From a bacterium (GTDB taxonomy: Bacteria; Hydrothermota; UBA3073; JACQXS01; JAQTXJ01), in contig JBAZNK010000002.1 of NCBI GenBank assembly GCA_041649255.1, positions 778-64,777 on the forward strand: a stretch of DNA of 64,000 nt, given 5' to 3'. A model generated the notes under the pieces. That model searched no databases and was not told the origin of the DNA. It was given only the letters and a program-made list of their open reading frames with translations. How positions within the stretch are numbered: the stretch's first letter is position 1; each line of letters starts with the position of its first letter. Shown in pieces: positions 1-64,000 of the stretch. The translations under genes and the position numbers were made by a program.

Positions 1-5
1 TATTA

Positions 6-305
6 GTGGATACGAAAGGAATAGAGGAGAATACGCCATCGCTTGGGCAGGGTATTGCTACGCTCCGGATAACTAAGAATCCTTTTATTAAGTCAACAGT
101 TATAAGTTATTACATCCCTGCTAAAAGTAAAGTGTCATTAAAGCTTTATGACGTTTCTGGTAGTTGTGTGAAAACATTAGTTAAAGAAGAGAAAGAAGCA
201 GGAAATTACAGCGTGGGCGTGAGGGGGATGAGCGCAGGAATATATTTTGCTACCCTCATAGCAGGGAATTATAAGGAGACAAGGAAATTGATATTAATGA
301 AGTAG
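6..305 (+). CDS. C-terminal fragment of a secreted protein ending in a T9SS (Por) C-terminal sorting domain; 5' end lies outside the window
   Basis: The ORF runs from the window edge. The C-terminus (…KVSLKLYDVSGSCVKTLVKEEKEAGNYSV…GIYFATLIAGNYKETRKLILMK) has the same architecture as the C-termini of five other large secreted proteins in this window. Confidence 0.5.
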   Translation: MDTKGIEENTPSLGQGIATLRITKNPFIKSTVISYYIPAKSKVSLKLYDVSGSCVKTLVKEEKEAGNYSVGVRGMSAGIYFATLIAGNYKETRKLILMK

Positions 306-315
306 GGAGAAAACT

Positions 316-2469
316 ATGAAAAAACTAAATATGTTAATAGTTTTTACAATTACAATACTGAGTCAATGTGTATGGGCAAAAGTATCAGTAGTTGACAGTA
401 TAATGTTATGCCCGCAAACAGGAAATGGATTGGGCACAATTGGCGTAGCCATAAACCCAACAACTAACAAAATCTATGTGGCAAATTATAATACTTGTAA
501 TGTTTCGGTCATTGATGGGACTAATAATACAGTGATTGCTACAGTAACCGTCGGGTCTTCCCCCTATGCTATATGTATAAACCCGACAACAAATAAAATC
601 TACGTAGCAAATGTAGGCAGTAATAACGTTTCAGTCATTGATGGTTCTAATAATTCAGTGGTTGCAACAGTAGTTGTTGTGTCTGGGCCTGCTGGGTCTG
701 GTCCTCATTGTATATGTGTAAATCCAACCACAAATAAAATTTATGTGGCGAGTTGGTATAACAATAATGTTTCAGTAATTGATGGAACAAAAGATTCAGT
801 GGTTGCGAAAGTGTCCGTTGGGTCTACCCCAGAGGGTATATGTGTAAATCCGGCAACGAATAAAATCTATGTGGCAAATTATAATGACGATAATGTTTCA
901 GTAATTGACGGGACAACTAATTCGGTCATTGATACAGTAGCAGTTGGGTCTTATCCTCAGAGTATATGTGTAAATCCGACAACAAATAAAATCTATGTAG
1001 CTACTTATTATGCGAACGTTTCGGTAATTGATGGAGCGAATGATTCAGCTATTGCTGCAATACCTGTCGGTCAATATCCTTGTGGAATATGTGTAAATCC
1101 GACAACAAATAAAATCTATGTGGCAAATCATAATAGTAGTAATGTTTCAGTTATTAATGGAACAAATAATACAGTGATTGCAACAATATCCGTCGGGTTT
1201 TACCCTTTAGATATTTGTATAAATCCAACAACAAACAAAATCTATGTGACAAATTATGATAATAATAATGTTTTGGTAATTAATGGGACAAATAATTCAT
1301 TAATTGGGACAGTAGTCATTGGGGTTCAGCCTTATGGTATATCTTTAAATCCGACAACAAATAAAATCTACGTGACAAATTATTGTAGCAATAATATTTC
1401 GGTTATTAATGGAACGAATGATTCAGTAATTGCTGCTGTAACCGTTGGGACTTCTCCCGCTGCTATATGTATAAATCCAACAACAAACAGAATCTATGTT
1501 GCAAATGCGGGTAGCGATAACGTTTCAGTAATCAATGGTACGAATAATTCAGTAGTTGCGACAGTAACCATTGGAGGTTCTCCTTATGGTATCTGTGTAA
1601 ACCCGACAACAAATAGAATTTATGTGACAAATTCGGATAGTAGTAACGTTTCAGTCATTAATGGAACCAATAATTCAGTTATTGCAAGAGTAACTGTTGG
1701 GTCTGACCCTCGTGGTATATGTGTAAATCCGGTAACGAATAAAATCTATGTAGTAAATCGAAGTAACAATAATGTTTCAGTCGTTAATGGAACAAATGAT
1801 TCAGTGCTTGGGAAAGTATCTGTTGGGGATTATCCTTGGGGTATTTGTGTAAATTCGGTAACAAATAGAATCTATGTATCAACAGAAAACAGTAAAAATG
1901 TCGCAGTAATAAATGGGACAAATGATTCGGTCATTGCTACAGTAGCCGTTAATAAGTGGCCACTTGGAATCTGCGTAAACCCTACAACAAATAGAATCTA
2001 TGTGGCAAATTGGGATAGTCATAATATTTCCTTAATTGACGGGACAAATAATTCAGTTATACAAACAGTTTCTGTAGGGAAACAGCCGGGATTTATTGCA
2101 GTTAATCCACAGGACAGTTTGATATATGTAAGTTGTTATTACGCGGGTGGAGTTTGGGTGCTTAAAGAGGATGGAGTAGGGATAGAAGAGAATCCCAATC
2201 CTAAAATCTCAAATTCCAAATTACAAATCTCCCCAAACCCATTTATTAAATCAACAATTATCAAGTATCAAATACCTGCCACAAGTAAAGTTTCGTTAGC
2301 CATTTACGATATTTCAGGAAGCTGTGTGAAAACATTAATTAACGAAGAAAAACCCGCAGGGAGTTATAATCTAACCCTGAATGCAAAGGATTATCCGTCA
2401 GGGGTTTATTTCCTGAAGCTGAACGCAGGAGAGCAAAAGATTGTGAAGAAATTAACATTGATAAAATAA
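316..2469 (+). CDS. Secreted YVTN-family beta-propeller repeat protein with T9SS C-terminal sorting domain
   Basis: N-terminal signal peptide. About 16 tandem ~40-aa repeats of the form NPxTNKIYVxNxxxNNVSVIDGxxNxV, which is the YVTN / 40-residue beta-propeller repeat. C-terminal ~80 aa match the CTD shared by the neighbouring genes. RBS (gggagaaaactATG) upstream. Confidence 0.8.
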   Translation: MKKLNMLIVFTITILSQCVWAKVSVVDSIMLCPQTGNGLGTIGVAINPTTNKIYVANYNTCNVSVIDGTNNTVIATVTVGSSPYAICINPTTNKIYVANVGSNNVSVIDGSNNSVVATVVVVSGPAGSGPHCICVNPTTNKIYVASWYNNNVSVIDGTKDSVVAKVSVGSTPEGICVNPATNKIYVANYNDDNVSVIDGTTNSVIDTVAVGSYPQSICVNPTTNKIYVATYYANVSVIDGANDSAIAAIPVGQYPCGICVNPTTNKIYVANHNSSNVSVINGTNNTVIATISVGFYPLDICINPTTNKIYVTNYDNNNVLVINGTNNSLIGTVVIGVQPYGISLNPTTNKIYVTNYCSNNISVINGTNDSVIAAVTVGTSPAAICINPTTNRIYVANAGSDNVSVINGTNNSVVATVTIGGSPYGICVNPTTNRIYVTNSDSSNVSVINGTNNSVIARVTVGSDPRGICVNPVTNKIYVVNRSNNNVSVVNGTNDSVLGKVSVGDYPWGICVNSVTNRIYVSTENSKNVAVINGTNDSVIATVAVNKWPLGICVNPTTNRIYVANWDSHNISLIDGTNNSVIQTVSVGKQPGFIAVNPQDSLIYVSCYYAGGVWVLKEDGVGIEENPNPKISNSKLQISPNPFIKSTIIKYQIPATSKVSLAIYDISGSCVKTLINEEKPAGSYNLTLNAKDYPSGVYFLKLNAGEQKIVKKLTLIK

Positions 2470-2480
2470 GAGAGGTACAA

Positions 2481-4472
2481 ATGAAATACTTTAAGGTATG
2501 CTTCGTAACGGGATTTTTTACCCTTTTATTAACGAACGCTTTTTCTGCAGAAAGGCGTGAAACCCATAAACCATGGTTTATGGGAAAATTTGGGAAACCG
2601 GAAAGGATACAAACTTCTCGAGATAGTTCCTTTGTGAAAAAAGAGAATAATACATTTTTTCAGAGCGGTGATACACTTGGAACTATTATGGGAACGGTAA
2701 CCGATACCTACGGGAATCCAATCAAGGGCGTAGGATTTAGGGTCTCTAATTTTATTGAGAATAGTGGCTACAGTAGTGGAAGTTGGAAAACTGATTCTCT
2801 TGGGCATTATACTATTCATTTCTTTGCGGGAAAGCCTCTTGAGTTCACTATTTGTAAGCTTCAAATCAACAATGCAAATTCAATAGGCTACATAAGTGAA
2901 TGGTATGATAATAAATATAACGAAGGCAGCGCAAATATAATAACCGTAGTTTTTCCCGATACAATAAAAAATATTGATTTTGAATTGGAAATTGGTGGCT
3001 CTATATCAGGATATGTTACCAGCGCTAAAGGTCCACTTAAAAATGTCTATATTAATGTTTATGATGCCGTTATCGATGACAATAGTTCTTATGGTTACAC
3101 GGATTCAATGGGATATTATATTGTAAAGGGCTTACCGACAGGAAGCTATAATGTTCACACCTCTTGTTGGGAAAGCGGTTATATAGACGAATGGTATGAT
3201 AATAAGTTAAGTCGTGAAAATGCCAATATAGTCTCTGTTACAGTCCCTGATACTACAAAAAATATTAATTTTGAATTAGAATTTGGCGGTTGCATAGCAG
3301 GATATGTTACGAGCGCTAAAGGACCTCTTGCGAGTGTAAGCGTTGGTGTTTATAATGCAACTACTAAAGGATGGGTTGGAAATGGAGGAACAACTGATTC
3401 CAACGGGTATTATATTGCAACTGCCTTACCAACGGGAAGTTATAAAGTAAAAGCCGGACATGATAGTGGATATGTTACCCTTTACTGGAATAATAAACTT
3501 GACTGGAACTCGGCAGGTTTAGTAAACGTAACATTACCGGATACCGTAAACAATATTAATTTCTCTTTATATATTGGCGGGAAAATCAAAGGCAGCGTGT
3601 ATAGTGCCAAAGGTCCAATTGGAAACGTAGAAGTTGATGCATTCAATATAAATTCAGGGGAAGTAGTAGGTGGTGAAGATACTGATTCAAGCGGGAATTA
3701 TACAATTAAGAGTCTGCCGACAGGATATTATAAACTCTGGGCTTTCCCTAACATTTGGGGTGACAATGAAGATACTATTCATGCATTTGAATGGTATAAT
3801 AATAAAAACAATTGGTTAAGCGCAGATTCCATATATGTTACTGCACCGGATTCAATAATTAACAAAGATTTCACACTTGAACAATGCGGTTTTATCACTG
3901 GCACGGTTTGTGGAACTCCAAAAACATCAATAACAGGTGCTGAGGTAGGAGGTTGGCTCTATATCAACAATTTTTATGGTTGGTTGCCTTTCTTTGTAGA
4001 CGAAACAGGTACGGATGGCAAATATACCTTAAAAAATCTCCGCACAGGTAATTACAAAGTATTTGCAATGGCATCAGGATATGGAACTTTATGGTATAAC
4101 CAGAAGCCTGATTCAAATACTGCCAATTTAGTTTCTGTTACAATGCCGAATGCTACTCCAAATATTGACTTTAATTTAACAGGTATTGAAGAGAGTGCAG
4201 GATTAAAAGATAGGATACCAAAGATAAAAACAACTCAAAATCCATTTATTCGGACCACAACAATTTCCTATCAGATACCGGTGAAAACTAAGGTTTTACT
4301 AAAAATTTATGATATTACCGGCAGACCCGTAAAGACATTGGTGAACAGTGAAAAAGAAGCAGGGAGTTATGATGTTAGTTTTAATGCCATGGGACTTTCT
4401 TCTGGTATCTATTTTGTAAGATTTGCCGCCGGCAACTATAAATCCACAAAGAAACTTATTTTAATGAGATAG
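2481..4472 (+). CDS. Secreted repeat protein with multiple carboxypeptidase-regulatory-like / Ig-like beta-sandwich repeats and T9SS C-terminal sorting domain
   Basis: Signal peptide. Repeated ~100-aa units of the form EWYDNK…NANIVSVTVPDTxKNINFELExGG…GYVTSAKGPL. C-terminus (…KVLLKIYDITGRPVKTLVNSEKEAGSYDV…GIYFVRFAAGNYKSTKKLILMR) is the shared CTD. Confidence 0.7.
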   Translation: MKYFKVCFVTGFFTLLLTNAFSAERRETHKPWFMGKFGKPERIQTSRDSSFVKKENNTFFQSGDTLGTIMGTVTDTYGNPIKGVGFRVSNFIENSGYSSGSWKTDSLGHYTIHFFAGKPLEFTICKLQINNANSIGYISEWYDNKYNEGSANIITVVFPDTIKNIDFELEIGGSISGYVTSAKGPLKNVYINVYDAVIDDNSSYGYTDSMGYYIVKGLPTGSYNVHTSCWESGYIDEWYDNKLSRENANIVSVTVPDTTKNINFELEFGGCIAGYVTSAKGPLASVSVGVYNATTKGWVGNGGTTDSNGYYIATALPTGSYKVKAGHDSGYVTLYWNNKLDWNSAGLVNVTLPDTVNNINFSLYIGGKIKGSVYSAKGPIGNVEVDAFNINSGEVVGGEDTDSSGNYTIKSLPTGYYKLWAFPNIWGDNEDTIHAFEWYNNKNNWLSADSIYVTAPDSIINKDFTLEQCGFITGTVCGTPKTSITGAEVGGWLYINNFYGWLPFFVDETGTDGKYTLKNLRTGNYKVFAMASGYGTLWYNQKPDSNTANLVSVTMPNATPNIDFNLTGIEESAGLKDRIPKIKTTQNPFIRTTTISYQIPVKTKVLLKIYDITGRPVKTLVNSEKEAGSYDVSFNAMGLSSGIYFVRFAAGNYKSTKKLILMR

Positions 4473-4540
4473 GATTTACCGTCAATGCTTAGAGTTAGTT
4501 GACGGAAGGACTTTTTGTGAACTAACAAGGAGGAATTAAT

Positions 4541-5779
4541 ATGAATAAGGTATACAGAATTATAATAAGTTCTTTTGTTGTTCTCTTAATAACGGGAAAT
4601 GTGTTTTCCAATGAGACTGTCGCAAATAAAAAAGATTTGTTAGTTAAGGGAAATAATACTTTTGCTTTTGATTTATATGCTAACTTAAAAAACAATGAAG
4701 GCAATTTATTCTTTTCGCCATACAGCATTTCAACTGCATTAGCAATGACTTATGCAGGCGCAAGAGGCAATACTCAAACACAAATGGCAAAAGTTTTACA
4801 TTTTGACTTATTAGATACAACAAGTTTACACCCGGCATTTAAGAATTTAATTGTCGAAACCCAGAGCAAAAACAAAAACTACCAGTTAAACATTGCCAAT
4901 ACTTTATGGGGACAAAAAGGATATAAGTTTCTTAATGAATTTCTTAAAATTACAAAAGCTAACTACGGAGCAGGATTCAAAGAAATTGAGTTCGGGAATA
5001 CGGAATTGGCACGCAAGACTATTAATAGTTGGGTTGAGGAACAAACCAAAAACAAAATTAAAGACATTATTCGACCGGGAACTATTAGTCCATTAACTCA
5101 GCTTGTTTTGACTAATGCGATATATTTCAAAGGCAATTGGGTTAAAGAGTTTGATGAGAAGGGAAATAAAAAGGGAACTCAAGAAGCTCCATTTTATGTG
5201 AAACCAGATAAAGGAATTCAAGTGCTTATGATGTCTCAAAAAGGAAACTTTAATTTTGTAGAAACGGATAAATTTCAGGCAATCGAATTGCCATATAAAG
5301 GGGGAAATTTATCAATGTTCGTTTTACTGCCGAAAAAGGTTGACGGGCTTGCTGAGTTGGAAAACTCTCTTGTATCAGACAATCTGAGCAAGTGGATAGA
5401 AAATCTCCAAAACCATGAAGTTAGGGTTTATTTTCCACAATTTAAAATGACTTCGGAGTTTAGCATGGCAGGAACACTTAATTCTATGGGAGTGACGGAT
5501 GCTTTCTCTTCACAGTCTGCAGATTTTTCAGGAATGGCTGGCGACACGGGATTGTTTATTTCAACTGTAATCCATAAAGCTTTTATAGATGTAAATGAAA
5601 AAGGCACTGAGGCAGCAGCGGTGACGGTTGTAAAAATGCAAGTAGAATCGCGACGACCAATGGTTAGGCAAAAACAAATTCCGGTTTTCCGGGCAGACCA
5701 TCCTTTTATATTTTTAATCCGGGATAATCGTTCTGGGAGTATTTTGTTTATCGGAAGATTAATAAATCCGATTAAATAA
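4541..5779 (+). CDS. Secreted serpin (serine protease inhibitor, I4 family)
   Basis: Signal peptide. Serpin hallmarks: NTLWGQKGYKFLNEFL, NAIYFKGNW, reactive-centre-loop hinge GTEAAAVTVV, and the C-terminal FRADHPFIFLIRDNRSGSILFIGRLINP motif. Strong RBS (caaggagg) precedes the ATG. Confidence 0.85.
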   Translation: MNKVYRIIISSFVVLLITGNVFSNETVANKKDLLVKGNNTFAFDLYANLKNNEGNLFFSPYSISTALAMTYAGARGNTQTQMAKVLHFDLLDTTSLHPAFKNLIVETQSKNKNYQLNIANTLWGQKGYKFLNEFLKITKANYGAGFKEIEFGNTELARKTINSWVEEQTKNKIKDIIRPGTISPLTQLVLTNAIYFKGNWVKEFDEKGNKKGTQEAPFYVKPDKGIQVLMMSQKGNFNFVETDKFQAIELPYKGGNLSMFVLLPKKVDGLAELENSLVSDNLSKWIENLQNHEVRVYFPQFKMTSEFSMAGTLNSMGVTDAFSSQSADFSGMAGDTGLFISTVIHKAFIDVNEKGTEAAAVTVVKMQVESRRPMVRQKQIPVFRADHPFIFLIRDNRSGSILFIGRLINPIK

Positions 5780-5958
5780 AATAAGAGAACAAAAAGACAA
5801 AACCCCTATTTTCTGTCCGTGCCATAGAACTCAAAGCCATAGAACTCAAAAGTCAGATACTCAGAGTTATTCATGGAAGGACTTTTTCATAAATACAGTA
5901 TTTCCCCTATTGACAAGACTGACAAAAAAGCTCATATATGAATTAGAACATCGCAAAA

Positions 5959-6081
5959 ATGAGAGACGGATTAATTTTTACCGGAAGTATTATAGCAATA
6001 GGAATTTTACTCCCTATTTTAGTTATATGTGGCATTGTATTGTTTTTTAGTCTCTTCAAAAGAGGAATTGAGATAGATTGA
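5959..6081 (+). CDS. Possible 40-aa single-pass membrane peptide (unannotated small ORF)
   Basis: ATG-initiated hydrophobic ORF MRDGLIFTGSIIAIGILLPILVICGIVLFFSLFKRGIEID. It is preceded by a TTGACA-like -35 (ttgacaagac…) at ~5913-5950. Below the 60-aa threshold of the ORF track. Confidence 0.2.
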   Translation: MRDGLIFTGSIIAIGILLPILVICGIVLFFSLFKRGIEID

Positions 6082-6313
6082 AAGCAAAGGCGCATGACTG
6101 GAAATCAGAAAAAGGCATTTCTCGAATGTCCTTGATAGACAAGGAAAATCGGTGCAATGGCTTGTTCTTAATAATCAACCTGAGTTGTTATCTATTTTGA
6201 TTAGTTTTGATTTAGGTTTATGGGTTTTTATCTCTCTTAGTCACAAAAGATCCTATCCATTTGGCACAGGATTTTATCCCTGTTTATTTGTGAGAAAATG
6301 TTTATCTGTTCCT

Positions 6314-7339
6314 TCAAAAACAATAATGAAAAGAGAACGTCCAGTTCTCAGTCGGAAATTCATAAAGACGCGAATCCAAAGCAATATCCGCGCTTACCCC
6401 TTTAACCTTTATACCAAGACCAAAAGTAGGACCGCTCCTCTTGCCGGTTATGTCAGAAAAATATCCCCATCTTGCCGAGAAAATCTTATAAAACGTATAT
6501 TCCAATCCAATCCCTTTCCATGTGTCACGGTAAATATAATCAAATCCCGATTCTTGCCAGTCTTGAAAAACCCCGACAAGGACTTTTGTTATATCTCCCG
6601 CAATAACGAGTTTATTGTTCGGCTTGTATGATATCCCGGCTCTGAGTATCCGTGGTAACGGCTCACCTATCCCGGCTTCTATATACGTTATGTCAGACCC
6701 GAGATTCTGTACTGATAACCCAAGCTGCAACCGTTTGCTAAAAACATAAAGACCGGAAAAATCAAATGCAAATGCTTGTCCTGAACCTCCATATCTGATG
6801 CTTTGTCCGTAAAGTAGCCTGATTGTCTCCACAGGGCAGAGAAAACTATAGATATATTTCACTCCCGCTCCTACGCTAAATTTTTTAGTTATCCTGTTAG
6901 CGTATGAAACTTTTGCTGAAAAATCCCAGTTTCCCCAGGGACCTATTTCATTTCCGCGGTTGTCCGTGCCTTCGGAAGTCCCGGTATGTAACCATATAAC
7001 GTTCACGCCTATTGCCTGTTTGGATTCTTTTAGTGAATCCGGTTTAAAAATTGGAAAAACGGATGACAGGGTTTCGTAATATATACCGGGATATAATCCC
7101 GGCAGTAAGTTCATATGAGTAAACGCGATATTATGTTTCTGTTGGAACGCCATCCCTGCATCGTTATAATAAGTGGCCAGAGCGTCGTCTGCGACTCCGG
7201 TAAATACGCCTGCCATTCCGTTTTGTCTGGCATCAGGGAAAATGAGGAGAAAAGGCACGCTTAGCTCAGATACCCCGGAATAAGCACAGAACGGGCATAA
7301 TATCACCGCTCCAAAGATTAGTGTTTTGTACGTTTTCAT
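6314..7339 (-). CDS. Outer-membrane beta-barrel protein, possibly a T9SS-associated PorP/SprF- or PorV-like porin
   Basis: Signal peptide. Alternating amphipathic beta-strand pattern, aromatic-rich, C-terminal …FSFHYCF with terminal Phe, typical of an OMP. It sits among T9SS cargo genes. The family assignment is an inference. Confidence 0.5.
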   Translation of the reverse strand: MKTYKTLIFGAVILCPFCAYSGVSELSVPFLLIFPDARQNGMAGVFTGVADDALATYYNDAGMAFQQKHNIAFTHMNLLPGLYPGIYYETLSSVFPIFKPDSLKESKQAIGVNVIWLHTGTSEGTDNRGNEIGPWGNWDFSAKVSYANRITKKFSVGAGVKYIYSFLCPVETIRLLYGQSIRYGGSGQAFAFDFSGLYVFSKRLQLGLSVQNLGSDITYIEAGIGEPLPRILRAGISYKPNNKLVIAGDITKVLVGVFQDWQESGFDYIYRDTWKGIGLEYTFYKIFSARWGYFSDITGKRSGPTFGLGIKVKGVSADIALDSRLYEFPTENWTFSFHYCF

Positions 7340-7507
7340 TTATCTATAAATTAATCAAACAGTCCCCTTTAGTCAACATTTTTCTTTTATTCTATGAATA
7401 GCCTCTGTTCTCAGCTATTCGTGTTCAACCGCGAACAAAATCTCCTTGATGTTAGAGACGCAATTCACCCCGATTCACCGAGGAATAAAAAAAGTTGGCA
7501 TTAAAGA

Positions 7508-7536
7508 TTGACAAAGATAGTTTTTGAGAATATTAA
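7508..7536 (+). promoter_or_regulatory. Sigma70-like promoter candidate (TTGACA-17 nt-TATTAA) upstream of 7579..8364
   Basis: ttgaca at 7508-7513, 17-nt spacer, tattaa at 7531-7536, followed by RBS aggagg and ATG at 7579. Confidence 0.4.
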
Positions 7537-7578
7537 GTAATTGGTCTTGTTGGAATATGATTTTAATTAGGAGGAAAG

Positions 7579-8364
7579 ATGAAAACGTATAAAACAATTG
7601 GAGCGCTTTTGTTAACATTAAGTATATCTTTTTTGGGAGGAACAAAAATTATTGGGGTAAATTTAAATATCCCTGGTGGTAATGAGACTACACAACTCAA
7701 TAAAAAGGAAAATGAGAAAAAAAATATTATTCATGGTTCGGGAAGTAGTAGAAAACCTATAAATAAAATGTTTCTGAAAAAGAAATACAAAGAGGATGAG
7801 GGAATTGGGTTAAAAGAAGCTACACCCATAGAGATATGTAGTGCTTCGGTATTACACGATGGGCAAGGGCATGGAATACCAAATCAAATTAGTAGTAAGA
7901 GAAAATATGTTTTGCATAATTTTATGGCAAATGGAAATTTTCTTATGGACACCAATAATGATGGAACCCCAGATGGCTGGGGTTCAAATATCGAAGGAAA
8001 AATATTATATTCTCTTAATGGGGAACCTGTACGAAAATGTGCAAGGATATTGAGAAATGGGAAAGATATCTATCTTGCTCAATATTTAATAATTGAGCCA
8101 AGTGCCAATTACAGTTTATCAGTAAAATATAATTGTAATACAGATATCAATTTAACCATATATGAATATTCCAAAGAAAATAAAGTTATTAGTCCCCTAT
8201 TTAGTAATGATATAGCAAAAAGCATCTCGTGGAATACGATAACAAAATCATTTACTACAAGTAAGAATGCAAAAAATTTGTTAATAAAATTTGAGTTAAA
8301 AAATGATGGAGTGTTATTAATAGACAGTACTTCAATTATTTCAGAAGATTATTACGAATTCTGA
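7579..8364 (+). CDS. Secreted hypothetical protein (possible carbohydrate-binding / jelly-roll domain)
   Basis: Signal peptide, good RBS, no recognisable catalytic motifs. Confidence 0.6.
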   Translation: MKTYKTIGALLLTLSISFLGGTKIIGVNLNIPGGNETTQLNKKENEKKNIIHGSGSSRKPINKMFLKKKYKEDEGIGLKEATPIEICSASVLHDGQGHGIPNQISSKRKYVLHNFMANGNFLMDTNNDGTPDGWGSNIEGKILYSLNGEPVRKCARILRNGKDIYLAQYLIIEPSANYSLSVKYNCNTDINLTIYEYSKENKVISPLFSNDIAKSISWNTITKSFTTSKNAKNLLIKFELKNDGVLLIDSTSIISEDYYEF

Positions 8365-8453
8365 TTCGACAAATATCGTTAGGTGTTAACAGCCCAATTA
8401 TTGCTTTAATTTATAAAACGATAAAGAAGGTTTTTTTGTAGTAAGGAGGAAAA

Positions 8454-9437
8454 ATGAAAAAAAATATAGGTTATTTATTAATTTTTGCTTCAATAATTGT
8501 TCTTAAGGGTGAATTATTGGGAAAAGTAGAAAATGTATACAATCTTTTACCCTGTAAGGCTTTAATAGATTCGGTAAGGAGTATTACAATAGCTGATACA
8601 AACATTGAAAATATAGAAGGAAAAGCCTTTTTATTTGCAGAAGCTCTTGTTTCTAAAAAAGATTCTTCTCTGCCATATCTTTCTGAGACAATAAAGGATA
8701 GTATGAATGATTGGAAACTTCGGTTTGTCTCTGTAGAAATGCTTTCTCAAATTTCTCAAAACGATGAATCGGCTGAAATATTAGCAAAAATCTTAAAAAA
8801 TGAGAAAGAACACCCTTACTTACGGGGTGTATGTGCTTTTAGATTAGGATCTATGGGAAAAAAAGAATATTTCCCCCTTCTTATTCACAATCTAAAGGAT
8901 AAAAATATATATGTGCGAGAAAGAGCAATTTGGGGATTAGATTTGCTCAATGATCCCAGAGCTATTCAACCTTTGATTCAATGTTTAGATGATTCATACT
9001 ATATGGTACAGATATTAGCAATCCAAACATTAGGCAATCTAAAAGCTAACGAATCTTTTGCCCCATTAAAAAGGAAATTAGATGCTAATGATATTCCAGA
9101 ATACCCTGAAATAGTGAAACATAAAGTAGTTCGTGCTATAACTTCTATTGGCGGGGCTGAAGCACGAACCATATTACTTGAAATTGTATCGGATCACAAT
9201 TATGGAAAGCTTCGTGTCATAGCAGTTGAAGGGTTAGAAAATTATAAGGACGAAGAAGTTAAGAATAAACTTTTTTCTGTTTTAAATGATAAAGACGAAC
9301 GATTTCAAGTTTGTGTGGCAAAGGTCCTTATGAAAATTACTCCACTTAAAGCAAAACCAGTTATAGAGGGAATACTAAATGATACTAAAAGTGAATATAT
9401 AAAATCTGAAATAAAAGAGCTTTTAAAAACTTATTAA
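8454..9437 (+). CDS. HEAT/PBS-lyase-like repeat protein with signal peptide
   Basis: Repeated VRxxAxxALGxL-type HEAT units (VRERAIWGLDLL, VQILAIQTLGNL, RVIAVEGLENY). RBS aaggagg. Confidence 0.7.
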   Translation: MKKNIGYLLIFASIIVLKGELLGKVENVYNLLPCKALIDSVRSITIADTNIENIEGKAFLFAEALVSKKDSSLPYLSETIKDSMNDWKLRFVSVEMLSQISQNDESAEILAKILKNEKEHPYLRGVCAFRLGSMGKKEYFPLLIHNLKDKNIYVRERAIWGLDLLNDPRAIQPLIQCLDDSYYMVQILAIQTLGNLKANESFAPLKRKLDANDIPEYPEIVKHKVVRAITSIGGAEARTILLEIVSDHNYGKLRVIAVEGLENYKDEEVKNKLFSVLNDKDERFQVCVAKVLMKITPLKAKPVIEGILNDTKSEYIKSEIKELLKTY

Positions 9438-9457
9438 AACATAAAAATGGGGGACAT

Positions 9458-12400
9458 ATGAGACAAAAAATTATGATTATGGTATCATTGATTTTAGGCA
9501 TATTTGTTGTGCCTCTTCCTATAAATGCTCATATTCCTACCCAAGCTACAAATCAAATTCTATATCCTTCTCCAGGGGATGTTATGTTTAGATATCTTAC
9601 TGCTGCTGGTATGGAAGGAGGGCATGTTGCTATTTTTTACCGATATAGAAGCGATGGAGTTCGAGAAATTATGCAAGCGGTGGGACCAGGAAGCATTAGT
9701 GCGCTTGTTGGTTGGAATTTTTTTATGAATGATATGAAACCCGATACTTCATATTGGGGATCATATTGTCAGACAAGAGGAAAAACATTACAAAAGAGAG
9801 AGGAATTAATAGACGCCGCTTATGATTGTATAGGAATTGCATATCCTGCATGGCCTTATCTTATTGGATATAAAGATCACCCTACTACTTTAAGGTGTGA
9901 TGGATTGGTTGAATGGACATATGAACATGTTTTCAATGAACCAATAAGCCCAGACGAGACCAGTTCAAATAACACTGGTATTGTTCCTCAAGATTATAGT
10001 AATGGTCTAGGACAACCAGTAGCTACTTGCCCTATTCATGGAGGACATCATAATATGTGTCCTACTCTACAACTGGAATGGCTCAATAATGAATCACAAG
10101 CCGTAGATGGACACGATATTTCTGGACCTCGCCACGGGGAACCATCCTATAATAGTTCTCCTATTCTATTAAATGCAACTGTTATACCATCAAATGGGAG
10201 TCCAAGTACAAAATTCTATTTTACGACTACTTATATAGATAATGAATTAGACGAACCTAATTATTCTTGTTCTGTTATAGTTGATGGGAATTATTATAAT
10301 ATGAGTAATGTTGGTGAAACTCGCTATAATGGAGAATATAGATATCCAAGTTCAGGAGGGCAGTCATTCAGTGTTGGAGAACATCATTATTACTTTTATT
10401 TTAGAAGTAACCGAGAAGGACAATACGATACAGTTCGTTATCCTGCTTCCGAAGATTTGATTTTCTATGTTACAAATTTACCAACAACAATTTTGGTTAG
10501 TGAAATAGTTAATCCTTCTACTTGTGAGCCATATCAGACAGTTAATGTTTCTGGAAGTGCAGTTTATGATAATGGCCCATCAGTAACAAGCGGAACAGTT
10601 ACAATTACAATATCTGGTGTCAATGTATGGACAACACCCTTAGATGTAAATGGTAATTATAGTAGAAATATAACTGCTCCAGGTTCTAATGGTAATTATA
10701 GCGTAAATGTAAGCGTATCTGACGGAAGCATAGCAGGAACTACTTCTCAATCATTACAGGTTCAGCCGGGAGGTGGAGGGAGCGGATATACATTTTATCG
10801 TAGTACCGTTTGTAGAGATGTAGACGATCCTTCGCCCTATGATCCTATTCATGAGACAATAGCATTTAATGAAAATTGTGACAAAGTTTATGTTTGGGTA
10901 CATCTTACGGATATATATAAAGCTTTGACAGTAAAATGGAAATGGTATAAACCCGATGGTAGTTTATATAAAACAAATACCTTTAATGTCCCGGACCCTT
11001 CTTCCGAAGGCTACGACTCTTGGGATTGGTATAAATGCTGGTATTGGTTGTCAAACATATCGGACATAGAGGGAGAATGGTCTTGTAGGCTTTATGTTGA
11101 TGATGGTAGTGGATATGACCGTTGTGCAACAGAAAAATTCGTGATTAGGTATGACTTAACAGAACACAAGATGTGTAAAGACATTGAAACTTCAGACCCA
11201 TATGACCCGATTAATCCTACAAATACATTTTATCAGACGGACAATAAGGCTATGACATGGATGAACATGGATGTGGCTTCGATTGGAGCCAAAGTGAAAT
11301 GGCAATTCTATGAACCGGCAGGGAGTCTCTATTCTTCTTTTGAAGATAGCGGGGATGCGCCGACTGATGACTATTGGGATTGGTATAAGTTTTGGGGTTG
11401 GATAAATATAACCGGACATGATGCAGTAAATAAATGTGGAAATTGGCAAGTTAAAGTACTTATTGAAGACCCTTCGAGCAACTGGGATGAAGAGTATGTG
11501 GACTATTTTCAAATACTGGAGTCTCCTGATAGTATACCAATTGTTGATGTAACAGTATCTCCAGAACAACCAATTGAAGGGACCAATATTTCTTTAAATA
11601 TTTCGGCTACCGATAATACCTATCTACAAAAAGTTACCTTATATTGGAATGACGGAACTCAACATATTCAAACATGGGATAGTATTTTCAGCAGTTCTTT
11701 TTCTAATACAAAAAATATTGGTACATATTCAGCAGGGCAGTCTATTTGGTACTATGCTAAAGTATACGATACTTCTGAGAATGAAGGACAAAGTATACTC
11801 AAAAATTTTGTTGTGTTGGATATTTCTCCTAACATAGTAGTTATACCAGATACTTTGCGATTTAAATGGGATGGGGGGAGCAAAAAAGAAACCTCTCTTC
11901 TTAGTTCCATTGAAGATACTATTTTCTATGATAATGGAACTCCATCATATATTAAACCTTACGACCCCTCTGATGTATCAAGTTGTAAATATTATGGAGT
12001 AAAGTTTACTCCAACAGAAAAAACAGGTTCTAAAGTTACAGGAGCAAAAGTTTATATAGGAAATCAAACAGGTTCTGCTTCAACATTTGAGATACATGTC
12101 TATGATGATAATGGTGGTAATCCTGGAACTCTTAAAAGTCAAGGGACGTTTAATGTTGGTTCAAGCAGTGGATATTTTTCACCAACTTTATCTACACAGC
12201 CATTGATAGTGGGAGATTTTTATATATTTGTAGGGCCGCAAACAATGGATGCTAATATAGGAATAGGGTTAGACAATGGACTTAGTTATGCTGATAGAAT
12301 GGGTGCTACAGATATCTTACCTGGTTGGTATAATCCGGGATATCCCGGAGATTTTGTGTTAAGGGCGAACGTAACTTATGAAAGCAGTGACACTTGTGAT

Positions 12401-12949
12401 ACAGTAAAAACAATGATAGTAACCAATAATGGGAATGCAGACTTAACTGTATCTAATATTACAAAAAATTATAAATGGATAACATCAATTACCCCTACTA
12501 ACTTTACTCTTATACCAGGTGATTCTCAAAATGTAATTGTAACAGTTGCTTGTAATGGATTGAGTAATGGAACTAATATTGGTTCTCTCAGTATTTTTTC
12601 AAATGATACTGATGAAAATCCATACATTGAACCAGTTAAGTTTGTAGTGACGAGTGTAGGCACAGAAGAAAAGCCCATATTCCCTGGTAAGTTTGTGCTC
12701 TTTTCACCATCTCCAAATCCTTCTATGGCAGGCACTGTAATTAAGTACGGCTTACCGGAGCAAGCAAACGTCTCATTAAAACTTTATGATGCATCGGGCA
12801 GATTGGTTAAAAATTTCTGCTCGGATGTCAAAGAAAAAGGCTATTACACAGCTAATATAAAAAATGGGGAGCTTAACGAAGGGATCTATTTCATTAAATT
12901 TGTTGCAGGCAATTTCAAGGCAACACGGAAACTTACGATATTAAGATAA
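9458..12949 (+). CDS. Large (1163 aa) secreted multidomain protein with T9SS C-terminal sorting domain; N-terminal region resembles a permuted papain-like (YiiX/NlpC-P60-like) fold
   Basis: Signal peptide. The N-terminal domain has His (GHVAIFYRY) before Cys (LRCDGLVEWTYEHV), a permuted arrangement. The middle region has Ig/PKD-like repeats. The C-terminus (KFVLFSPSPNPSMAGTVIKYGLPEQANVSLKLYDASGRLVK…GIYFIKFVAGNFKATRKLTILR) is the shared CTD. Confidence 0.8.
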   Translation: MRQKIMIMVSLILGIFVVPLPINAHIPTQATNQILYPSPGDVMFRYLTAAGMEGGHVAIFYRYRSDGVREIMQAVGPGSISALVGWNFFMNDMKPDTSYWGSYCQTRGKTLQKREELIDAAYDCIGIAYPAWPYLIGYKDHPTTLRCDGLVEWTYEHVFNEPISPDETSSNNTGIVPQDYSNGLGQPVATCPIHGGHHNMCPTLQLEWLNNESQAVDGHDISGPRHGEPSYNSSPILLNATVIPSNGSPSTKFYFTTTYIDNELDEPNYSCSVIVDGNYYNMSNVGETRYNGEYRYPSSGGQSFSVGEHHYYFYFRSNREGQYDTVRYPASEDLIFYVTNLPTTILVSEIVNPSTCEPYQTVNVSGSAVYDNGPSVTSGTVTITISGVNVWTTPLDVNGNYSRNITAPGSNGNYSVNVSVSDGSIAGTTSQSLQVQPGGGGSGYTFYRSTVCRDVDDPSPYDPIHETIAFNENCDKVYVWVHLTDIYKALTVKWKWYKPDGSLYKTNTFNVPDPSSEGYDSWDWYKCWYWLSNISDIEGEWSCRLYVDDGSGYDRCATEKFVIRYDLTEHKMCKDIETSDPYDPINPTNTFYQTDNKAMTWMNMDVASIGAKVKWQFYEPAGSLYSSFEDSGDAPTDDYWDWYKFWGWINITGHDAVNKCGNWQVKVLIEDPSSNWDEEYVDYFQILESPDSIPIVDVTVSPEQPIEGTNISLNISATDNTYLQKVTLYWNDGTQHIQTWDSIFSSSFSNTKNIGTYSAGQSIWYYAKVYDTSENEGQSILKNFVVLDISPNIVVIPDTLRFKWDGGSKKETSLLSSIEDTIFYDNGTPSYIKPYDPSDVSSCKYYGVKFTPTEKTGSKVTGAKVYIGNQTGSASTFEIHVYDDNGGNPGTLKSQGTFNVGSSSGYFSPTLSTQPLIVGDFYIFVGPQTMDANIGIGLDNGLSYADRMGATDILPGWYNPGYPGDFVLRANVTYESSDTCDTVKTMIVTNNGNADLTVSNITKNYKWITSITPTNFTLIPGDSQNVIVTVACNGLSNGTNIGSLSIFSNDTDENPYIEPVKFVVTSVGTEEKPIFPGKFVLFSPSPNPSMAGTVIKYGLPEQANVSLKLYDASGRLVKNFCSDVKEKGYYTANIKNGELNEGIYFIKFVAGNFKATRKLTILR

Positions 12950-13475
12950 AGTAGAAATTAAAAGGTAGATAAAAAGCCCTTCTCGGAGTTAGTTGACGGA
13001 AGGTGTATAGCGTTGAAAAATAGTTAGTCCCCCGTATTATCCCTTTCGGTACAAATTGAACGGCAATTCACTATTAATATCTGGAAGTCAGTTAAGTAGT
13101 AGTGATAGTTTTTTCTCAGTAGAACATTTTATAGAACAAAAATTGTTCTATCGTAACCCGCTGAAATATAAAAACTTAACGTATGTAAACCTGTGGAGAA
13201 CATTCATGATTATATTCTTGATTATAAAGAACTTGAAGAATTGGGTTTGGAAGTAGAATTTTGCAAAAATGGAACTAGACACATAATGGGTGAGTTAATT
13301 AATTTTCTTGAAGAATATGATGGCAATGAGGTTATTGTTTGTAAGAAAAATTCTGCAAGGGAAAATAACATAACGCAACCGAGTTCCCCCATCGTTCCCG
13401 GGGGAGCTTTTTATTTATCGGGGGGGACAGAAACCTATTGACAGGGAAAGGTTTTGATATCAATATGTTTTATAT

Positions 13476-14669
13476 ATGATTCTTAAAATGTTTAACGTTG
13501 GTTTTGGAGACTGTTTTTTATTCTTAGATGGGGACAACTCTCTTTGGGTTGACTGCGGATCGAAGAGTTTTAATCCTAAATCTAAAAGTAATCATATACT
13601 TAAACTCTTAATAGACCAAACGTTATATAAATATTATGGTAACAAAAATAGTTCCGCATTAATTACGCATTTTCATGGGGATCATTATAATGGTTTCCGA
13701 TATTTAGCTGAAACTAAGAATGAAGAGAAAATTTTTGATAAGATTTACGTTCCTTATTTAGACATTGAGGATGAAAAAACAGGGGAGTCAATGTTACTTG
13801 AAGTGGCGATTTGTTGTTACACTTTTCTGAATAAATTTACTTACTCACATATTATTTCAAAAAACATACTCAAACACATTGAAATGGTAACAAAATTAGC
13901 AAATAATATAGAGTATCTCTCTACTGGTAAAAAAATAAAATTTGGAAACCTAGAATTTGATGTTATTTGGCCTGACAAGAAATATGATTTTACCCAATTT
14001 AAATTCAAGGATTTCTTAGATAAGATAGATAGTATATTAATATTAAAAGGCGGACAACTTTTTAATGAATTTAATGCTCTTAAGAAAAAAATATTAAAAA
14101 ATATGAAAGAATGGTATGTGTTAACGGAACATCCTGAATCTGATATGAAAAATTTCAATACTATTATAAGAACTCAAAACAGTCTAATTGGTTTAGAAGA
14201 TGCGTCATATTATAGCTTAGAAGGTTTCAGACGTAGAAATAATATAAATTTATCAACGGAAAATACTATAAAAAAATTTATACCCTCTTATACTTCTCTT
14301 TTTTCAAAAAGTAACAACTCGACAAGCATTGTTTTTCACGATAAAAATAGAAAAATACTAATGACAGGGGATGTAGAGCGGAGTATAATTAATAAGCTAA
14401 ATTTACAAGATAGTTATCAGTTTTTGAAAGTGCCACATCATGGGACCAGTAGCCATTACACTGATAGTTTACCAGCAGCATTACATTTTTTAATTTCTAC
14501 AGGGAAGGGACGCGTTGGGAAAATAGGAGTGCAATATATGACACATTCTTGTCCTCTGGGAAAACGATATTGTACATCAGGCGGTAAGTGGTGTAATACT
14601 ATTGATAATAAGCAAATTTGTTTCAACAATAGTTGCTTAAATAACCAAGAAGTTACATTGCCATTATAA
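13476..14669 (+). CDS. Metallo-beta-lactamase-fold hydrolase (ComEC/Rec2-C-terminal-like MBL domain) with Cys-rich C-terminus
   Basis: HxHxDH motif (ITHFHGDHYNGF) and the downstream KVPHHGTSSHY motif typical of the ComEC-type MBL domain. Cys cluster at the C-terminus (HSCPLGKRYCTSGGKWCN…CFNNSC). Confidence 0.75.
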   Translation: MILKMFNVGFGDCFLFLDGDNSLWVDCGSKSFNPKSKSNHILKLLIDQTLYKYYGNKNSSALITHFHGDHYNGFRYLAETKNEEKIFDKIYVPYLDIEDEKTGESMLLEVAICCYTFLNKFTYSHIISKNILKHIEMVTKLANNIEYLSTGKKIKFGNLEFDVIWPDKKYDFTQFKFKDFLDKIDSILILKGGQLFNEFNALKKKILKNMKEWYVLTEHPESDMKNFNTIIRTQNSLIGLEDASYYSLEGFRRRNNINLSTENTIKKFIPSYTSLFSKSNNSTSIVFHDKNRKILMTGDVERSIINKLNLQDSYQFLKVPHHGTSSHYTDSLPAALHFLISTGKGRVGKIGVQYMTHSCPLGKRYCTSGGKWCNTIDNKQICFNNSCLNNQEVTLPL

Positions 14670-14699
14670 AACGAAAAATATTATATCGAGTTAATATAA

Positions 14700-15356
14700 A
14701 TGAAAAACCTATGTGACATGGATCCACGTAATGAAGGGCTTACCTTGGAACATTTTGAGAAGGCAATAAACAAAGAAGTCCCGATAAGTAATAAAGTTCC
14801 TGAAAAAATTTGTGAAATGTTGGAACTTGCAAAAAAGATATGTTTTTATGCATATTATGAGTATGATTTTTATTGGTTGTGTAACATTAACTTATTTCTT
14901 TTTACTGAAACGGCTATTAAGGAAAGATTTCTTGATGCATTGCCTCGAGAATGTAAGTTGATAAAGAAAGAACAATCAAGAACTATGATTAAAGATATAA
15001 ATATTTATAAATTTCTTAGAGAAAGATGGAGAATTGTGGGTTATGAAGACGTAGATGCTTCCTTAAAGTCTATTTTGAAATGGCTTAAAAAAGAGAAAAT
15101 TATACCTAAGCGTATTGATAATGATAGGCAATTAGAAGCTATTTCAAACTTACGTAACTCTGCCGCTCATCTTCACGGAAAATCAGTTTATAACTTTGCT
15201 ATGGCAATCCCAATATTGTGGGTAACTATAGACTTTGTAAACTGTTTATTTGATACTGAATGTCATGACAAAGAACCGGAATGCATAAAAAGACAACGTG
15301 AAGATTATGAGAGACATATGAAAGAGTTTGAAGAGTTAGATAAAACTACCGAATGA
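14700..15356 (+). CDS. Hypothetical protein with HEPN-like R-N-x3-H motif (candidate RNase)
   Basis: EAISNLRNSAAHLHGKS near the C-terminal third matches the Rx4-6H (RNxxxH) HEPN signature. Predicted all-alpha. Confidence 0.5.
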   Translation: MKNLCDMDPRNEGLTLEHFEKAINKEVPISNKVPEKICEMLELAKKICFYAYYEYDFYWLCNINLFLFTETAIKERFLDALPRECKLIKKEQSRTMIKDINIYKFLRERWRIVGYEDVDASLKSILKWLKKEKIIPKRIDNDRQLEAISNLRNSAAHLHGKSVYNFAMAIPILWVTIDFVNCLFDTECHDKEPECIKRQREDYERHMKEFEELDKTTE

Positions 15357-15530
15357 ACCTTTATCTTATTATGCGGTTACGATAGATTCTGTGGAGGTTT
15401 TGACTGGGATAGATTTTTTTCAGAGTTGCCAGATTCGGTAGAAAATAAGATAGAATCACATGCCGATATTAATAGATGGGAACACTTAAAAAATTAACAA
15501 AATATATTTTAGAAATAGTGGAGGTGAAAT

Positions 15531-16067
15531 ATGTGGTTTGAATGCAAAAAAAAAGAGACCCCATTTCAGAAAACAATAAAAGGGAAAAGAGGTTTTGAAG
15601 TAGAAAAACCTCCCTTTATACTTAATTGTAAAGAGTGTGATAACAAAAAATGCAGGAATGAAGAAAAAGAAGCTTGTTGGGTATTGTGGCCACATTATAA
15701 AGCTCCAGGGGGAAATAAAGAACCTATTGGAATTTTTTACATAGACGATATGGTAAAACCTAAAGAAGTTTATAAGGAGGATAATAAGAATGACCCACGT
15801 GGAAAAATAGAATGCTATTTTAGAATATTTAAGATGCGTAGCAATCTCAAAGAAGATGACACTTCTTTTTGGTTACCCTATTGGATTAGAATAGAAAAAA
15901 GCGGAGACGAAGTGCGATTTGGGCAATATTCACCTATGATGCCAGAGACACAACTCGTTGAGCTTATAACAGAGGCAATAAAAAAAGAGAATTTTTTTAC
16001 ACAAAACTCGAAAGATAAAATACACGATGCTTTGTCAGAGTGGTATTCTAAAAAGGAGAAGAAATGA
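15531..16067 (+). CDS. Hypothetical protein with N-terminal Cys cluster (CKECDNKKC)
   Basis: RBS ggaggtg upstream. Its stop overlaps the next start (ATGA). Confidence 0.5.
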   Translation: MWFECKKKETPFQKTIKGKRGFEVEKPPFILNCKECDNKKCRNEEKEACWVLWPHYKAPGGNKEPIGIFYIDDMVKPKEVYKEDNKNDPRGKIECYFRIFKMRSNLKEDDTSFWLPYWIRIEKSGDEVRFGQYSPMMPETQLVELITEAIKKENFFTQNSKDKIHDALSEWYSKKEKK

Positions 16068-16552
16068 CAACATTTTTGGAAGGGATAGCAGGAACACTTG
16101 CCGGTTCTCTTACCATATCTTTAGTTATTCATTTATTAAGAGAATCCGAACAACGTAAGCGATATTTGTTAGAATTGTTGAGTGAAATCAGATATAATCA
16201 ACTTCTTATAGAGACTGCCACAACTACATTAAAAAAACAGATTCCAACAGGAACTACGACTACAAGCTTGGGATATCTTTTACATAATCAGGCATTTCAA
16301 GCATGTCAATTAACTGGATACATTTTTTGTCTTCCCCAAAAAGATGAATTAATGATAAGCTATGGCATTATCTATTTAGCTATTAAAACAACACCGCAGA
16401 TGATAAGTTATAATCAGTTACAGATATTAAGAGATCTATTGAGAAAAATCACTCCAGCACTTGAAAAAACACTTAACAAAAGTTGGTGGTGGCAAGATAA
16501 AATTCAAAAATCAAAAAAGATTTTCCATAATATTTTAGGGAAATTAAAATGA
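16064..16552 (+). CDS. Hypothetical protein, N-terminal transmembrane helix
   Basis: 4-bp ATGA overlap with the upstream gene suggests translational coupling. Confidence 0.5.
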   Translation: MTTFLEGIAGTLAGSLTISLVIHLLRESEQRKRYLLELLSEIRYNQLLIETATTTLKKQIPTGTTTTSLGYLLHNQAFQACQLTGYIFCLPQKDELMISYGIIYLAIKTTPQMISYNQLQILRDLLRKITPALEKTLNKSWWWQDKIQKSKKIFHNILGKLK

Positions 16553-16620
16553 AAAATTATCTGTTGAACACAAAGTTGAATGCTAACAATACGGTGTTAA
16601 CTGATGTAAATCAAATTTTA

Positions 16621-17601
16621 TTATTTAAGGATGCAATTTTGAATAAAAATCATTATCAAATTCAATACTAATTTTGCACTTCTTTCATTTGCATATTCTT
16701 CTTTGGGATGTGGGTCCCCAGATTCTTGTCTTTTTTGCATAATAATTGATTGAATATCCTTGAATATTTTAGTAGAGAAAGCGTCAGATGAAATCACCTT
16801 TTTCCTTTGAGCTTCTGAAAGTAGATCATTTAAATCCCCTTTACCAATTTTATCGTAAACTAAAATTTGTAAAAATCCTTGTAATGCGGATATTGCATGA
16901 GTAATGCAACCACTATAACCTTGGGGAGTTTTTTCTTGAAATCGTCTAAATGCATCGGATAAATCTCTGTTAACCGGCCCCCATTTTTTACCTGAAAGAT
17001 AAGTCAAAACTGGTATATAAATGTCTTCTGTTATTTTTTTATCCTGACGAAAAACAATGCCATTCCTTGTCAGAACAACATTAAGATTAAACTGTTCAAA
17101 GATATCATTAAAATCTTCTGCAAATTTATCAGCTTTTTTGTAAGCAAGGTTTATAATTTCTTCTTTTTTAGCTTCTTCATCAGATTCATCTATGTTTTCG
17201 ATAGAGAATGTATTTACATTCTGAAGTACAAATAATGACAGCATTTCATATACAACATCTTGATTTTCATTTAAAAAAATGAGTAAGAAATCATCTAGTG
17301 TAACTTTAAGGCAACATGATTCAAAGTATTTAATACCATTATTATGTACATTAAAATGTGGTCCCCCATGTTTAAGTAAGCCTTGCCCATAACTTTTTCT
17401 TTTATAACGTTCATTTAAGTTTTCAATTGTGTAAAAGACACAATTAGATTTGGTAAACCAGTCTTTATTGGAAAAATACGACCAAATTTTGTGTTTTTCG
17501 TCAGGACCGAGGGCACTCCATTCTCGCATCCCCAAATCTGGACATATATTTTTTATAGCATTGGGATTATTAATACTCCATAATTTAAATAATAATTTCA
17601 T
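16621..17601 (-). CDS. Hypothetical protein (326 aa)
   Basis: Long ORF on the opposite strand within the island. No recognisable motifs. Confidence 0.55.
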   Translation of the reverse strand: MKLLFKLWSINNPNAIKNICPDLGMREWSALGPDEKHKIWSYFSNKDWFTKSNCVFYTIENLNERYKRKSYGQGLLKHGGPHFNVHNNGIKYFESCCLKVTLDDFLLIFLNENQDVVYEMLSLFVLQNVNTFSIENIDESDEEAKKEEIINLAYKKADKFAEDFNDIFEQFNLNVVLTRNGIVFRQDKKITEDIYIPVLTYLSGKKWGPVNRDLSDAFRRFQEKTPQGYSGCITHAISALQGFLQILVYDKIGKGDLNDLLSEAQRKKVISSDAFSTKIFKDIQSIIMQKRQESGDPHPKEEYANERSAKLVLNLIMIFIQNCILK

Positions 17602-17713
17602 AAAATTTTATTTATTTTATGTAATATAAACTAATCTCAAAAGTTTGTCAACTTTTCCTGGGACAATTAATTTTCCTCTTGCCAAACAACAAGATTAAAC
17701 CTACAATCCTTTT

Positions 17714-17950
17714 ATGGTTATCAACTACATAACCCTCCAAGACATCCAGAAAGGAACACACGAAAAGAATCGGATGGTCATAATCCAGTGCAGGAATTGT
17801 AAAGAACAAAAGATAGGAAATCACATAGATTGGGTGAAAGATTGTATAAGAGACCCGGGGCACTATTCTTTGCATAGATGTCCGGTTTGTAAGACGGAGA
17901 CAAAACTGAAGAATACTGATATAAAGAAAATTAAAGAGGTGCTGGGGTAG
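17714..17950 (+). CDS. Small zinc-ribbon protein (CxxC…CxxC)
   Basis: CRNCKEQK … CPVCKTE pairs of Cys. Confidence 0.35.
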   Translation: MVINYITLQDIQKGTHEKNRMVIIQCRNCKEQKIGNHIDWVKDCIRDPGHYSLHRCPVCKTETKLKNTDIKKIKEVLG

Positions 17951-18063
17951 GATGAAATAGGTAATTTGTAAGAGATATAAGATGTAGTGATTTTCTCAAG
18001 ATTTTACTTGCAAGACAGTATGATTGAGATATTATTTCATAAAAAGAATATGAGGAGGAAAAC

Positions 18064-18615
18064 ATGCCGACAGCAATAAGTCTGAATTACAAACTTGAAG
18101 ACTTTCCTAATGGAGAAATGACAATAGATGATGATATAAACGTTTTTGAGGATCGTGTCAATGGTTGGCAAATAGATATAGCAAAACAATGTGGAAGTAT
18201 TCCTAATGCTGGTTTTGGAGTCCTTCATATTATCTTAAGTTACTTTGAAAGTATAGCAAAATTTCGTGAAGGTTACGTTAATAATAGGGCATCTATGAAG
18301 TATTTTAAGCTTGGTATCATGAAAGCAATCCCGCAACTAAGCAAGTTGTCTTCTACTAAATCAAACGATGTAGTAAATACTTTATACTCAGAGATGAGAT
18401 GTGCTCTCTATCATGCAGGAATGACAGGTAGAGGTATTTTGATTACGCAAGACATAAATGAAGCGATTTCAATAGAAAGCAGATGTATTTACATTAATCC
18501 AGCCAACCTCGTTGAAGCAGCTCAGCAAGATTTTGATATGTATATTAAGGAACTAAGGGATCCTAAGAATATCCAGCTTAGAACTAATTTCCGGAAAAGG
18601 TTTAAAATAAGTTAA
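18064..18615 (+). CDS. Hypothetical protein (183 aa)
   Basis: RBS gaggagg upstream of the ATG. Confidence 0.5.
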   Translation: MPTAISLNYKLEDFPNGEMTIDDDINVFEDRVNGWQIDIAKQCGSIPNAGFGVLHIILSYFESIAKFREGYVNNRASMKYFKLGIMKAIPQLSKLSSTKSNDVVNTLYSEMRCALYHAGMTGRGILITQDINEAISIESRCIYINPANLVEAAQQDFDMYIKELRDPKNIQLRTNFRKRFKIS

Positions 18616-18725
18616 TGTATAACCTACTTTCAAAAGAAGAAAAAAGAGGAGAATTTATTGGTGGTTGATAAGCCAGAGATAGTAAAGATTTATCAAGAAA
18701 GATTAAAGTATTTTTAAACTTAATT

Positions 18726-19340
18726 ATGAGAAGACCGCAATGGGAAGTAAAAATAGAACAAGAATTGAGAAATAAACTTTTAGAACCACGATTACATCGA
18801 ATATTAGATATACTTGCAGATAAAACTCCAAAACAATTATCTGGTAAACAAAAAGGGAAATTAAAAAACGAAATAGAAGTACATATTGAAAAAGCTCTAA
18901 AAAATAGATATAAAAAAGAAATAGAGAGGTTGAAAAGTAAATCCTTTATATTGAGAGGCTCTGCTCCATATACATATTATCACATAAAAAGAAAAATTCC
19001 AGAGTATGAGGAAGAAAAAAACCAAGAAATAAAAAGATTCATCTACACATTTTGGAGAAATAAAGAATGTCTTTATGTAGGGCAAACTAAAAAAGGAGTG
19101 TCGGAAATACTTTTTAAATATGGCAAAGGACGACTTTTTACTAACGCTACTAAATTGAAAATTTATTTAACTGATAAAATTCACTTGGATAGATACGAAA
19201 ACATTGCATATCATGTTTTTGCACCGAGTTACAGGTATAATTTGATTCATACAAAAAACCGTAGAAAAAAATGTCCTTTCTGTAAAACAAAAAGGAAAAT
19301 TGATGGAGAAATTGATTGTGCATTTGTATTAAAATGGTAA
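18726..19340 (+). CDS. Hypothetical protein with GIY-YIG-like motif (FIY…YVGQT) and C-terminal zinc ribbon (candidate nuclease)
   Basis: FIYTFWRNKECLYVGQTKKG matches the GIY-(9-11)-YIG spacing. C-terminal CPFCKTKRKIDGEIDC. Confidence 0.45.
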   Translation: MRRPQWEVKIEQELRNKLLEPRLHRILDILADKTPKQLSGKQKGKLKNEIEVHIEKALKNRYKKEIERLKSKSFILRGSAPYTYYHIKRKIPEYEEEKNQEIKRFIYTFWRNKECLYVGQTKKGVSEILFKYGKGRLFTNATKLKIYLTDKIHLDRYENIAYHVFAPSYRYNLIHTKNRRKKCPFCKTKRKIDGEIDCAFVLKW

Positions 19341-19585
19341 TATATGGACCAATTTAGAATCTCCGCTAAATCTTAGATTCGCTGACTCTCCCCGATTTTT
19401 GTTCCATGTGTTTCTGAATTCAAATGTACTGAAAAAGCTATTTTTAGGTTTTATCAATTTATTTATCTCTTCCAATATCCATAGGGTAGAAGTTTTTGTA
19501 AGTATCTTAAATACCATTTGATTGTTCACTCCCCCTTGTATTAAAAAACTTGACTTTCTCTCTATAGTTTATTAGATATTCCTCT

Positions 19586-22426
19586 ATGATAACCAAGGAG
19601 CAAGCCAAACAAAAAATCCAAAAACTCATTGATAAATACAATATAGAAAAAGAAGAACTTAATACCTACAACGAGGAAGCCACAAAAACTGGTTTTATTC
19701 AACCTTTTCTGAAAGATGTTTTAGGCTGGGATGTGAATGATCGCAACGAAGTTAGTCCCGAAGTAAAAATATCAAAAGGTAGGGTTGATTATGGACTCAA
19801 GATTGATGGTAAAATTAGGATTTTCGTTGAAGCAAAATCACTAAGTTCTAACCTTAATAAACATATTGAACAGGCAGTCGGGTATGGTTACAACAGGAAA
19901 GATGTTCCTTTTGTCCTTCTTACTGATTTTGAAGGAATAAAACTTTTTGACGTAACAATCAAACCGGATTCCAAAAACCCTCTAAAAGGTTTAAAAATGG
20001 ACCTTCACTGGGACCAATATATTGACCAGTTTGATAAATTATGGTTGATTTCAAAAGAATCTGCAATCTATGGGAAACTTGACAAATTACTTCTGATAAA
20101 ACCTAAAGACAGACTCCCGGTTGACAAAGCTATTCTTAAAGACCTTAGCGAATGGCGAGAAATCTTGGCTAAAGACATCTTTAAAAACAACCCCAAACTT
20201 TTCCACTCGGAAGACACGGAAAAAGATGCTGACTACCTGAGAGAAATAACACAGAAAATCCTTGACCGTCTAATCTTTATGCGATTCTGCGAAGACCGTG
20301 GCTTTATTGACCGTAGTTTCTTAAACGCATTATTTGAGGGAAGAACGGATTCTGTCGGCACTATTACAATGGTATTTCTTAAAGAAGAGTTTAAGCATTA
20401 TAATGGCATATTTGATAGTGATCTGTTCAGACCTCAGGAATGGGAAAATAATTTAGCAATTGACTTCAAAATTATGCGAAAAATCGTTCTGGATACTTAT
20501 AATCCTTACCAGTTTGATGTTATCCCGCTGGAGGTTTTGGGCAATATCTATGAACAGTATTTGGGTTATACTATCAGGTTGACCGAGCATCAGGTAAAAT
20601 ATGAGTTAAAACCGGATGTCCGCAAAGCAGGCGGAGTTTATTATACCCCCGAATATATCGTTGACTACATTGTCAAAAATACTGTTGGCAAATCATTACA
20701 AGAGTTATCCAACAAGAAAATAAAGAAACTTAGAATATTAGACCCAGCTTGTGGCTCAGGCAGTTTTCTTATCAGGGCTTATGAAGAAATGCTAAATTAC
20801 TACCAGAATCAGAAACCAAAAAAACAGAAAAAAATATCAACAAAACAGTCAGAATTAAATTTAGGGCACGAAAAAAAAGAACAACGCCTCACAATCCACG
20901 AAAAAGCAGACATCCTGTGCACCCATATATTCGGTGTAGATATAGATGAACAAGCAGTAGAAGTAACAAAGCTTTCCTTGATGTTAAAAATGCTTGAAGG
21001 CGAGCAGGATAGAATCCATGGCAAAGATCTCTTGCCAATGCTAAATAAAAACATCAAATGCGGCAACTCTTTGATTTCCGGCAATGTCTTAGAACTCACA
21101 AGATACTTTGGCAACGACTACTATAAAGTCAAACCTTTCAACTGGAACGAGGAATTCAAAGAGATTATCGTTGACGAGAAGGGGTTTGATGTCGTAATAG
21201 GTAACCCACCGTATTCACTTATTGGTTCTGATAGAAGGAAGGAACAATTGTATTTTAGAGATGGTAATTTCGTTATGGAATCTTATAAAACTAATACCTA
21301 TATGCTATTTTTAGAAAAAGGCTTAACTCTCTTAAAGAAGAAAAGTGCAGTTTTGGGATATATTATACCTAAATCTTTAGTATTTAACACTTTTTTTAAT
21401 GATGCAAGAAAATTTTTATTATCTAATTTTGCAATCCCCGAGATTATAGAGATAAAAGAAAAAGTTTTTGTTGATGCCGAGGTAGGAGATAGTATTTTGT
21501 TTTTTGCAAAAAAGGATAAAGATTCAGTCAAAAACCTTCTTAATTATTATAAAGTAAAAAATATATTCCCAGTTTTTGATATTATTGAACATCACAAAAA
21601 TATTCAAAGTAATTTATTACAGCAAAGTGAAATAAGATTTTTTGAGGACACAATAAAGATAAGAGCCAAAACACAAAGACTTGGCGATATATGTGTCGTA
21701 TCCAATGGGCTTAACCCTGGGAATATAAGACATATTTTATTATCATCTTCACCGGAGACTTCTAATCATAAAAAAATGTTACTTGGTAGAGACATAAAGC
21801 GTTACTTTACTCATTGGTCCGGAACATGGGTTAATTATGATTCAACCTTGAAAGAAAAGATTAAAATGACAGACATAAAATCAAAAGCAGGAATGACAGC
21901 ACAAAAGAAAGTAGATTTTGCTTTAAGAAATCCAAAAATATATTCCCCTAATAAAATTGTTATTAGAAAAACCGCTGATTGTATTTTAGCAAGTTATGAA
22001 AAAGAAGGGTTTTATTTTGATTCTTTATCCCACGGAATTCAACTCAAAAAGGAAGTTAACGGGTCAATCCTTTATATTTTGGGACTCTTAAATTCTAAAT
22101 TCATTAATTATATACATAGTAATATATCACAAAATAAGGGAAAAGTATTTGCAAAAGTTTTAGGTAAAAACTTAGAACGACTTCCTATTCGCACTATTGA
22201 TTTTTCTAACCCTGCCGATAAAAAGCTTCACGATGACATTGTTGCATTAGTTGATATAATGCTTGACTTAAACAAAAAACTCCAAACCGCAAAAGGCAAC
22301 GATAAAGACTACATCCAAAAACAAATCACCCAAACCGACAACGAAATTGATACCATAGTATATAAACTTTATAACATAACTGAGGGAGAGAAGAAGATAA
22401 TAGAGACTGTCGAATTACAAAAATGA
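19586..22426 (+). CDS. Type IIL/IIG (MmeI-like) single-chain restriction-modification enzyme: N-terminal PD-(D/E)xK nuclease (HsdR-N-like) fused to a gamma-class N6-adenine DNA methyltransferase and a C-terminal target-recognition region
   Basis: The N-terminus (TGFIQPFLKDVLGWD…GRVDYGLKIDGKIRIFVEAKS) carries a D…E-x-K nuclease motif. Methyltransferase motif I (LDPACGSGSFL) precedes motif IV (VVIGNPPY). The length (946 aa) and domain order match MmeI-family enzymes. No separate methyltransferase gene is present. Confidence 0.85.
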   Translation: MITKEQAKQKIQKLIDKYNIEKEELNTYNEEATKTGFIQPFLKDVLGWDVNDRNEVSPEVKISKGRVDYGLKIDGKIRIFVEAKSLSSNLNKHIEQAVGYGYNRKDVPFVLLTDFEGIKLFDVTIKPDSKNPLKGLKMDLHWDQYIDQFDKLWLISKESAIYGKLDKLLLIKPKDRLPVDKAILKDLSEWREILAKDIFKNNPKLFHSEDTEKDADYLREITQKILDRLIFMRFCEDRGFIDRSFLNALFEGRTDSVGTITMVFLKEEFKHYNGIFDSDLFRPQEWENNLAIDFKIMRKIVLDTYNPYQFDVIPLEVLGNIYEQYLGYTIRLTEHQVKYELKPDVRKAGGVYYTPEYIVDYIVKNTVGKSLQELSNKKIKKLRILDPACGSGSFLIRAYEEMLNYYQNQKPKKQKKISTKQSELNLGHEKKEQRLTIHEKADILCTHIFGVDIDEQAVEVTKLSLMLKMLEGEQDRIHGKDLLPMLNKNIKCGNSLISGNVLELTRYFGNDYYKVKPFNWNEEFKEIIVDEKGFDVVIGNPPYSLIGSDRRKEQLYFRDGNFVMESYKTNTYMLFLEKGLTLLKKKSAVLGYIIPKSLVFNTFFNDARKFLLSNFAIPEIIEIKEKVFVDAEVGDSILFFAKKDKDSVKNLLNYYKVKNIFPVFDIIEHHKNIQSNLLQQSEIRFFEDTIKIRAKTQRLGDICVVSNGLNPGNIRHILLSSSPETSNHKKMLLGRDIKRYFTHWSGTWVNYDSTLKEKIKMTDIKSKAGMTAQKKVDFALRNPKIYSPNKIVIRKTADCILASYEKEGFYFDSLSHGIQLKKEVNGSILYILGLLNSKFINYIHSNISQNKGKVFAKVLGKNLERLPIRTIDFSNPADKKLHDDIVALVDIMLDLNKKLQTAKGNDKDYIQKQITQTDNEIDTIVYKLYNITEGEKKIIETVELQK

Positions 22427-25400
22427 ACAATGCAAGTTTTTGCATAGATTTATTTAATACAAGAGAAAAAGCAACCATTATTTGGTTGTTAATTTTCGGG
22501 GTTTGGGCATTATCTAAAAAAAATATTAGAAGTTCGTTTTGGATAAATATAAAAGGGTTATTTGAAAAAAAGATTTTGGTCTTAATAATGGCTATGCTCG
22601 TTTACATTGGTTTTATATTTGCTATTCTGTCAAAAATAGGGATTTGGAATATTTCTTTGACAAAAGATACGGTTTTTTGGGTTTTGGGTTCAGCATTTGT
22701 GCTTCTGATAAATGTAAATAGAGCTATGGAAGACGAACATCATTTCAAAAAAATAATTTTAGATAACTTAAAGTTGATTTTAATAATTGAGTTTATAGTG
22801 AATCTTTACACCTTTAACTTTTGGATTGAGTTAATACTAATACCAGTGCTTTTCATGCTTGTTGCCGGAAGTGCCTTTACAAAAATAAAAAAAGAGAAAA
22901 AAGTAATTGATTCTATTTTGTCAGCTTTTGGTATTTTACTTATCGTTTTTACTCTCGTTAAAATATTTGAAAATTATCAAGCTTTTGCGAGTTTAGAAAA
23001 CTTGCGTGCTTTTACCCTACCGCTTCTATTAACTTTTGCGTATTTACCATTTTTGTACTTTTTTGCTCTTTTCATGTCTTATGAAAGTTTATTTGCTCAC
23101 CTTGATTTTTTTCTAAAGAAAGACCTAAAGTTAGCAAAATTCGCAAAACAAAAAGTTTTTACTTTATGTCATGTTAATCTTGGCAAACTTAACAGATTTT
23201 CAAAGGGAAGTGCTCAAGAGTTGATAAGACTAAACAATAGAAATGATATATTGAATATGATTAAAACTTTTAAAAGAGCCCGAATTGCCATTTCAAAAGA
23301 AAAAACAATTCAGAATATTAAATATTTTAGTTACTCACTGTTATTATCGTTATTTATTACCTGCATGATTCTAATTGTTTGTGAAAATAGTGGCTTTATA
23401 AAAGATTTTTCAAATAAGATTATAGATATAGCTATTGTATCTTTTATACTACTCTTTTTTTTACATTCTTGGAGTACAACACAGAAGTTCTGGCAGAGAT
23501 ATAAAAATACTAAACAGTTATCTACCCAATCCTTCATTAGCAATCTTGATTGTATAATTTTAACTACCGCATTAGTCATTATTTTCCTATTGATTTGTTT
23601 TTTAATTTACTCCGCTAAGCCTATTTTAATTTTTACAGGAGTTAATAATATTAGGCGGATAATACTAACTTTTATATTTATATTTATGTGGCTTTTATTA
23701 AGTTATTTCTCGAATAAAAAAACAGGAACAAAAAGCGTTGGGAATAAAAACATTTCTTCGCTTTCCGATGAACCTATAGATAATTCGGGACGGGATTTAT
23801 TAGGACGCGAAAAGTTTATTGATACTCTATACGATTCAATTATAAAACTTCCCTTCGAAGATTCTTTTGTTTATGGGCTTTCTGGACGCTGGGGAGAAGG
23901 CAAAACATCGGTAATTAAGCTATTACAAAATAAATTAGAAGAAAATAAAGAGTTTTTAATTGTAGACTTTAAGCCTTGGTACTTTAATGATGAAGAAACT
24001 ATATTTACTGCCTTTTACTCTCAACTTGAACAAGCTTTAAGTAAAGAGGCTATATTCCCAAATATAAAAAGAACATTTAATAAATATTTAAAACTCATTT
24101 CGGTAAGAGTGCCACAAACAGATATTAATATTAAACTTCCACATTGTGAGGAAACTTTAGAAGACGTTAGAGATAATATGCAAAAATTCATACAACAAAC
24201 CGAGAAGAAGATAATTATATTCATTGATGATATTGATAGATTAGAGAGAAAAGAAGTCTTGCTTGTTTTTAAGCTTGTTCGTCTTAATATGAATTTTAAG
24301 AATACAAGATTTATCCTGAGTTTTGATGTAGATGCGGTTCGAAAGCTTTTGAAAGGCAGTAAAAAGGAAGGGGATTTTGAAGATGCTAAAATAGACCCCG
24401 AATTTTTGGATAAAATTATTCAGGTTACTACTGATTTGCCAGCTATTGAACAAATATATATCGACCAGTTTTTATATAGTTATATTGATGGAAGAGTAAA
24501 TAGAACATTACTTAAAAATATCCTTCGCAAGTATCCAGATAAGTGGGAACAAATCTTTGATAATCCAAACGATGGATATCTATATTTTAAAAAAGGACTT
24601 CAAGAAAATGATTTTGTATTTATGACAGATTTAAAAGAGAAAGCAGAGGTTATAAAATTCTGGGAACCATATAAAGAAAATCTTTTCGATAAACTTGATG
24701 TTTCCCGAATCGATAGAGCAGAGTTTAGAAATAATTTTGACAATTTATATGAAACTCAAATTAAAACATTATTTAAAACTTTGCGTATCACTAAAAGATA
24801 TTTAAATAGTTTATGCTTAATGCTTCCAGCGGTTAAAGATGAAGTTGATTTGCATGATTTCTTTGTTTTAGAAGTAATACGGACTTTTTATTCGACAGTT
24901 TATGAAGATATATGGTTAAACCAAAAGTTTTATATTACAGAAAAAGAGGAAGAAAACAGAATGCCAAATGAAATAATTACGCATATAAATAAGATTGTTG
25001 AAAATCAACAAGAGAAGGATATTCTGATGAAGCTATTAAAGGCTATTTTCCCATTGGTAAATGCAAGTTATTATAACGCTAAAGAATCTAAAATGCCTGA
25101 TGTAGTGGCATGGAATAGAGAAAAAAGAAAAATTCACCATTTTGAATGTTTTAAGAGATATTTCATGCTTAGAGTCCCTCCATTAGAGATACCGGATGCA
25201 ACGGTAAAAAATACATTAATCGAATGGAATAAAGATAAAAACAAGATTGAAACTTCTATTTTAAAATTTCGCGAGAAAGATCAACTTTTAGAGTTTTTCC
25301 GTAAAATAAGTGTGTTTAGGAATGTTATAAATATAAAAGAAGAAATAATTCCTGATATTGCAAATATTGTTCTTAATAAATATAAAAAGGAATTAGAAGT

Positions 25401-26058
25401 TTATGAATACAGTGCGGCAAAAAAATTGTTAATGGAATTATACAGGGATAAAAAAGTTAATAAGTTTCCTGCAATAATAGATACTACAGGGAACAATGAA
25501 TTTATTATAAATAATTATTTCCTTGGAGAGAAGGAGGGAACTTTTTCTATATGGGCTAAAGTAACAGACGAACATAATTCATCTACGAAGCATATGTACA
25601 TAATAGGGACTGCTTCTGATGGTGGGCGAAGAATAGGGATTAGCGCTTCGCAAGGAACAGTAGACTTTTATATGAATGTATTTGCGATAGCAAGAATGGG
25701 AAGTAAAAAATGTTGGAGTTTCTGGTGTACAAATGATAAAGGAGAGGAAAAACTTATCGATTCGGATTCCAATAAGGCACTTTCCGTTGGATGGCATTTA
25801 TTTACCGTTTGTTGGTCAAAAACAAAAGGTTTTGTTAGTTTTTATATAGATACTATGTCAATTAATAAACCAAAGGAGGAGAAAGTTATTGAATCATGGC
25901 CTGTAACTTACGGAGAATGTGTTATAGGAACTTGGCCTAATAGAGCCAAAGAACATTATTTTAATTCAGAAATTGGGTACTGGGAAATATTTAACAAAGT
26001 AATATCTGAGGACGATATAAAGGAAATCTATGATGAGAAAATCAAATTTTTACCATGA
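22423..26058 (+). CDS. Membrane-anchored KAP-family P-loop NTPase with C-terminal LamG/ConA-like lectin-fold domain (1211 aa)
   Basis: The start overlaps the RM gene stop (ATGA). Residues ~1-440 form a polytopic membrane domain of roughly 10 hydrophobic helices. KAP Walker A (GLSGRWGEGKTS) and Walker B (IIIFIDDIDRLE) are present. The C-terminal ~200 aa (FSIWAKVTD…HMYIIGTASDGGRRIGISASQGTVDFYM…WHLFTVCWSKTKGFVSFYID…) has a LamG/pentraxin-like jelly-roll pattern. Confidence 0.8.
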   Translation: MNNASFCIDLFNTREKATIIWLLIFGVWALSKKNIRSSFWINIKGLFEKKILVLIMAMLVYIGFIFAILSKIGIWNISLTKDTVFWVLGSAFVLLINVNRAMEDEHHFKKIILDNLKLILIIEFIVNLYTFNFWIELILIPVLFMLVAGSAFTKIKKEKKVIDSILSAFGILLIVFTLVKIFENYQAFASLENLRAFTLPLLLTFAYLPFLYFFALFMSYESLFAHLDFFLKKDLKLAKFAKQKVFTLCHVNLGKLNRFSKGSAQELIRLNNRNDILNMIKTFKRARIAISKEKTIQNIKYFSYSLLLSLFITCMILIVCENSGFIKDFSNKIIDIAIVSFILLFFLHSWSTTQKFWQRYKNTKQLSTQSFISNLDCIILTTALVIIFLLICFLIYSAKPILIFTGVNNIRRIILTFIFIFMWLLLSYFSNKKTGTKSVGNKNISSLSDEPIDNSGRDLLGREKFIDTLYDSIIKLPFEDSFVYGLSGRWGEGKTSVIKLLQNKLEENKEFLIVDFKPWYFNDEETIFTAFYSQLEQALSKEAIFPNIKRTFNKYLKLISVRVPQTDINIKLPHCEETLEDVRDNMQKFIQQTEKKIIIFIDDIDRLERKEVLLVFKLVRLNMNFKNTRFILSFDVDAVRKLLKGSKKEGDFEDAKIDPEFLDKIIQVTTDLPAIEQIYIDQFLYSYIDGRVNRTLLKNILRKYPDKWEQIFDNPNDGYLYFKKGLQENDFVFMTDLKEKAEVIKFWEPYKENLFDKLDVSRIDRAEFRNNFDNLYETQIKTLFKTLRITKRYLNSLCLMLPAVKDEVDLHDFFVLEVIRTFYSTVYEDIWLNQKFYITEKEEENRMPNEIITHINKIVENQQEKDILMKLLKAIFPLVNASYYNAKESKMPDVVAWNREKRKIHHFECFKRYFMLRVPPLEIPDATVKNTLIEWNKDKNKIETSILKFREKDQLLEFFRKISVFRNVINIKEEIIPDIANIVLNKYKKELEVYEYSAAKKLLMELYRDKKVNKFPAIIDTTGNNEFIINNYFLGEKEGTFSIWAKVTDEHNSSTKHMYIIGTASDGGRRIGISASQGTVDFYMNVFAIARMGSKKCWSFWCTNDKGEEKLIDSDSNKALSVGWHLFTVCWSKTKGFVSFYIDTMSINKPKEEKVIESWPVTYGECVIGTWPNRAKEHYFNSEIGYWEIFNKVISEDDIKEIYDEKIKFLP

Positions 26059-26308
26059 TATAATTAGAAACACAATATAGATTCCCTATTTTAATTTTCC
26101 CGCATTATAATACCTCTACTATCAATAAGTTCATCTCCGAAATCCTCAAACAAGTATTTTAAATTTTCTAACTCTTTTTATTGGTTTTTCCATACAGAAA
26201 CCGTTCCTTTTCTGTATGAAATATTCCTATGGGAAATTTCCGCATATATCATGCTGTTTTGTATGTTCCTGTTGCCCAAGTAATAACATATCGGCGCCAG
26301 CGTCAATG

Positions 26309-26428
26309 TGCTTATTAAAGTGGAAATAAACACTGGTAAACACTAGAAGAATTGTAGGAAGCAAACCTATAAAAGCAGTTAAAGGAGGTAGAAAAAATGG
26401 TTTTTAAAGTATTTTCTCATTTTTGCCT
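26309..26428. repeat. Repeat A1: ~120-bp noncoding element with a paralogous copy at 30871..30983
   Basis: …cttattaaagtggaaataaacactggtaaaca(ca)ctagaagaat…ataaaagcagttaaaggaggtagaaaaaatgg…ttttctcat aligns with 30871..30983 at >80% identity. Confidence 0.8.
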
Positions 26429-26515
26429 TGAACGTAATTGCGGCAAGGATTGAACGGGTTTGAACCAGATTGAACAGGTCTCGTTCAAAGCTGTTCAATT
26501 TGAACAATTGAACAG
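26428..26515. promoter_or_regulatory. Iteron array 1: 8 copies of heptamer TTGAAC(G/C/A) (6 direct, 2 inverted)
   Basis: ttgaacg, ttgaacg, ttgaacc, ttgaaca, (cgttcaa), (tgttcaa), ttgaaca, ttgaaca within 88 bp. Confidence 0.75.
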
Positions 26516-26525
26516 AGGTAAAAAC

Positions 26526-26750
26526 TAGGGACAATAACTATTTGTTTTCTTCCGTATAAGCATGTTTTTTAATGTTTTCCAACTGAATACCTCATTACAA
26601 CTCTTTGGGGTTTTCCCTTTAAGGGTTGTTTAATTAGAGTTTGCGACGTGGGAGCATTTCCGCCTCAGGCGGACTAAGTTATCCAGCTCGCAGGATATCC
26701 ATTTTCTCAGGTTATGGAAAAAATTACTTTCCCCTTGACTTTTTGTTATC
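26526..26750. repeat. Repeat B1: ~225-bp conserved noncoding element (candidate structured RNA / regulatory leader) with a paralogous copy at 31586..31790
   Basis: The core …ttacaac(t/c)c(t/c)ttgg…ttttccctttaagggttgtttaattagagtttgcgacgtgggagcatttccgcctcaggcggactaagttatccagctcgcaggatatc…ttgact is almost identical in both copies and contains the hairpin ccgcctcaggcgg. A second hairpin shows a compensatory change (ccctttaaggg versus ccccttagggg). Confidence 0.75.
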
Positions 26751-26804
26751 CCCGTTTTACATTGGAATCAGTTCTTTGATACTTAATTTGTAACTTGCGT
26801 GTGT

Positions 26805-26935
26805 AAAAGCTCCGACAGAGCCATGTAAGTTACCTCAGTAGCGTAAGCTATTGGGGGTGGTCTATTGCTCCTAAGTCTCTGTCGGAGTAGCTACGACTTC
26901 GGTCGTAGCCGAGCAATTTGGCTGCCCCTTTTTTA
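26805..26935 (+). ncRNA. Candidate structured small RNA / leader (multi-hairpin, UUCG tetraloop)
   Basis: An 11-bp long-range stem ctccgacagag/ctctgtcggag encloses ~56 nt. It is followed by a perfect 8-bp hairpin gctacgac-TTCG-gtcgtagc and then ggctgcccc + T7. Confidence 0.3.
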
Positions 26936-27016
26936 TTTGCGGGCAAGGAGGGAATAAAATGAAGCTGAAGAGATTTAGATATAAATTATAAGATTTTTAA
27001 TTAAGCCTTTTAAGGC

Positions 27017-27463
27017 TTGAAAGGGGGAACGATGTCTAAAAAATTGGGTATAGTTTTAATCAGTGGAATGTTTGTTTTTTCTTCCTTATCTTATGGTAAG
27101 GAGAAAGAGCCTGTTGTTTCTGGTTGTATGTCTTTTTTAATTCCTGGACTTGGACAGGTATACAATGGGCAGGTTGCGAAGGGTTTTTCATTTTGGGGAG
27201 CTAATTTATTTGGAGACTACTTAATGATAGTAGCGACAACCTCAACTGACCCCACAACATCTTGGCTTTGTTTTATTCCAGGTTTAATTATTTGGGGAGG
27301 TAGTGGCATTTGGAGTATTGTTGATGGTGTAACTGTTGCCAATAAAATTAATAGTGGTCAAAAGGTGGAACTGGAGCTCAAATCTGTAAATTTAAGTGAG
27401 TTGAATCTTTATCCCCAAACCAAAAAAAACGGTCTTGAATTAGCTTTTACTTATAAGTTTTAA
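27017..27463 (+). CDS. Small integral membrane protein (3-4 TM helices)
   Basis: Hydrophobic segments; PGLGQVYNGQ motif. Confidence 0.55.
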   Translation: MKGGTMSKKLGIVLISGMFVFSSLSYGKEKEPVVSGCMSFLIPGLGQVYNGQVAKGFSFWGANLFGDYLMIVATTSTDPTTSWLCFIPGLIIWGGSGIWSIVDGVTVANKINSGQKVELELKSVNLSELNLYPQTKKNGLELAFTYKF

Positions 27464-27475
27464 GAAGGAGGAAAA

Positions 27476-28222
27476 ATGTGGAAAGAATCAAGTCTCGTAG
27501 TTTTGATAGGTATATTGTTATTCACCGGGTGTGGAAAGAAAAACCCTACCGATGGGAGTAATAGTAATCATCCCCCATATACTCCTGGGAACCTTATCTA
27601 TAGTCCTTCTGACGGTGCAACAGGAGTTGTTACTTCTGCTCAATTGAATTGGTCAGGTGGTGACCCAGATGCAGGTTCTACGGTGAAATATACGGTCTAT
27701 TTTGGTACCCAATCACCACCACCTTTAGTGTCTTCTGACCAATCTAATACAACTTATAACCCCGGAACGATGATTGGAGCTACCACGTATTACTGGAAAG
27801 TTATGGCAAAAGACAATTTCGGTGTCACTGCAACAAGCCCTGTATGGTCGTTTGAAACTTATGGAGCCCATAGAAATGAATGGAATTGGACTAACTCATC
27901 ATGGAGTACTCTACCAGGTAATTATACTTATCTTGGTCCGTATTCTTTAAATGCTGGTGATTCTTTGAACATTACTGTAACAAATGTTTCGTCAAACACT
28001 GGAGGACTGTTTTGTTGTACTGCCCAAGATTTCGCCAACTGGCAAGCAGGAAATACTTCTTATTCTATCTTTTCTGTTAATGGTTCTACAGGAGGAACTT
28101 GGAAAGTATGCGTTTCTTCAACGGATAATTATTATTTTGTTAATGATAATACCAGTTCTATTGTTACAACAGTTACATTTGATCTTAAAGTTGATGTGAT
28201 AAGATGGGCATGGTATAAGTAG
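27476..28222 (+). CDS. Lipoprotein with fibronectin-type-III-like domain
   Basis: Lipobox LLFTGCGKK. FN3-like pattern PGNLIYSPSDGATGV…LNWSGGDPD…YTVYFGTQ…TYYWKVMAKD. RBS aaggagg. Confidence 0.6.
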   Translation: MWKESSLVVLIGILLFTGCGKKNPTDGSNSNHPPYTPGNLIYSPSDGATGVVTSAQLNWSGGDPDAGSTVKYTVYFGTQSPPPLVSSDQSNTTYNPGTMIGATTYYWKVMAKDNFGVTATSPVWSFETYGAHRNEWNWTNSSWSTLPGNYTYLGPYSLNAGDSLNITVTNVSSNTGGLFCCTAQDFANWQAGNTSYSIFSVNGSTGGTWKVCVSSTDNYYFVNDNTSSIVTTVTFDLKVDVIRWAWYK

Positions 28223-28372
28223 ATAATAAAACCAGCCTGCTCTTTGCAGGCTGGTTTTGTTTTACCCAAAAGTTAAATTGACATACCTTAGGCAACTATT
28301 AAACGAATTTCCTCCTTGACACTCTTATAGCTATGCAATATAAATTTTCTTAATTGGATATCATATAAGCAA

Positions 28373-29044
28373 ATGAGAAATATAGGTAAAAAAGAAGCGA
28401 TAGAGAATCTTAAAAACTGGGGAAAGGTTTGTCACCACCCACAGAAAGAAGTTCAAAAGCATATTAAACACCCCAGTCAACAGAAGAAAATAGATGAGAT
28501 ATTAAAAGATGTGCCTTTATTAAAAGTAAAGAGGGCAAAAGCTTTTTGGAATAAATGGTGCAAAGAGATAATGAAAAATGAGGAGTTGGAACAGATTTAT
28601 CGTGCATTGGACTCAAGTCTTAAAACAAACCGTTCTTATTGGCAATTCAAACGCGTTGCGATATTATTCTTGTATATTTATGGATACATATCAGATAAAG
28701 AGTTAGATTTGATTAAAAAAGATATAGATAAAACCGAGCAGATTTTTGATAAACATAGAAAAGAGATGAAAATAATTAAAGAAATAGACGACGCCCTGCG
28801 AGATAAGAAGTTCCGGGGACATATTCCTATGAATGTTTCCTGTCTGGCTATAGGAGCAAGCATTACGTTTACAAGAGCAGTAAAAGCAATTTTAGACGTG
28901 ATTGAAAGACTGCATAAAGATAAGGATTACAGAGAAGGACATTATTACGGTGGCACAATTGACTGGGATGAAGCTATTTTATTCAGCGGACAACCATATG
29001 AATGGTGCAAAAAAGGAGGGAAAAATGAAAGAGATGACAGTTAA
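28373..29044 (+). CDS. Hypothetical protein (223 aa)
   Basis: ORF with moderate coding signal; alpha-helical, Lys/Glu-rich. Confidence 0.5.
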   Translation: MRNIGKKEAIENLKNWGKVCHHPQKEVQKHIKHPSQQKKIDEILKDVPLLKVKRAKAFWNKWCKEIMKNEELEQIYRALDSSLKTNRSYWQFKRVAILFLYIYGYISDKELDLIKKDIDKTEQIFDKHRKEMKIIKEIDDALRDKKFRGHIPMNVSCLAIGASITFTRAVKAILDVIERLHKDKDYREGHYYGGTIDWDEAILFSGQPYEWCKKGGKNERDDS

Positions 29045-30191
29045 GTGTTTCAAAAAAGGGGATAAGGCGTTGGATGTATTAAAACTCAAACACAATCTTG
29101 AGTTTGATAAGCACAACAAACATACTGCATTGATTGAAACTTATAAAGTTTATTTTTATCCGAATAAAACCCTAATGATGATTGAAGGATTAAATAAAAA
29201 AGGCAAGATGATATTTCTTAAAAATTGCTCTACTGCTTCATCTTTTGGAGATGATAATAGCGTTTATATCTATCGGAAACGAAATAAAACAGACAAGAAA
29301 GTCCCCGATAAAGATTATAACTTTATTGTATGCAATAAAAGCGGACAGGTTATAGAACATGAATACTGTGGTGGATCTAAGAGTACTTACAAATATGACG
29401 CCAATAATCGTTTAATAGAAGAGGTCTCCGATGGCTCAGTTATCTGGAAATACAAATATGATAAAAAAGGCAGGAAAATATCGGAAACAAAATATGATGA
29501 CGATAACTCTATAAGGAATATCAGAAAGTATTATTACGATGATACAGACAGACTGTTGAAAAGAAAGCTTTCGGAAAAAATACTTTCCGGAGAATATCTA
29601 GATTCTTATTCTTTGTTTCATTACGATAAACATTCTAACCTTATTAAAGAGGAAAATTTTGACTGGAATAAAAAGGTATGCAAAGACTGGAATGAGTATA
29701 AATATTCTAAAGATGGGAAGCTGGTAGAAAAACGAGATTGTTGTATAGCAAAATCTAAAACAAGAGAAAGAGAAAAAATTAAATATTTTTATGAAAACAA
29801 ACTGCTTAAAGAGGAAATCGTGTATCTTGAAGAACAACCGGGATTATCTGATACAAGCGCTATAAAGAGTAGATTATATTCAAAGACCTGTTACACCTAT
29901 GATTCTCATGACAGGCTGATTAAGAAAGAAATATTTCAAGCTGATGGGAAATTAGACCATCGTTATATATGGGAATATGACAACAAGAAAGTTGTTATGG
30001 ATAAAAAAGCGTTAGCAACTCTTTCATATTTTCAAAACGAAGGATATAAAGTATTAATTAATAATAACAGAGTATTAAAGGAAAAGGAAAAAATGTTTGC
30101 CCCTACCCTCCTTAACGATTGTCATTGGGAATTTATAACTACTTACGAATATGATAAGTATGGCAGGCTTGCTAAGGTCACTATGCGTTGA
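29025..30191 (+). CDS. YD/RHS-repeat-like protein (388 aa)
   Basis: Degenerate YD repeats (YKYDANNRLIEE, KYKYDKKGRKISE, YYYDDTDRLLKRK, YTYDSHDRLIKKE, YEYDKYGRLAKV). The start is chosen at the ATG preceded by the strong RBS aaaaggagggaaaaATG rather than the upstream in-frame ATG at 28902. Confidence 0.5.
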   Translation: MKEMTVKCFKKGDKALDVLKLKHNLEFDKHNKHTALIETYKVYFYPNKTLMMIEGLNKKGKMIFLKNCSTASSFGDDNSVYIYRKRNKTDKKVPDKDYNFIVCNKSGQVIEHEYCGGSKSTYKYDANNRLIEEVSDGSVIWKYKYDKKGRKISETKYDDDNSIRNIRKYYYDDTDRLLKRKLSEKILSGEYLDSYSLFHYDKHSNLIKEENFDWNKKVCKDWNEYKYSKDGKLVEKRDCCIAKSKTREREKIKYFYENKLLKEEIVYLEEQPGLSDTSAIKSRLYSKTCYTYDSHDRLIKKEIFQADGKLDHRYIWEYDNKKVVMDKKALATLSYFQNEGYKVLINNNRVLKEKEKMFAPTLLNDCHWEFITTYEYDKYGRLAKVTMR

Positions 30192-30870
30192 GAGATATAA
30201 TACACCAAACAGTTAATAATAGTCAATAACACTAAATTAAAATAAAACTTACAAAAAAACGATTGATTATATGCGCGAACAAGTAGACAACGGATATGAA
30301 ACCCTCTATAAACAGGAACGCATGGAATTTCTCTTCGGGTAATTCAGAGAAGATATTTGCTATATTTTATCAACTGGTTACTATAAAGATGTTGTTCGTA
30401 CTTGCCGGTTACGGTATCGTCAAGTTTTTAAAGAGAGACAAAGAACTTGAGCCAGAATTAGGAATTAGATAGATTTGGGCGTATCGTTTAAAACGTCTCC
30501 CAAGAGACTCGGAAAAGCCAGACTTACCAAAATTCTCTTCACGGAGGCCATCCACAACATCCCCCTGCGTCCCATAAACTCTTTTTTAAGCACTTTTCCC
30601 AATGTATGCCTTTTTGCTTCTATACGCCCCAAATCGCTTAAAAAGGTCATTTAGGACACCCCTTAAAAAATACTCTACCCTGTGTCCTGCAATTTTTTTA
30701 GTCAAGTATAAGGAAGGGGCTAATTATGGTTCTTGTTTGAAAAAGTGTTCCGTTTTGGGAAAACAAATATTAGATTAGAGGGTAAACAAATTTTATTCTT
30801 TAAAATATTAAAGGTAAGTTTGTGATTACATAGGGAAAGATTAAAGCCTGAGAAATTGGGATTTAATACG

Positions 30871-30983
30871 CTTATTGAAGTAGAAATAAACACTGGTAAA
30901 CACTAGGAAGAATACTAGGGAGTAAACGTATAAAAGCGGTTAAATCAGGTAGAAAAATGGATTATTAAGTGTTTTCTCATTGG
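30871..30983. repeat. Repeat A2 (paralog of A1)
   Basis: See A1. Confidence 0.8.
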
Positions 30984-31489
30984 TAGCGCTGGTAATACTT
31001 ACAATAACGACTGCTAGGCTTTGCTGGATTTTGAAAAATCCTTCAGCAATTCCTAGCTATTTGGTAAATTGCTGGAATTGTTAGAATGAAAATAGGGGAT
31101 AGATTACTAATTTCTTGTCGAAGTTTTCAACATTCTCGATTAAATACCTAGTTTCCTTTGAGGTGAGGCGAGTTTAGTCGGTGGAGTTAGTTTAGTCCAA
31201 CAGAGCTGGATAGCAACCCCCAAGGACTATCGTCCAAGAGTTTGTTATAAGTTGAGTTAGTTAAGTTGGTTTCCACTAAAAAAGGCGGCCATGAAAAGAA
31301 GTGGCCAGTAGAAAGTCCTGCGAGCAGGATAGAAATCCCTCCAGTAAAAGACTCTAGACAAACAATCCTTAATTAACATAAGGGCTTGTAAGTAATCGCT
31401 AAAGCTTCAAAGGCTTCCTATAGATAGACATAAAAGAGGGATTAAATAGCGCACAAAATCACTTTTTTCTTATTTTTCCATTGTTAGCG

Positions 31490-31578
31490 TTGACAATGTT
31501 TCTAGCAAGGATTGACAAGTTTTGACAAAATCCATCAAAAACCTCTGTCAATTTTTGTCAATTTGACAAATTGACAAA
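31490..31578. promoter_or_regulatory. Iteron array 2: 7 copies of heptamer TTGACA(A/G) (5 direct, 2 inverted), in the same relative arrangement as array 1
   Basis: ttgacaa, ttgacaa, ttgacaa, (ctgtcaa), (ttgtcaa), ttgacaa, ttgacaa. Confidence 0.75.
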
Positions 31579-31585
31579 ATGAAAA

Positions 31586-31790
31586 TAGGGGGCGGGTTAC
31601 TAATTTTTTGCCGAAGTTTTCAATCTTTCCGAGCAAATACCTTATTACAACCCCTTGGAATTTTCCCCTTAGGGGGTTGTTTAATTAGAGTTTGCGACGT
31701 AGGAGCATTTCCGCCTCAGGCGGACTAAGTTATCCAGCTCGCAGGATATCTATTTTTTCAGGTTATGGGAGAAATCACTTTTTCTTGACT
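31586..31790. repeat. Repeat B2 (paralog of B1)
   Basis: See B1. Confidence 0.75.
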
Positions 31791-31825
31791 TTATAAAATA
31801 ATCCCTGTATACAATAAAAAACTTT

Positions 31826-33034
31826 ATGGAAGAACCTAGAGAAGAACAAATCCATCTGGAAATCTTAGAGTTAAAAGAAAACCACCCCGAATTATTCTCG
31901 CAGGAAGTCTTTAATTCGTTAATCAAAGAAATATCTATCAAAGAATCAAGCATTAAAGCATATATTACCCTTTTTTTCGGATTCATATATGTCTATAATG
32001 ACAAAAATAAACTTTCTAAAGAAAAACAGGATTTGAGAACGGAAGATATATGGCGAATTTTTAAGCTTTTTGTATCGTTGAATAAATCAGAACAATATTG
32101 TGAGCTTTCCAGAACTATTCTTTTCGAAGAGAAAGATAAATTACATCCCGGGGTACAAAGTCATTGCATTAGAGCAGCAAACCTTTTTCATAAAATAAAC
32201 TCTGTAAATATTGACGGGATTGGAGTTATAGAGTGTTTATTTGAAGGAAGCGTTAAAGAAATGTTAGAAAAATCCCGTTCCCATGAAAAAGCCAAAAAAT
32301 TCTTTTATGAATTATGTTATCAAGAAATTCTACATTATAAAATGCTTAAATTCCAGTTGATAAAATGTTTTAAGAATGACTTTTTGTACAAAATAGGAAA
32401 AGATGAGATAGAAAACATTTTAGTTCAGCTATTTTTAGGCGGAAGCGAAGAAGTAAAAATAAAAGAGCCTATTGTAGGACAAGAAAAAGGAAAGCTTAAA
32501 CTGGAAAGATACGAATGGCATAATGTTACAAAAACTCACAGGGACGCTGCAGAAAACATCTTATCTTCTTATAAGGAATTCGTAAAAGAAATTATAAAAA
32601 CTTATCGTTATATCAGTTTAGAAAGTAGAAAAATACCGATTAAAGATAAAAACATCTATGGAGGTAGACCGGCATCTGGAATGTCTTTTAAAAAATCATT
32701 ATATGATCTCGTAGAGTTATTAAAGTCATTAAAAACAGGAAAAGTATACGAAAGTGTATTGTTATGTCTTATATTTTATGGCACAGATTCATTTGAAGAA
32801 TTTAGGAATGATACTATGGATGCTGAAACTCTAATAAAGCAAATTGAGAATAATACGGGAGAATATAGCCTAGATGCTAAAGGAAAGAATATTTTTGACA
32901 ACCAAGATGAACCTGTCCGTAGCTATTTCTGGACTTGTAGAGAAACGATACGAAAAAAAGTAACTGAATATAGAAAATTTGTTAGAGAAACGCCCTTGCC
33001 CCAAAAAGAGAATTTAACAATTAACATCCCTTAA
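31826..33034 (+). CDS. Hypothetical protein (402 aa), first gene downstream of module 2; candidate iteron-binding/regulatory or replication-type protein (speculative)
   Basis: Long alpha-helical ORF immediately after the B2 element. No recognisable motifs. Confidence 0.55.
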   Translation: MEEPREEQIHLEILELKENHPELFSQEVFNSLIKEISIKESSIKAYITLFFGFIYVYNDKNKLSKEKQDLRTEDIWRIFKLFVSLNKSEQYCELSRTILFEEKDKLHPGVQSHCIRAANLFHKINSVNIDGIGVIECLFEGSVKEMLEKSRSHEKAKKFFYELCYQEILHYKMLKFQLIKCFKNDFLYKIGKDEIENILVQLFLGGSEEVKIKEPIVGQEKGKLKLERYEWHNVTKTHRDAAENILSSYKEFVKEIIKTYRYISLESRKIPIKDKNIYGGRPASGMSFKKSLYDLVELLKSLKTGKVYESVLLCLIFYGTDSFEEFRNDTMDAETLIKQIENNTGEYSLDAKGKNIFDNQDEPVRSYFWTCRETIRKKVTEYRKFVRETPLPQKENLTINIP

Positions 33035-33264
33035 ACTCTAAAACCCTTTGTAGTTCTAACTATTTAACCAAATTTTTCAACCTTAATCCCATTCCAGTGG
33101 GAAGGTATTAACAACAAAACTACCTCAATAACTTCCCATGGGATACTATTACCCCTAAAACTAGCTTAATAATCGGGCTTTGCCAAATCAATAAAAATGT
33201 AGTATAATATACTATAAAATTAAAATGTTACTATTGAATTGGTTTCATAACAGTCGAGGGACTA

Positions 33265-33525
33265 TTGAATAAACAAAAAAAGGTGAATAAAGGGAAAAAA
33301 CAGAAAGTTAAACAGAATAAGACAAAGGGAAATCAAATAAGTTACAAAAGTTCCAACTTAATTTCAGCAAAGAAACATAAAAATAATACCAGTTTGTGTA
33401 ATTTATCTCTGGGAAGCGTTAAGTTCGAGACAGATGACTTTACCCCAAGTACTTTAAATATACTTGCAAGATTTATAAAGGATTGTAGTAATAAAAATCA
33501 TTCTGATGGGCAAAATACAAAGTAG
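33265..33525 (+). CDS. Small Lys-rich basic protein (86 aa), possible DNA-binding/recombination directionality factor (speculative)
   Basis: Highly basic N-terminus (KQKKVNKGKKQKVKQNKTKGN). Located directly upstream of the recombinase. Confidence 0.3.
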   Translation: MNKQKKVNKGKKQKVKQNKTKGNQISYKSSNLISAKKHKNNTSLCNLSLGSVKFETDDFTPSTLNILARFIKDCSNKNHSDGQNTK

Positions 33526-33547
33526 TAAAAAAGTGAGTATGATTTTC

Positions 33548-33576
33548 TTGACAATAAAAATTTATCATCGTAATAT
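33548..33576 (+). promoter_or_regulatory. Sigma70-like promoter candidate (TTGACA-17-TAATAT) upstream of the serine recombinase
   Basis: ttgaca 33548-33553, 17-nt spacer, taatat 33571-33576. ATG at 33593. Confidence 0.45.
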
Positions 33577-33592
33577 AACAAATTATTAAAAC

Positions 33593-35260
33593 ATGGAAAA
33601 CAAAGAATTAATAAGAGCTAGTATTTATGTCAGGGTCAGTACTGAACTCCAAGAAAGAGAGGGCTGTTCACTTGGTGAGCAAGAGAGAAGATGTAGAGCG
33701 TACTGTGAAAGTAAGGGATGGGTACTTTACAAGGTTTATAAAGACTCGGACTCCGGTCGGAATATTAACCGTAAGAAATTACAGGAGCTGATACAAGATG
33801 CAGGATTAGGATTTTTTAACGTAGTAGTTGTTTTCAAACTCGATAGGATGAGCCGTAATGTTAAAAATATGCATCATATAATAGAAGAGTTTGATAAAAG
33901 AGAAGTGAATTTTGTATCTATCACTGAGTCCCTTGATACGAGTAGTTCTGTCGGAAGACTTACCTTTAATATGTTATCTTCCATTGCTGAGTTTGAGTCT
34001 GATGCCATAGGAGAACGGGCTTATATGGGAATGCTTGGCAAGGCGGGAAAATGTAATTATAATGGCGGAACTATTTCTGATGGATATAAAGTAGAGAATA
34101 AAAGGTTAACAATTGATGAAACCAGAACTCCAATTATACGGCAAATTTTTGAATTATATTGCCAAGGCCATCCTGAAACTAAACAAGAAATGAGCACCAG
34201 CACTATAGCTAAGTGGCTCAATGAAAAGAACTACCATACAAATCAGCACACTACAAAGGCAGGCAAACTTATTGGAGGAAAAAAATGGGGAAGTGAAACA
34301 GTAAGAATAATTTTGTCTAACCCTGTATATTATGGTGTTTATACGTGGAATAAATATCGTATTAAACGTAAAGATGGTAAAGTAATTAGCCAACAAAGAG
34401 ATAGGAAAAATTGGGTATATATAGAAAATGCCCATGAACCTATTGTTTCAAAGGAAATATTTTTGGCTGCACAAGAAAAGCTTAAAGTGAAAAGGAAAGC
34501 CAGCGATAAAGAGTGTCAAGAAAACTATTTATTTAATGGATTATTACATTTTTCTCCCTGCGGAATAAAATTAGAGGGCTGGAAGAAAACAAGAGCAATA
34601 GAAGAAAAAGATGAAATAAAAACTTATGAAGATAAATACTACCGTTGCAATCCTTCCGGTTGGCGAAGGATAAGAGGTTTAAAAAGCGATGAACCACTTA
34701 CTCCGCATTGTGAAGATTGCAGGCTTAAATATGTGAGAAAAGAGGTGATTGAACCTTTTCTTATAGAACAAGTTAAGAATCTTCAGGGAAGACTACCAGA
34801 GATTAGGGAGTTAGTGGAAAAGCTGAAAGTATGTAAAGATACTGAAACAGAAGATTTAGATAATAAAGAGCAAAATTTTATAAGGGAAAAACGTATACTT
34901 GAAAATGAGAAACAGAGGCTATTTGACCTACTAAAGAAAGAGAATATTGCATTAGATAAATTTAGCCAACAGATAAAAGAAATTGCTGAGAGAGAAAAAA
35001 AAGCAGAAGATGAACTTTTTCTTGTTTCTGTTCAAAAGGCACAGTTATCTTATACTGAACAGGATGCTTCAGTGGCGGAGGAGCTTATACTCCAGTTTAG
35101 AGATTATTTGACTTGGGCTACTGATACGGAGAAAAAGCCACTTGTTCAAGCATTAGTAAAAAGAGTAGATATCGAGTCAAATGGTAAAGTAAATATAACG
35201 TTCAGACTTCCTCTTCAGAATAGGGAAGTCAGTAGTTCTGTTGTAACGATGGCGACGTAG
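33593..35260 (+). CDS. Large serine recombinase (resolvase/invertase N-terminal catalytic domain + recombinase domain + zinc ribbon + coiled coil)
   Basis: Catalytic-Ser motif RASIYVRVSTELQ, then FKLDRMSRN, a Cys cluster (CGIKLEG…CEDCRLKY) and a long coiled-coil C-terminus. Its TAG stop lies inside the tRNA-Met gene. Confidence 0.85.
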   Translation: MENKELIRASIYVRVSTELQEREGCSLGEQERRCRAYCESKGWVLYKVYKDSDSGRNINRKKLQELIQDAGLGFFNVVVVFKLDRMSRNVKNMHHIIEEFDKREVNFVSITESLDTSSSVGRLTFNMLSSIAEFESDAIGERAYMGMLGKAGKCNYNGGTISDGYKVENKRLTIDETRTPIIRQIFELYCQGHPETKQEMSTSTIAKWLNEKNYHTNQHTTKAGKLIGGKKWGSETVRIILSNPVYYGVYTWNKYRIKRKDGKVISQQRDRKNWVYIENAHEPIVSKEIFLAAQEKLKVKRKASDKECQENYLFNGLLHFSPCGIKLEGWKKTRAIEEKDEIKTYEDKYYRCNPSGWRRIRGLKSDEPLTPHCEDCRLKYVRKEVIEPFLIEQVKNLQGRLPEIRELVEKLKVCKDTETEDLDNKEQNFIREKRILENEKQRLFDLLKKENIALDKFSQQIKEIAEREKKAEDELFLVSVQKAQLSYTEQDASVAEELILQFRDYLTWATDTEKKPLVQALVKRVDIESNGKVNITFRLPLQNREVSSSVVTMAT

Positions 35261-35324
35261 CTCAGTTGGTCAGAGCAGAGGAATCATAATCCTTGTGTCG
35301 GGGGTCCGAATCCCTCCGTCGCCA
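35251..35324 (+). tRNA. tRNA-Met (anticodon CAU; elongator-type or tRNA-Ile2 lysidine type)
   Basis: Cloverleaf: acceptor GGCGACG/CGTCGCC, D-arm gctc-agttggtca-gagc, anticodon stem gagga/tcctt with loop aTCATAa, T-arm ggggg-tccgaat-ccctc, discriminator A. CCA is not encoded. Confidence 0.8.
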
Positions 35325-35479
35325 TAAAAAAATAAATAACCCCGCTAGCATGGTTTAAACTCCGAAAAAATACTTACCCAACAGACTTATAGAAAACACT
35401 TATAGTCAAACTGGGAGATAGGTAGAAGCATAAAGTTAAGAACTTAAAGAGAACAAAAAAATAAGATGTTTGTTTGAAA

Positions 35480-36562
35480 TTAATTATTTTCTATCATCGT
35501 TACGCCTAATCCAGATTTATCAGTTACCTTATTTTCACCGTTTTCGGTAAAAACTCCTCCATCGACTACATCTTTTCGTAGCATTAGATGTCCGTCAAGG
35601 TCTGCATATTTGATGTTTTTTGTGGCAAGTGCTAAATGTGTTGCAGCCGCGATGCCAATTCTTGTCTCGACCATACAACCTATCATACAGGGGATACCTG
35701 CACTTTCTGCGATTGCTGCAATTTTTGCTCCTGCTTTTATTCCACCAGCTTTCATTAATTTTATATTGAATAAATCACAAGCTTCTTCACGGATTAAATT
35801 TATTGCATCATAAATAGAATGTATGCTTTCATCTGCCATAACGGGGATATCAGTGTTATTTTTTACGAATTTTAATCCTTTGATATCCCAATAAGCAACG
35901 GGTTGTTCGACAAATTCAATTTCATATTTTTCAAGTTTTCTTAAAACTTTTATTGCGGTGCGTGGATCGTATCCCTGGTTAGCATCAACTCTTATAGCCA
36001 GTTTATAACCAAGTTCTTCACGGAGTAATCTTATTTTTTCTATATCTTCCTCCGGATCCAGACCGATTTTTATTTTTATTACTTTTGCTCCGTTTGTGAC
36101 AAAGCTTTTCCCTTCTTCTATAGTTTCCGATATAGATTTGATACCTATAGTAATGGAAGTTGTTATAGATTCTCTGAATCCACCAAGTATGGTTTTCAAT
36201 GGCATACCAAGATATTTGCCGAGTATATCGTGCAACGCAATATCAACTGCACATTTTACACTTGGATTAAATATAATTCTTGCATTGACTTTATCCATTA
36301 GTTTTGCTATAAACAAAGGATTTTCGTCCATAATCTGTGGTATTATATCAGTTTGCATTATACTAATTGAAGCTCCTACTGTTTCACCTGTAATTCTGTG
36401 TGAAGGGGATATTTCTCCAATGCCGGTTAAACCGTTATCAGTTTCTATTTCTACAACTACACCTTCATATTCAACGTCTTCTCCAAGGGCAATCTTAAAT
36501 GGAACTTTTAGTGGTAAAAGTATAGGTTTTACGTTTACTTTCGTGATTTTCATTTTATTCAA
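35480..36562 (-). CDS. Enolase-superfamily dipeptide epimerase (L-Ala-D/L-Glu epimerase / mandelate racemase family)
   Basis: KIKIGLDPEEDIEKIRLLREELGYKLAIRVDANQGY, VEQP, MADESI metal/catalytic motifs. Confidence 0.8.
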   Translation of the reverse strand: MNKMKITKVNVKPILLPLKVPFKIALGEDVEYEGVVVEIETDNGLTGIGEISPSHRITGETVGASISIMQTDIIPQIMDENPLFIAKLMDKVNARIIFNPSVKCAVDIALHDILGKYLGMPLKTILGGFRESITTSITIGIKSISETIEEGKSFVTNGAKVIKIKIGLDPEEDIEKIRLLREELGYKLAIRVDANQGYDPRTAIKVLRKLEKYEIEFVEQPVAYWDIKGLKFVKNNTDIPVMADESIHSIYDAINLIREEACDLFNIKLMKAGGIKAGAKIAAIAESAGIPCMIGCMVETRIGIAAATHLALATKNIKYADLDGHLMLRKDVVDGGVFTENGENKVTDKSGLGVTMIENN

Positions 36563-36579
36563 CCTCCTGATAGGGGAAA

Positions 36580-36984
36580 TTATTTATTTGTAAGTTTATT
36601 TTTTAACCACTCTACTGCTTTTTCTCCGTGATATAAATTTTTTAATTCTTCATCTATATTTGAAGTTCTAACGATTATTATCCAACCGCTGGCATAAGGT
36701 TCTTTATTTATAATATTAAGGTTATCTTCTAATTCCTGATTTACTGTAATAACCGTACCGGAAACAGGAGCTATGAGTTTATCAAATTGAATTCTACCGC
36801 ATGGGTCTCCCTGTATTAGTTCATCGTTTTCAAAGGGGAAATCAAGATAAGTTATTTTTCCTGCTAATTTTTGATAAAAGTCGGTTACGCCTATCCGTAC
36901 ATTTTCTCCCTGTAGTTTTACCCATGTTCCATTTTCGTGATAGTAAAGATTATCAGGTAAATTATATCCTTCTATTATTGCCAT
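36580..36984 (-). CDS. gcvH: Glycine cleavage system H protein
   Basis: IAPVSGTVITVNQELEDNLNIINKEPYASGWII matches the conserved GcvH C-terminal region, with the lipoyl-Lys region (QFDKL) upstream. Confidence 0.7.
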   Translation of the reverse strand: MAIIEGYNLPDNLYYHENGTWVKLQGENVRIGVTDFYQKLAGKITYLDFPFENDELIQGDPCGRIQFDKLIAPVSGTVITVNQELEDNLNIINKEPYASGWIIIVRTSNIDEELKNLYHGEKAVEWLKNKLTNK

Positions 36985-37060
36985 TTTTTTATGGAGTTTT
37001 ATACTTAATAATAACTAAAAAGTCAAGGGAAAATTCTCACTTTCATAAATATACTTGATA

Positions 37061-40000
37061 TTATCGTATAATTATTAATTTATTTCTATATTTAACCTCA
37101 TTTTCATCCTGAGATTGAGTTTCTTCTGCCTTAGATATAAAATGTATAAAATAGACTCCTGTAGACACTTTATTCCCGTGCGAGTTGGTTCCATCCCATA
37201 ATGTACTGTGTAATCCCGGCAGTACTCCTTTAAATGCGAATTTTTTTGTGATTCTTCCACTTATGTCATAAATTACGATTTTTACTTCAGATGTTTTCGG
37301 CACGGAATATAGTATAAAAGCTTTGTTTTTTGTTGGGTTTGGCATACAGGGATATAATTTATAGCTCAAAGGTGTATTTTTCTCTTTATCCTCTATGCTG
37401 GTAATTATTTCTGCCATATCACTATTGTATTTAAGGTCTGAGATACTATCTCCTCCAATAATGGCAAATGATATTGTTGTGTCTTTACCTGCATCCAGAT
37501 TAAAAGGTCCTGTCGAAGCCAGTATGCCCCAATCATCTGTTGTGTCAAGAACGGTAGAAGTTAAAGCCCCATTAAGAAATTTAATTTTAATGCTATCTTG
37601 AATAAACCATCCCGGGTATACATAAGTTTTACTGTTGATTGCGCTGAGGTTTGCAGGGTTTAGAGGACTGATAAGTTTTATGCCGACACATCTGGAGTTT
37701 ATTTTGGCATATTGATATATTAAATGTTTTGAAGAATCTATGCCGACTTTGTCTTTCAGTGAGTTTAATGTGTCTACATCAAACTCCATATATTGTCCTG
37801 CATATAAGTTATTTATCGGGGATGTTCCGGTGTTTGTTATTTTATATTTCATAATTACGAAGTCATTGTAAGGTTGGGTAGACCAAGCTGAAGATAATTG
37901 GTTTACGGTTATATTTTTTGGAGCAGGATGATTTGCATCATTATAAATAGCAATCCCGTCCTGATTGGAGAATTTATTTCCTCCCATTCTTAGTTTTCCA
38001 TCCGGGGTTGAGGTTTCTTTCCAATCGCCGGTTCCTTCCGCATTAAAATCTTTATTTACTACATAATTTGAAGCGTTCCCGACCCATAATGAACCTATCC
38101 ATAAGAGATTGCTACTGTTATGTGGGTATTTGAAGCCGGTGCCTTCGCCGTTTTGTTTTGTGAATCCGCATACACCATTACAAGTAACGGTAAATTGGAG
38201 GTTCCCTACGTCGTGGTCAGCGTACATTAATCCGGGAAGACCAACTTTCACAACAATCGTGTCTGAATTTGAATACTGAATTAGTCCATTCCATCCTATT
38301 ATTTGTATTTCAAATATTATGCTATCGCCAATATTAATACTGGGAGTTGTATTGACCTTAAAGGGTATTCCGTTTCTAGTTTCGGTATGAGGTATTTCGC
38401 CGAAGGTTGACTGTGAATCTATAATTGCTGTATAGGGGCTGGTTGTTCTTAAAACTGCTCTTACAGAATCTAGATTACCGGTTCCCGTATTTTTGACACG
38501 GGGCGTAATTTTTGCTTCTTCGTCGGGGTCCAAATATCCGTTAGGAGTATTGCCCTCGGAGTCATTAAGTTGATAGGACTGGTAAATTGGTTTTGGTCTA
38601 GCAACTTGAATGTTTAAACTATCATACCAGATATTAGCCGAATCATCGGTAATTTTTATACGAATTTTTATGATATGCATATCAGGGGTATTAGGTGAAA
38701 TTGAGATTTTATATGTCCCTGAGTTTGTACAGCTGTCTTTTGATAAAATGTTGCCATAACTTTGAGTTGTATCTGATATACCGGAAACAAGGGTGTCATT
38801 TGTTGTAATTGTTCCGCTAACGCCTGATGCGGTTATAGTTCCAGGGTTCCATAATGTAAGGTATAAATCTATTGTTTCTCCCGGATTAACAGTACTGTCT
38901 GCATTTCCTATGTTGTCTGTAATGTCATGATTTTTATAACTAACATAAGGCCCCTGTCCCACCACAGTAGATGTCCCTTCGTAAGGATAAAAATTATGTG
39001 CAGTTGCAGTTACATAGATATTCCCGGGGACTGCAGGTGAAATATTAAATACTGCATTTCCTGCCGAATTTGTATATCCTGTTTTATAGATTTCAGTTCC
39101 TTTCATCAGGCATACTAATGTACTTTCCTTAGGACTGCTATTGTGCGAACAATACACATTAAAGTTTTGTGAGCCTGTTCCGATATTAGATAGATAGTTA
39201 ACAGTGAGGCTTTCCGGGGCTTCTGTCCAGACTGGTAATTCCGGGTCTCCGAATAATGTTAATTCATAAATAGAATATCTCCAAAGAGTATCTGTTTGAG
39301 CTATACCACAGTATGGATTTTTAGAAAGTGTGTGAGCAATACCTAGATGATAAGCTCCCGAGTTAAATAATTGGTTATAAAATTCAAGGTCCAGTAATTC
39401 GGCGTAACCCATATAAGGTGGTGTTCCCCAACCATATCTTGTATTCATCACGGAAGCTACTCCACCGCCGTTAGGGCTGTTTACTATATGCTCTGCAAGG
39501 CAATCATAATTATAATCACTAGTGTTAATTTCATCCACTGCTCCCGTAAAACAGGAAATTGCATTGTGAATACCGAATTTATTAGTATTGTTAAGAATAT
39601 CCACAAAGGGAATTGAAAAGCTTTGACCTGCTACCATTATTACGGGTGCGCCTCCATGTGCTGCATAATGTACAAGTCCAAATCCAGCATTGACAGAATC
39701 AACAACTGCATCCCGTGATAAGTTGCCATTTTTGTAATATAATTTGCCTTCTGACCAGCCTGATGGAGTAATGGATATTATTGAGTCACTAACTATATCT
39801 CCATTATAATTTTTTGACGGCCATAATTCTGCACCTACGAGTAATATTTTTTTTGCATATCCTTTCAGTGAATTTTTTTCATAAGCAAGGATTTTATCTA
39901 CAAATATTTTTGCCTGATTTATGTCTTTTGCGGGAGCTCTGCCGACATATACATCCGAATAAAGGTCTATACTGTCGTCCATTTCTCCGTATATGCCATT

Positions 40001-41065
40001 TCCATTTTTATCCCATGTCCCGTCTAAATCAGAATAATAAAGATCGCTGGGGATAGTATCTCCGTCCGGATAAGGACATATGTCAGTATTAACACAAAAA
40101 ACATCTCTTCGTGGGACAATTTCTTCATTGTTTTCGAAATCAGATTGTCCCCCTAACAAAAAGTATTGAGTTCCCCAGTTGGTATAAGCGTATCGTATAA
40201 ACTCACGAATTTTTGTTTGTCTGTCTATCCCGGAAAAAGTATTGTAAATAGAATCTACAATCATAACTTTAGATTTAATGCCTTTACGGGTTTTCCAATC
40301 TGCAAGACGCTGAAACTCGCCGGACAAGGCATTATTAGTTATTATGCAATATTGAAATTCATTCTGTTTGTTTGTTATCTGGGGCGCATAAGTTTCTATA
40401 TTTTCGGGATTTAATACTATGTTTTTAATTTCCTGTTTAATTGTATTATTCTGAAATGGGGTTAAAAGGTTGGTTTTGGAAGTATGAGTATAGTTTAGTT
40501 TTATTTTTATTGAGGAATAAAATATAATTTGTTTTTCTGATGGGATATATTGGACGGGATAAATTAGAATACTTGCAATTTTATATCCTCCTTTATTTCC
40601 TGTCCCAACAAGTTTTGCGAGATTTCCAGGATAAGTTGTAGGTGAATTGTAAATTACAGGATTGGGAGAAATAAATTCGGGGACTGGAAGATTGTAAATC
40701 ATTGGTTGAGGGCGTTGTGCAGGGAATAAAAAATATTTATCAGGTAGTTTTTCATTGCTGGTAGAAATTACGTCTAAAGAGTTTACTATGGCATCTTGAG
40801 GAATAAGTATATGAATTTCATAAAAAGGAATAATAGGTGAACCTGCTTCTGTAGTATGTAGAATTGCTCCGGGAGTTAGTTTGTCCGATTTTAAAGATAA
40901 TATTTGATATCCATTGATTTCTTTATTGGACAAGGATGACTTATTGAATTGTATTTCTTTTGTTATTTTTTCTGCGAATAATAAGGTAGTGTGGATTTGT
41001 GTGGCAGTAAGTAAAATAAATAAAAAGACTTTGGAGAAATTCTTATAAAAAAGCGAATTATTCAT
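37061..41065 (-). CDS. Large secreted gingipain-like cysteine peptidase (C25 family) with T9SS C-terminal sorting domain
   Basis: Signal peptide. Candidate catalytic region with His (LVHYAAHGGAPVIMVAG) and Cys (NAISCFTGAVDE). The C-terminus (…SEVKIVIYDISGRITKKF…GVYFIHF…) is CTD-like. The C25 call is an inference from motif resemblance. Confidence 0.6.
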   Translation of the reverse strand: MNNSLFYKNFSKVFLFILLTATQIHTTLLFAEKITKEIQFNKSSLSNKEINGYQILSLKSDKLTPGAILHTTEAGSPIIPFYEIHILIPQDAIVNSLDVISTSNEKLPDKYFLFPAQRPQPMIYNLPVPEFISPNPVIYNSPTTYPGNLAKLVGTGNKGGYKIASILIYPVQYIPSEKQIIFYSSIKIKLNYTHTSKTNLLTPFQNNTIKQEIKNIVLNPENIETYAPQITNKQNEFQYCIITNNALSGEFQRLADWKTRKGIKSKVMIVDSIYNTFSGIDRQTKIREFIRYAYTNWGTQYFLLGGQSDFENNEEIVPRRDVFCVNTDICPYPDGDTIPSDLYYSDLDGTWDKNGNGIYGEMDDSIDLYSDVYVGRAPAKDINQAKIFVDKILAYEKNSLKGYAKKILLVGAELWPSKNYNGDIVSDSIISITPSGWSEGKLYYKNGNLSRDAVVDSVNAGFGLVHYAAHGGAPVIMVAGQSFSIPFVDILNNTNKFGIHNAISCFTGAVDEINTSDYNYDCLAEHIVNSPNGGGVASVMNTRYGWGTPPYMGYAELLDLEFYNQLFNSGAYHLGIAHTLSKNPYCGIAQTDTLWRYSIYELTLFGDPELPVWTEAPESLTVNYLSNIGTGSQNFNVYCSHNSSPKESTLVCLMKGTEIYKTGYTNSAGNAVFNISPAVPGNIYVTATAHNFYPYEGTSTVVGQGPYVSYKNHDITDNIGNADSTVNPGETIDLYLTLWNPGTITASGVSGTITTNDTLVSGISDTTQSYGNILSKDSCTNSGTYKISISPNTPDMHIIKIRIKITDDSANIWYDSLNIQVARPKPIYQSYQLNDSEGNTPNGYLDPDEEAKITPRVKNTGTGNLDSVRAVLRTTSPYTAIIDSQSTFGEIPHTETRNGIPFKVNTTPSINIGDSIIFEIQIIGWNGLIQYSNSDTIVVKVGLPGLMYADHDVGNLQFTVTCNGVCGFTKQNGEGTGFKYPHNSSNLLWIGSLWVGNASNYVVNKDFNAEGTGDWKETSTPDGKLRMGGNKFSNQDGIAIYNDANHPAPKNITVNQLSSAWSTQPYNDFVIMKYKITNTGTSPINNLYAGQYMEFDVDTLNSLKDKVGIDSSKHLIYQYAKINSRCVGIKLISPLNPANLSAINSKTYVYPGWFIQDSIKIKFLNGALTSTVLDTTDDWGILASTGPFNLDAGKDTTISFAIIGGDSISDLKYNSDMAEIITSIEDKEKNTPLSYKLYPCMPNPTKNKAFILYSVPKTSEVKIVIYDISGRITKKFAFKGVLPGLHSTLWDGTNSHGNKVSTGVYFIHFISKAEETQSQDENEVKYRNKLIIIR

Positions 41066-41181
41066 TTTGAATATTATATATTACAGACTTTTAAAGTCAA
41101 TACTTAACTCATTTCTTTTAATTTTTTTATCAATATCGGACAGCATCGTTACCCCTGATTTTCTAACCAGTACTTTTTTGT

Positions 41182-42324
41182 CTACTCAAAAAGTTTTGTT
41201 TGTCGTTCTTTTTGATTGCTTTTTAGGGTATAGTGATTTCTCCCATATTTTTTTACAGTTTGAATTGTTTCCATTTCCTGCAAGTGAGTTGTCAATTTTT
41301 TTGTCGTCCAATCCAATTTTAATTTTTCAAGAATGTCTTTTACAGAAAGTGTTTTTCCGTTAAGTATTTTTAGAATTCTGTCTTCAATAGTTTCTATAGA
41401 TGGTTCATTTGCAATTGATGCTGTTACCATTTGTTCAGCATTTGGATTTCCTACTCCATTGAAGTCAACCGGAATAGCGCCTTTTTGAATAAGAAGATTG
41501 TTTGCATTTTTTTCGTTTGGTTCAGGTTGTCTCACGTAAATTTTACGTCCTTTTCTAAGACCGTCAATTACTCCTGACCATGTTCCACCTTTTTCGCTTG
41601 ACTCTGCTACAAATATTTCGTCAGCAAGTCCGTAAATAACAGGATTACGAGCCATTGCCAAACCGGCTGACCAAACTGCTTTTGGATGAAATACGCTTAA
41701 CACTAAAATATTACCGTCAACAATTTGCCTGTAATATGTTTTGAAGCCCGAAATAAAAGTTGTTATACCTTGAGGAAGAACAATTATACTTTGTCCTGTG
41801 TATTTTATTGCAGAATCTAAAGCCTGTTTATCAACGCCTTTTGCAAAACCACTAACGACTACTTTAAAATCCTTACTTGCTAATTTGGCAATGTTGTCGG
41901 CAAATTCCAATGATTTCCTTCCTGCATCTCTTGAACCAACAATAGCAATAGACTTTTCATAAAGTATTTTTTTGTTACCTTTAACATACAATAAAGCAGG
42001 GGAATGTGCCGCTTTTAAGTTTTGTTTTAAGGTTTTTGAGTATTCCGGAGAAGTAATAGGGATTAACTCAAACCCCTGGCTTGAAAGATTTTCTGCAAAA
42101 AACGCGTTATTAGGTAATTCAGATTTTGCTTTCTGTAAATCAGAAATATCTTCTTGGTTAAGTTGATATTTATTGTTCCATATTGATTCAGGTAAGTTGA
42201 AAAAGTCTTCTATGGAGATTTTTTCTTCATGGAAAAACTTGATGATTAGGTTATTGATTTTTAAATAACCCCATTTTGGCAAATGTGCCAATGCTATCCA
42301 ATATGAATAATCTTTTGTGCCCAT
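41182..42324 (-). CDS. dprA: DNA processing protein A (Smf)
   Basis: Rossmann-like DprA core SIAIVGSRDAGRKSLEFADNIAKLA…VVSGFAKGVDKQALDSAI…IIVLPQGI, plus a C-terminal winged helix. Confidence 0.8.
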   Translation of the reverse strand: MGTKDYSYWIALAHLPKWGYLKINNLIIKFFHEEKISIEDFFNLPESIWNNKYQLNQEDISDLQKAKSELPNNAFFAENLSSQGFELIPITSPEYSKTLKQNLKAAHSPALLYVKGNKKILYEKSIAIVGSRDAGRKSLEFADNIAKLASKDFKVVVSGFAKGVDKQALDSAIKYTGQSIIVLPQGITTFISGFKTYYRQIVDGNILVLSVFHPKAVWSAGLAMARNPVIYGLADEIFVAESSEKGGTWSGVIDGLRKGRKIYVRQPEPNEKNANNLLIQKGAIPVDFNGVGNPNAEQMVTASIANEPSIETIEDRILKILNGKTLSVKDILEKLKLDWTTKKLTTHLQEMETIQTVKKYGRNHYTLKSNQKERQTKLFE

Positions 42325-42341
42325 AATTTTATTCCTTTAAC

Positions 42342-44714
42342 TTATAAGTTATTAATAAGTTCAATAATCTCTTCGCCAAATTTCTTAATTGTCTTTTTGC
42401 CTAATCCTTTTATGTCCAGAAGTTCTAAAATGGAAGTAGGTTTTCTTTCGGCAATATTATTTAAGGTTGCATTAGGCAAAATGCAGTAAGTAGGCAAATT
42501 ACTTTCTTTGGCTTTTTCAAAACGCCATTTCTTTAATATTTGGTAAATCTTATCTTCATCCTTAGGATTTGGATACTTCCGACGAATTTCTGCAAAAGGT
42601 TTTTCTTTCTCATTCACTGCTTTTTTAGAATCTACTACATTCCTTTTAATTAAATTTGGAGTGTTATCTATTATATCCCCGCCAATTGTCTTTGCTATTA
42701 CCAATGGTGCAATTTTATTCACCCCCAATTTACTCATTAAATTTCCGATTTCCTTAATTGTTTCTTTGCTATCACAAATGTCATCAATCAACAGAACGTT
42801 TTTCCCTTTAATCTCGGCGGGATTGTTGTAGCCAAAAACACCTTTTACGTTATCCTTTTTTGATATATAATTTTGAAATACCTTTTGGGGTTTCATATCT
42901 TGCCGCTTTGTCAATCCGTGGGAAATAGGTATCTCTAAATTCTTGGATACTTTTTCGGCAAAATTCTTAACCAAATCACCCGATTCAGTTGGAAGAACGT
43001 AGATAATTAAATCGAATTTTTCATCTTTAAAATAGCTTCGATAGGCTCTCAAAACTCCAATCAGAAGGGAATCGGGGAAGTCTCCACCATCCTCATATTT
43101 ACACCGGTGAATCATAGATCCTACGTTTGAAAAGCCATAATACGAAAATGCAACCCCGTTGACCAATTTATCCTTTCGCTCTAAAAGAGGTTTTTCTTGT
43201 TGAGACATAGAAACCAATTGAATTTCTGGAAAATCATTATTCTTAAAATCATCCACTTTTTCCTGCCAGTAAGCATTTATTTTATGGGTAAATTTTTCCG
43301 TCCTACAGTTATCGCATTTATGGCAAATTTCAACAATACTCTTATCATCCAGGTAATCACAAAGATAAAACATTCTGCACTTATCCATCTCAGCGTATTC
43401 AATGATTTTCTCAAGTTCGTTTAATTTAAATTCCTTGAGCTCTTCAAAAGTCATAGTGTTAAGCCGAGGGGCATTAAATTTGTACTCATATTTTTTGGAA
43501 CGACCAAAAATAACTTCTTTTATTATACCTTGCTCGATTAAATCTGTTGTTATTATTTCTATTTTGGTTTTATTTAGATTGGTTTTTCTCATCAAATCCC
43601 ATTTGCCTGAAGGTTCTTTTTTTAATTGCTCAATAACCTTTTGGTAATGCTTAAAAGGGGGACGACTGTTTTCAATAAAATGTTCCGGCAATTCTCTGTC
43701 TTCAGGATTGTATAAAAGGATAATTCTAGTTTCTTTCCCATCTCTACCTGCTCTTCCAATCTCTTGATAATAATGAATTGGAGATGCAGGTATTTGCGTA
43801 TGAATGATAAATCTAATGTCTGGTTTATCAATACCCATACCCAGGGCATTTGTGGAGACGACACATTTCCAGTGGTTATTAATCAACCCATCTTCTATAG
43901 ATTTTCTTGTTTCTGCGTCGAATCCGGCATTATAATTTACAGAGCTAATGTTTTGGTAATTTAAAAAATTTGAATAAATTTCAGTATCAACCCTTGTGCC
44001 GGTATAAATGATACCTGTCCCGTTCAGTTTAGGTAAGTACTCTGCTAAAAATGCCAGTTTATCATCTTCGGAAGAAACTTTTACTACGTTCAGCCTAAAA
44101 TTTTCCCGTAGTAAATTACCACGAAGATATTTTATATTCCCCCCCATTTGTTGAATGATGTCTTGAGCTACTCTTTCTGTGGCTGTTGCCGTTGTGGCTA
44201 AAATAGGAAATTTCTGTGGTAACAATTTTATTAAGTCAACGATTTTTCTGAACGCAGGGCGGAAATCGTGTCCCCAGACTGAAATACAATGGGCTTCGTC
44301 AATAACGACCATTGAAAGATTCATTTGTCTTGTAGCTTCAAGCCATTCACTGTTTTCTTGTCTTTCAGGAGCTATATAAAGAATTTTAACTTTTCCTTGT
44401 TTGGCTTCTGATATAATTTGAGAGTTTTCCGCCATTGTCTGTTCGCTATTAATACATTTTGCAGAAATGCCTAAGCTGTTTAATTTTTTTACCTGGTCAC
44501 GCATTAATGCAATTAGTGGCGAAAAAACTACAGTTGTCCCATTGAAAATTGTCGCAGGAAATTGAAAGCACAATGATTTTCCAAAACCTGTTTTTTCAAT
44601 TAGTAAAACTCTTTCTCCTTTTAAAATTCGGTTAATAGTATCCCATTGGTCGTCATAGAATCTGTCAAGCTTAAAGGTTTGTTTAAGTTTATATTCTAAT
44701 TCGTTTCTTGTCAT
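42342..44714 (-). CDS. recQ: RecQ-family ATP-dependent DNA helicase fused to a ComFC-like phosphoribosyltransferase-fold domain and C-terminal HRDC domain
   Basis: RecQ motifs ERVLLIEKTGFGKS, DEAHCISVWGHDFRPAFRKI, and the Zn-binding Cys cluster (CRMFYLCDY…CHKCDNC). The middle region is ComFC/PRT-like (KGVFGYNNPAEIKGKNVLLIDDICDSKETI). The C-terminus is HRDC-like (ILPNATLNNIAERKPTSILELLDIKGLGKKTIKKFGEEI). Confidence 0.8.
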   Translation of the reverse strand: MTRNELEYKLKQTFKLDRFYDDQWDTINRILKGERVLLIEKTGFGKSLCFQFPATIFNGTTVVFSPLIALMRDQVKKLNSLGISAKCINSEQTMAENSQIISEAKQGKVKILYIAPERQENSEWLEATRQMNLSMVVIDEAHCISVWGHDFRPAFRKIVDLIKLLPQKFPILATTATATERVAQDIIQQMGGNIKYLRGNLLRENFRLNVVKVSSEDDKLAFLAEYLPKLNGTGIIYTGTRVDTEIYSNFLNYQNISSVNYNAGFDAETRKSIEDGLINNHWKCVVSTNALGMGIDKPDIRFIIHTQIPASPIHYYQEIGRAGRDGKETRIILLYNPEDRELPEHFIENSRPPFKHYQKVIEQLKKEPSGKWDLMRKTNLNKTKIEIITTDLIEQGIIKEVIFGRSKKYEYKFNAPRLNTMTFEELKEFKLNELEKIIEYAEMDKCRMFYLCDYLDDKSIVEICHKCDNCRTEKFTHKINAYWQEKVDDFKNNDFPEIQLVSMSQQEKPLLERKDKLVNGVAFSYYGFSNVGSMIHRCKYEDGGDFPDSLLIGVLRAYRSYFKDEKFDLIIYVLPTESGDLVKNFAEKVSKNLEIPISHGLTKRQDMKPQKVFQNYISKKDNVKGVFGYNNPAEIKGKNVLLIDDICDSKETIKEIGNLMSKLGVNKIAPLVIAKTIGGDIIDNTPNLIKRNVVDSKKAVNEKEKPFAEIRRKYPNPKDEDKIYQILKKWRFEKAKESNLPTYCILPNATLNNIAERKPTSILELLDIKGLGKKTIKKFGEEIIELINNL

Positions 44715-44816
44715 TATAGTTAGTTTACGATACGTTTAAGGTAGAAATGGAAAAAGTCAAGAGTAAAAGTGGTACCTGAAGGGTATATGCAAAATAAAAA
44801 TGAGTAAGCAATTGCT

Positions 44817-47345
44817 CTAACTCATTTCTTTTAATTTTTTTATCAATAGGAGAGCGTCTACGGGAGTTATTTTATCAGGGTCTATGTTTGCGATGGTTTC
44901 TAATATTTTGGACTCCGGTTTATTTAATTCTTGTTTATTAGGAGTTGTAAAGAAGTCTGTTTGTTTTGATTTGGAACGGATTTTACTTGATTTTAATTCT
45001 TTGATTTCCAGGGATTCCAGGACTTCTTGCGCTCGTTTTATTACTTTCCCCGGCACCCCACCCAATTTTGCTACTTCTATTCCATAGGAATCATCACATT
45101 GTCCCGGTTTTAACTGGCGTAAAAAGATTATTTTGTCTTCATATCGTTTAACCGCTATATGATAGTTTTTTATCTCTGAAAAGATTGTGGCAAGTTCGGA
45201 TAATTCGTGATAATGAGTTGCAAAAAGTGTTTTAGTTCCGATTTTTTGCAACAGGTATTCGGCGACTGCCCATGCAATTGACATCCCATCGTAAGTACTT
45301 GTTCCCCTTCCGATTTCATCAAGCAAAACAAGACTCCTATTTGTTGCATTATTTAATATATTTGCAGTTTCGTTCATTTCAGCAAGGAAAGTGGAAACGC
45401 CCCGTGAAAGGTCATCACTTGCGCCGATTCTTGTAAATATGCGGTCTCTTACTCCTATTCTGGCATAAGAAGCGGGAACAAAAGAGCCAAGTTGAGCCAT
45501 AAGAGTTATTAATCCGACCTGTCTTAAATATGTGGATTTTCCTGCCATATTTGGTCCCGTAATTATGTAAATTTGTTGTTCATCATCTAATGTAGTCGGG
45601 TTTGGGATGAATTCGTCTTTTGAAATCAGTTTATCTACAACGGGATGTCTCCCGTCTTTAATGATAATGGAATTTTCTTCGGTTATTTCGGGTTTTACAT
45701 AGTTGTTTTGGGTCGCTATAAAAGCGAATGACGCAAAAACGTCCAGTTCAGCAAGTTTTCTGGCAGTATCCTGAATTTTATGGACTTCCGAAGCCACTTT
45801 TTTTCGTACTTCGGAAAATATTTCGTATTCCATTCGTTTTATCCGTTCTTCTGCGGACAAAATTTTATACTCGTATTGTTTTAGTTCTTCGGTAATAAAT
45901 CTCTCGGAGTTTACTGTAGTTTGTTTTCTTATGTAGTCTTGAGGAACGAGTTTAAGATTTGACCTTGTAATTTCTATATAATAACCAAAAGTGTTATTAA
46001 ATCCGACTTTCAGGGATTGGATTTTTGTCCTAATTCGTTCACGAGATTCAAAATCCGAAACCCATTTTTTACCGGAATAAGAAAGTTCCCGTATTTCATC
46101 AAGTTCTTTGCTAAAACCTTGTTTTATGACTCCACCGTCTTCTATAGTTGGAGGCGGGCTAGCAACGATAGCTTTTTCAATGTATTGAGCAATATCTTTT
46201 AAGTCAGGCATTTTATAACTTTCGAATTCCTTAGGAAGTATGGTGTTTATCCCGGGTAGAATTTTTAGGGTATTTGAAATAGCGGTAATATCTCTCGGGG
46301 TAGCTCTTTCCATAGAAACCCTTGTGGCGAGTCTTTCGAGGTCTGATACGCAGGCATTGGAGGAAATTATGCCTGTAAATTGTCCTAAAAAAGATAGGTT
46401 TTTAACGAAATATTCTACTTTATCAAGTCTGTTATTTATTTCTTTTATGTCAACAAGAGGGAAAAGAATGAAGTTTCGAAGTAATCTTATTCCCATCGGG
46501 GTATAAGTATGGTTTAATACCCATAGAAGTGTACCTTCGCCTTCGGTATTATTAATTTTTTGTATAAGTTCAAGGTTTTTTCTTGTAGGTTCGTCAAGAA
46601 GCAGATATTTAGATAAAAAGTATGGTTTGGGTGGATTGATGTGGGGGAGAGACGATTTTTTTACGGATTTAAGATAAGATAAGGCAGCTCCTGCGGCTGA
46701 AACGGCAAGATGCAGATCTTTACATCCAAAACCATCCAAAGAGGCTACATTAAAATGTTCAATCAGTTCTTGTTTTGCAATATCATAATTAAATTTATAA
46801 GTATCTATTTTTGAGGTATGTATGAAATCAAAGTCTACGGAAGTAATAATTTCTCCCGGTGATAATCTTTTCAGTTCGTCTATTAGTTCTTCTTTATTGA
46901 GTTCAGTGACTTTGAATTCTCCTGTGGAGAGATCTATTAGGGCAAGCCCGTAATTTATGTCATTCTGAAATATTGATGCCAGATAGTTATTTTTTGTTGC
47001 TTCAAGCAATGCATCTTCAACTAAAGTCCCTTGGGTAATTACTTCTATCACGTCTCTTTTAACGAGTTTCCCTGGTTGGGGAGGTTCGAGTTGTTCGCAT
47101 ATTGCCACTTTATAATTTGCTTTAACAAGTTTAGCGATGTATGGAGTCGCCGCATGATGAGGAATCCCGGCAAGCGGAACCCCGGATTGTCTCTGAGTTA
47201 AGGTTATTCCAAGAATTTTTGATGCCAAAACGGCATCCTGATAAAATGTTTCATAAAAATCACCCAGACGGAAGAGTATTATGGCATCCGGATATTGCTT
47301 TTTTATTTTGTGCCACTGTTCTAAAAGTGGGGTAGATGTTTCCAT
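44817..47345 (-). CDS. mutS: DNA mismatch repair protein MutS
   Basis: The N-terminal mismatch-binding domain (TPLLEQWHKIKKQYPDAIILFRLGDFYETF) and Walker A (GPNMAGKSTYLRQ) are colinear with MutS over the full length. Confidence 0.9.
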   Translation of the reverse strand: METSTPLLEQWHKIKKQYPDAIILFRLGDFYETFYQDAVLASKILGITLTQRQSGVPLAGIPHHAATPYIAKLVKANYKVAICEQLEPPQPGKLVKRDVIEVITQGTLVEDALLEATKNNYLASIFQNDINYGLALIDLSTGEFKVTELNKEELIDELKRLSPGEIITSVDFDFIHTSKIDTYKFNYDIAKQELIEHFNVASLDGFGCKDLHLAVSAAGAALSYLKSVKKSSLPHINPPKPYFLSKYLLLDEPTRKNLELIQKINNTEGEGTLLWVLNHTYTPMGIRLLRNFILFPLVDIKEINNRLDKVEYFVKNLSFLGQFTGIISSNACVSDLERLATRVSMERATPRDITAISNTLKILPGINTILPKEFESYKMPDLKDIAQYIEKAIVASPPPTIEDGGVIKQGFSKELDEIRELSYSGKKWVSDFESRERIRTKIQSLKVGFNNTFGYYIEITRSNLKLVPQDYIRKQTTVNSERFITEELKQYEYKILSAEERIKRMEYEIFSEVRKKVASEVHKIQDTARKLAELDVFASFAFIATQNNYVKPEITEENSIIIKDGRHPVVDKLISKDEFIPNPTTLDDEQQIYIITGPNMAGKSTYLRQVGLITLMAQLGSFVPASYARIGVRDRIFTRIGASDDLSRGVSTFLAEMNETANILNNATNRSLVLLDEIGRGTSTYDGMSIAWAVAEYLLQKIGTKTLFATHYHELSELATIFSEIKNYHIAVKRYEDKIIFLRQLKPGQCDDSYGIEVAKLGGVPGKVIKRAQEVLESLEIKELKSSKIRSKSKQTDFFTTPNKQELNKPESKILETIANIDPDKITPVDALLLIKKLKEMS

Positions 47346-47352
47346 AATTATT
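47261..47352. repeat. Direct repeat copy 1 (~90 bp; includes the mutS start codon and first ~27 codons); copy 2 at 48284..48375
   Basis: cggaagagtattatggcatccggatattgcttttttattttgtgccactgttctaa(a/g)ag(t/a)ggggtagatgtttccataattatt occurs twice with 2-3 mismatches. Confidence 0.85.
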
Positions 47353-47407
47353 ACCTTATATCAACTTGCTTTCAAAATGGGGAAAAACTTGTATCGTGTG
47401 GCAGTCT

Positions 47408-48136
47408 TTATACATTTTGATAGCATTTTAGTATTCTATCGCTTACAATTTGAACTCTTCCATCCATCTCAAAAGAAGGTGTTCCGTTTATATAGAATTT
47501 AATTATATCAGTTGAAAAGATTGTATTTGAGTCAATATAATACTGACATTTTATATAAGGCTCAATAGCCTTGATGAATTTATCCACAAATTCTTTGTTT
47601 TGAGAGTTACATATTATTGTTATTGGATGGTCGGGAAAACGACCTATATATGTATTACCTTGTGCATATTGCCCTAAATTAAAACTTTTCAGCAAAGTTT
47701 CTAAGTCATATGCTACTTTATTTCTCATGGAGTTACCACTTTCAATTTCAATAAAAATTTTAGGTGGTTGGGAAAACTCTCTAATAAGTTGTTTTAAGTT
47801 TTCTATAACTTGTTCTCTTTGAGATTCTGTAAGCTGTTTGTAGTCTTGGGATGAGATTTGGTTGATAATGTTGTTATTACCAGTTTGATTTTGTGTCACT
47901 ATTAAAGCTTTAGGTGCATTAATAGTTGTTTCTATTTTATTGCCTTGTACGTAGTCTTTTTTGGCGTCTACTTTTTTACTGTCTACTGTTATTTTATTTG
48001 AATTTCCGGTTGAAACTACTTTTATAGGACTTTGGGGAGTAATCCTAATTATTGCTGCGATTATAGTTGCGATAGCAATTATAATTGCACTTATTATAGA
48101 TGGAGATTTTAAATTAATTTTTTTATTTTTTTTCAT
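47408..48136 (-). CDS. Membrane-anchored hypothetical protein (242 aa) inserted between the TPR/SPOR gene and mutS
   Basis: N-terminal TM anchor (IISAIIIAIATIIAAII). Flanked by the ~90-bp direct repeats. Confidence 0.5.
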   Translation of the reverse strand: MKKNKKINLKSPSIISAIIIAIATIIAAIIRITPQSPIKVVSTGNSNKITVDSKKVDAKKDYVQGNKIETTINAPKALIVTQNQTGNNNIINQISSQDYKQLTESQREQVIENLKQLIREFSQPPKIFIEIESGNSMRNKVAYDLETLLKSFNLGQYAQGNTYIGRFPDHPITIICNSQNKEFVDKFIKAIEPYIKCQYYIDSNTIFSTDIIKFYINGTPSFEMDGRVQIVSDRILKCYQNV

Positions 48137-48283
48137 AATTATATTTCCTATATTTTTTTCTATTAAGTTATGTAATTTTAATCATAGAATTTCATTCAGT
48201 CAAGCCATATTTTTCAACCCCAAGTACTGTTGCTTTATACCGATATTATGTCATTTTCAATTTGAAATATCAAAAATAATAAA

Positions 48284-48375
48284 TCACCTAAGCGGAAGAG
48301 TATTATGGCATCCGGATATTGCTTTTTTATTTTGTGCCACTGTTCTAAGAGAGGGGTAGATGTTTCCATAATTAT
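48284..48375. repeat. Direct repeat copy 2 (truncated duplicate of the mutS 5' end)
   Basis: See copy 1. On the minus strand it encodes METSTPLLEQWHKIKKQYPDAIILFRL followed by unrelated sequence. Confidence 0.85.
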
Positions 48376-48995
48376 TTACGTTTTATAACAAACCCGTTTA
48401 TTTTGCTTCGTAATAAAAACTCGCTTGCTTCCAGTTCAGAATTAAAGTGTCCTATTTTTATTTTGTAAAGGTTGGCTTCCTGGTTAATCTGGATAGAAAG
48501 CTCATTTCCTAATAGACTATCGGAAGATAGAATGGGTGTAATTTCCTGTTGAAGTTTTAGGGCATTTTCTTTGGTTGAAAAAGCTCCTATCTGGATGTAT
48601 ATTAAGGTAGAAAAGATTTTTAACTGTGAGTAAGCATATTTAGTGTATACAGAGGAAGGGTATTTTGTTGTAAGGTCATTATAAAATTTAATTGCCGAAT
48701 TATAATCTTCTACAGCATAATAATACTGGGCAATATTGTATAAAGCTTCGGGGACAAAATTACTTTCCGGATACAAGGATATAAATTTTGTATAATATTC
48801 CATTGCTTTATCGGGATTGGATTTTAATTTTGCCGTCCAGAACATAGCTTCGGGGGCAAGTACGTTATCAGGATAATTAACTAATAGTCGTTCAAACCTT
48901 TTGCCTGCAAGTTCAAAGTCTCCGGACTTATAAGCTTTATGGGCTTCCTTGTAGAGTTCCGAAGGTAATAATAAAAAAAGTATTAATATAATCAT
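48372..48995 (-). CDS. TPR-repeat protein with C-terminal SPOR (peptidoglycan-binding) domain
   Basis: TPR-like repeats (AMEYYTKFISLYPES, ALYNIAQYYY, AIKFYNDLTTKYPSS). The C-terminal IQIGAFSTKENALKLQQ…YKIKIGHFNSELEASEF matches SPOR. Confidence 0.7.
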   Translation of the reverse strand: MIILILFLLLPSELYKEAHKAYKSGDFELAGKRFERLLVNYPDNVLAPEAMFWTAKLKSNPDKAMEYYTKFISLYPESNFVPEALYNIAQYYYAVEDYNSAIKFYNDLTTKYPSSVYTKYAYSQLKIFSTLIYIQIGAFSTKENALKLQQEITPILSSDSLLGNELSIQINQEANLYKIKIGHFNSELEASEFLLRSKINGFVIKRK

Positions 48996-50071
48996 TGCAT
49001 TTTAAAAGGAACCGGGACAAAAGTTAAAACAAATATTGCCAGAGCTACGATTCCGATAATTTTATGTTTTGTATCTAATTGGCTTATATTGTTTAATGGC
49101 GCAGGATGTCTTAGTTTTATTACCAGGAGAATGAAAAGTACCCATAAGAACCATCCCTCCCAATAAAATCCAAGTACTGCTATCATTCCTATTATTGCCC
49201 ATCCTACGAATTTATTTTTTTCGCCAATAAGAGCATAAATTATATGTCCGCCATCCAGTTGCCCGACAGGCAATAAATTAAGTGCAGTAATGAATCCACC
49301 AACCCAACCGGCGAAAGCTATTGGATGTAAAACTACATCATAACCCAGAGGTATAGCCGGGGCAAATAATTTTGTTAAAATGGAAAAGAGCAAAGAGTTC
49401 CCCATAAAAGTTTGGTCTCCAGCGCCGATTAAGGTTATTTTAGAGAGTTTTAAGCCTATTATGGCGATAGGGATGGTAAGTATAAAACCGGCGATAGGAC
49501 CTGCGGCACCGACTTCAATTAGACCATTTCTGTCTTGTATAGGGGATTTTATTTTTATTATAGCCCCTAATGTTCCGAATAACGAAAATGGGAAAGGAAT
49601 GAAATAAGGAAGTGTAGCGGAAATTCCTCTCCTTTTACAGGCAAAATAATGCCCAAGTTCGTGAGTCCCAAGTATTATAAGCATAGAACAGGCGAATAAA
49701 ATGCCGTAGGTTATGAGTTGACTGGTTTGATAAGTTTCCCCGAGTGTTTTGAAGAAACCCATAGTAAGAAAAATACCCGCTCCTATTGTGCTGAAAAAAG
49801 TAAGAATTAAAAGCAATAGATTAATCCAGCGTTTGTCTGCTTTGACTATAGGGGCAGGAATAAGTTTAAGAATAGTCTGAAAATTATCTTTTTGTGAGAA
49901 CAGCGGTAATAAATTGTAAGGTTTCAGACGCTTACTTATGGTATCAAATGCGAATTTTTTATCTACAATGAGAGTTCCGCGGACTATTGTGATATCGTTT
50001 TCAGTTGAGATTTCCTGTACGTTTATGCAATCATAGAGGATTCCTGATAATTCGTCGAGTGTTGGGTTCAT
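48992..50071 (-). CDS. M50-family (site-2 protease-like) membrane metalloprotease
   Basis: HELGHY zinc-binding motif plus downstream LNLLPVGQLDGGH, and multiple TM helices. The start is moved to the internal ATG (MNPTLDE…) to avoid overlapping the upstream small gene. Confidence 0.75.
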   Translation of the reverse strand: MNPTLDELSGILYDCINVQEISTENDITIVRGTLIVDKKFAFDTISKRLKPYNLLPLFSQKDNFQTILKLIPAPIVKADKRWINLLLLILTFFSTIGAGIFLTMGFFKTLGETYQTSQLITYGILFACSMLIILGTHELGHYFACKRRGISATLPYFIPFPFSLFGTLGAIIKIKSPIQDRNGLIEVGAAGPIAGFILTIPIAIIGLKLSKITLIGAGDQTFMGNSLLFSILTKLFAPAIPLGYDVVLHPIAFAGWVGGFITALNLLPVGQLDGGHIIYALIGEKNKFVGWAIIGMIAVLGFYWEGWFLWVLFILLVIKLRHPAPLNNISQLDTKHKIIGIVALAIFVLTFVPVPFKMQ

Positions 50072-50277
50072 TTTTTTATAAAACGTAAAATCAAACTTAA
50101 AATTACGGATAATAATATACATGTAACGATAGGAAAATAGAATGTAAAATTATTGTGTTGAATTTTGATATCGCCCGGTAATCTTTCTAATCCAAGCTTA
50201 TGGAATATGAAGAATAAAACACCGGAGATAATAAAAATACCTCCAAGAAAAATAAATATTTTGCTTATACTTAACAT
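50068..50277 (-). CDS. Small membrane protein (DUF2905-like)
   Basis: Two TM helices; GDIKIQHNNFTFYFPIVTCILLSVIL motif. Confidence 0.4.
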   Translation of the reverse strand: MLSISKIFIFLGGIFIISGVLFFIFHKLGLERLPGDIKIQHNNFTFYFPIVTCILLSVILSLILRFIKK

Positions 50278-50305
50278 TTGATATAAATTTTGAGGATAAA
50301 ATTAT

Positions 50306-52129
50306 TTACGAATAAGTGCTAATCATATGTTTAACCTGAGCAAGAGTATTCTTCATATCTCCATAATCCAGGTATTGTTTAAGTATTCTCAAACCTTCAT
50401 TTATTTCTTCGGGAGAAAGATTATTTTTTGTTTCCAATACAAGTATTTTTTCATCAGGAGTCATTTTCACTTTTTCGCCTTTACCGATAAGTTCTTCGTC
50501 AAGTTTTTCCCCTGGTCGTAAGCCTACGAATGAAAATTTAATATCTTCTTTATTCAGACCGGATAAGGTAATAAGGTCATTTACAAGGTCAACTATTTTT
50601 ACCGGTTCTCCCATTCTAAGGATAAATATTTCTCCGCCTTTCCCCATTGTCCCTGCTTGTATTATAAGCTGGGAAGCTTCGGGTATAGTCATAAAATATC
50701 TTCTCATATCGGGATGTGTAATGGTAATAGGTTCTCCCGCCATTAATTGGTTCTTAAAGATAGGGATACAACTTCCCTGAGAACCAAGAACATTTCCAAA
50801 TCTAACGGAAACGAATTTAGTTTTCGAGTTTTTGGATAACGACTGGACATAAATTTCATCAAGCCTTTTAGAAAGTCCCATAGTGTTTATAGGATTTACT
50901 GCTTTGTCCGTTGAGACCATAACAAATTCGTCTATTTCATATTCTTTGGCTATATCGGCAAGGTTTTTTGTGCCAAATATGTTATTTTTTATAGCAGCGC
51001 TCCAATTTCTTTCTAATAGGGGAACGTGTTTATAAGCAGCTGCGTGATAAATTATGTCGGGTTTTAGTTTTATTGCTTGTTCTACTTGATATTTGTCTTT
51101 TATATCAATAAGAAAGGGTGTTATGTTTAGTCCTGGGAAGTTTTTTCTTAATGAACGTTCTATGTGAAAAAGAGGTGTCTCTGCCATATCCACTAAAATA
51201 AGTTCTTCAGGGTTGAATTTTGCTATTTGTCGGCATAATTCGCTACCTATTGACCCTGCTGCACCCGTTACCATAATTTTCTTGCCTGATATGTGGTAAG
51301 ATACAAGACTTGTATCTAATTTTATAGGTAATCTTCTAAGTAAATCCTCAACATCTACTTCTTTAAGTTGAGAAAGCGATACGGTATCGGTAATTACTTC
51401 GCTGAGAGATGGAACGGTTTTGAATATTACTTTTACCTTTTTGCATTCCATAACGATATTTCGTAATTCGTTCCCGGGCGCGGATGGTATGGCTATTATA
51501 ACTTCTCCGATTTTATACCTGCGAACAAAATGCTGGATGTCATATCTTGTCCCTATTACAGGAACTCCCTGTATAGTTCTGCCTTGTTTAGCTCTATCGT
51601 CATCTATAAAACCTATTACTTTGTAGGGCAAAGCCGGATTATTCTTTATTTCTCTTAGTATCATTGTTCCTGCATCCCCGGCACCTACAATCAAAATTCT
51701 TTTTAAGGATGGAGAGGAAGATTTAATAAATTCACTGTATACTCTTGGGATAATCTTAAATCCGCCTATCATTACAAACGTAAGACACCAATCAATCATT
51801 GGTATTGACCTTGGATATCCTGCGAAAACCGTGAATACTACAATAGTTATACCTATTGTGCTAAAAGATGTTGCCTTGAATATGGTTATTAAATCTTCAA
51901 TGGAAATATATTTTGAAATCCCCCTGTTGACTTCAAAGAAGTTAAATATGACAAATTTTATCAATACTACAATTAACAAAGTTTGTAAAAACAAGGAAAA
52001 TTGGTTGCCTAATAAAAATGTTGAAAACCTCAATACAAATGCAAGATAGTAAGCAATTACGCCGATTCCTGTATCTACCAGAGTCATCCAGTTTAACCCT
52101 TTTGTTTTCATTTTCAGTCTTGTTTTCAT
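50306..52129 (-). CDS. Membrane-bound nucleotide-sugar 4,6-dehydratase/epimerase (CapD/PglF/WbpM family)
   Basis: N-terminal 4 TM helices, then two Rossmann motifs (ILIVGAGDAG…; IMVTGAAGSIGSEL) and the short-chain dehydrogenase catalytic region. Confidence 0.8.
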   Translation of the reverse strand: MKTRLKMKTKGLNWMTLVDTGIGVIAYYLAFVLRFSTFLLGNQFSLFLQTLLIVVLIKFVIFNFFEVNRGISKYISIEDLITIFKATSFSTIGITIVVFTVFAGYPRSIPMIDWCLTFVMIGGFKIIPRVYSEFIKSSSPSLKRILIVGAGDAGTMILREIKNNPALPYKVIGFIDDDRAKQGRTIQGVPVIGTRYDIQHFVRRYKIGEVIIAIPSAPGNELRNIVMECKKVKVIFKTVPSLSEVITDTVSLSQLKEVDVEDLLRRLPIKLDTSLVSYHISGKKIMVTGAAGSIGSELCRQIAKFNPEELILVDMAETPLFHIERSLRKNFPGLNITPFLIDIKDKYQVEQAIKLKPDIIYHAAAYKHVPLLERNWSAAIKNNIFGTKNLADIAKEYEIDEFVMVSTDKAVNPINTMGLSKRLDEIYVQSLSKNSKTKFVSVRFGNVLGSQGSCIPIFKNQLMAGEPITITHPDMRRYFMTIPEASQLIIQAGTMGKGGEIFILRMGEPVKIVDLVNDLITLSGLNKEDIKFSFVGLRPGEKLDEELIGKGEKVKMTPDEKILVLETKNNLSPEEINEGLRILKQYLDYGDMKNTLAQVKHMISTYS

Positions 52130-52340
52130 TGTTTTTTAACTTAAAATAAGATTACGGTTTTTTATCAAAAAATTACATCAAATATTGTCACGGAACATAA
52201 CAAAGTTTCTTATATCTGTCAAGGAAATTAAACTTTTGGCTTGAGGGAAGTTCTCGGGGATGTCTGACTGACAGTTTAATAGTCGGGAACCTCGGTGCTA
52301 CTGTTTTAAAAAGAGTGGGAAAACTCCTTAAGTATAAATA

Positions 52341-52369
52341 GTTGACAAGTTTGATTAATATAGTAAAGT
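52341..52369 (+). promoter_or_regulatory. Sigma70-like promoter candidate upstream of hslVU (TTGACA-16/17-TAAAGT)
   Basis: ttgaca at 52341-52346; AT-rich -10-like hexamer 16-17 nt downstream. Confidence 0.35.
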
Positions 52370-52383
52370 AGCTCTTAAATAAT

Positions 52384-52913
52384 ATGGATAAAATGTTAAG
52401 CACCACTATTCTCGGGTTGAGGTATAAAAACAAAGTAGCAATGGGTAGCGACGGGCAGGTTACTCTTGAGAATACAATAGTAAAAAGCGGCGCCTGTAAA
52501 ATCCGTAAATTATACAACAATAAAGTACTTGTGGGATTTGCAGGCGGAGCAGCGGATGCGCTTACTTTATTTGAGAGGTTTGAAGCAAAACTTGAGGAAT
52601 ATCACGGGAATCTTGACCGCGCCGTGGTTGAACTGGTAAAAGAATGGCGAACGGATAGAGTTTTACGCAGGCTTGAAGCTATGATAGGCATACTTGACCA
52701 GAAACACTCGTATATAGTTTCCGGAAATGGTGACATCATTGATGTAGATGACGGCATAATAGCTCTTGGTTCGGGCGGCCCGTATGCTTTAGCGTGTGCA
52801 AAAGCGCTGATTAAACATTCAAACTTAAATGCAAAAGAAATAGTCGAAGAATCCATTCGTATAGCTGCTTCAATATGCATATATACGAATACCCATATAA
52901 CGGTGCAGGAACT

Positions 52914-52917
<4 letters not shown>
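52384..52917 (+). CDS. hslV: ATP-dependent protease subunit HslV
   Basis: STTILGLRYKNKVAMGSDGQVTLENTIVKSGACKIRKL…VGFAGGAADALTLFERFEAKLE matches HslV; N-terminal Thr nucleophile region present. Confidence 0.85.
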
Positions 52918-55254
<2,337 letters not shown>

Positions 55255-55272
55255 ATTAAGATAAAAAAATAG

Positions 55273-55312
55273 GGGAGGAGGTAATTTAAAATTATCTTCT
55301 CCCTTTTTTATT
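55273..55312 (+). terminator. Rho-independent terminator candidate after gap
   Basis: Stem gggaggag / cttctccc with a ~15-nt loop, followed by TTTTTTATT. Confidence 0.4.
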
Positions 55313-55421
55313 ATGTAGGTTAGGACACTTACTGAATTTGCTATTGGATTTCTATCCTAATCTTGTGTTAATCTGTGGAATCTCGTGGTTGCCATTTTTT
55401 TAGATCTATATAAGATACCAA

Positions 55422-55462
55422 TAAAAAAGCCCTTCCGTTTTTACACGAAAGGGCTTTCTTTT
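55422..55462. terminator. Bidirectional rho-independent terminator candidate between gap (+) and 55475..56482 (-)
   Basis: Hairpin agccctt-ccgtttttacacga-aagggct flanked by an A-run upstream and a T-rich tract downstream, so it can terminate transcripts from either strand. Confidence 0.5.
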
Positions 55463-55474
55463 ATTCTTAAAAAA

Positions 55475-56482
55475 CTACTTTGTAAGTATCAATTTCTGTG
55501 TTGTTTTATAGCTTTGAGTCTGGAGAGTTACAAAATATATGCCTGAAGGCATAGTATTTGTCGTCAAATCAATCGCATGAAGTCCTGATGTCTGGTATTC
55601 GTTTTTCAGGGTTTGCACTGCTTTCCCTGTTATGTCGTAGAGATTTAGAGAAACGTTTTCATTCTTTGCCAGCATATACTCTATAGTTGCTTTATTGGAG
55701 ACAAGATTCGGAGTGAGCTTCAGAAAAGGTTTATTTGCGGTTTGTGATTTTTCTTCTACTGCTACTGAGAAGTAAAAATCAATTCCCGTAATATTACCTG
55801 TAACTAACAGATTAGTGTCGCCTTCCATGTGGTACCCCGGGAACTCAAACCATGTTCCAATGTTAAAAACAGCTCCCGTAGTCCCAAAATTTATCGTATA
55901 ATTTCCAAGAGAATCGGTAAAAGATCCCCAACTTTCCATAGGAGGAGATGCTTTAAAAGCTCCAATCATCATGTTTTTTAGGACATTATTCGGAGGAGTA
56001 ACTCCTTGAACCGTTACTGTGCCTGAAACTGTTGCTAATGGTGATGGTATAGGGGTAACTGTAAGATAGTCCTGTGCGCTGGAACTGTCTTCATCAACAG
56101 CTCTTACGCAGTATTTCCCGGGTGCAGAGCCGTCACGGTTGCCAGGGCAAATAATCATTCCGTCAGGAGTTGGGTTTACATCATACGACCCCATTAGAGG
56201 AACGGTGTCTCCATCTCTTGTATACCAGCTGGCTAAAAACATATCGGTTACATCTATAGTGTGGTTTCCATTAAGATCAAGGTAATATTCAAATCTAACG
56301 GAATCGCCGACACCGCAATTACATATCCATCCAAGCGTATCTCCCTGGACTTCCGTAGTAGCAGAAGTGTCGTTATTGACCATAAACTTAAAATAAGTAG
56401 TCGCATTTGCATTTGTACCCCATATTACAAGTGCCACGCCAACCACTGATACCAAACTTCTAACAAATTTGTGCATACGCAC
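55475..56482 (-). CDS. Secreted protein with T9SS C-terminal sorting domain
   Basis: Signal peptide. The C-terminus (KATIEYMLAKNENVSLNLYDITGKAVQTLKNEYQTSGLHAI…GIYFVTLQTQSYKTTQKLILTK) matches the CTD pattern. RBS aaggaggtg. Confidence 0.65.
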   Translation of the reverse strand: MRMHKFVRSLVSVVGVALVIWGTNANATTYFKFMVNNDTSATTEVQGDTLGWICNCGVGDSVRFEYYLDLNGNHTIDVTDMFLASWYTRDGDTVPLMGSYDVNPTPDGMIICPGNRDGSAPGKYCVRAVDEDSSSAQDYLTVTPIPSPLATVSGTVTVQGVTPPNNVLKNMMIGAFKASPPMESWGSFTDSLGNYTINFGTTGAVFNIGTWFEFPGYHMEGDTNLLVTGNITGIDFYFSVAVEEKSQTANKPFLKLTPNLVSNKATIEYMLAKNENVSLNLYDITGKAVQTLKNEYQTSGLHAIDLTTNTMPSGIYFVTLQTQSYKTTQKLILTK

Positions 56483-56655
56483 CTCCTTTTATTTCGTAGT
56501 AAGCTAATATATAAGGGATTTTTTGTCAAATAAAAACTTGTACTGGCGCGTTACTTCCCTTTGTTTTTTTTTACTTAGAGTTTGTGAGGTAACGAACATT
56601 AATCTAACTTATCCAGCTCTGTTACAGTCTCTTTGATGATAGTCCTTAGAGGCTG

Positions 56656-57453
56656 TCATTCTGAGCGTAGCGAAGAATCTCCTTTTATCATCTCAAATAT
56701 CATAAATGAAGGTATTCTTTGGTGTTTAGCTAATTTAGGCATCTTTTTCACTTGTTCATTTGTTGGAATTGGTTCATACAATTTTGAAATAAAAAGTCCC
56801 GCTTTTGCGAACGGATTTATATAATCCGAAAGGGTTCGGTGCAAAACCGTCATTCGACCTAAGTTATATTTACCTGCGCCTAAGGTAAATTCAAGATTTT
56901 GTTTTTCTCTTTTGGAATAGTTATCAACCCCGCGATATTGGTAATCGCCCTCTTTTATCCACCATACGTGTCCCGGCATAGTGGTAAAACAGGGATGAGG
57001 AATAGAAAATATGAATTTCCCTTGTTTTTTTAATACTCTATAAACTTCTTTTGCAACAGGGAAAAATTTCTCCATATCCATTATTGCCATAAACGACACG
57101 ACAATATCAAAATACGAATCTTTTAACACTTTCATCCTCCCGGCATCACTGCAATAATATTTTATACCCAGTGGTTTTTCTTTTTCGGATTTTTGAGCCA
57201 ACTCAATCATTTTATAAGAACCGTCTATGCCTACAAGCTCTTGAATATCTTTTTGAGCTAATATTCTTGTATTATACCCTTCACCGCATCCTAAATCCAG
57301 GATCTTTTTGCCTTTTATGTTTCCCAAAACTTTCAGTATTGCCGGCAAAGAATAAAATTCACGATAAATATCACCTTTTTCCCTGACTGCTTCAGCCCAT
57401 TTAGGTGCTATCTTATCCCATTCTTCAATAAGAGAGATAGGTTCCTTTTTCAT
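56656..57453 (-). CDS. Class I SAM-dependent methyltransferase
   Basis: Motif I KILDLGCGEGYNT; Rossmann-fold MTase topology. Confidence 0.7.
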   Translation of the reverse strand: MKKEPISLIEEWDKIAPKWAEAVREKGDIYREFYSLPAILKVLGNIKGKKILDLGCGEGYNTRILAQKDIQELVGIDGSYKMIELAQKSEKEKPLGIKYYCSDAGRMKVLKDSYFDIVVSFMAIMDMEKFFPVAKEVYRVLKKQGKFIFSIPHPCFTTMPGHVWWIKEGDYQYRGVDNYSKREKQNLEFTLGAGKYNLGRMTVLHRTLSDYINPFAKAGLFISKLYEPIPTNEQVKKMPKLAKHQRIPSFMIFEMIKGDSSLRSE

Positions 57454-57486
57454 TCCGTTATATTACTATATACTATACATCTATTC

Positions 57487-58758
57487 TTATCTTTGTAAAA
57501 GATTTCTAACCTCACTTAAATCAATATTAGGATATTCCTTTTGAATAAGACTCAATGTATCATCCCATAACTGAAAAAACTCTTTTATCTTCTCCTGATA
57601 GGTTGAAAAAGAAAATTCTGTATTAACAATATGAACTAATCTTGAATAAAAATCTTTGGGCTTAATCTTCATTCGCGACTCGGTTTGTTTCATCCACTTC
57701 GGGAAAACCAGGAATACTCCATTTAATGCAAAAATGACATTGCATAAAGCATACATTCCTTCTACCAGATAAAAATATATACTAATCAAATCTTTTGAAT
57801 CTATGCCTTTCTTCAGCGAAAAACTCCACCATTTTGTGTCACTCAGATAAACATTAATGCGATTAATGGTTGTATCATGAGAAACATTTTCTAATCTATC
57901 TTTCCACTGAAGTACCCTATCATTAGAATCAAAGCAAATAATACCCGATTGCACGGCTTCTAATTGGTCATCATCGCTCCAGTAAAAATTTGGAAATCTG
58001 GCAAGTATCTCATCTATTTTGCGTGATTCTACAAAGTTAATGTGAAGGTAGTGACCTTCTATCCAAAACGTATCTTCATCATCAGATTGCTTAAAGTCTT
58101 TAACTTCGGGAATTATACTTTTTATCGTCTCCATTCTCATATCTTTGGGAGGAATAGAATCGCAATATACTTGCATATCAGCATCTGAATCACTATCAGG
58201 TTGTCCCATTGCAAATGAACCATATATAATAATTGACCATGATTTATTATCTTCGTGAAGCCCGCGGATAATTTTATCCGCAATACAACGAAGATTATTA
58301 ACATTTCGGGATGAATTATTTGTTAATTTCTGCGTGTTTTGTTCCAACAAACATTTGCATTCGTTGCTTAATTCAGGGTAATTATCGGCTATAAGGGAAA
58401 GGATATCTTTTATGAGCACAAGAATTTGTTCTATCTCGTCTTTAAGTTCAACATTACGAATACTTGCTTTTAACCGCTCAATAGTATTCTGTGGTTTAAT
58501 AGGCAACATATTTGAATCTTTTTCAAACTCATATCCATAGCCTTTTTTTATGGATAATCCATTAATGGCAAAAAGAGTATCTACTATTTGACCTATTTGA
58601 AAATACTTGCTAATAGCAAGACGGATAAAATCCTCTCGCCGGAGTTGGCTGAATACAGGCAAAAGAAGCCAACCTGCAAATTGTCCATCAATAGCCCGGT
58701 GCAAAATAATTTTAATACAATCTTTCCTTTTCTCTATTTGAAATTTATTGTTTAACAT
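57487..58758 (-). CDS. Hypothetical protein with nucleotidyltransferase (Pol-beta-like) motif
   Basis: IIIYGSFAMGQPDSDSDADMQV matches the GS-x(9-13)-DxD NTase signature. Confidence 0.5.
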   Translation of the reverse strand: MLNNKFQIEKRKDCIKIILHRAIDGQFAGWLLLPVFSQLRREDFIRLAISKYFQIGQIVDTLFAINGLSIKKGYGYEFEKDSNMLPIKPQNTIERLKASIRNVELKDEIEQILVLIKDILSLIADNYPELSNECKCLLEQNTQKLTNNSSRNVNNLRCIADKIIRGLHEDNKSWSIIIYGSFAMGQPDSDSDADMQVYCDSIPPKDMRMETIKSIIPEVKDFKQSDDEDTFWIEGHYLHINFVESRKIDEILARFPNFYWSDDDQLEAVQSGIICFDSNDRVLQWKDRLENVSHDTTINRINVYLSDTKWWSFSLKKGIDSKDLISIYFYLVEGMYALCNVIFALNGVFLVFPKWMKQTESRMKIKPKDFYSRLVHIVNTEFSFSTYQEKIKEFFQLWDDTLSLIQKEYPNIDLSEVRNLLQR

Positions 58759-58769
58759 TTTAATTTATC

Positions 58770-59294
58770 TTATAATTCCTTTTCCATATCAACAACCCAG
58801 TCTTCGTAAATTTGCTCTTTACCATCATTATCAATATAAGGATACTTGCCATCTAAATGAAACGAATCTTTAATTTCCTTGTAACCCAATCGTTCATACC
58901 CTTTCTTTATTTTAGCATTATCTTTCGGATTAGCTCCAAGCCCTATTCTTTTAAAACCCCTTTCCTTGCATAAAGATTCGGCAAATTCTAATAATCGGAA
59001 CCCTATGCCTAATTGTCGTAATGCGGGGACAAGAAATATATCTTCAATTTCAGCATAATCTAGTTCATCTTTTCTTTCTTTCCACTTTAATAATAAGATA
59101 CCAACGGGAAGTTCATTTATTGTAGCAATTAAATAAGTAACTTCTCCTTTTTCCTGTCTGTTAAATCTATCTTTGTGTAATTCCAAATCATCTTTAACGT
59201 ATTTCAATACTCGTATATCTTCCTTCTTTACCGGTCGTATGCATACCTTTATCCCATTTAAAATAAAACTTATTTCATTGTCGTTAATTTCCAT
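58770..59294 (-). CDS. GNAT-family N-acetyltransferase
   Basis: Acetyl-CoA-binding motif LRQLGIGFRLLEFAESLCKERGFKRIGL. Confidence 0.75.
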   Translation of the reverse strand: MEINDNEISFILNGIKVCIRPVKKEDIRVLKYVKDDLELHKDRFNRQEKGEVTYLIATINELPVGILLLKWKERKDELDYAEIEDIFLVPALRQLGIGFRLLEFAESLCKERGFKRIGLGANPKDNAKIKKGYERLGYKEIKDSFHLDGKYPYIDNDGKEQIYEDWVVDMEKEL

Positions 59295-59302
59295 TTTTTT
59301 TC

Positions 59303-60058
59303 TTATTTTTTAGTCGCATTATTCATAACAGTTTTCTTTTCTAACAAATCCGGCAATTCATTTAAACTTGTTATTCTCTCTGCCCATTTTGGTGTCTTAG
59401 CTTTTCCTTTACGGACTATATGAACAAATCGTATGCTTGATACACGAGCCCCTATTCCATCAATTTTAACCTGATCTCCTACCATTACGGCATTTTGGGG
59501 AGATATTTTTAGTTCATTTAACACCCCTTTATAACATTCCGGAGAGGGTTTTTTAGATTGATAAGTGTTAAAACCTGCAATCACATTGAACAATTTCTTG
59601 TCAATGCCTGTGATGTTGAAAGCATCATATATCTCTTCTTCAAACGCGTTTGAAAGTATGGCAAGTTTATAGCCATCCGACTTAAGTTTATTTAGGGTTT
59701 TTATAGTATCATTAGGGGTAATTATTTTATTATAATCAAGCCACATATCCTGTATCTTTTGGGCAAGACTTGTTAAATTTCCTTTAATCCCTAGATAACT
59801 CAAAATCTCCTTGTCGTAAAGGGTCCAGAATTTATTCATTCCTCCTTCATAGGTCTCAGGTGAAATTCCTGCTTTTAGTAATTTCATCTCCACTGTTTTC
59901 ATTGATTTTCTTATCTTTTTCAGGGATACCCGGTATCCTATGTGTCTTAGCACGTTTTGCCATCCGACATCTCCAGTTGAACCAATGACTAAGGTATTCC
60001 CAAGGTCAAAAATAATTCCGGTTGGCTTTGCTAAACTAAGTGTTGTCATAATTTTCAC
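59303..60058 (-). CDS. HAD-superfamily hydrolase
   Basis: Motif I IIFDLGNTL (DxG/DxD), motif III K…, motif IV GDQVKIDG. Confidence 0.7.
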   Translation of the reverse strand: MKIMTTLSLAKPTGIIFDLGNTLVIGSTGDVGWQNVLRHIGYRVSLKKIRKSMKTVEMKLLKAGISPETYEGGMNKFWTLYDKEILSYLGIKGNLTSLAQKIQDMWLDYNKIITPNDTIKTLNKLKSDGYKLAILSNAFEEEIYDAFNITGIDKKLFNVIAGFNTYQSKKPSPECYKGVLNELKISPQNAVMVGDQVKIDGIGARVSSIRFVHIVRKGKAKTPKWAERITSLNELPDLLEKKTVMNNATKK

Positions 60059-60729
60059 CCCAATTTTTTCCTCACTTCATAACATACATACCAGAAACAC
60101 TTGCCAAAATATATATCAACAATACTTACGTTTTTTCCTAAAATATCTACGATTTGTTTTTCAGAATAATAATTTTTCAATATTTTATATTCTTTGTCAT
60201 CTTCAAGAGTTCTTATCTTATAGGTATTATTGTCGCCCTTCCTGCCGTTAATCAGTTTCCCGCCAACGCCTTCGTTATATATATTATCACACATAAAAAC
60301 TATAGCTTTATCTTTAAGCACTCTGTGGAAATTATTTAAGAAAGACTTTATCTTGCTCTTTGGAATATGGGAAAACCAGAAATTTGCAAGCCCGCCGTCG
60401 AACTCTCCTTCTGTAAATGGTAATTTATAAGCATTCCCCTTACGAAAAGTTATCTTGCATTTATAGGATTTTGACTTCGCAGATGTTAAAACCGCCTCAC
60501 TGCTGTCGATAGCTACGATACTTTTCGCCACCTCAGATAAAAAAGTCGTCCAATACCCTGTTCCGCAAGCAATTTCAAGAACCTTTCTGCCGGAAAAGTA
60601 TTTCTTTATTGCCTTTGTAATGTCTCTTTGCTCGCCTTGCCTTACAGGCTCATCCCTGTGATAAATAGATTCGTAATAATTTTCCATCTCTTTAACACGC
60701 TTGGAATAATATTCAGTTAGTTTATCCAT
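60055..60729 (-). CDS. Class I SAM-dependent methyltransferase
   Basis: Motif I VLEIACGTGYWT. The start is placed at the internal ATG (MDKLTEYY…), which has a strong RBS (aaaggagaaaATG) and does not overlap the upstream gene; the ORF track extends it to 60801. Confidence 0.65.
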   Translation of the reverse strand: MDKLTEYYSKRVKEMENYYESIYHRDEPVRQGEQRDITKAIKKYFSGRKVLEIACGTGYWTTFLSEVAKSIVAIDSSEAVLTSAKSKSYKCKITFRKGNAYKLPFTEGEFDGGLANFWFSHIPKSKIKSFLNNFHRVLKDKAIVFMCDNIYNEGVGGKLINGRKGDNNTYKIRTLEDDKEYKILKNYYSEKQIVDILGKNVSIVDIYFGKCFWYVCYEVRKKLG

Positions 60730-60748
60730 TTTCTCCTTTTGTAATCTT

Positions 60749-61468
60749 CTATACCCGTACTTTTGTTTGTCCGACAGATAATTGATTTTTGCGATACTCA
60801 TCTAAGTAAATAGTCATAGGTTCGTCCATTTGGTCTCGATAAAGCCCCATCTTAAAATAAAAATATCCCAGCTTCAGGTAATTATATTTTTCGGAATAGG
60901 CAGTTATACCTGTATAATTAATAATTTCTTTTCCATTCATCCATACCTTTACAAAACCGGATTCTATGCGTGTAAATTTCATATGAAATACATAGTCTAT
61001 CCACTGCCCTCTTATTTCTTCTTTGGTTTGAAATAAACGTATACTTTTTTCAGTTGTTTGTAAGGTTATATATAATTCTCCGTTTTGATATCGTAAAGCA
61101 AGAAGAGGATTGATTACCAGAGCAGTATTATTTTCATCGCTTTGCTTCCATTGAGCCAAAACTAATCGAGTAGGGACTATTGGAAAATCTTTAGGAATAT
61201 AAAGGCTAAAGGAATAACTATAACTTTTGCCTTCTTTGGGACCAAGTTCTTTTCGTTCTACCAACTCATCACGTTCACTTGTTTTAACTATTCCATACCC
61301 TGGCTGAATACGATCCCCTTTGTGAATAGTAATCTTTATTGCGCTCTTTCCTTTTCGCACAATATCTGACTGGATTTCTACTGCCCCAGGTTCAATTTTT
61401 GTTTGATCCCATATGTTACTTAAGGTCTTTTCTTCGAACCCATCATAAAGTTCTTCTAATTTATTCAT
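60749..61468 (-). CDS. Jelly-roll protein resembling polysaccharide lyase family 7 (alginate-lyase-like), tentative
   Basis: YFKMGLYRDQ resembles the PL7 signature YFKAGVYxQ. Upstream SERDELVER and ITIHKGD resemble the R(S/T)EL(R) and QIH blocks. No signal peptide seen. Confidence 0.4.
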   Translation of the reverse strand: MNKLEELYDGFEEKTLSNIWDQTKIEPGAVEIQSDIVRKGKSAIKITIHKGDRIQPGYGIVKTSERDELVERKELGPKEGKSYSYSFSLYIPKDFPIVPTRLVLAQWKQSDENNTALVINPLLALRYQNGELYITLQTTEKSIRLFQTKEEIRGQWIDYVFHMKFTRIESGFVKVWMNGKEIINYTGITAYSEKYNYLKLGYFYFKMGLYRDQMDEPMTIYLDEYRKNQLSVGQTKVRV

Positions 61469-62400
61469 TTTTCCCCTATTATTACATAGAAAAAATTCGC
61501 TCCTACAGAATACAAACTCTCTTCCTTTAACATACGAATTACCTCTCCGGATTCCTTACCCCATTTTTTCTCCTGGTTTTTTATATAACTTTCAAATCCC
61601 TTTTCACTGCCTCCGCCTGCTAAATAAAACTGCTTCCCTTCTAAAATATTTTCCTTTCTCTTCTTTTTTGTGGATTTTAAAAAATCTTCTAAACTTTTTA
61701 GATGTTCGTTACTCCTTTTCTTGAGTTCAGGAGTGTTATAAGGTGGAATAATTGCATGAATTTTCTCATTCATCCGTACCTCAATATTCTTAAGTCCACA
61801 TTTCTTAAAAAGATATGGCATCTTTTCTCCTATACGCCAATCCCCGAATCCAAGTTTTTCTAAGCCCTTGTATATCCGGTAAGTATGCTCTACCCTTTCA
61901 AGTAAATCTTCAAGAGGAGTTTCCTTTAAATTATTCCATCCCGAACAAATACCGCCAAAATTATTGGGTTCAAAGGCAATTACTTTGCCGCGTTTTTTCG
62001 TAATACGAATCATATCTTTTATGGCAATCTCAGGTTCTTTTAAGTGTAGTAACAAAGTATGGCACATCGCAAAATCAACGGATTCATCTCTTAAAGGAAT
62101 TTTCTCCGCACCACCTCTTATGAACTTAAAATCCTTATTCGCCTTACTTCCCATAATTAAAAGTTTTCCGTTTTTGTCAACCCCAATGTATTTCCCACTC
62201 GGAGTTATGAATTTACCATATATGTGGCCGAGATAACCAAGCCCACACCCAATGTCTGCAATGATATTCCCCGGTTTTAAACCGATAAGTTTTACTAATA
62301 AATCAATATAATCTTCGTTCCATAGGAATTTCCGCTGCTCGACAAGAGTCCTGACGTGTTCCCGGTCACTCCAGTTAATTGGTTTTTCAGTTTTTTTCAT
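61465..62400 (-). CDS. Class I SAM-dependent methyltransferase
   Basis: Motif I IADIGCGLGYLG. Confidence 0.7.
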   Translation of the reverse strand: MKKTEKPINWSDREHVRTLVEQRKFLWNEDYIDLLVKLIGLKPGNIIADIGCGLGYLGHIYGKFITPSGKYIGVDKNGKLLIMGSKANKDFKFIRGGAEKIPLRDESVDFAMCHTLLLHLKEPEIAIKDMIRITKKRGKVIAFEPNNFGGICSGWNNLKETPLEDLLERVEHTYRIYKGLEKLGFGDWRIGEKMPYLFKKCGLKNIEVRMNEKIHAIIPPYNTPELKKRSNEHLKSLEDFLKSTKKKRKENILEGKQFYLAGGGSEKGFESYIKNQEKKWGKESGEVIRMLKEESLYSVGANFFYVIIGEK

Positions 62401-62403
62401 CTT

Positions 62404-63222
62404 TCACCTCTTACTAGAACTATCCGAAAATATTTTATCATAAATCAAACAACCTTCTTTATATGCTGATTCTAAAAATAATGGTACTTCTTTTACCCTT
62501 GAATACTTCATCATAAGTTCCAGAAGAACAGGAGAATTAAAACTGGAATTTTTTAATTGTCTTATTGTTTCATCCCATTGGATAAAACCTTCCCCCGGTA
62601 TTGCGTGGTCTTCAAAGTCTTTTATCCTGTCAGATAAATGCACGGCAAATAATCGGTCTTTAAACTTTTCTATTAAATTGGAATTTCTCGGCCCTCCAAT
62701 CTGGTCATGTGAGGAATCATAACAAAATCCAAAATGTTTTGGGTCTAATTCCTTCAAGGCGCATTCCATTAAATCTGTTGCCAAACCGGGTAAAAGATTT
62801 TCAAATGCAAAAGTAACACCCGTCGCTTTTAGAATTGGCTCAAGAATCGTACAATTTTCTAGTAAAAAATCTAGATTCTCAGAAAACTCTTCCTGCTGTA
62901 TCTCAAACAGACTTCCATGTATAACAATAACGGGTATGGATAAATCTTGAGCCGCAAAAATAATGTCTTTGAATCCTTGTATGCTGGTTCCCATTGAACC
63001 AATCTGCGGTCCATGAATGCTGTCGATTTGAAGTTGATAGGTGTCTAAAAGTTCCTTAATCTTCAACCGACCTTCTTTCGAAAGATACCGGGAATGGTTT
63101 ATATAAGAACCAAGCGAAAAATGAGAAAACCCTGCCTTGCTAATCAACTCTACTTGCTTATCAAAAGAGATGTTGTAGTCAAAACAAGTAGAAATTGATA
63201 TTTTTCTTCTATCTTTTAACAT
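62404..63222 (-). CDS. Sugar phosphate isomerase/epimerase (xylose-isomerase-like TIM barrel)
   Basis: Alternating beta-alpha pattern, HG/E/D/H metal-ligand spacing (IHGPQ…, FAFENL…, CYDSSHD…, HLSD). Tentative. Confidence 0.5.
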   Translation of the reverse strand: MLKDRRKISISTCFDYNISFDKQVELISKAGFSHFSLGSYINHSRYLSKEGRLKIKELLDTYQLQIDSIHGPQIGSMGTSIQGFKDIIFAAQDLSIPVIVIHGSLFEIQQEEFSENLDFLLENCTILEPILKATGVTFAFENLLPGLATDLMECALKELDPKHFGFCYDSSHDQIGGPRNSNLIEKFKDRLFAVHLSDRIKDFEDHAIPGEGFIQWDETIRQLKNSSFNSPVLLELMMKYSRVKEVPLFLESAYKEGCLIYDKIFSDSSSKR

Positions 63223-63270
63223 ATCTTTTGCCTACTCATTAAAACTTATTTTTTGGGACTCAAATTGCTT

Positions 63271-63963
63271 CTATAGTGTATCTATATCTGGCCAACCTTC
63301 CATACTCTTCCGTAATTTTTGATATTCAGGTCCAAGACTATCAATCAAAGAAACAACCTCCCGGGTAAATTGTCTCATATTCTGATAAGTAACGCTGAGT
63401 TCAGTTCGCTTCAACGAACCTGTTGCTATTTTTTCGAGTTTTTCAAGACCACCGACAGGAATTATCTTAAAATTCTTTGCGTCCGTAAGTACTCTTTTTA
63501 CCCCACGGAAGTAAGTTTTGTTTATTGCCGAGAGAATTCGAAGAGTACAAAAGAGTATCTTTGACTGCACAAGACGACAAAATATTACGTCATTAAGCTC
63601 AGAAGCCCTTCTGAGAAAAGACAACATAAAGAGAATGTCGAAGTAGGATTCACCGATAACTTCTCTTCTAAACCGCTCAGGATAAACTTCTACTTTTTTC
63701 TTCCAAGCACAGATAAGTCCCTCGGGATCCCATATCACTGTGCTGCGAATTATTTCTCCACAAATAGTTTCCGGACACAGACCAAAAATAGCCCCGTAAG
63801 CTGGTTGATAAGCAACATTTGGATTTCCGAATACTTTCTGTAGTGATTGTTCAACTTCATTAACAAGCCAGTAGTCTACTCCGCCTAAGTTGCGAGAATT
63901 AACCTTGAATCGGTCACAAGTATGCCCGCAGACAACTTCGCTTATTCCCGGTAGATGCGCCAA
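63271..63963 (-). CDS. Hypothetical protein; N-terminus at or beyond the window edge
   Basis: ORF reaches within 40 nt of the window end. No recognisable motifs. Confidence 0.45.
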   Translation of the reverse strand: MAHLPGISEVVCGHTCDRFKVNSRNLGGVDYWLVNEVEQSLQKVFGNPNVAYQPAYGAIFGLCPETICGEIIRSTVIWDPEGLICAWKKKVEVYPERFRREVIGESYFDILFMLSFLRRASELNDVIFCRLVQSKILFCTLRILSAINKTYFRGVKRVLTDAKNFKIIPVGGLEKLEKIATGSLKRTELSVTYQNMRQFTREVVSLIDSLGPEYQKLRKSMEGWPDIDTL

Positions 63964-64000
63964 TTGTTTCTGCCAGAATTTTTTACGCTCTTCTATAGGC

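Follow-up and report, generated by a model that had tools for sequence, protein, structure and literature searches.

Overlapping genes for a Type IIG restriction-modification enzyme and a three-part membrane KAP NTPase fusion

In a 64,000-nucleotide window (the whole stretch of bacterial DNA analyzed here), the gene for a single-chain restriction-modification (RM) enzyme overlaps a gene for a large membrane protein with a KAP-family NTPase. We lean towards reading the pair as two defense genes stacked in one operon, probably independent of each other, in a low-GC region of family-less ORFs that is perhaps a mobile island.

19586..22426, plus strand: gene 1, Type IIG RM enzyme of 946 aa, with nuclease, methyltransferase and target-recognition domain (TRD) in a single chain (ORF, Pfam, PADLOC)
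22423..26058, plus strand: gene 2, three-part fusion of 1211 aa, comprising, in order, a seven-helix membrane module; a four-helix block, KAP NTPase and helical extension; and Laminin_G_3 (ORF)
22423..22426, plus strand: ATGA overlap of the gene 1 stop and the gene 2 start (direct sequence reading)

Both ORFs and their overlap are present as described in an earlier note on this DNA. The start at 22423 is backed by homology, as standalone relatives of the seven-helix module (module A) share the N-terminus MN..SF.I.LFNNREKA. This DNA recurs, 100% identical, in two further independent assemblies (three in all, from different samples and different pipelines), and thus the long fused ORF of gene 2 is not an assembly artifact. 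A four-base ATGA overlap is the commonest operon junction. The overlap had been taken to imply co-expression; it indicates co-transcription of the two genes, but tells little beyond that.

19748..19963, plus strand: PD-(D/E)xK nuclease domain of gene 1 (Pfam HSDR_N, 31.9 bits, cut-off 25.1)
19778-19840, plus strand: D...ExK motif of the nuclease, GRVDYGL...FVEAKS (motif search)
20618..21589, plus strand: gamma-class N6-adenine methyltransferase domain (Pfam N6_Mtase, Eco57I)
20738-20770, plus strand: methylase motif I, LDPACGSGSFL
21203-21214, plus strand: methylase motif IV, NPPY
21773..22189, plus strand: TaqI_C-type TRD (Pfam TaqI_C, 58.3 bits, cut-off 26.5)

Gene 1 matched Eco57I (118.6 bits), N6_Mtase (69.9 bits), TaqI_C (58.3 bits), MmeI_Mtase (58.2 bits) and HSDR_N (31.9 bits), all above the Pfam cut-offs, as well as the PADLOC model REase_MTase_IIG (E = 1e-133). 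The nearest solved relatives of its methylase are the CamA and BseCI methylases. Like Eco57I, MmeI and related single-chain Type IIG enzymes, it carries its N-terminal PD-(D/E)xK nuclease, its gamma-class N6-adenine methylase and its TRD on one polypeptide, and no separate methylase or specificity gene was found adjacent. It differs from MmeI in its TaqI_C-type TRD and in its lack of MmeI-specific domains. MmeI_N fell below the cut-off, MmeI_hel, MmeI_TRD and MmeI_C gave no Pfam matches, and the MmeI structure 5hr4 matched at only E = 4.4e-5, ruling out the MmeI family proper. The earlier label ‘MmeI-like Type IIL’ was therefore right about a self-contained single-chain RM enzyme with nuclease, methylase and TRD motifs, but, judged from its sequence, gene 1 encodes a common, generic Type IIG enzyme of the Eco57I/TaqI_C type that is only distantly related to MmeI. 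Its full-length relatives form a very large family (more than 100, at 50-57% identity), which argues that the enzyme is intact and ordinary.

22423..23277, plus strand: module A of gene 2 (residues 1-285), seven-helix, member of a widespread, normally standalone membrane-protein family
23278..23310, plus strand: 11-residue linker RARIAISKEKT, between module A and the position at which KAP relatives begin (alignment)
23317..23715, plus strand: four-helix membrane block (residues 299-431), native to the KAP subfamily (hydropathy; conserved in relatives P0002-P0010)
23491-23511, plus strand: WQRYKNT, conserved cytoplasmic loop motif in the four-helix block
23806..24813, plus strand: KAP-family P-loop NTPase domain (residues 462-797; Pfam KAP_NTPase PF07693, 138.5 bits)
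23875-23910, plus strand: Walker A, GLSGRWGEGKTS
24214-24240, plus strand: Walker B, IIFIDDIDR
24814..25452, plus strand: helical extension (residues ~798-1010), conserved across the KAP subfamily (alignment A1; AF2 helices, pLDDT 70-90)
25522..26022, plus strand: Laminin_G_3/concanavalin-A-like domain (residues 1034-1200), predicted cytoplasmic (Pfam PF13385)

The N-terminal polytopic region of gene 2 is real, but what had been described as one ~440-aa membrane domain is two modules, module A and the four-helix block. Hydropathy confines the hydrophobic helices to residues 1-431; basic loops at 154-160, 218-301 and 348-376 obey the positive-inside rule and fit a cytoplasmic P-loop. The topology predicted from hydropathy and charge has ~11 transmembrane helices, with the N-terminus out and the C-terminus in. 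Since no hydrophobic segment follows residue 431 and the loops are positive-inside, the LamG domain should lie on the same side as the P-loop, and the P-loop domain, helical extension and Laminin_G_3 are all predicted to be cytoplasmic.

The KAP assignment holds, with both Walker motifs located and the Pfam match at 138.5 bits, and the KAP core was modeled at AF2 pLDDT 80-94. The best PADLOC match of gene 2 is PifA (E = 8e-45), confined to the ATPase part (positions 7-261 of the 720 in the PifA profile), and a Foldseek search with the modeled KAP core and helical extension gave the RdrA ring ATPase and ORC/Cdc6 as best matches. At the C-terminus, searched alone, Laminin_G_3 scored 35.7 bits (cut-off 27.6; E = 1.2e-8), bearing out the LamG/ConA-like domain proposed earlier, and the same domain appears in the precomputed annotation of a database protein identical to gene 2. 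The assignment is one profile match, with the fold unconfirmed, as AF2 pLDDT is <50 over this part and the model is unreliable there. Just one other KAP protein carries a LamG fusion (P0002, 46% identity), along with the fragment P0140. The earlier picture of a lectin-fold sensor on a membrane ATPase thus keeps its LamG domain, but on the predicted cytoplasmic side this would be an intracellular sensor and not a surface lectin.

Module A belongs to a family of helical membrane proteins of ~290 aa, with 3,489 cluster representatives, for which Pfam, NCBIfam and PADLOC hold no model and which gave no solved-fold match. Membership in this very large, unnamed family is the most useful lead from the locus. 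As far as sequence comparison tells, the three-part fusion of module A, KAP and LamG is found only in gene 2.

33593-35260, plus strand: large serine recombinase gene (Pfam Resolvase, Recombinase)
35250-35325, plus strand: tRNA-Met, overlapped by the end of the recombinase gene

From about 14 to 26 kb the window has low GC (0.29-0.34), and the neighboring ORFs have no recognizable family; apart from the recombinase, the neighbors in the window gave no clear defense or mobile-element matches. It is this low GC, together with the unannotatable ORFs, that suggests an island, and the recombinase and tRNA-Met are possibly the edge of a mobile island that holds the RM-KAP pair.

Could the two genes instead form one functional unit, in the manner of PrrC and EcoprrI? 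Gene 2, or its seven-helix module, would then bind the RM enzyme, and phage anti-restriction would release it, so that the cell is killed or arrested. Besides the translational overlap, this reading draws on a standalone relative of module A (44% identity) that three contigs place between the hsdM and hsdS genes of a Type I system, with start and stop overlapping, which hints that the RM link may exceed mere stacking. The gene for KAP relative P0007 follows hsdR and a fused hsdM/S gene at a distance of 58 bp, two other KAP loci (L014 and L055) have adjacent methylase genes, and Tmn is known to synergize with the neighboring defense systems PrrC, Gabija and Septu (10.1101/2022.08.21.504612). 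However, neither a KAP gene nor the seven-helix module occurred in RM-relative loci (0/61 for each), where unrelated genes (among them HNH, GmrSD, AAA_21, an OLD nuclease and a nucleotide cyclase) take the place downstream of the RM gene. An N6-methylase gene is directly adjacent at only 3 of the 81 KAP loci and lies within about 10 kb at 8, leaving about 90% without, and three other standalone seven-helix members are in contexts without RM genes. The RM partners also differ in type (Type I vs. Type IIG), which speaks against their having a specific protein-protein interface. The earlier note had named a neighborhood survey as the test of its two-layer or regulated restriction module; these counts largely went against co-occurrence and leave a dedicated, conserved two-gene unit unsupported. 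We regard a single guarding unit as unlikely.

Somewhat less likely again is a role outside defense, in which gene 2 would be a membrane-associated NTPase regulating the assembly of an envelope or signaling complex, with LamG binding a cellular ligand and the RM adjacency accidental. Many distant KAP relatives do have housekeeping neighbors (e.g. AcrB, SecA and an ammonium transporter), so a defense role is not assured for every KAP protein. Standalone seven-helix members also adjoin metabolic genes, and the 2004 description of the KAP family, as cited in later work (PMC13552941; PMC13001434), proposed regulation of membrane complexes. In contrast, the close KAP relatives that share the four-helix block adjoin defense-type genes (nSTAND1, a YhcG nuclease, Schlafen AlbA_2 and a Type I RM system), PifA is the best PADLOC match, and gene 2 itself lies among the family-less ORFs of the low-GC region. 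The relatives also keep the same four-helix block, KAP domain and helical extension while their C-terminal domains differ, and the family is very sparse and patchy, with 19 matches among 5.8 billion proteins, spread over unrelated phyla; such sparseness and variability are typical of conflict systems.

Least credible is that two genes, one for a membrane protein of ~290 aa and one for a KAP protein of ~920 aa, were joined by sequencing error or recent inactivating stop loss into a meaningless fusion: the junction does fall exactly where standalone members finish (near residue 285-295) and KAP relatives P0002-P0007 start (residue ~296, alignment A1), an Ile codon (ATT) one substitution from ATG aligns with the start Met of P0002, and no further fusion was found among the best 150 of the 3,489 module A representatives, but the DNA is the same in all three assemblies, the frame is open across the linker with no frameshift, and a natural stop-loss fusion would yield the fused protein anyway.

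Returning to two stacked defense genes, gene 1, given the domains it contains, would methylate host sites and cut unmodified incoming DNA. Gene 2 would be a membrane-embedded KAP NTPase of a class recently shown to protect against phages as single genes; the shared core and differing C-termini of its relatives match this ‘KAP plus variable C-terminal antiphage region’ class. The cytoplasmic Laminin_G_3 domain and helical extension may bind a phage-derived trigger, and this binding would switch the ring-forming KAP NTPase. Nucleotide-driven movement would then be passed to the membrane modules, which would upset the homeostasis of ions or of the membrane and halt the growth of the phage, as with PifA or Tmn. 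Module A (285 residues), presumably captured by fusion from the standalone family, probably adds to, or constitutes, the membrane effector. The shared ATGA of the two genes would give co-expression and layered protection, with no obligate two-component system.

Among known systems, the EcoprrI Type I locus contains PrrC, a soluble protein that joins an ABC-type ATPase to an anticodon nuclease and whose association with RM systems is conserved. The present pair resembles it in having a second-line NTPase gene inside or directly after an RM operon, and the module A relative between hsdM and hsdS is likewise placed inside one, but the RM association of gene 2 is not conserved. RdrA of RADAR (8hra, 8fnt) is the closest solved fold to the KAP core and helical extension (Foldseek E = 2.4e-7, probability 1.0), although with a TM-score of only ~0.25 and 12-13% identity. 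RdrA forms soluble heptameric rings and has the deaminase RdrB as its partner; no RdrB-like gene is present at the gene 1/gene 2 locus.

Two NTPase defenses associated with the membrane, PifA of the KAP family and Tmn of the YobI family, act on membrane or ion balance (PMC13001434; 10.1101/2022.08.21.504612). PifA of the F plasmid excludes phage T7, the outcome at the membrane being of the abortive-infection type (as cited in PMC13001434). It shares the KAP P-loop with gene 2, but has neither transmembrane helices of its own (PMC13001434) nor LamG, whereas gene 2 has both. Tmn is a membrane-anchored oligomeric NTPase with cytosolic sensor arms that senses a phage protein and alters ion balance through Mg2+ export (10.1101/2022.08.21.504612). 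Its P-loop belongs to a different family and has two helices inserted in the P-loop domain, whereas gene 2 has none after residue 431, and the likeness is functional only.

A close parallel by architecture is the EF_KAP class, in which a KAP NTPase is joined to a variable C-terminal region; a 2026 study reported such proteins as antiphage defenses of a single gene that protect Enterococcus and need the Walker B motif as well as the C-terminal region (PMC13552941). Gene 2 and this class alike combine in one polypeptide membrane helices at the N-terminus, a KAP NTPase and a C-terminal part that varies between relatives, and both are found beside recombinases and other defense genes. Compared by description, the helices number two in EF_KAP, one lying within the KAP domain, and about 11 in gene 2, where all are N-terminal; the C-terminal region of EF_KAP is unassignable, whereas that of gene 2 is a recognizable Laminin_G_3; and gene 2 carries the extra 285-aa module. 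Thus, the domain combination that had seemed unlike any described defense system belongs to a known class (PMC13552941), of which the LamG/module A variant is new.

Reading of the window sequence bears out the earlier note's two open reading frames (ORFs), which overlap by an ATGA at 22423-22426 that serves as both the stop codon of gene 1 and the start codon of gene 2:

19586..22426, + strand: gene 1, 946-aa ORF, restriction-modification (RM) enzyme
22423..26058, + strand: gene 2, 1211-aa ORF, KAP protein

Two additional assemblies, built from other data, contain the identical DNA, so the long gene 2 ORF is not an assembly artefact.

Judged from its domains and motifs, gene 1 is an ordinary single-chain Type IIG RM enzyme. 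In Pfam searches, HSDR_N matched residues 55-126 (31.9 bits vs. a cut-off of 25.1), and the nuclease motif D...ExK (D67...E82-x-K84) lies in the same chain as a methylase that exceeded the cut-offs of Eco57I (118.6 bits) and N6_Mtase (69.9 bits). The methylase contains AdoMet motif I (LDPACGSGSFL) and NPPY, features of gamma-class N6-adenine methyltransferases, and the chain also includes a TRD (TaqI_C, 58.3 bits, above cut-off). The PADLOC model REase_MTase_IIG matched with E = 1e-133, and no methylase or HsdS match was found in the ORFs flanking gene 1. Gene 1 has at least 8,000 database matches at E ≤ 1e-20, and more than 100 of its relatives are full-length (910-1050 aa, 50-57% identity) and come from many phyla. 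The earlier description, MmeI-like Type IIL, is correct in placing nuclease, methyltransferase and TRD in one chain, but strict membership in the MmeI family is ruled out: among the MmeI-specific Pfam domains only MmeI_Mtase passed its threshold (58.2 bits, cut-off 27), whereas MmeI_N fell short (21.6 bits, cut-off 27) and MmeI_hel, MmeI_TRD and MmeI_C gave no match. The MmeI structure 5hr4 aligned with residues 210-402 only (E = 4.4e-5), and the CamA and BseCI methylases matched at about 1e-15. Labels of PglX/BREX and MADS for the two proteins were dropped, as their scores were far below the curated cut-offs and the partner genes were absent.

The second protein is, as proposed, a KAP NTPase. 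PF07693 (KAP_NTPase) matched residues 462-797 with 138.5 bits (cut-off 20), covering profile positions 1-286 of 293, and both the Walker A motif, GLSGRWGEGKTS, and the Walker B motif, IIFIDDIDR, are invariant among relatives. An index of 5.8 billion sequences yielded only 19 proteins related to gene 2. Eight relatives (P0003-P0010, 740-880 aa) align to residues ~296-1010, a region that runs from a four-helix block with a conserved WQRYKNT loop through the KAP domain to a helical extension. The four hydrophobic helices of this native membrane block (residues 299-431), four being the usual number for KAP NTPases, directly precede the P-loop and are kept in P0002-P0010, while residues 1-295 are absent from all these KAP relatives. 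In a fold search, the modeled KAP core came nearest to the RADAR ring ATPase RdrA and to ORC/Cdc6, a likeness that supports a ring-forming switch. An alignment of KAP sequences found only four distant matches among viral contigs. At one locus from a Nitrospirales MAG (L023:979-4100), the KAP relative is split into two adjoining ORFs, of which the upstream one (314 aa) also matches KAP_NTPase, probably owing to a frameshift or a pseudogene.

The relatives P0003-P0010 each end in their own helical C-terminal domain of ~190 aa, and in gene 2 its place is occupied by Laminin_G_3. With the C-terminal part searched alone, PF13385 matched residues 1034-1200 (35.7 bits vs. 27.6; profile positions 14-151 of 151), so that the LamG/ConA-like domain of the earlier note stands as a profile match above the curated threshold. 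The LamG motifs WHLFTV...FYID and IG...F.S.IG are kept in P0002 and P0140. P0002 (1109 aa, 49% identical to gene 2) carries both the ~190-aa helical domain and Laminin_G_3, and no KAP protein besides it and gene 2 was found to have the latter; a profile of the LamG part identified no further KAP relative with LamG across all KAP loci. A word-indexed search with the LamG part returned a 162-aa fragment as its sole match, and a profile search of PDB sequences returned none. The AF2 model of this part predicts some strands, at an unreliable pLDDT of 25-40.

By hydropathy, the hydrophobic helices of gene 2 are confined to residues 1-431, with none in residues 432-1211 and thus none inside the P-loop domain. 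Our estimate is that residues 1-285, hereafter the captured module, contribute about seven of these helices and the native block contributes four. The ~440-aa polytopic membrane domain of the earlier note is therefore membrane-embedded over residues 1-431, but it is two modules rather than a single domain. The loops at 154-160, 218-301 and 348-376 are strongly basic; under the positive-inside rule this agrees with an external N-terminus and a cytoplasmic location for all residues beyond 431. On this predicted topology, the LamG domain would be an intracellular binding domain.

Taken together, we lean toward a reading in which the two genes would act as separate lines of defense, although with no great confidence. 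The RM enzyme would provide first-line restriction and the KAP protein an independent second line, in which the cytoplasmic LamG domain and the helical extension would sense a phage product, the KAP NTPase ring would then switch, and the membrane modules would in turn disturb the membrane or ion homeostasis, with the captured seven-helix module probably supplying the effector, in whole or in part. Gene 2 would be a convenient construct for separating the sensing part from the acting part.

The earlier note had also suggested that the overlapping genes could form a two-layer or regulated restriction module, and a conserved RM-KAP pair is not what a survey of both sides revealed. The survey covered 81 genome loci with KAP relatives and 61 metagenome loci with gene 1 relatives (L088-L148). 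Among 96 upstream neighbors of KAP genes, N6_Mtase, Methylase_S and HSDR_N occurred twice each, and the others were mixed and included housekeeping genes. An iterative search of all ORFs found methylase-like genes within flanks of ~10 kb at 8 of the 81 KAP loci, and immediately adjoining the KAP relative at three (L002, L014 and L055). Conversely, phmmer with the KAP protein found no KAP gene among the ORFs of the RM-relative loci (0/61), and the seven-helix module was likewise absent (0/61). Nearly half of the RM-relative loci with sufficient downstream sequence (24/49) have a same-strand gene within 100 bp 3′ of the RM relative, often overlapping it. These genes are mutually unrelated and encode HNH, GmrSD+HNH, AAA_21, AAA_15+OLD-TOPRIM, nucleotide cyclase, DUF4143, TPR and transposase proteins, as well as several unknowns (examples at L092:3922-5727, L101:9016-10644, L119:8922-10079, L147:3071-5059 and L111:8930-9925). 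The position 3′ of these Type IIG genes thus looks like a variable cargo slot, and the survey of both sides makes the KAP gene beside the RM gene one case of that slot and not a conserved system. Judged by the criterion that the earlier note itself set, the adjacency in the window is close to chance, within a defense context. Considering the start-stop overlap together with these counts, we regard a role for the KAP protein in guarding the RM enzyme, in the manner of PrrC, as unlikely. Since the slot often holds tightly packed genes, several of them of defense type, it could be mined for new systems.

The nearest KAP relatives have a defense-island flavor and no fixed partner: they adjoin an nSTAND1 NTPase, a YhcG nuclease, Schlafen AlbA_2 and PD-(D/E)xK proteins, and at L002:897-12733 the relative P0007 lies 58 bp 3′ of hsdR and a fused hsdM/S gene. 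These neighbors speak against a non-defense membrane NTPase, and the housekeeping genes among the 96 speak for one; we consider it a distinctly unlikely identity for gene 2. The region 3′ of P0007 holds TPR, STM3845-family, RVT_1 reverse-transcriptase and trypsin-like protease genes.

The captured module belongs to a very large family. An exhaustive search with residues 1-300 matched 3,489 representatives of 50%-identity clusters at E ≤ 1e-3, a lower limit on the size of the family, and 656 representatives reached E ≤ 1e-30; the top match is 50% identical. This ~290-aa seven-helix family has no Pfam, NCBIfam or PADLOC model and no relative of solved fold. Nearly all members stand alone, at 280-300 aa; in a few, a different C-terminal extension follows, with pentapeptide repeats in one case. 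The junction in gene 2 is exact, in that the standalone members stop on one side of an 11-residue linker and the KAP relatives start on the other. The DNA is identical in all the assemblies, and we think a meaningless stop-loss fusion very improbable. The module (phmmer and family HMM) found no match in all 144 fetched KAP and RM loci, nor in viral contigs (single query and small alignment). A phage collection gave no match and a plasmid collection only 4-5 records, and the Salmonella homologue had no match in an E. coli collection.

One standalone member, P0143, which is 44% identical to the captured module, lies between hsdM (N6_Mtase, E = 1.7e-61) and hsdS, overlapping both, in three contigs with an adjoining CBASS operon. 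At this locus (L155:1-10231; also L156 and L157), the overlapping hsdM, 295-aa seven-helix gene and hsdS are followed by a patatin and CD-NTase (CBASS) pair and then by a second hsdM, accompanied by genes for a TIR-domain protein and an 8xMP protein and by one more hsdS; it is a dense defense locus. Three other members (P0146, P0152 and P0157) have contexts without RM genes. On an Arcobacter plasmid (CP134847.1; L149:5517-9323), a gene for a 440-aa protein with an N-terminal part from this family lies 100 bp 3′ of a gene for a 794-aa AAA_13 (ABC-type) ATPase, with DUF3800, DUF6166 and recombinase genes in the vicinity; the two may form a two-gene module. With four contigs that were too short set aside, RM-coupled contexts therefore number two of ~7 informative ones, the window itself being one, and the tie to restriction systems is suggestive and no more. 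The family is translationally coupled to a Type IIG enzyme and fused to a KAP NTPase in the window, and it is placed between hsdM and hsdS in a different lineage. We give only a small chance to its being an unrecognized membrane component tied to restriction systems, or to defense more broadly; in such a role it could be a membrane tether for restriction complexes or a membrane effector triggered on restriction failure. Even so, fusion to a defense NTPase and insertion in RM operons are two independent links that hint at what this very large and unannotated membrane family does, and of all that the gene 2 fusion suggests, this lead is the one most worth following.

The gene pair lies in a region of low GC (0.29-0.34 from ~14 to 26 kb), and the ORFs at ~13.5-33 kb of the window have almost no family assignments. 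About 7.5 kb 3′ of the pair, a gene for a large serine recombinase (555 aa, Resolvase and Recombinase domains) has a stop codon that overlaps the 5′ end of tRNA-Met (33593-35325). An integrated element covering the low-GC ORFs may have one of its borders here; a search for a direct repeat of tRNA-Met that resembles an att site and would bound an island found none. A T9SS sorting domain in the gene at 9458-12949 suggests a Bacteroidota-like host. A promoter and terminator scan, whose model excludes Bacteroidota-type promoters, gave no more sites than shuffled sequence. An 11/12 match to the sigma-70 consensus (ATGACA, 16-nt spacer, TG-TATAAT) at 22233-22260, inside the 3′ end of gene 1 and ~160 bp 5′ of the KAP start, is to be read against total matches no higher than in shuffled sequence and a host whose promoter types may differ. 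Farther 3′, a non-coding element of ~150 nt occurs twice (26586-26742 and 31636-31792; the copies share ~89-92% identity and a near-identical core of 51 nt), in long intergenic stretches 3′ of the KAP gene and each time 5′ of an ORF (27017.. and 31826..). It has a stable predicted fold (−46.9 kcal/mol, z = −3.2) and no Rfam match. Further repeat pairs lie nearby (26305-26346 / 30865-30906 and 31060-31149 / 31553-31642), and the ORF at 28902-30191, between the two copies, has RHS repeats (E = 1.1e-13) and may be a fragment of a polymorphic toxin.

Among known defense NTPases, PifA is the classical KAP protein and is cited for membrane depolarization and nucleotide leakage on T7 infection (PMC13001434). 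Gene 2 was rejected as a PifA, the PADLOC match spanning only profile positions 7-261 of 720, and as a QatA (NCBIfam QatA, 48.6 bits vs. a cut-off of 600); the Qat partners QueC, TatD and other Qat-type proteins were not found among its neighbors. Tmn, which belongs to the YobI family of membrane NTPases, recognizes T2 RIIB and exports Mg2+ (PMC13001434), and acts in synergy with Gabija, Septu and PrrC (10.1101/2022.08.21.504612). Tmn/YobI proteins have two helices within the P-loop domain after Walker A, whereas gene 2 has none anywhere past residue 431. Our literature search found no paper linking KAP with LamG. The earlier note had not recognized the domain combination from any described defense system, but work from 2026 showed that KAP NTPases with diverse C-terminal regions act against phages as single genes and that they need the Walker B motif as well as the C-terminal region (PMC13552941). 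Gene 2 is a new architectural variant of this recently recognized class, to which it adds a recognizable ligand-binding fold, Laminin_G_3, and a captured membrane module.

Follow-up and report, generated by a model that had tools for sequence, protein, structure and literature searches.

Non-coding modules with different hexamer arrays at gene-block junctions of a genomic island: candidate promoter-control elements

The window analysed here, a stretch of 64,000 nucleotides, contains an island whose genes encode a type IIG restriction-modification (RM) enzyme, a PifA-like KAP NTPase, envelope proteins, an Rhs fragment, an orphan ORF, a small basic protein and a large serine recombinase (Table 1). 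The recombinase stop codon overlaps the 5' end of the tRNA-Met gene, and the same overlap is found in two related loci, L145 and L146 (three genomes). The orphan ORF retrieved only itself in two exhaustive searches, of 5.8 billion and 1.84 billion proteins; it matches no domain or family, and its AlphaFold2 model has a pLDDT of 37. Two gene names given in the preliminary description are weakly supported: the "FN3 lipoprotein" gives only sub-threshold Ig/PPC matches, and the "YD-repeat protein" corresponds to a 429-aa ORF with RHS repeats that is probably a gene fragment.

Directly 5' of two co-oriented gene blocks lie non-coding modules, each comprising an element A, a hexamer array, a spacer and an element B (a unit of roughly 440 bp). 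Module 1 precedes membrane and lipoprotein genes, module 2 the orphan. Measured identities of the flanks, 83% for A and 88% for B, agree with the 80-90% first estimated, while the array segment is 61% and the spacer 56% identical between the modules. DNA immediately beyond the modules drops to 39-49%, the level of unrelated sequence, and the module boundaries are sharp. The first copy of A carries the tandem 10-mers TAAACACTGG and TAAACACTAG at 26327-26346, both exact in both copies, and nhmmer found no third A in the 64-kb window. An assembly artefact is ruled out because an independent ENA assembly (L023) contains the same sequence, with 100% identity over 21.2 kb.

Table 1. Positions of the module components and neighbouring genes in the window
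Feature	Position	Strand	Remarks
Element A, copy 1	26303..26421	+	Purine-rich; 83% identical to 30863-30982
Array 1	26428..26513	+	TTGAAC x8: six direct (+: 26428, 26450, 26460, 26470, 26500, 26508), two inverted (-: 26483, 26493)
Spacer 1	26521..26589	+	AT-rich, 25-30% GC; 56% identical to spacer 2b
Element B, copy 1 (B1)	26590..26743	+	88% identical to B2; hairpin 1 26598-26628; core 26640-26700; -35 box 26735-26740; homology ends 26743; fold z = -3.2
Structured leader	26765..26940	+	3' of predicted module 1 promoter, outside the paralogous module; MFE -66.8 kcal/mol, z = -5.8
Element A, copy 2	30863..30982	+	
Array 3	30989..31083	+	TTGCTG type, partly degenerate; exact sites 31021 (+), 31044 (-), 31069 (+); in register with array 2, 60% identical
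Spacer 2a	31090..31149	+	Copy of spacer 2b; 77% identical to 31583-31640
Decayed inner junction	31150..31483	+	B' remnant ~31214-31340; A' remnant 31392-31483
Array 2	31490..31576	+	TTGACA x7: five direct (+: 31490, 31512, 31522, 31563, 31571), two inverted (-: 31546, 31556); degenerate fourth position
Spacer 2b	31583..31640	+	From segment comparison
Element B, copy 2 (B2)	31641..31793	+	Hairpin 1 31648-31679; core 31691-31751; -35 box 31785-31790; homology ends 31793
402-aa orphan ORF	31826..33034	+	3' of predicted module 2 promoter
86-aa basic protein	33265..33525	+	Homologue likewise precedes the recombinase in L146
Large serine recombinase	33593..35260	+	Resolvase and Recombinase domains; CcrB/XisF-like, below curated cut-offs
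tRNA-Met(CAT)	35250..35325	+	Right boundary of the island

The parallel spacing and orientation described earlier for the TTGAAC and TTGACA arrays are borne out by the coordinates. The eight TTGAAC copies are packed into 86 bp and the seven TTGACA copies into 87 bp, with offsets from the first unit of 0/22/32/42/55/65/72/80 and 0/22/32/[42 degenerate]/56/66/73/81, respectively. The two arrays are thus in register unit by unit, with matching orientations, and some unit flanks are common to both (caaggaTTGA.. and aatTTGA..AaTTGA..). In each of the seven units that can be compared, the same two positions are altered, from AC to CA. Perfect 15-bp palindromes occupy the equivalent position in each array (TGTTCAATTTGAACA at 26492-26506 and TTGTCAATTTGACAA at 31555-31569), and array 1 has in addition a larger dyad centred near 26474. 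As single strands, the array 1 region is predicted to fold into a long imperfect hairpin (z = -4.1) and the array 2 region into an unlike structure (z = -2.7).

It had been envisaged that the arrays might prove to be unremarkable low-complexity sequence. Yet no other stretch of the 64-kb window, low-complexity sequence aside, has five or more copies of a hexamer within 110 bp. Among 200 simulated 64-kb sequences from a second-order Markov model, the maximum per 110 bp was 4 in 142 runs, 5 in 57 and 6 in a single run. Over the whole window TTGAAC is no commoner than expected, with 44 occurrences where 48.7 were predicted.

What had been described as a single second module is a tandem of two. 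The region at 30.87-31.79 kb reads A, array 3, a spacer copy, decayed B' and A', the TTGACA array and B; the A-array-B layout of module 1, with its array and flanks, stands as first reported. The MOD profile matches 30865-31154 with E = 7e-27. Besides its exact TTGCTG sites, array 3 has the variant units CTGGTA, CTGCTA, TTGGTA and TTGTTA. The inner B' and A' retain about 52-56% identity, and inverted copies of a B-core piece, GAGCTGGATA, lie at 31203-31213 and 31316-31332 within the decayed inner junction.

Uniform drift after duplication is excluded, since the flanks are 83-88% identical and the array and spacer 56-61%. With the same two positions altered in every comparable unit, the preliminary description's coordinated change holds against drift, and the central segment has apparently been changed in concert or replaced. 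A switch in binding specificity, which it had proposed, gains from this coordination and from the third unit, TTGCTG; the cognate protein is the part that is missing, as neither domain scans nor a paralogue search identified one. Indeed, no island ORF has an HTH or RHH domain match, and the 64-kb window contains no pair of paralogous proteins. No Rep, Par, repressor or terminase gene follows either module.

Element B appears from its make-up to be a junction element, in which terminator-like hairpins are followed by a 50-nt core and then by the -35 box CTTGACTTT. Hairpin 1 of B1 has a T-rich tail behind it, and the core comprises a TCCGCC-TCA-GGCGGA hairpin and GGATATCC. Three differences between B1 and B2, a double compensatory change and two changes to G-T wobbles, leave the pairing of hairpin 1 intact. 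The 50-nt core recurs with 94-96% identity in a different MAG (L001), where the second core hairpin is replaced by another hairpin and a T run, a classical terminator hairpin.

The homology between B1 and B2 stops directly past the lineage-typical -35 box CTTGACTTT (TTGACT). Candidate -10 boxes lie 17 nt behind it in both modules, TACATT at 26758-26763 and TATACA at 31808-31813; the latter is a weak box that the promoter scan did not pick up. Since the ATG at 31826 sits 12 nt past TATACA, the module 2 mRNA would be nearly leaderless. In module 1, the structured leader ends in a terminator-like hairpin (26905-26925) with a T run, according to a terminator scan, and has no Rfam match. The 9-mer CTTGACTTT is also found upstream of the RM gene (19549), of recQ (44761) and of gcvH (37027, with TATAAA 17 nt on), as well as upstream of IleRS in a related locus (L168, with TATAAT) and at 3895 in L171.

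The preliminary description had suggested looking for further module copies in the source genome and in related MAGs. Scans of genome, metagenome and viral sequences gave no other A-array-B module, so the full module is seen in one genome only. The closest relatives of the recombinase retain the tRNA-Met junction; L145 and L146 have no A or B homologues, and the 3.7 kb upstream in L145 contain no arrays. In related WOR-3 loci, short-unit arrays do turn up about once every 20 kb, and their units vary widely (TCTGTG, CACAGATTA, AATTTGG, TTCTGT). These are intergenic and adjoin ordinary genes; that of L168 immediately precedes the IleRS promoter with its CTTGACTTT and TATAAT boxes. Three copies of TTGAAC-N4 occur in more than 120 IMG/VR contigs, beside genes for DUF3987/DUF5906-type helicases, an arm-binding tyrosine integrase and terminase. 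The left-right-right arrangement of TTGAAC and of TTGACA is likewise present in viral non-coding DNA; in L163, L164 and L166 such an array lies between putative small and large terminase genes, as identified from their sequences. This style of array is typical of mobile elements, which use it for protein-binding iterons. No similarity to phage or plasmid DNA was found.

Several known systems resemble the modules in part. In the parS centromeres of the P1 and P7 plasmid-prophages, the box B hexamers are species discriminators, and the ParB proteins, clear paralogues, are encoded beside parS. As in the modules, the architecture is conserved and a short hexamer is changed uniformly at every copy, which in parS decides between paralogous binders; unlike there, the island has neither Par genes nor paralogous proteins. 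The heptads read by the ribbon-helix-helix protein omega of pSM19035 and the tetramer boxes of ParG/parH of TP228 are operator and centromere in one. They too are arrays of 7-10 short, closely spaced units, mixed direct and inverted, upstream of promoters. However, their units follow one another without gaps (7-8 bp period) and extend over the promoter, whereas here such density is confined to the 3' half of each array, over 200 bp separate the arrays from the -35 box and no small RHH gene was found. In heteroimmune phage operators, too, a divergent specificity segment that contains palindromic core sites is enclosed by conserved flanks, but the modules have no adjacent repressor or Cro gene, and their 7-8 half-sites exceed typical operators. 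The intergenic arrays of WOR-3 (TCTGTG in L168, CACAGATTA in L170, AATTTGG in L171) come from the same lineage and have 5-8 copies of a 6-9-bp unit in ~150 bp. Unlike the modules, they adjoin housekeeping genes without A or B flanks, and no case of two paralogous arrays in register but with switched units was seen among them.

Satellite and plasmid origins offer another parallel: the type I iterons of P4 ori/crr (TGTTCACC), the SaPI ori hexamers and theta-plasmid iterons. Like the modules, such origins have AT-rich flanks and short units that point either way and are specific to the element, and the two iteron regions of P4, about 4.5 kb apart, recall the 5-kb spacing here. The preliminary description had suggested two related units, satellite-like or cassette-like, with diverged control or origin regions. 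Maintenance iterons of integrated satellite- or plasmid-like units would be replication-origin iterons, partition centromeres or pac sites, each recognised by the element's own initiator, centromere-binding protein or small terminase, and would have diverged to avoid incompatibility between co-resident elements. The 25-30% GC stretches flanking the arrays, the strong dyad symmetry and the serine recombinase at the island's tRNA end suit such a role, as do the viral arrays of like style beside helicase-type proteins and terminases, the left-right-right arrangement (e.g. L163/L164/L166) and the short-unit specificity logic of P4, SaPI and P1/P7. In origin-iteron systems, however, the initiator gene is adjacent and one unit serves both regions; here the units differ and there is no initiator-like gene. 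Rep, primase, helicase, ParA/ParM, ribbon-helix-helix and terminase proteins were undetected among the island ORFs scanned, and the modules contain no DnaA box at up to one mismatch. The gene content behind each module, two tandem arrays before one gene block, the array-free upstream region of L145 and the lack of phage or plasmid similarity also speak against an origin or centromere, which is the weaker rival to promoter control and, in our estimate, rather unlikely.

Lineage-typical repeats without a dedicated binder, generated and kept alike in concerted evolution by slippage or gene conversion, would owe their architecture to common descent and their unit differences to a homogenised drifted seed. 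The many WOR-3 arrays with differing units and the partial degeneracy of array 3 are in keeping with this. Simple slippage is insufficient, though, because the units are interspersed with differing non-repeated spacers and some are inverted. Spacing and orientation were moreover retained though the spacers are ~50% diverged, as were both perfect palindromes, and A and B were selectively conserved while the inner B' and A' decayed; we regard this explanation as unlikely. A role in RNA, with A-array-B transcribed either into a 3' trailer behind the upstream operon or into an sRNA ending at the B hairpins, and the hexamers acting as hairpins or as motifs for an RNA-binding protein, seems very unlikely. 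No terminator was found from the stop of the KAP NTPase gene (26058) up to A, both array regions are predicted to fold well, B folds better on the + strand than on the - strand (z = -3.2 against -1.95), the G-U pairs of hairpin 1 are tolerated on the + strand only, and L001 has its terminator hairpin behind the B core. But no promoter was detected in or before A, Rfam gave no family match even at permissive thresholds, the array folds differ, and paralogous sponge RNAs normally retain one motif, which here differs. Least probable of all are attL- or attP-like remnants in B or A, which recombinase-borne elements would have left as they accumulated in tandem at tRNA-Met. The B core and tRNA-Met positions 2-10 have the 9-mer GCGACGTAG in common, the recombinase-tRNA overlap recurs in three genomes and the boundaries are sharp, yet sharing a 9-mer is only marginally unexpected, inverted repeats connect neither the putative P arm with P' nor the start of A with the recombinase-proximal end, L145 and L146 have no A or B homologues, and serine recombinases are not known to use arrays of arm-type sites.

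We tentatively favour specificity-switched protein-binding arrays inside portable promoter-control modules of a WOR-3-like bacterium, a reading to which we give somewhat less than an even chance. The evidence points more to promoter-control modules than to satellite-like units, because B ends in a -35 box at the homology border and the WOR-3 arrays adjoin ordinary genes. We infer that the arrays are bound by proteins whose genes lie elsewhere, and that this binding controls the B promoter and not replication or segregation. It must be noted that the unusual distance of more than 200 bp between arrays and promoter counts against promoter control, as do the weak module 2 -10 box and the want of a candidate binder among the island ORFs; the short-unit arrays of relatives might also be non-regulatory repeats. 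Counting for it are the third array, with a consistent unit of its own while the tandem copy's spacer is still 77% identical, and the use of the same array style by viral contigs as protein-binding iterons.

Under promoter control, A-array-spacer-B would be a portable non-coding control module set at gene-block junctions of a mosaic island. B would terminate transcription arriving from upstream, through hairpin 1 with its T-rich tail and the hairpinned core, and restart it at an outward-facing promoter, with whose -35 box, CTTGACTTT, the conserved part of the module comes to an end. Located 220-300 bp upstream of the B promoter, the arrays would be site clusters for a sequence-specific DNA-binding protein, probably dimeric and binding cooperatively; each array has a 7-1-7 palindrome core and direct half-sites spaced 8-10 bp. 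A, with its two invariant 10-mers, and the B core, with its GC-rich inverted repeat, may offer unchanging sites to factors that are shared or belong to the host. Specificity would be determined by the array itself, re-set at least twice (TTGAAC, TTGACA, TTGCTG), and neighbouring modules would therefore be independently controlled.

Two intergenic regions of the window carry arrays of short repeats that share one architecture and differ in their unit. In hexamer counts on both strands, array 1 consists of eight TTGAAC units (six direct, two inverted) and array 2 of seven TTGACA units (five direct, two inverted). Measured from the first unit, the offsets are 0/22/32/42/55/65/72/80 in array 1 and 0/22/32/-/56/66/73/81 in array 2. 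Unit orientation is identical at each position, part of the unit flanks is common to both, and a perfect 15-bp palindrome (TGTTCAATTTGAACA in array 1, TTGTCAATTTGACAA in array 2) occupies the same relative position. All seven comparable units show the same AC to CA difference. The two arrays are the only non-trivial clusters of at least five hexamers per 110 bp within the 64-kb window, and Markov-2 simulations of 64 kb (n=200) reached a maximum of six copies per 110 bp. Over the window as a whole, the word TTGAAC shows no enrichment (44 observed, 48.7 expected). The whole region is identical in an independent ENA assembly (L023). The two arrays of matching spacing and orientation recognized in the preliminary description are thus borne out by counts, offsets and simulations.

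Conservation across the modules is mosaic. Global alignment of each segment gives 83% identity for A, 61% for the array, 56% for the spacer and 88% for B, in keeping with the 80-90% first estimated for the flanking elements. The DNA immediately outside the modules falls to 39-49%, the level of unrelated sequence. Because divergence is much greater in the centre than in the flanks and the borders are sharp, recent duplication followed by uniform drift is excluded; the AC to CA change in seven of seven units, with A and B retained, agrees instead with the coordinated change of unit that had been proposed.

The second region, initially taken for one module, is instead a tandem of two. Its order is A2, array 3, a copy of the spacer, decayed B' and A', the TTGACA array, spacer and B2. 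Array 3 is of the TTGCTG type, with exact units at 31021 (+), 31044 (-) and 31069 (+) and the variant units CTGGTA, CTGCTA, TTGGTA and TTGTTA. With this third array in the tandem, the locus comprises three related arrays with three units. The inner B' and A' are strongly decayed (about 52-56% identity), and conservation in the tandem is confined to the outer A and outer B. This pattern suggests that selection, or gene conversion, preserves one A upstream and one B beside the downstream genes.

Coordinates of the modules, associated genes and compared features (positions are in the window unless a handle is given; L-numbers are contigs or loci from other assemblies)
Feature	Location	Remarks
Module 1	26303-26743	
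Array 1 (TTGAAC)	26428-26513	palindrome 26492-26506
Second module region	30863-31793	
Array 3 (TTGCTG type)	30989-31083	directly after A2; in register with array 2
Spacer copy	31090-31149	77% identical to 31583-31640
Array 2 (TTGACA)	31490-31576	palindrome 31555-31569
B hairpin 1	26598-26628; 31648-31679	B1; B2
CTTGACTTT	19549, 26734, 31784 (+); 37027, 44761 (-); L168 13579; L171 3895	extended -35-like motif
Structured leader/ncRNA candidate	26765-26940 (+)	165 nt, 3' of module 1 promoter; MFE -66.8 kcal/mol, z = -5.8; terminal hairpin 26905-26925
Type IIG (MmeI-like) and KAP NTPase genes	19586-26058	overlapping
402-aa ORF	31826-33034	orphan
Recombinase and tRNA-Met	33593-35325; L145 3736-5479; L146 338-2050	
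Shared intergenic motifs	56590-56690 (-); L001 2022-2054, 3420-3500; L171 12710	
GTTCAAaTTGAACttTTGAACtt repeats (IMG/VR)	L149 389-455; L150 13180-13339; L160 397-463	
TCTGTG/CACAGA, six copies	L168 13440-13570	just upstream of IleRS CTTGACTTT-TATAAT promoter
CACAGATTA, about eight copies	L170 17900-18060	abuts glycosyltransferase gene
AATTTGG, five copies	L171 3710-3790	
TTCTGT, five copies	L001 6140-6290	beside B-core homologue

Element B is predicted to fold into three parts on the + strand. Hairpin 1 is followed by a T-rich tail and is terminator-like by scan in module 2; from B1 to B2, one of its pairs changes on both sides in a compensatory way (T-A to C-G), and two further changes maintain pairing through G-T wobbles. 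The B core has an outer stem, TTTGCGA/TCGCAGG, around a TCCGCC-TCA-GGCGGA hairpin, and a third hairpin extends to the module end. Homology between B1 and B2 ends directly after CTTGACTTT. Other copies of this motif in the window precede the restriction-modification gene (19549), gcvH (37027) and recQ (44761); in related genomes it stands before the IleRS gene in L168, there with TATAAT, and occurs again in L171. Since it recurs upstream of other genes in the window and in relatives, CTTGACTTT may be a lineage-typical -35 region or promoter consensus. A TATAAT-like hexamer is often found 17 nt after it; at gcvH this is TATAAA. The candidate promoters are TTGACT-17-TACATT in module 1 (promoter scan) and TTGACT-17-TATACA, with a weak -10, in module 2 (read by eye). 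The 3' end of B is thus a predicted sigma-70-type promoter, with -35 and -10 elements, a spacing within 16-18 bp and recurrence. In module 2, the predicted transcript would carry hardly any leader ahead of the 402-aa ORF. Beyond the module 1 promoter lies a highly structured candidate leader, with a terminator-like hairpin at its end, immediately before the membrane-protein gene; it has no counterpart in Rfam and might act as a riboswitch-like attenuator.

Element A is purine-rich and contains two invariant tandem 10-mers, TAAACACTGG and TAAACACTAG; the promoter scan finds no convincing promoter in it. Three other readings of B were rejected. A small conserved ORF (MRR[G/R]SISASGGLSYPA..., or a frame ending in CDVGAFPPQAD and a stop) was not accepted as coding: no Shine-Dalgarno sequence precedes it, one of its frames is broken in module 1, and its changes are three synonymous and three non-synonymous. 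A sigma-54 promoter in the B core has the GG-N10-GC spacing in the window by eye, and the GG is lost in L001, the homologue described below. TTATCCAGC, read as a DnaA box, is two mismatches away from one.

Judged by its genes, the host is WOR-3/Stahlbacteria-like and belongs to the FCB group: it encodes T9SS sorting domains and PorV, and the best named matches of MutS are to WOR-3 (64%) and Stahlbacteria (61%). Upstream of module 1, the gene for a type IIG restriction-modification enzyme overlaps that for a 1211-aa PifA-like KAP NTPase with an N-terminal membrane region, and the two look like a defence gene pair. Many MmeI-family sites end in AC; TTGAAC does so too, but the window shows no depletion of it. 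Module 1 is followed by a small membrane protein, as described before, by a lipoprotein whose supposed FN3 domain comes down to weak Ig/PPC matches, by a 223-aa unknown, and by a 429-aa ORF with RHS repeats, the former YD-repeat protein, which looks like a gene fragment. The genes listed after module 2 (the 402-aa ORF, an 86-aa basic protein and a large serine recombinase) are all present. The 402-aa ORF has no match other than itself in 5.8 billion clustered and 1.84 billion representative proteins, is empty in Pfam, PHROGs, NCBIfam and PADLOC, and gives an unusable single-sequence AlphaFold2 model (pLDDT 37). An all-against-all BLASTP of the window ORFs detects no paralogous protein pair in the island.

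In three genomes, this one and those of L145 and L146, the recombinase gene runs with its stop codon into the 5' end of tRNA-Met; the nearest relatives of the enzyme, which share this overlap, are 53-57% identical. L146 carries a homologue of the 86-aa basic protein 5' of the recombinase, and L145 a ThiF-like cargo gene. By this comparison, the loci form a conserved family of tRNA-Met-associated elements with variable cargo. Neither a hexamer array nor a homologue of A or B is present in the 3.7 kb upstream of the L145 recombinase. A search for an empty tRNA-Met site by synteny walk from mutS in relatives was abandoned, synteny being gone beyond one gene. Near mutS, recQ and dprA there are direct-repeat pairs unrelated to the modules (47253-47361/48276-48386, 111 nt, 92%; 41105-41147/44818-44858, 43 nt, 91%). 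Elsewhere, four clustered AGAACA/TGTTCT half-sites at 13100-13160, with palindromic pairs such as tagaacaaaaattgttcta, occupy intergenic DNA ahead of the gene at 13476 and may constitute an operator.

Full modules are known from this one genome only. Neither nhmmer profiles of A, B, spacer and whole module, run on the window and about 100 kb of related WOR-3 DNA, nor an IMG/VR search with the A core and the left part of B, nor a comparison of module 1 with phage and plasmid DNA yielded a further match. Nor did literature searches on the B hairpin, on TTGAAC iterons or on serine-recombinase elements at tRNA-Met turn anything up. Among 185,579 species-representative genomes, the B-core 21-mer has one chance match and one true homologue, in MAG STD1_36 (L001), which also encodes T9SS-type proteins. 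The latter is 94-96% identical over 50 nt only, and the hairpin after the core is swapped for a different hairpin and a T run. The B-core 20-mer TCCGCCTCAGGCGGACTAAG is found in 20 metagenome contigs; about 15 of the contigs (L002-L022, metagenome and genome contigs) are independent and unrelated, with unrelated flanks and 42-65% GC, and one match lies within a 16S rRNA helix. It is commoner than expected of a random 20-mer and often sits inside a longer stem (CCTT..AAGG). We take these matches for chance or generic GC hairpins; the recurrence may otherwise reflect a widespread hairpin element. Smaller B-core pieces, GAGCTGGATAA and the neighbouring CTAAGGACT motif, recur inverted in decayed B', at 56.6 kb and in L001, which points to short lineage-wide intergenic motifs. 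Distinct MAGs also have GAGATTCTTCRCTWCGYTCAGAATGACA, CTAAGGACTATC and GAGCTGGATAAGTTAGAYTAATGTTC in common, some of which reappears in inverted orientation within the B core and decayed B' (31203-31240).

Arrays of this style occur in viral DNA. TTGAAC-N4-TTGAAC-N4-TTGAAC is present in more than 120 IMG/VR contigs among the matches listed. Many matches are non-coding arrays that include inverted copies and AT-rich tracts and adjoin genes for DUF3987/DUF5906 helicase-type proteins, an arm-binding tyrosine integrase, or a terminase with HTH. The left-right-right arrangement at the 3' end of arrays 1 and 2 is likewise found in viral non-coding DNA with both units, in one case between putative small and large terminase genes (identities read from the sequence). 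Viral contigs also carry three to seven tandem copies of the 23-bp unit GTTCAAaTTGAACttTTGAACtt, left-right-right as at the 3' end of array 1. From such neighbours, the array style would be that of protein-binding iterons put to several uses: origin, arm sites and possibly pac. The WOR-3-like arrays, with five to eight copies each and some in both orientations, are intergenic and lie near ordinary or housekeeping genes. At roughly one array per 20 kb in related WOR-3 loci, short-unit arrays are common in the lineage as a class; the array as such is therefore less novel, and the class is tied to intergenic DNA near ordinary genes.

We consider it fairly probable that the arrays are protein-binding sites whose specificity has been switched. 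The more specific version, in which they control a promoter, is possible at somewhat less than even chances. In that case, the unit would be a portable control module: B would end incoming transcription and supply an outward promoter, the arrays would be clustered sites of a specific DNA-binding protein, probably dimeric and cooperative in its binding, whose specificity would have been re-set at least twice, and A and the B core would be constant sites. Weak points of the control-module reading are that no candidate reader protein has been found, that array and promoter are far apart, and that full modules come from a single genome.

The initial proposal of an origin, centromere or pac site, which we regard as rather unlikely, draws on the repeated short units in non-coding DNA (8, 7 and about 8 in the three arrays), as in an iteron origin, and on the viral neighbours. 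Among the island ORFs scanned there is no initiator, primase or helicase domain beside the arrays, nor any Rep, repressor or terminase domain. Array 1 is flanked by AT-rich stretches of 25-30% GC, in a genome that itself has 34% GC, and the modules contain no DnaA box with one mismatch or fewer. A partition centromere of the ParG, omega or ParR type finds no ParA, ParM or RHH match in the scanned ORFs, the downstream genes being membrane/lipoprotein genes or an orphan rather than ParA/ParM with a centromere-binding protein. Similarly, a phage immunity or operator region finds no HTH domain match in the flanking ORFs.

Given how frequent short-unit arrays are in the lineage, the repeats might be typical of it, non-functional and under concerted evolution; with unit positions and orientations shared between arrays 1 and 2, this seems distinctly unlikely. 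A role of the module at the RNA level is improbable. The B fold has a z-score of about -3 on the + strand (-1.95 on the - strand); an Rfam 15 covariance search returns only tRNA-Met at the gathering threshold and, up to E = 5, no credible match in either module. That the modules are recombination junctions is hardly credible. The island does end at a serine recombinase, and B core and tRNA-Met have a 9-mer in common. This is the only likeness detected: the flanks of A or the B core have neither half-site symmetry nor an inverted-repeat relation to the recombinase-proximal end, and no A or B homologue lies near related recombinases. A shufflon or invertible promoter was discarded as there is no small invertase or reverse transcriptase, and a diversity-generating retroelement since the scanned ORFs lack an RT domain and the A1/A2 and B1/B2 mismatches are of all types, not adenine-specific.

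The logic of switched arrays is known. In P1/P7 parS, omega heptads, P4/SaPI iterons and heteroimmune operators, short units in a fixed architecture determine the bound protein, and a specialist will not find the switch very surprising. What is new is the occurrence of three in-register unit types in (near-)tandem modules of one island, the conserved junction elements, the lack of a linked reader and the uncultured lineage. As long as the factor that binds the arrays has not been identified, the practical use is limited; the downstream genes are orphans. As a speculation to which we give little weight, the WOR-3 lineage might use modular cis-regulation, with conserved terminator-promoter junctions bearing interchangeable arrays of 6-9-bp units read by a new, unlinked family of rapidly re-targetable DNA- (or RNA-) binding factors. 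If so, the three in-register arrays would be a snapshot of re-targeting, and the TCTGTG, CACAGATTA and AATTTGG arrays of relatives would be further 'addresses'. Should the arrays be binding sites, the locus would be a natural experiment in the specificity change of a cis-element and its reader, with three related arrays that keep one architecture but differ in unit, close together in a single genome of an uncultured phylum-level lineage. For gene regulation in WOR-3, the locus supplies a promoter model, with CTTGACTTT as the putative -35 box, and a conserved 50-nt element.
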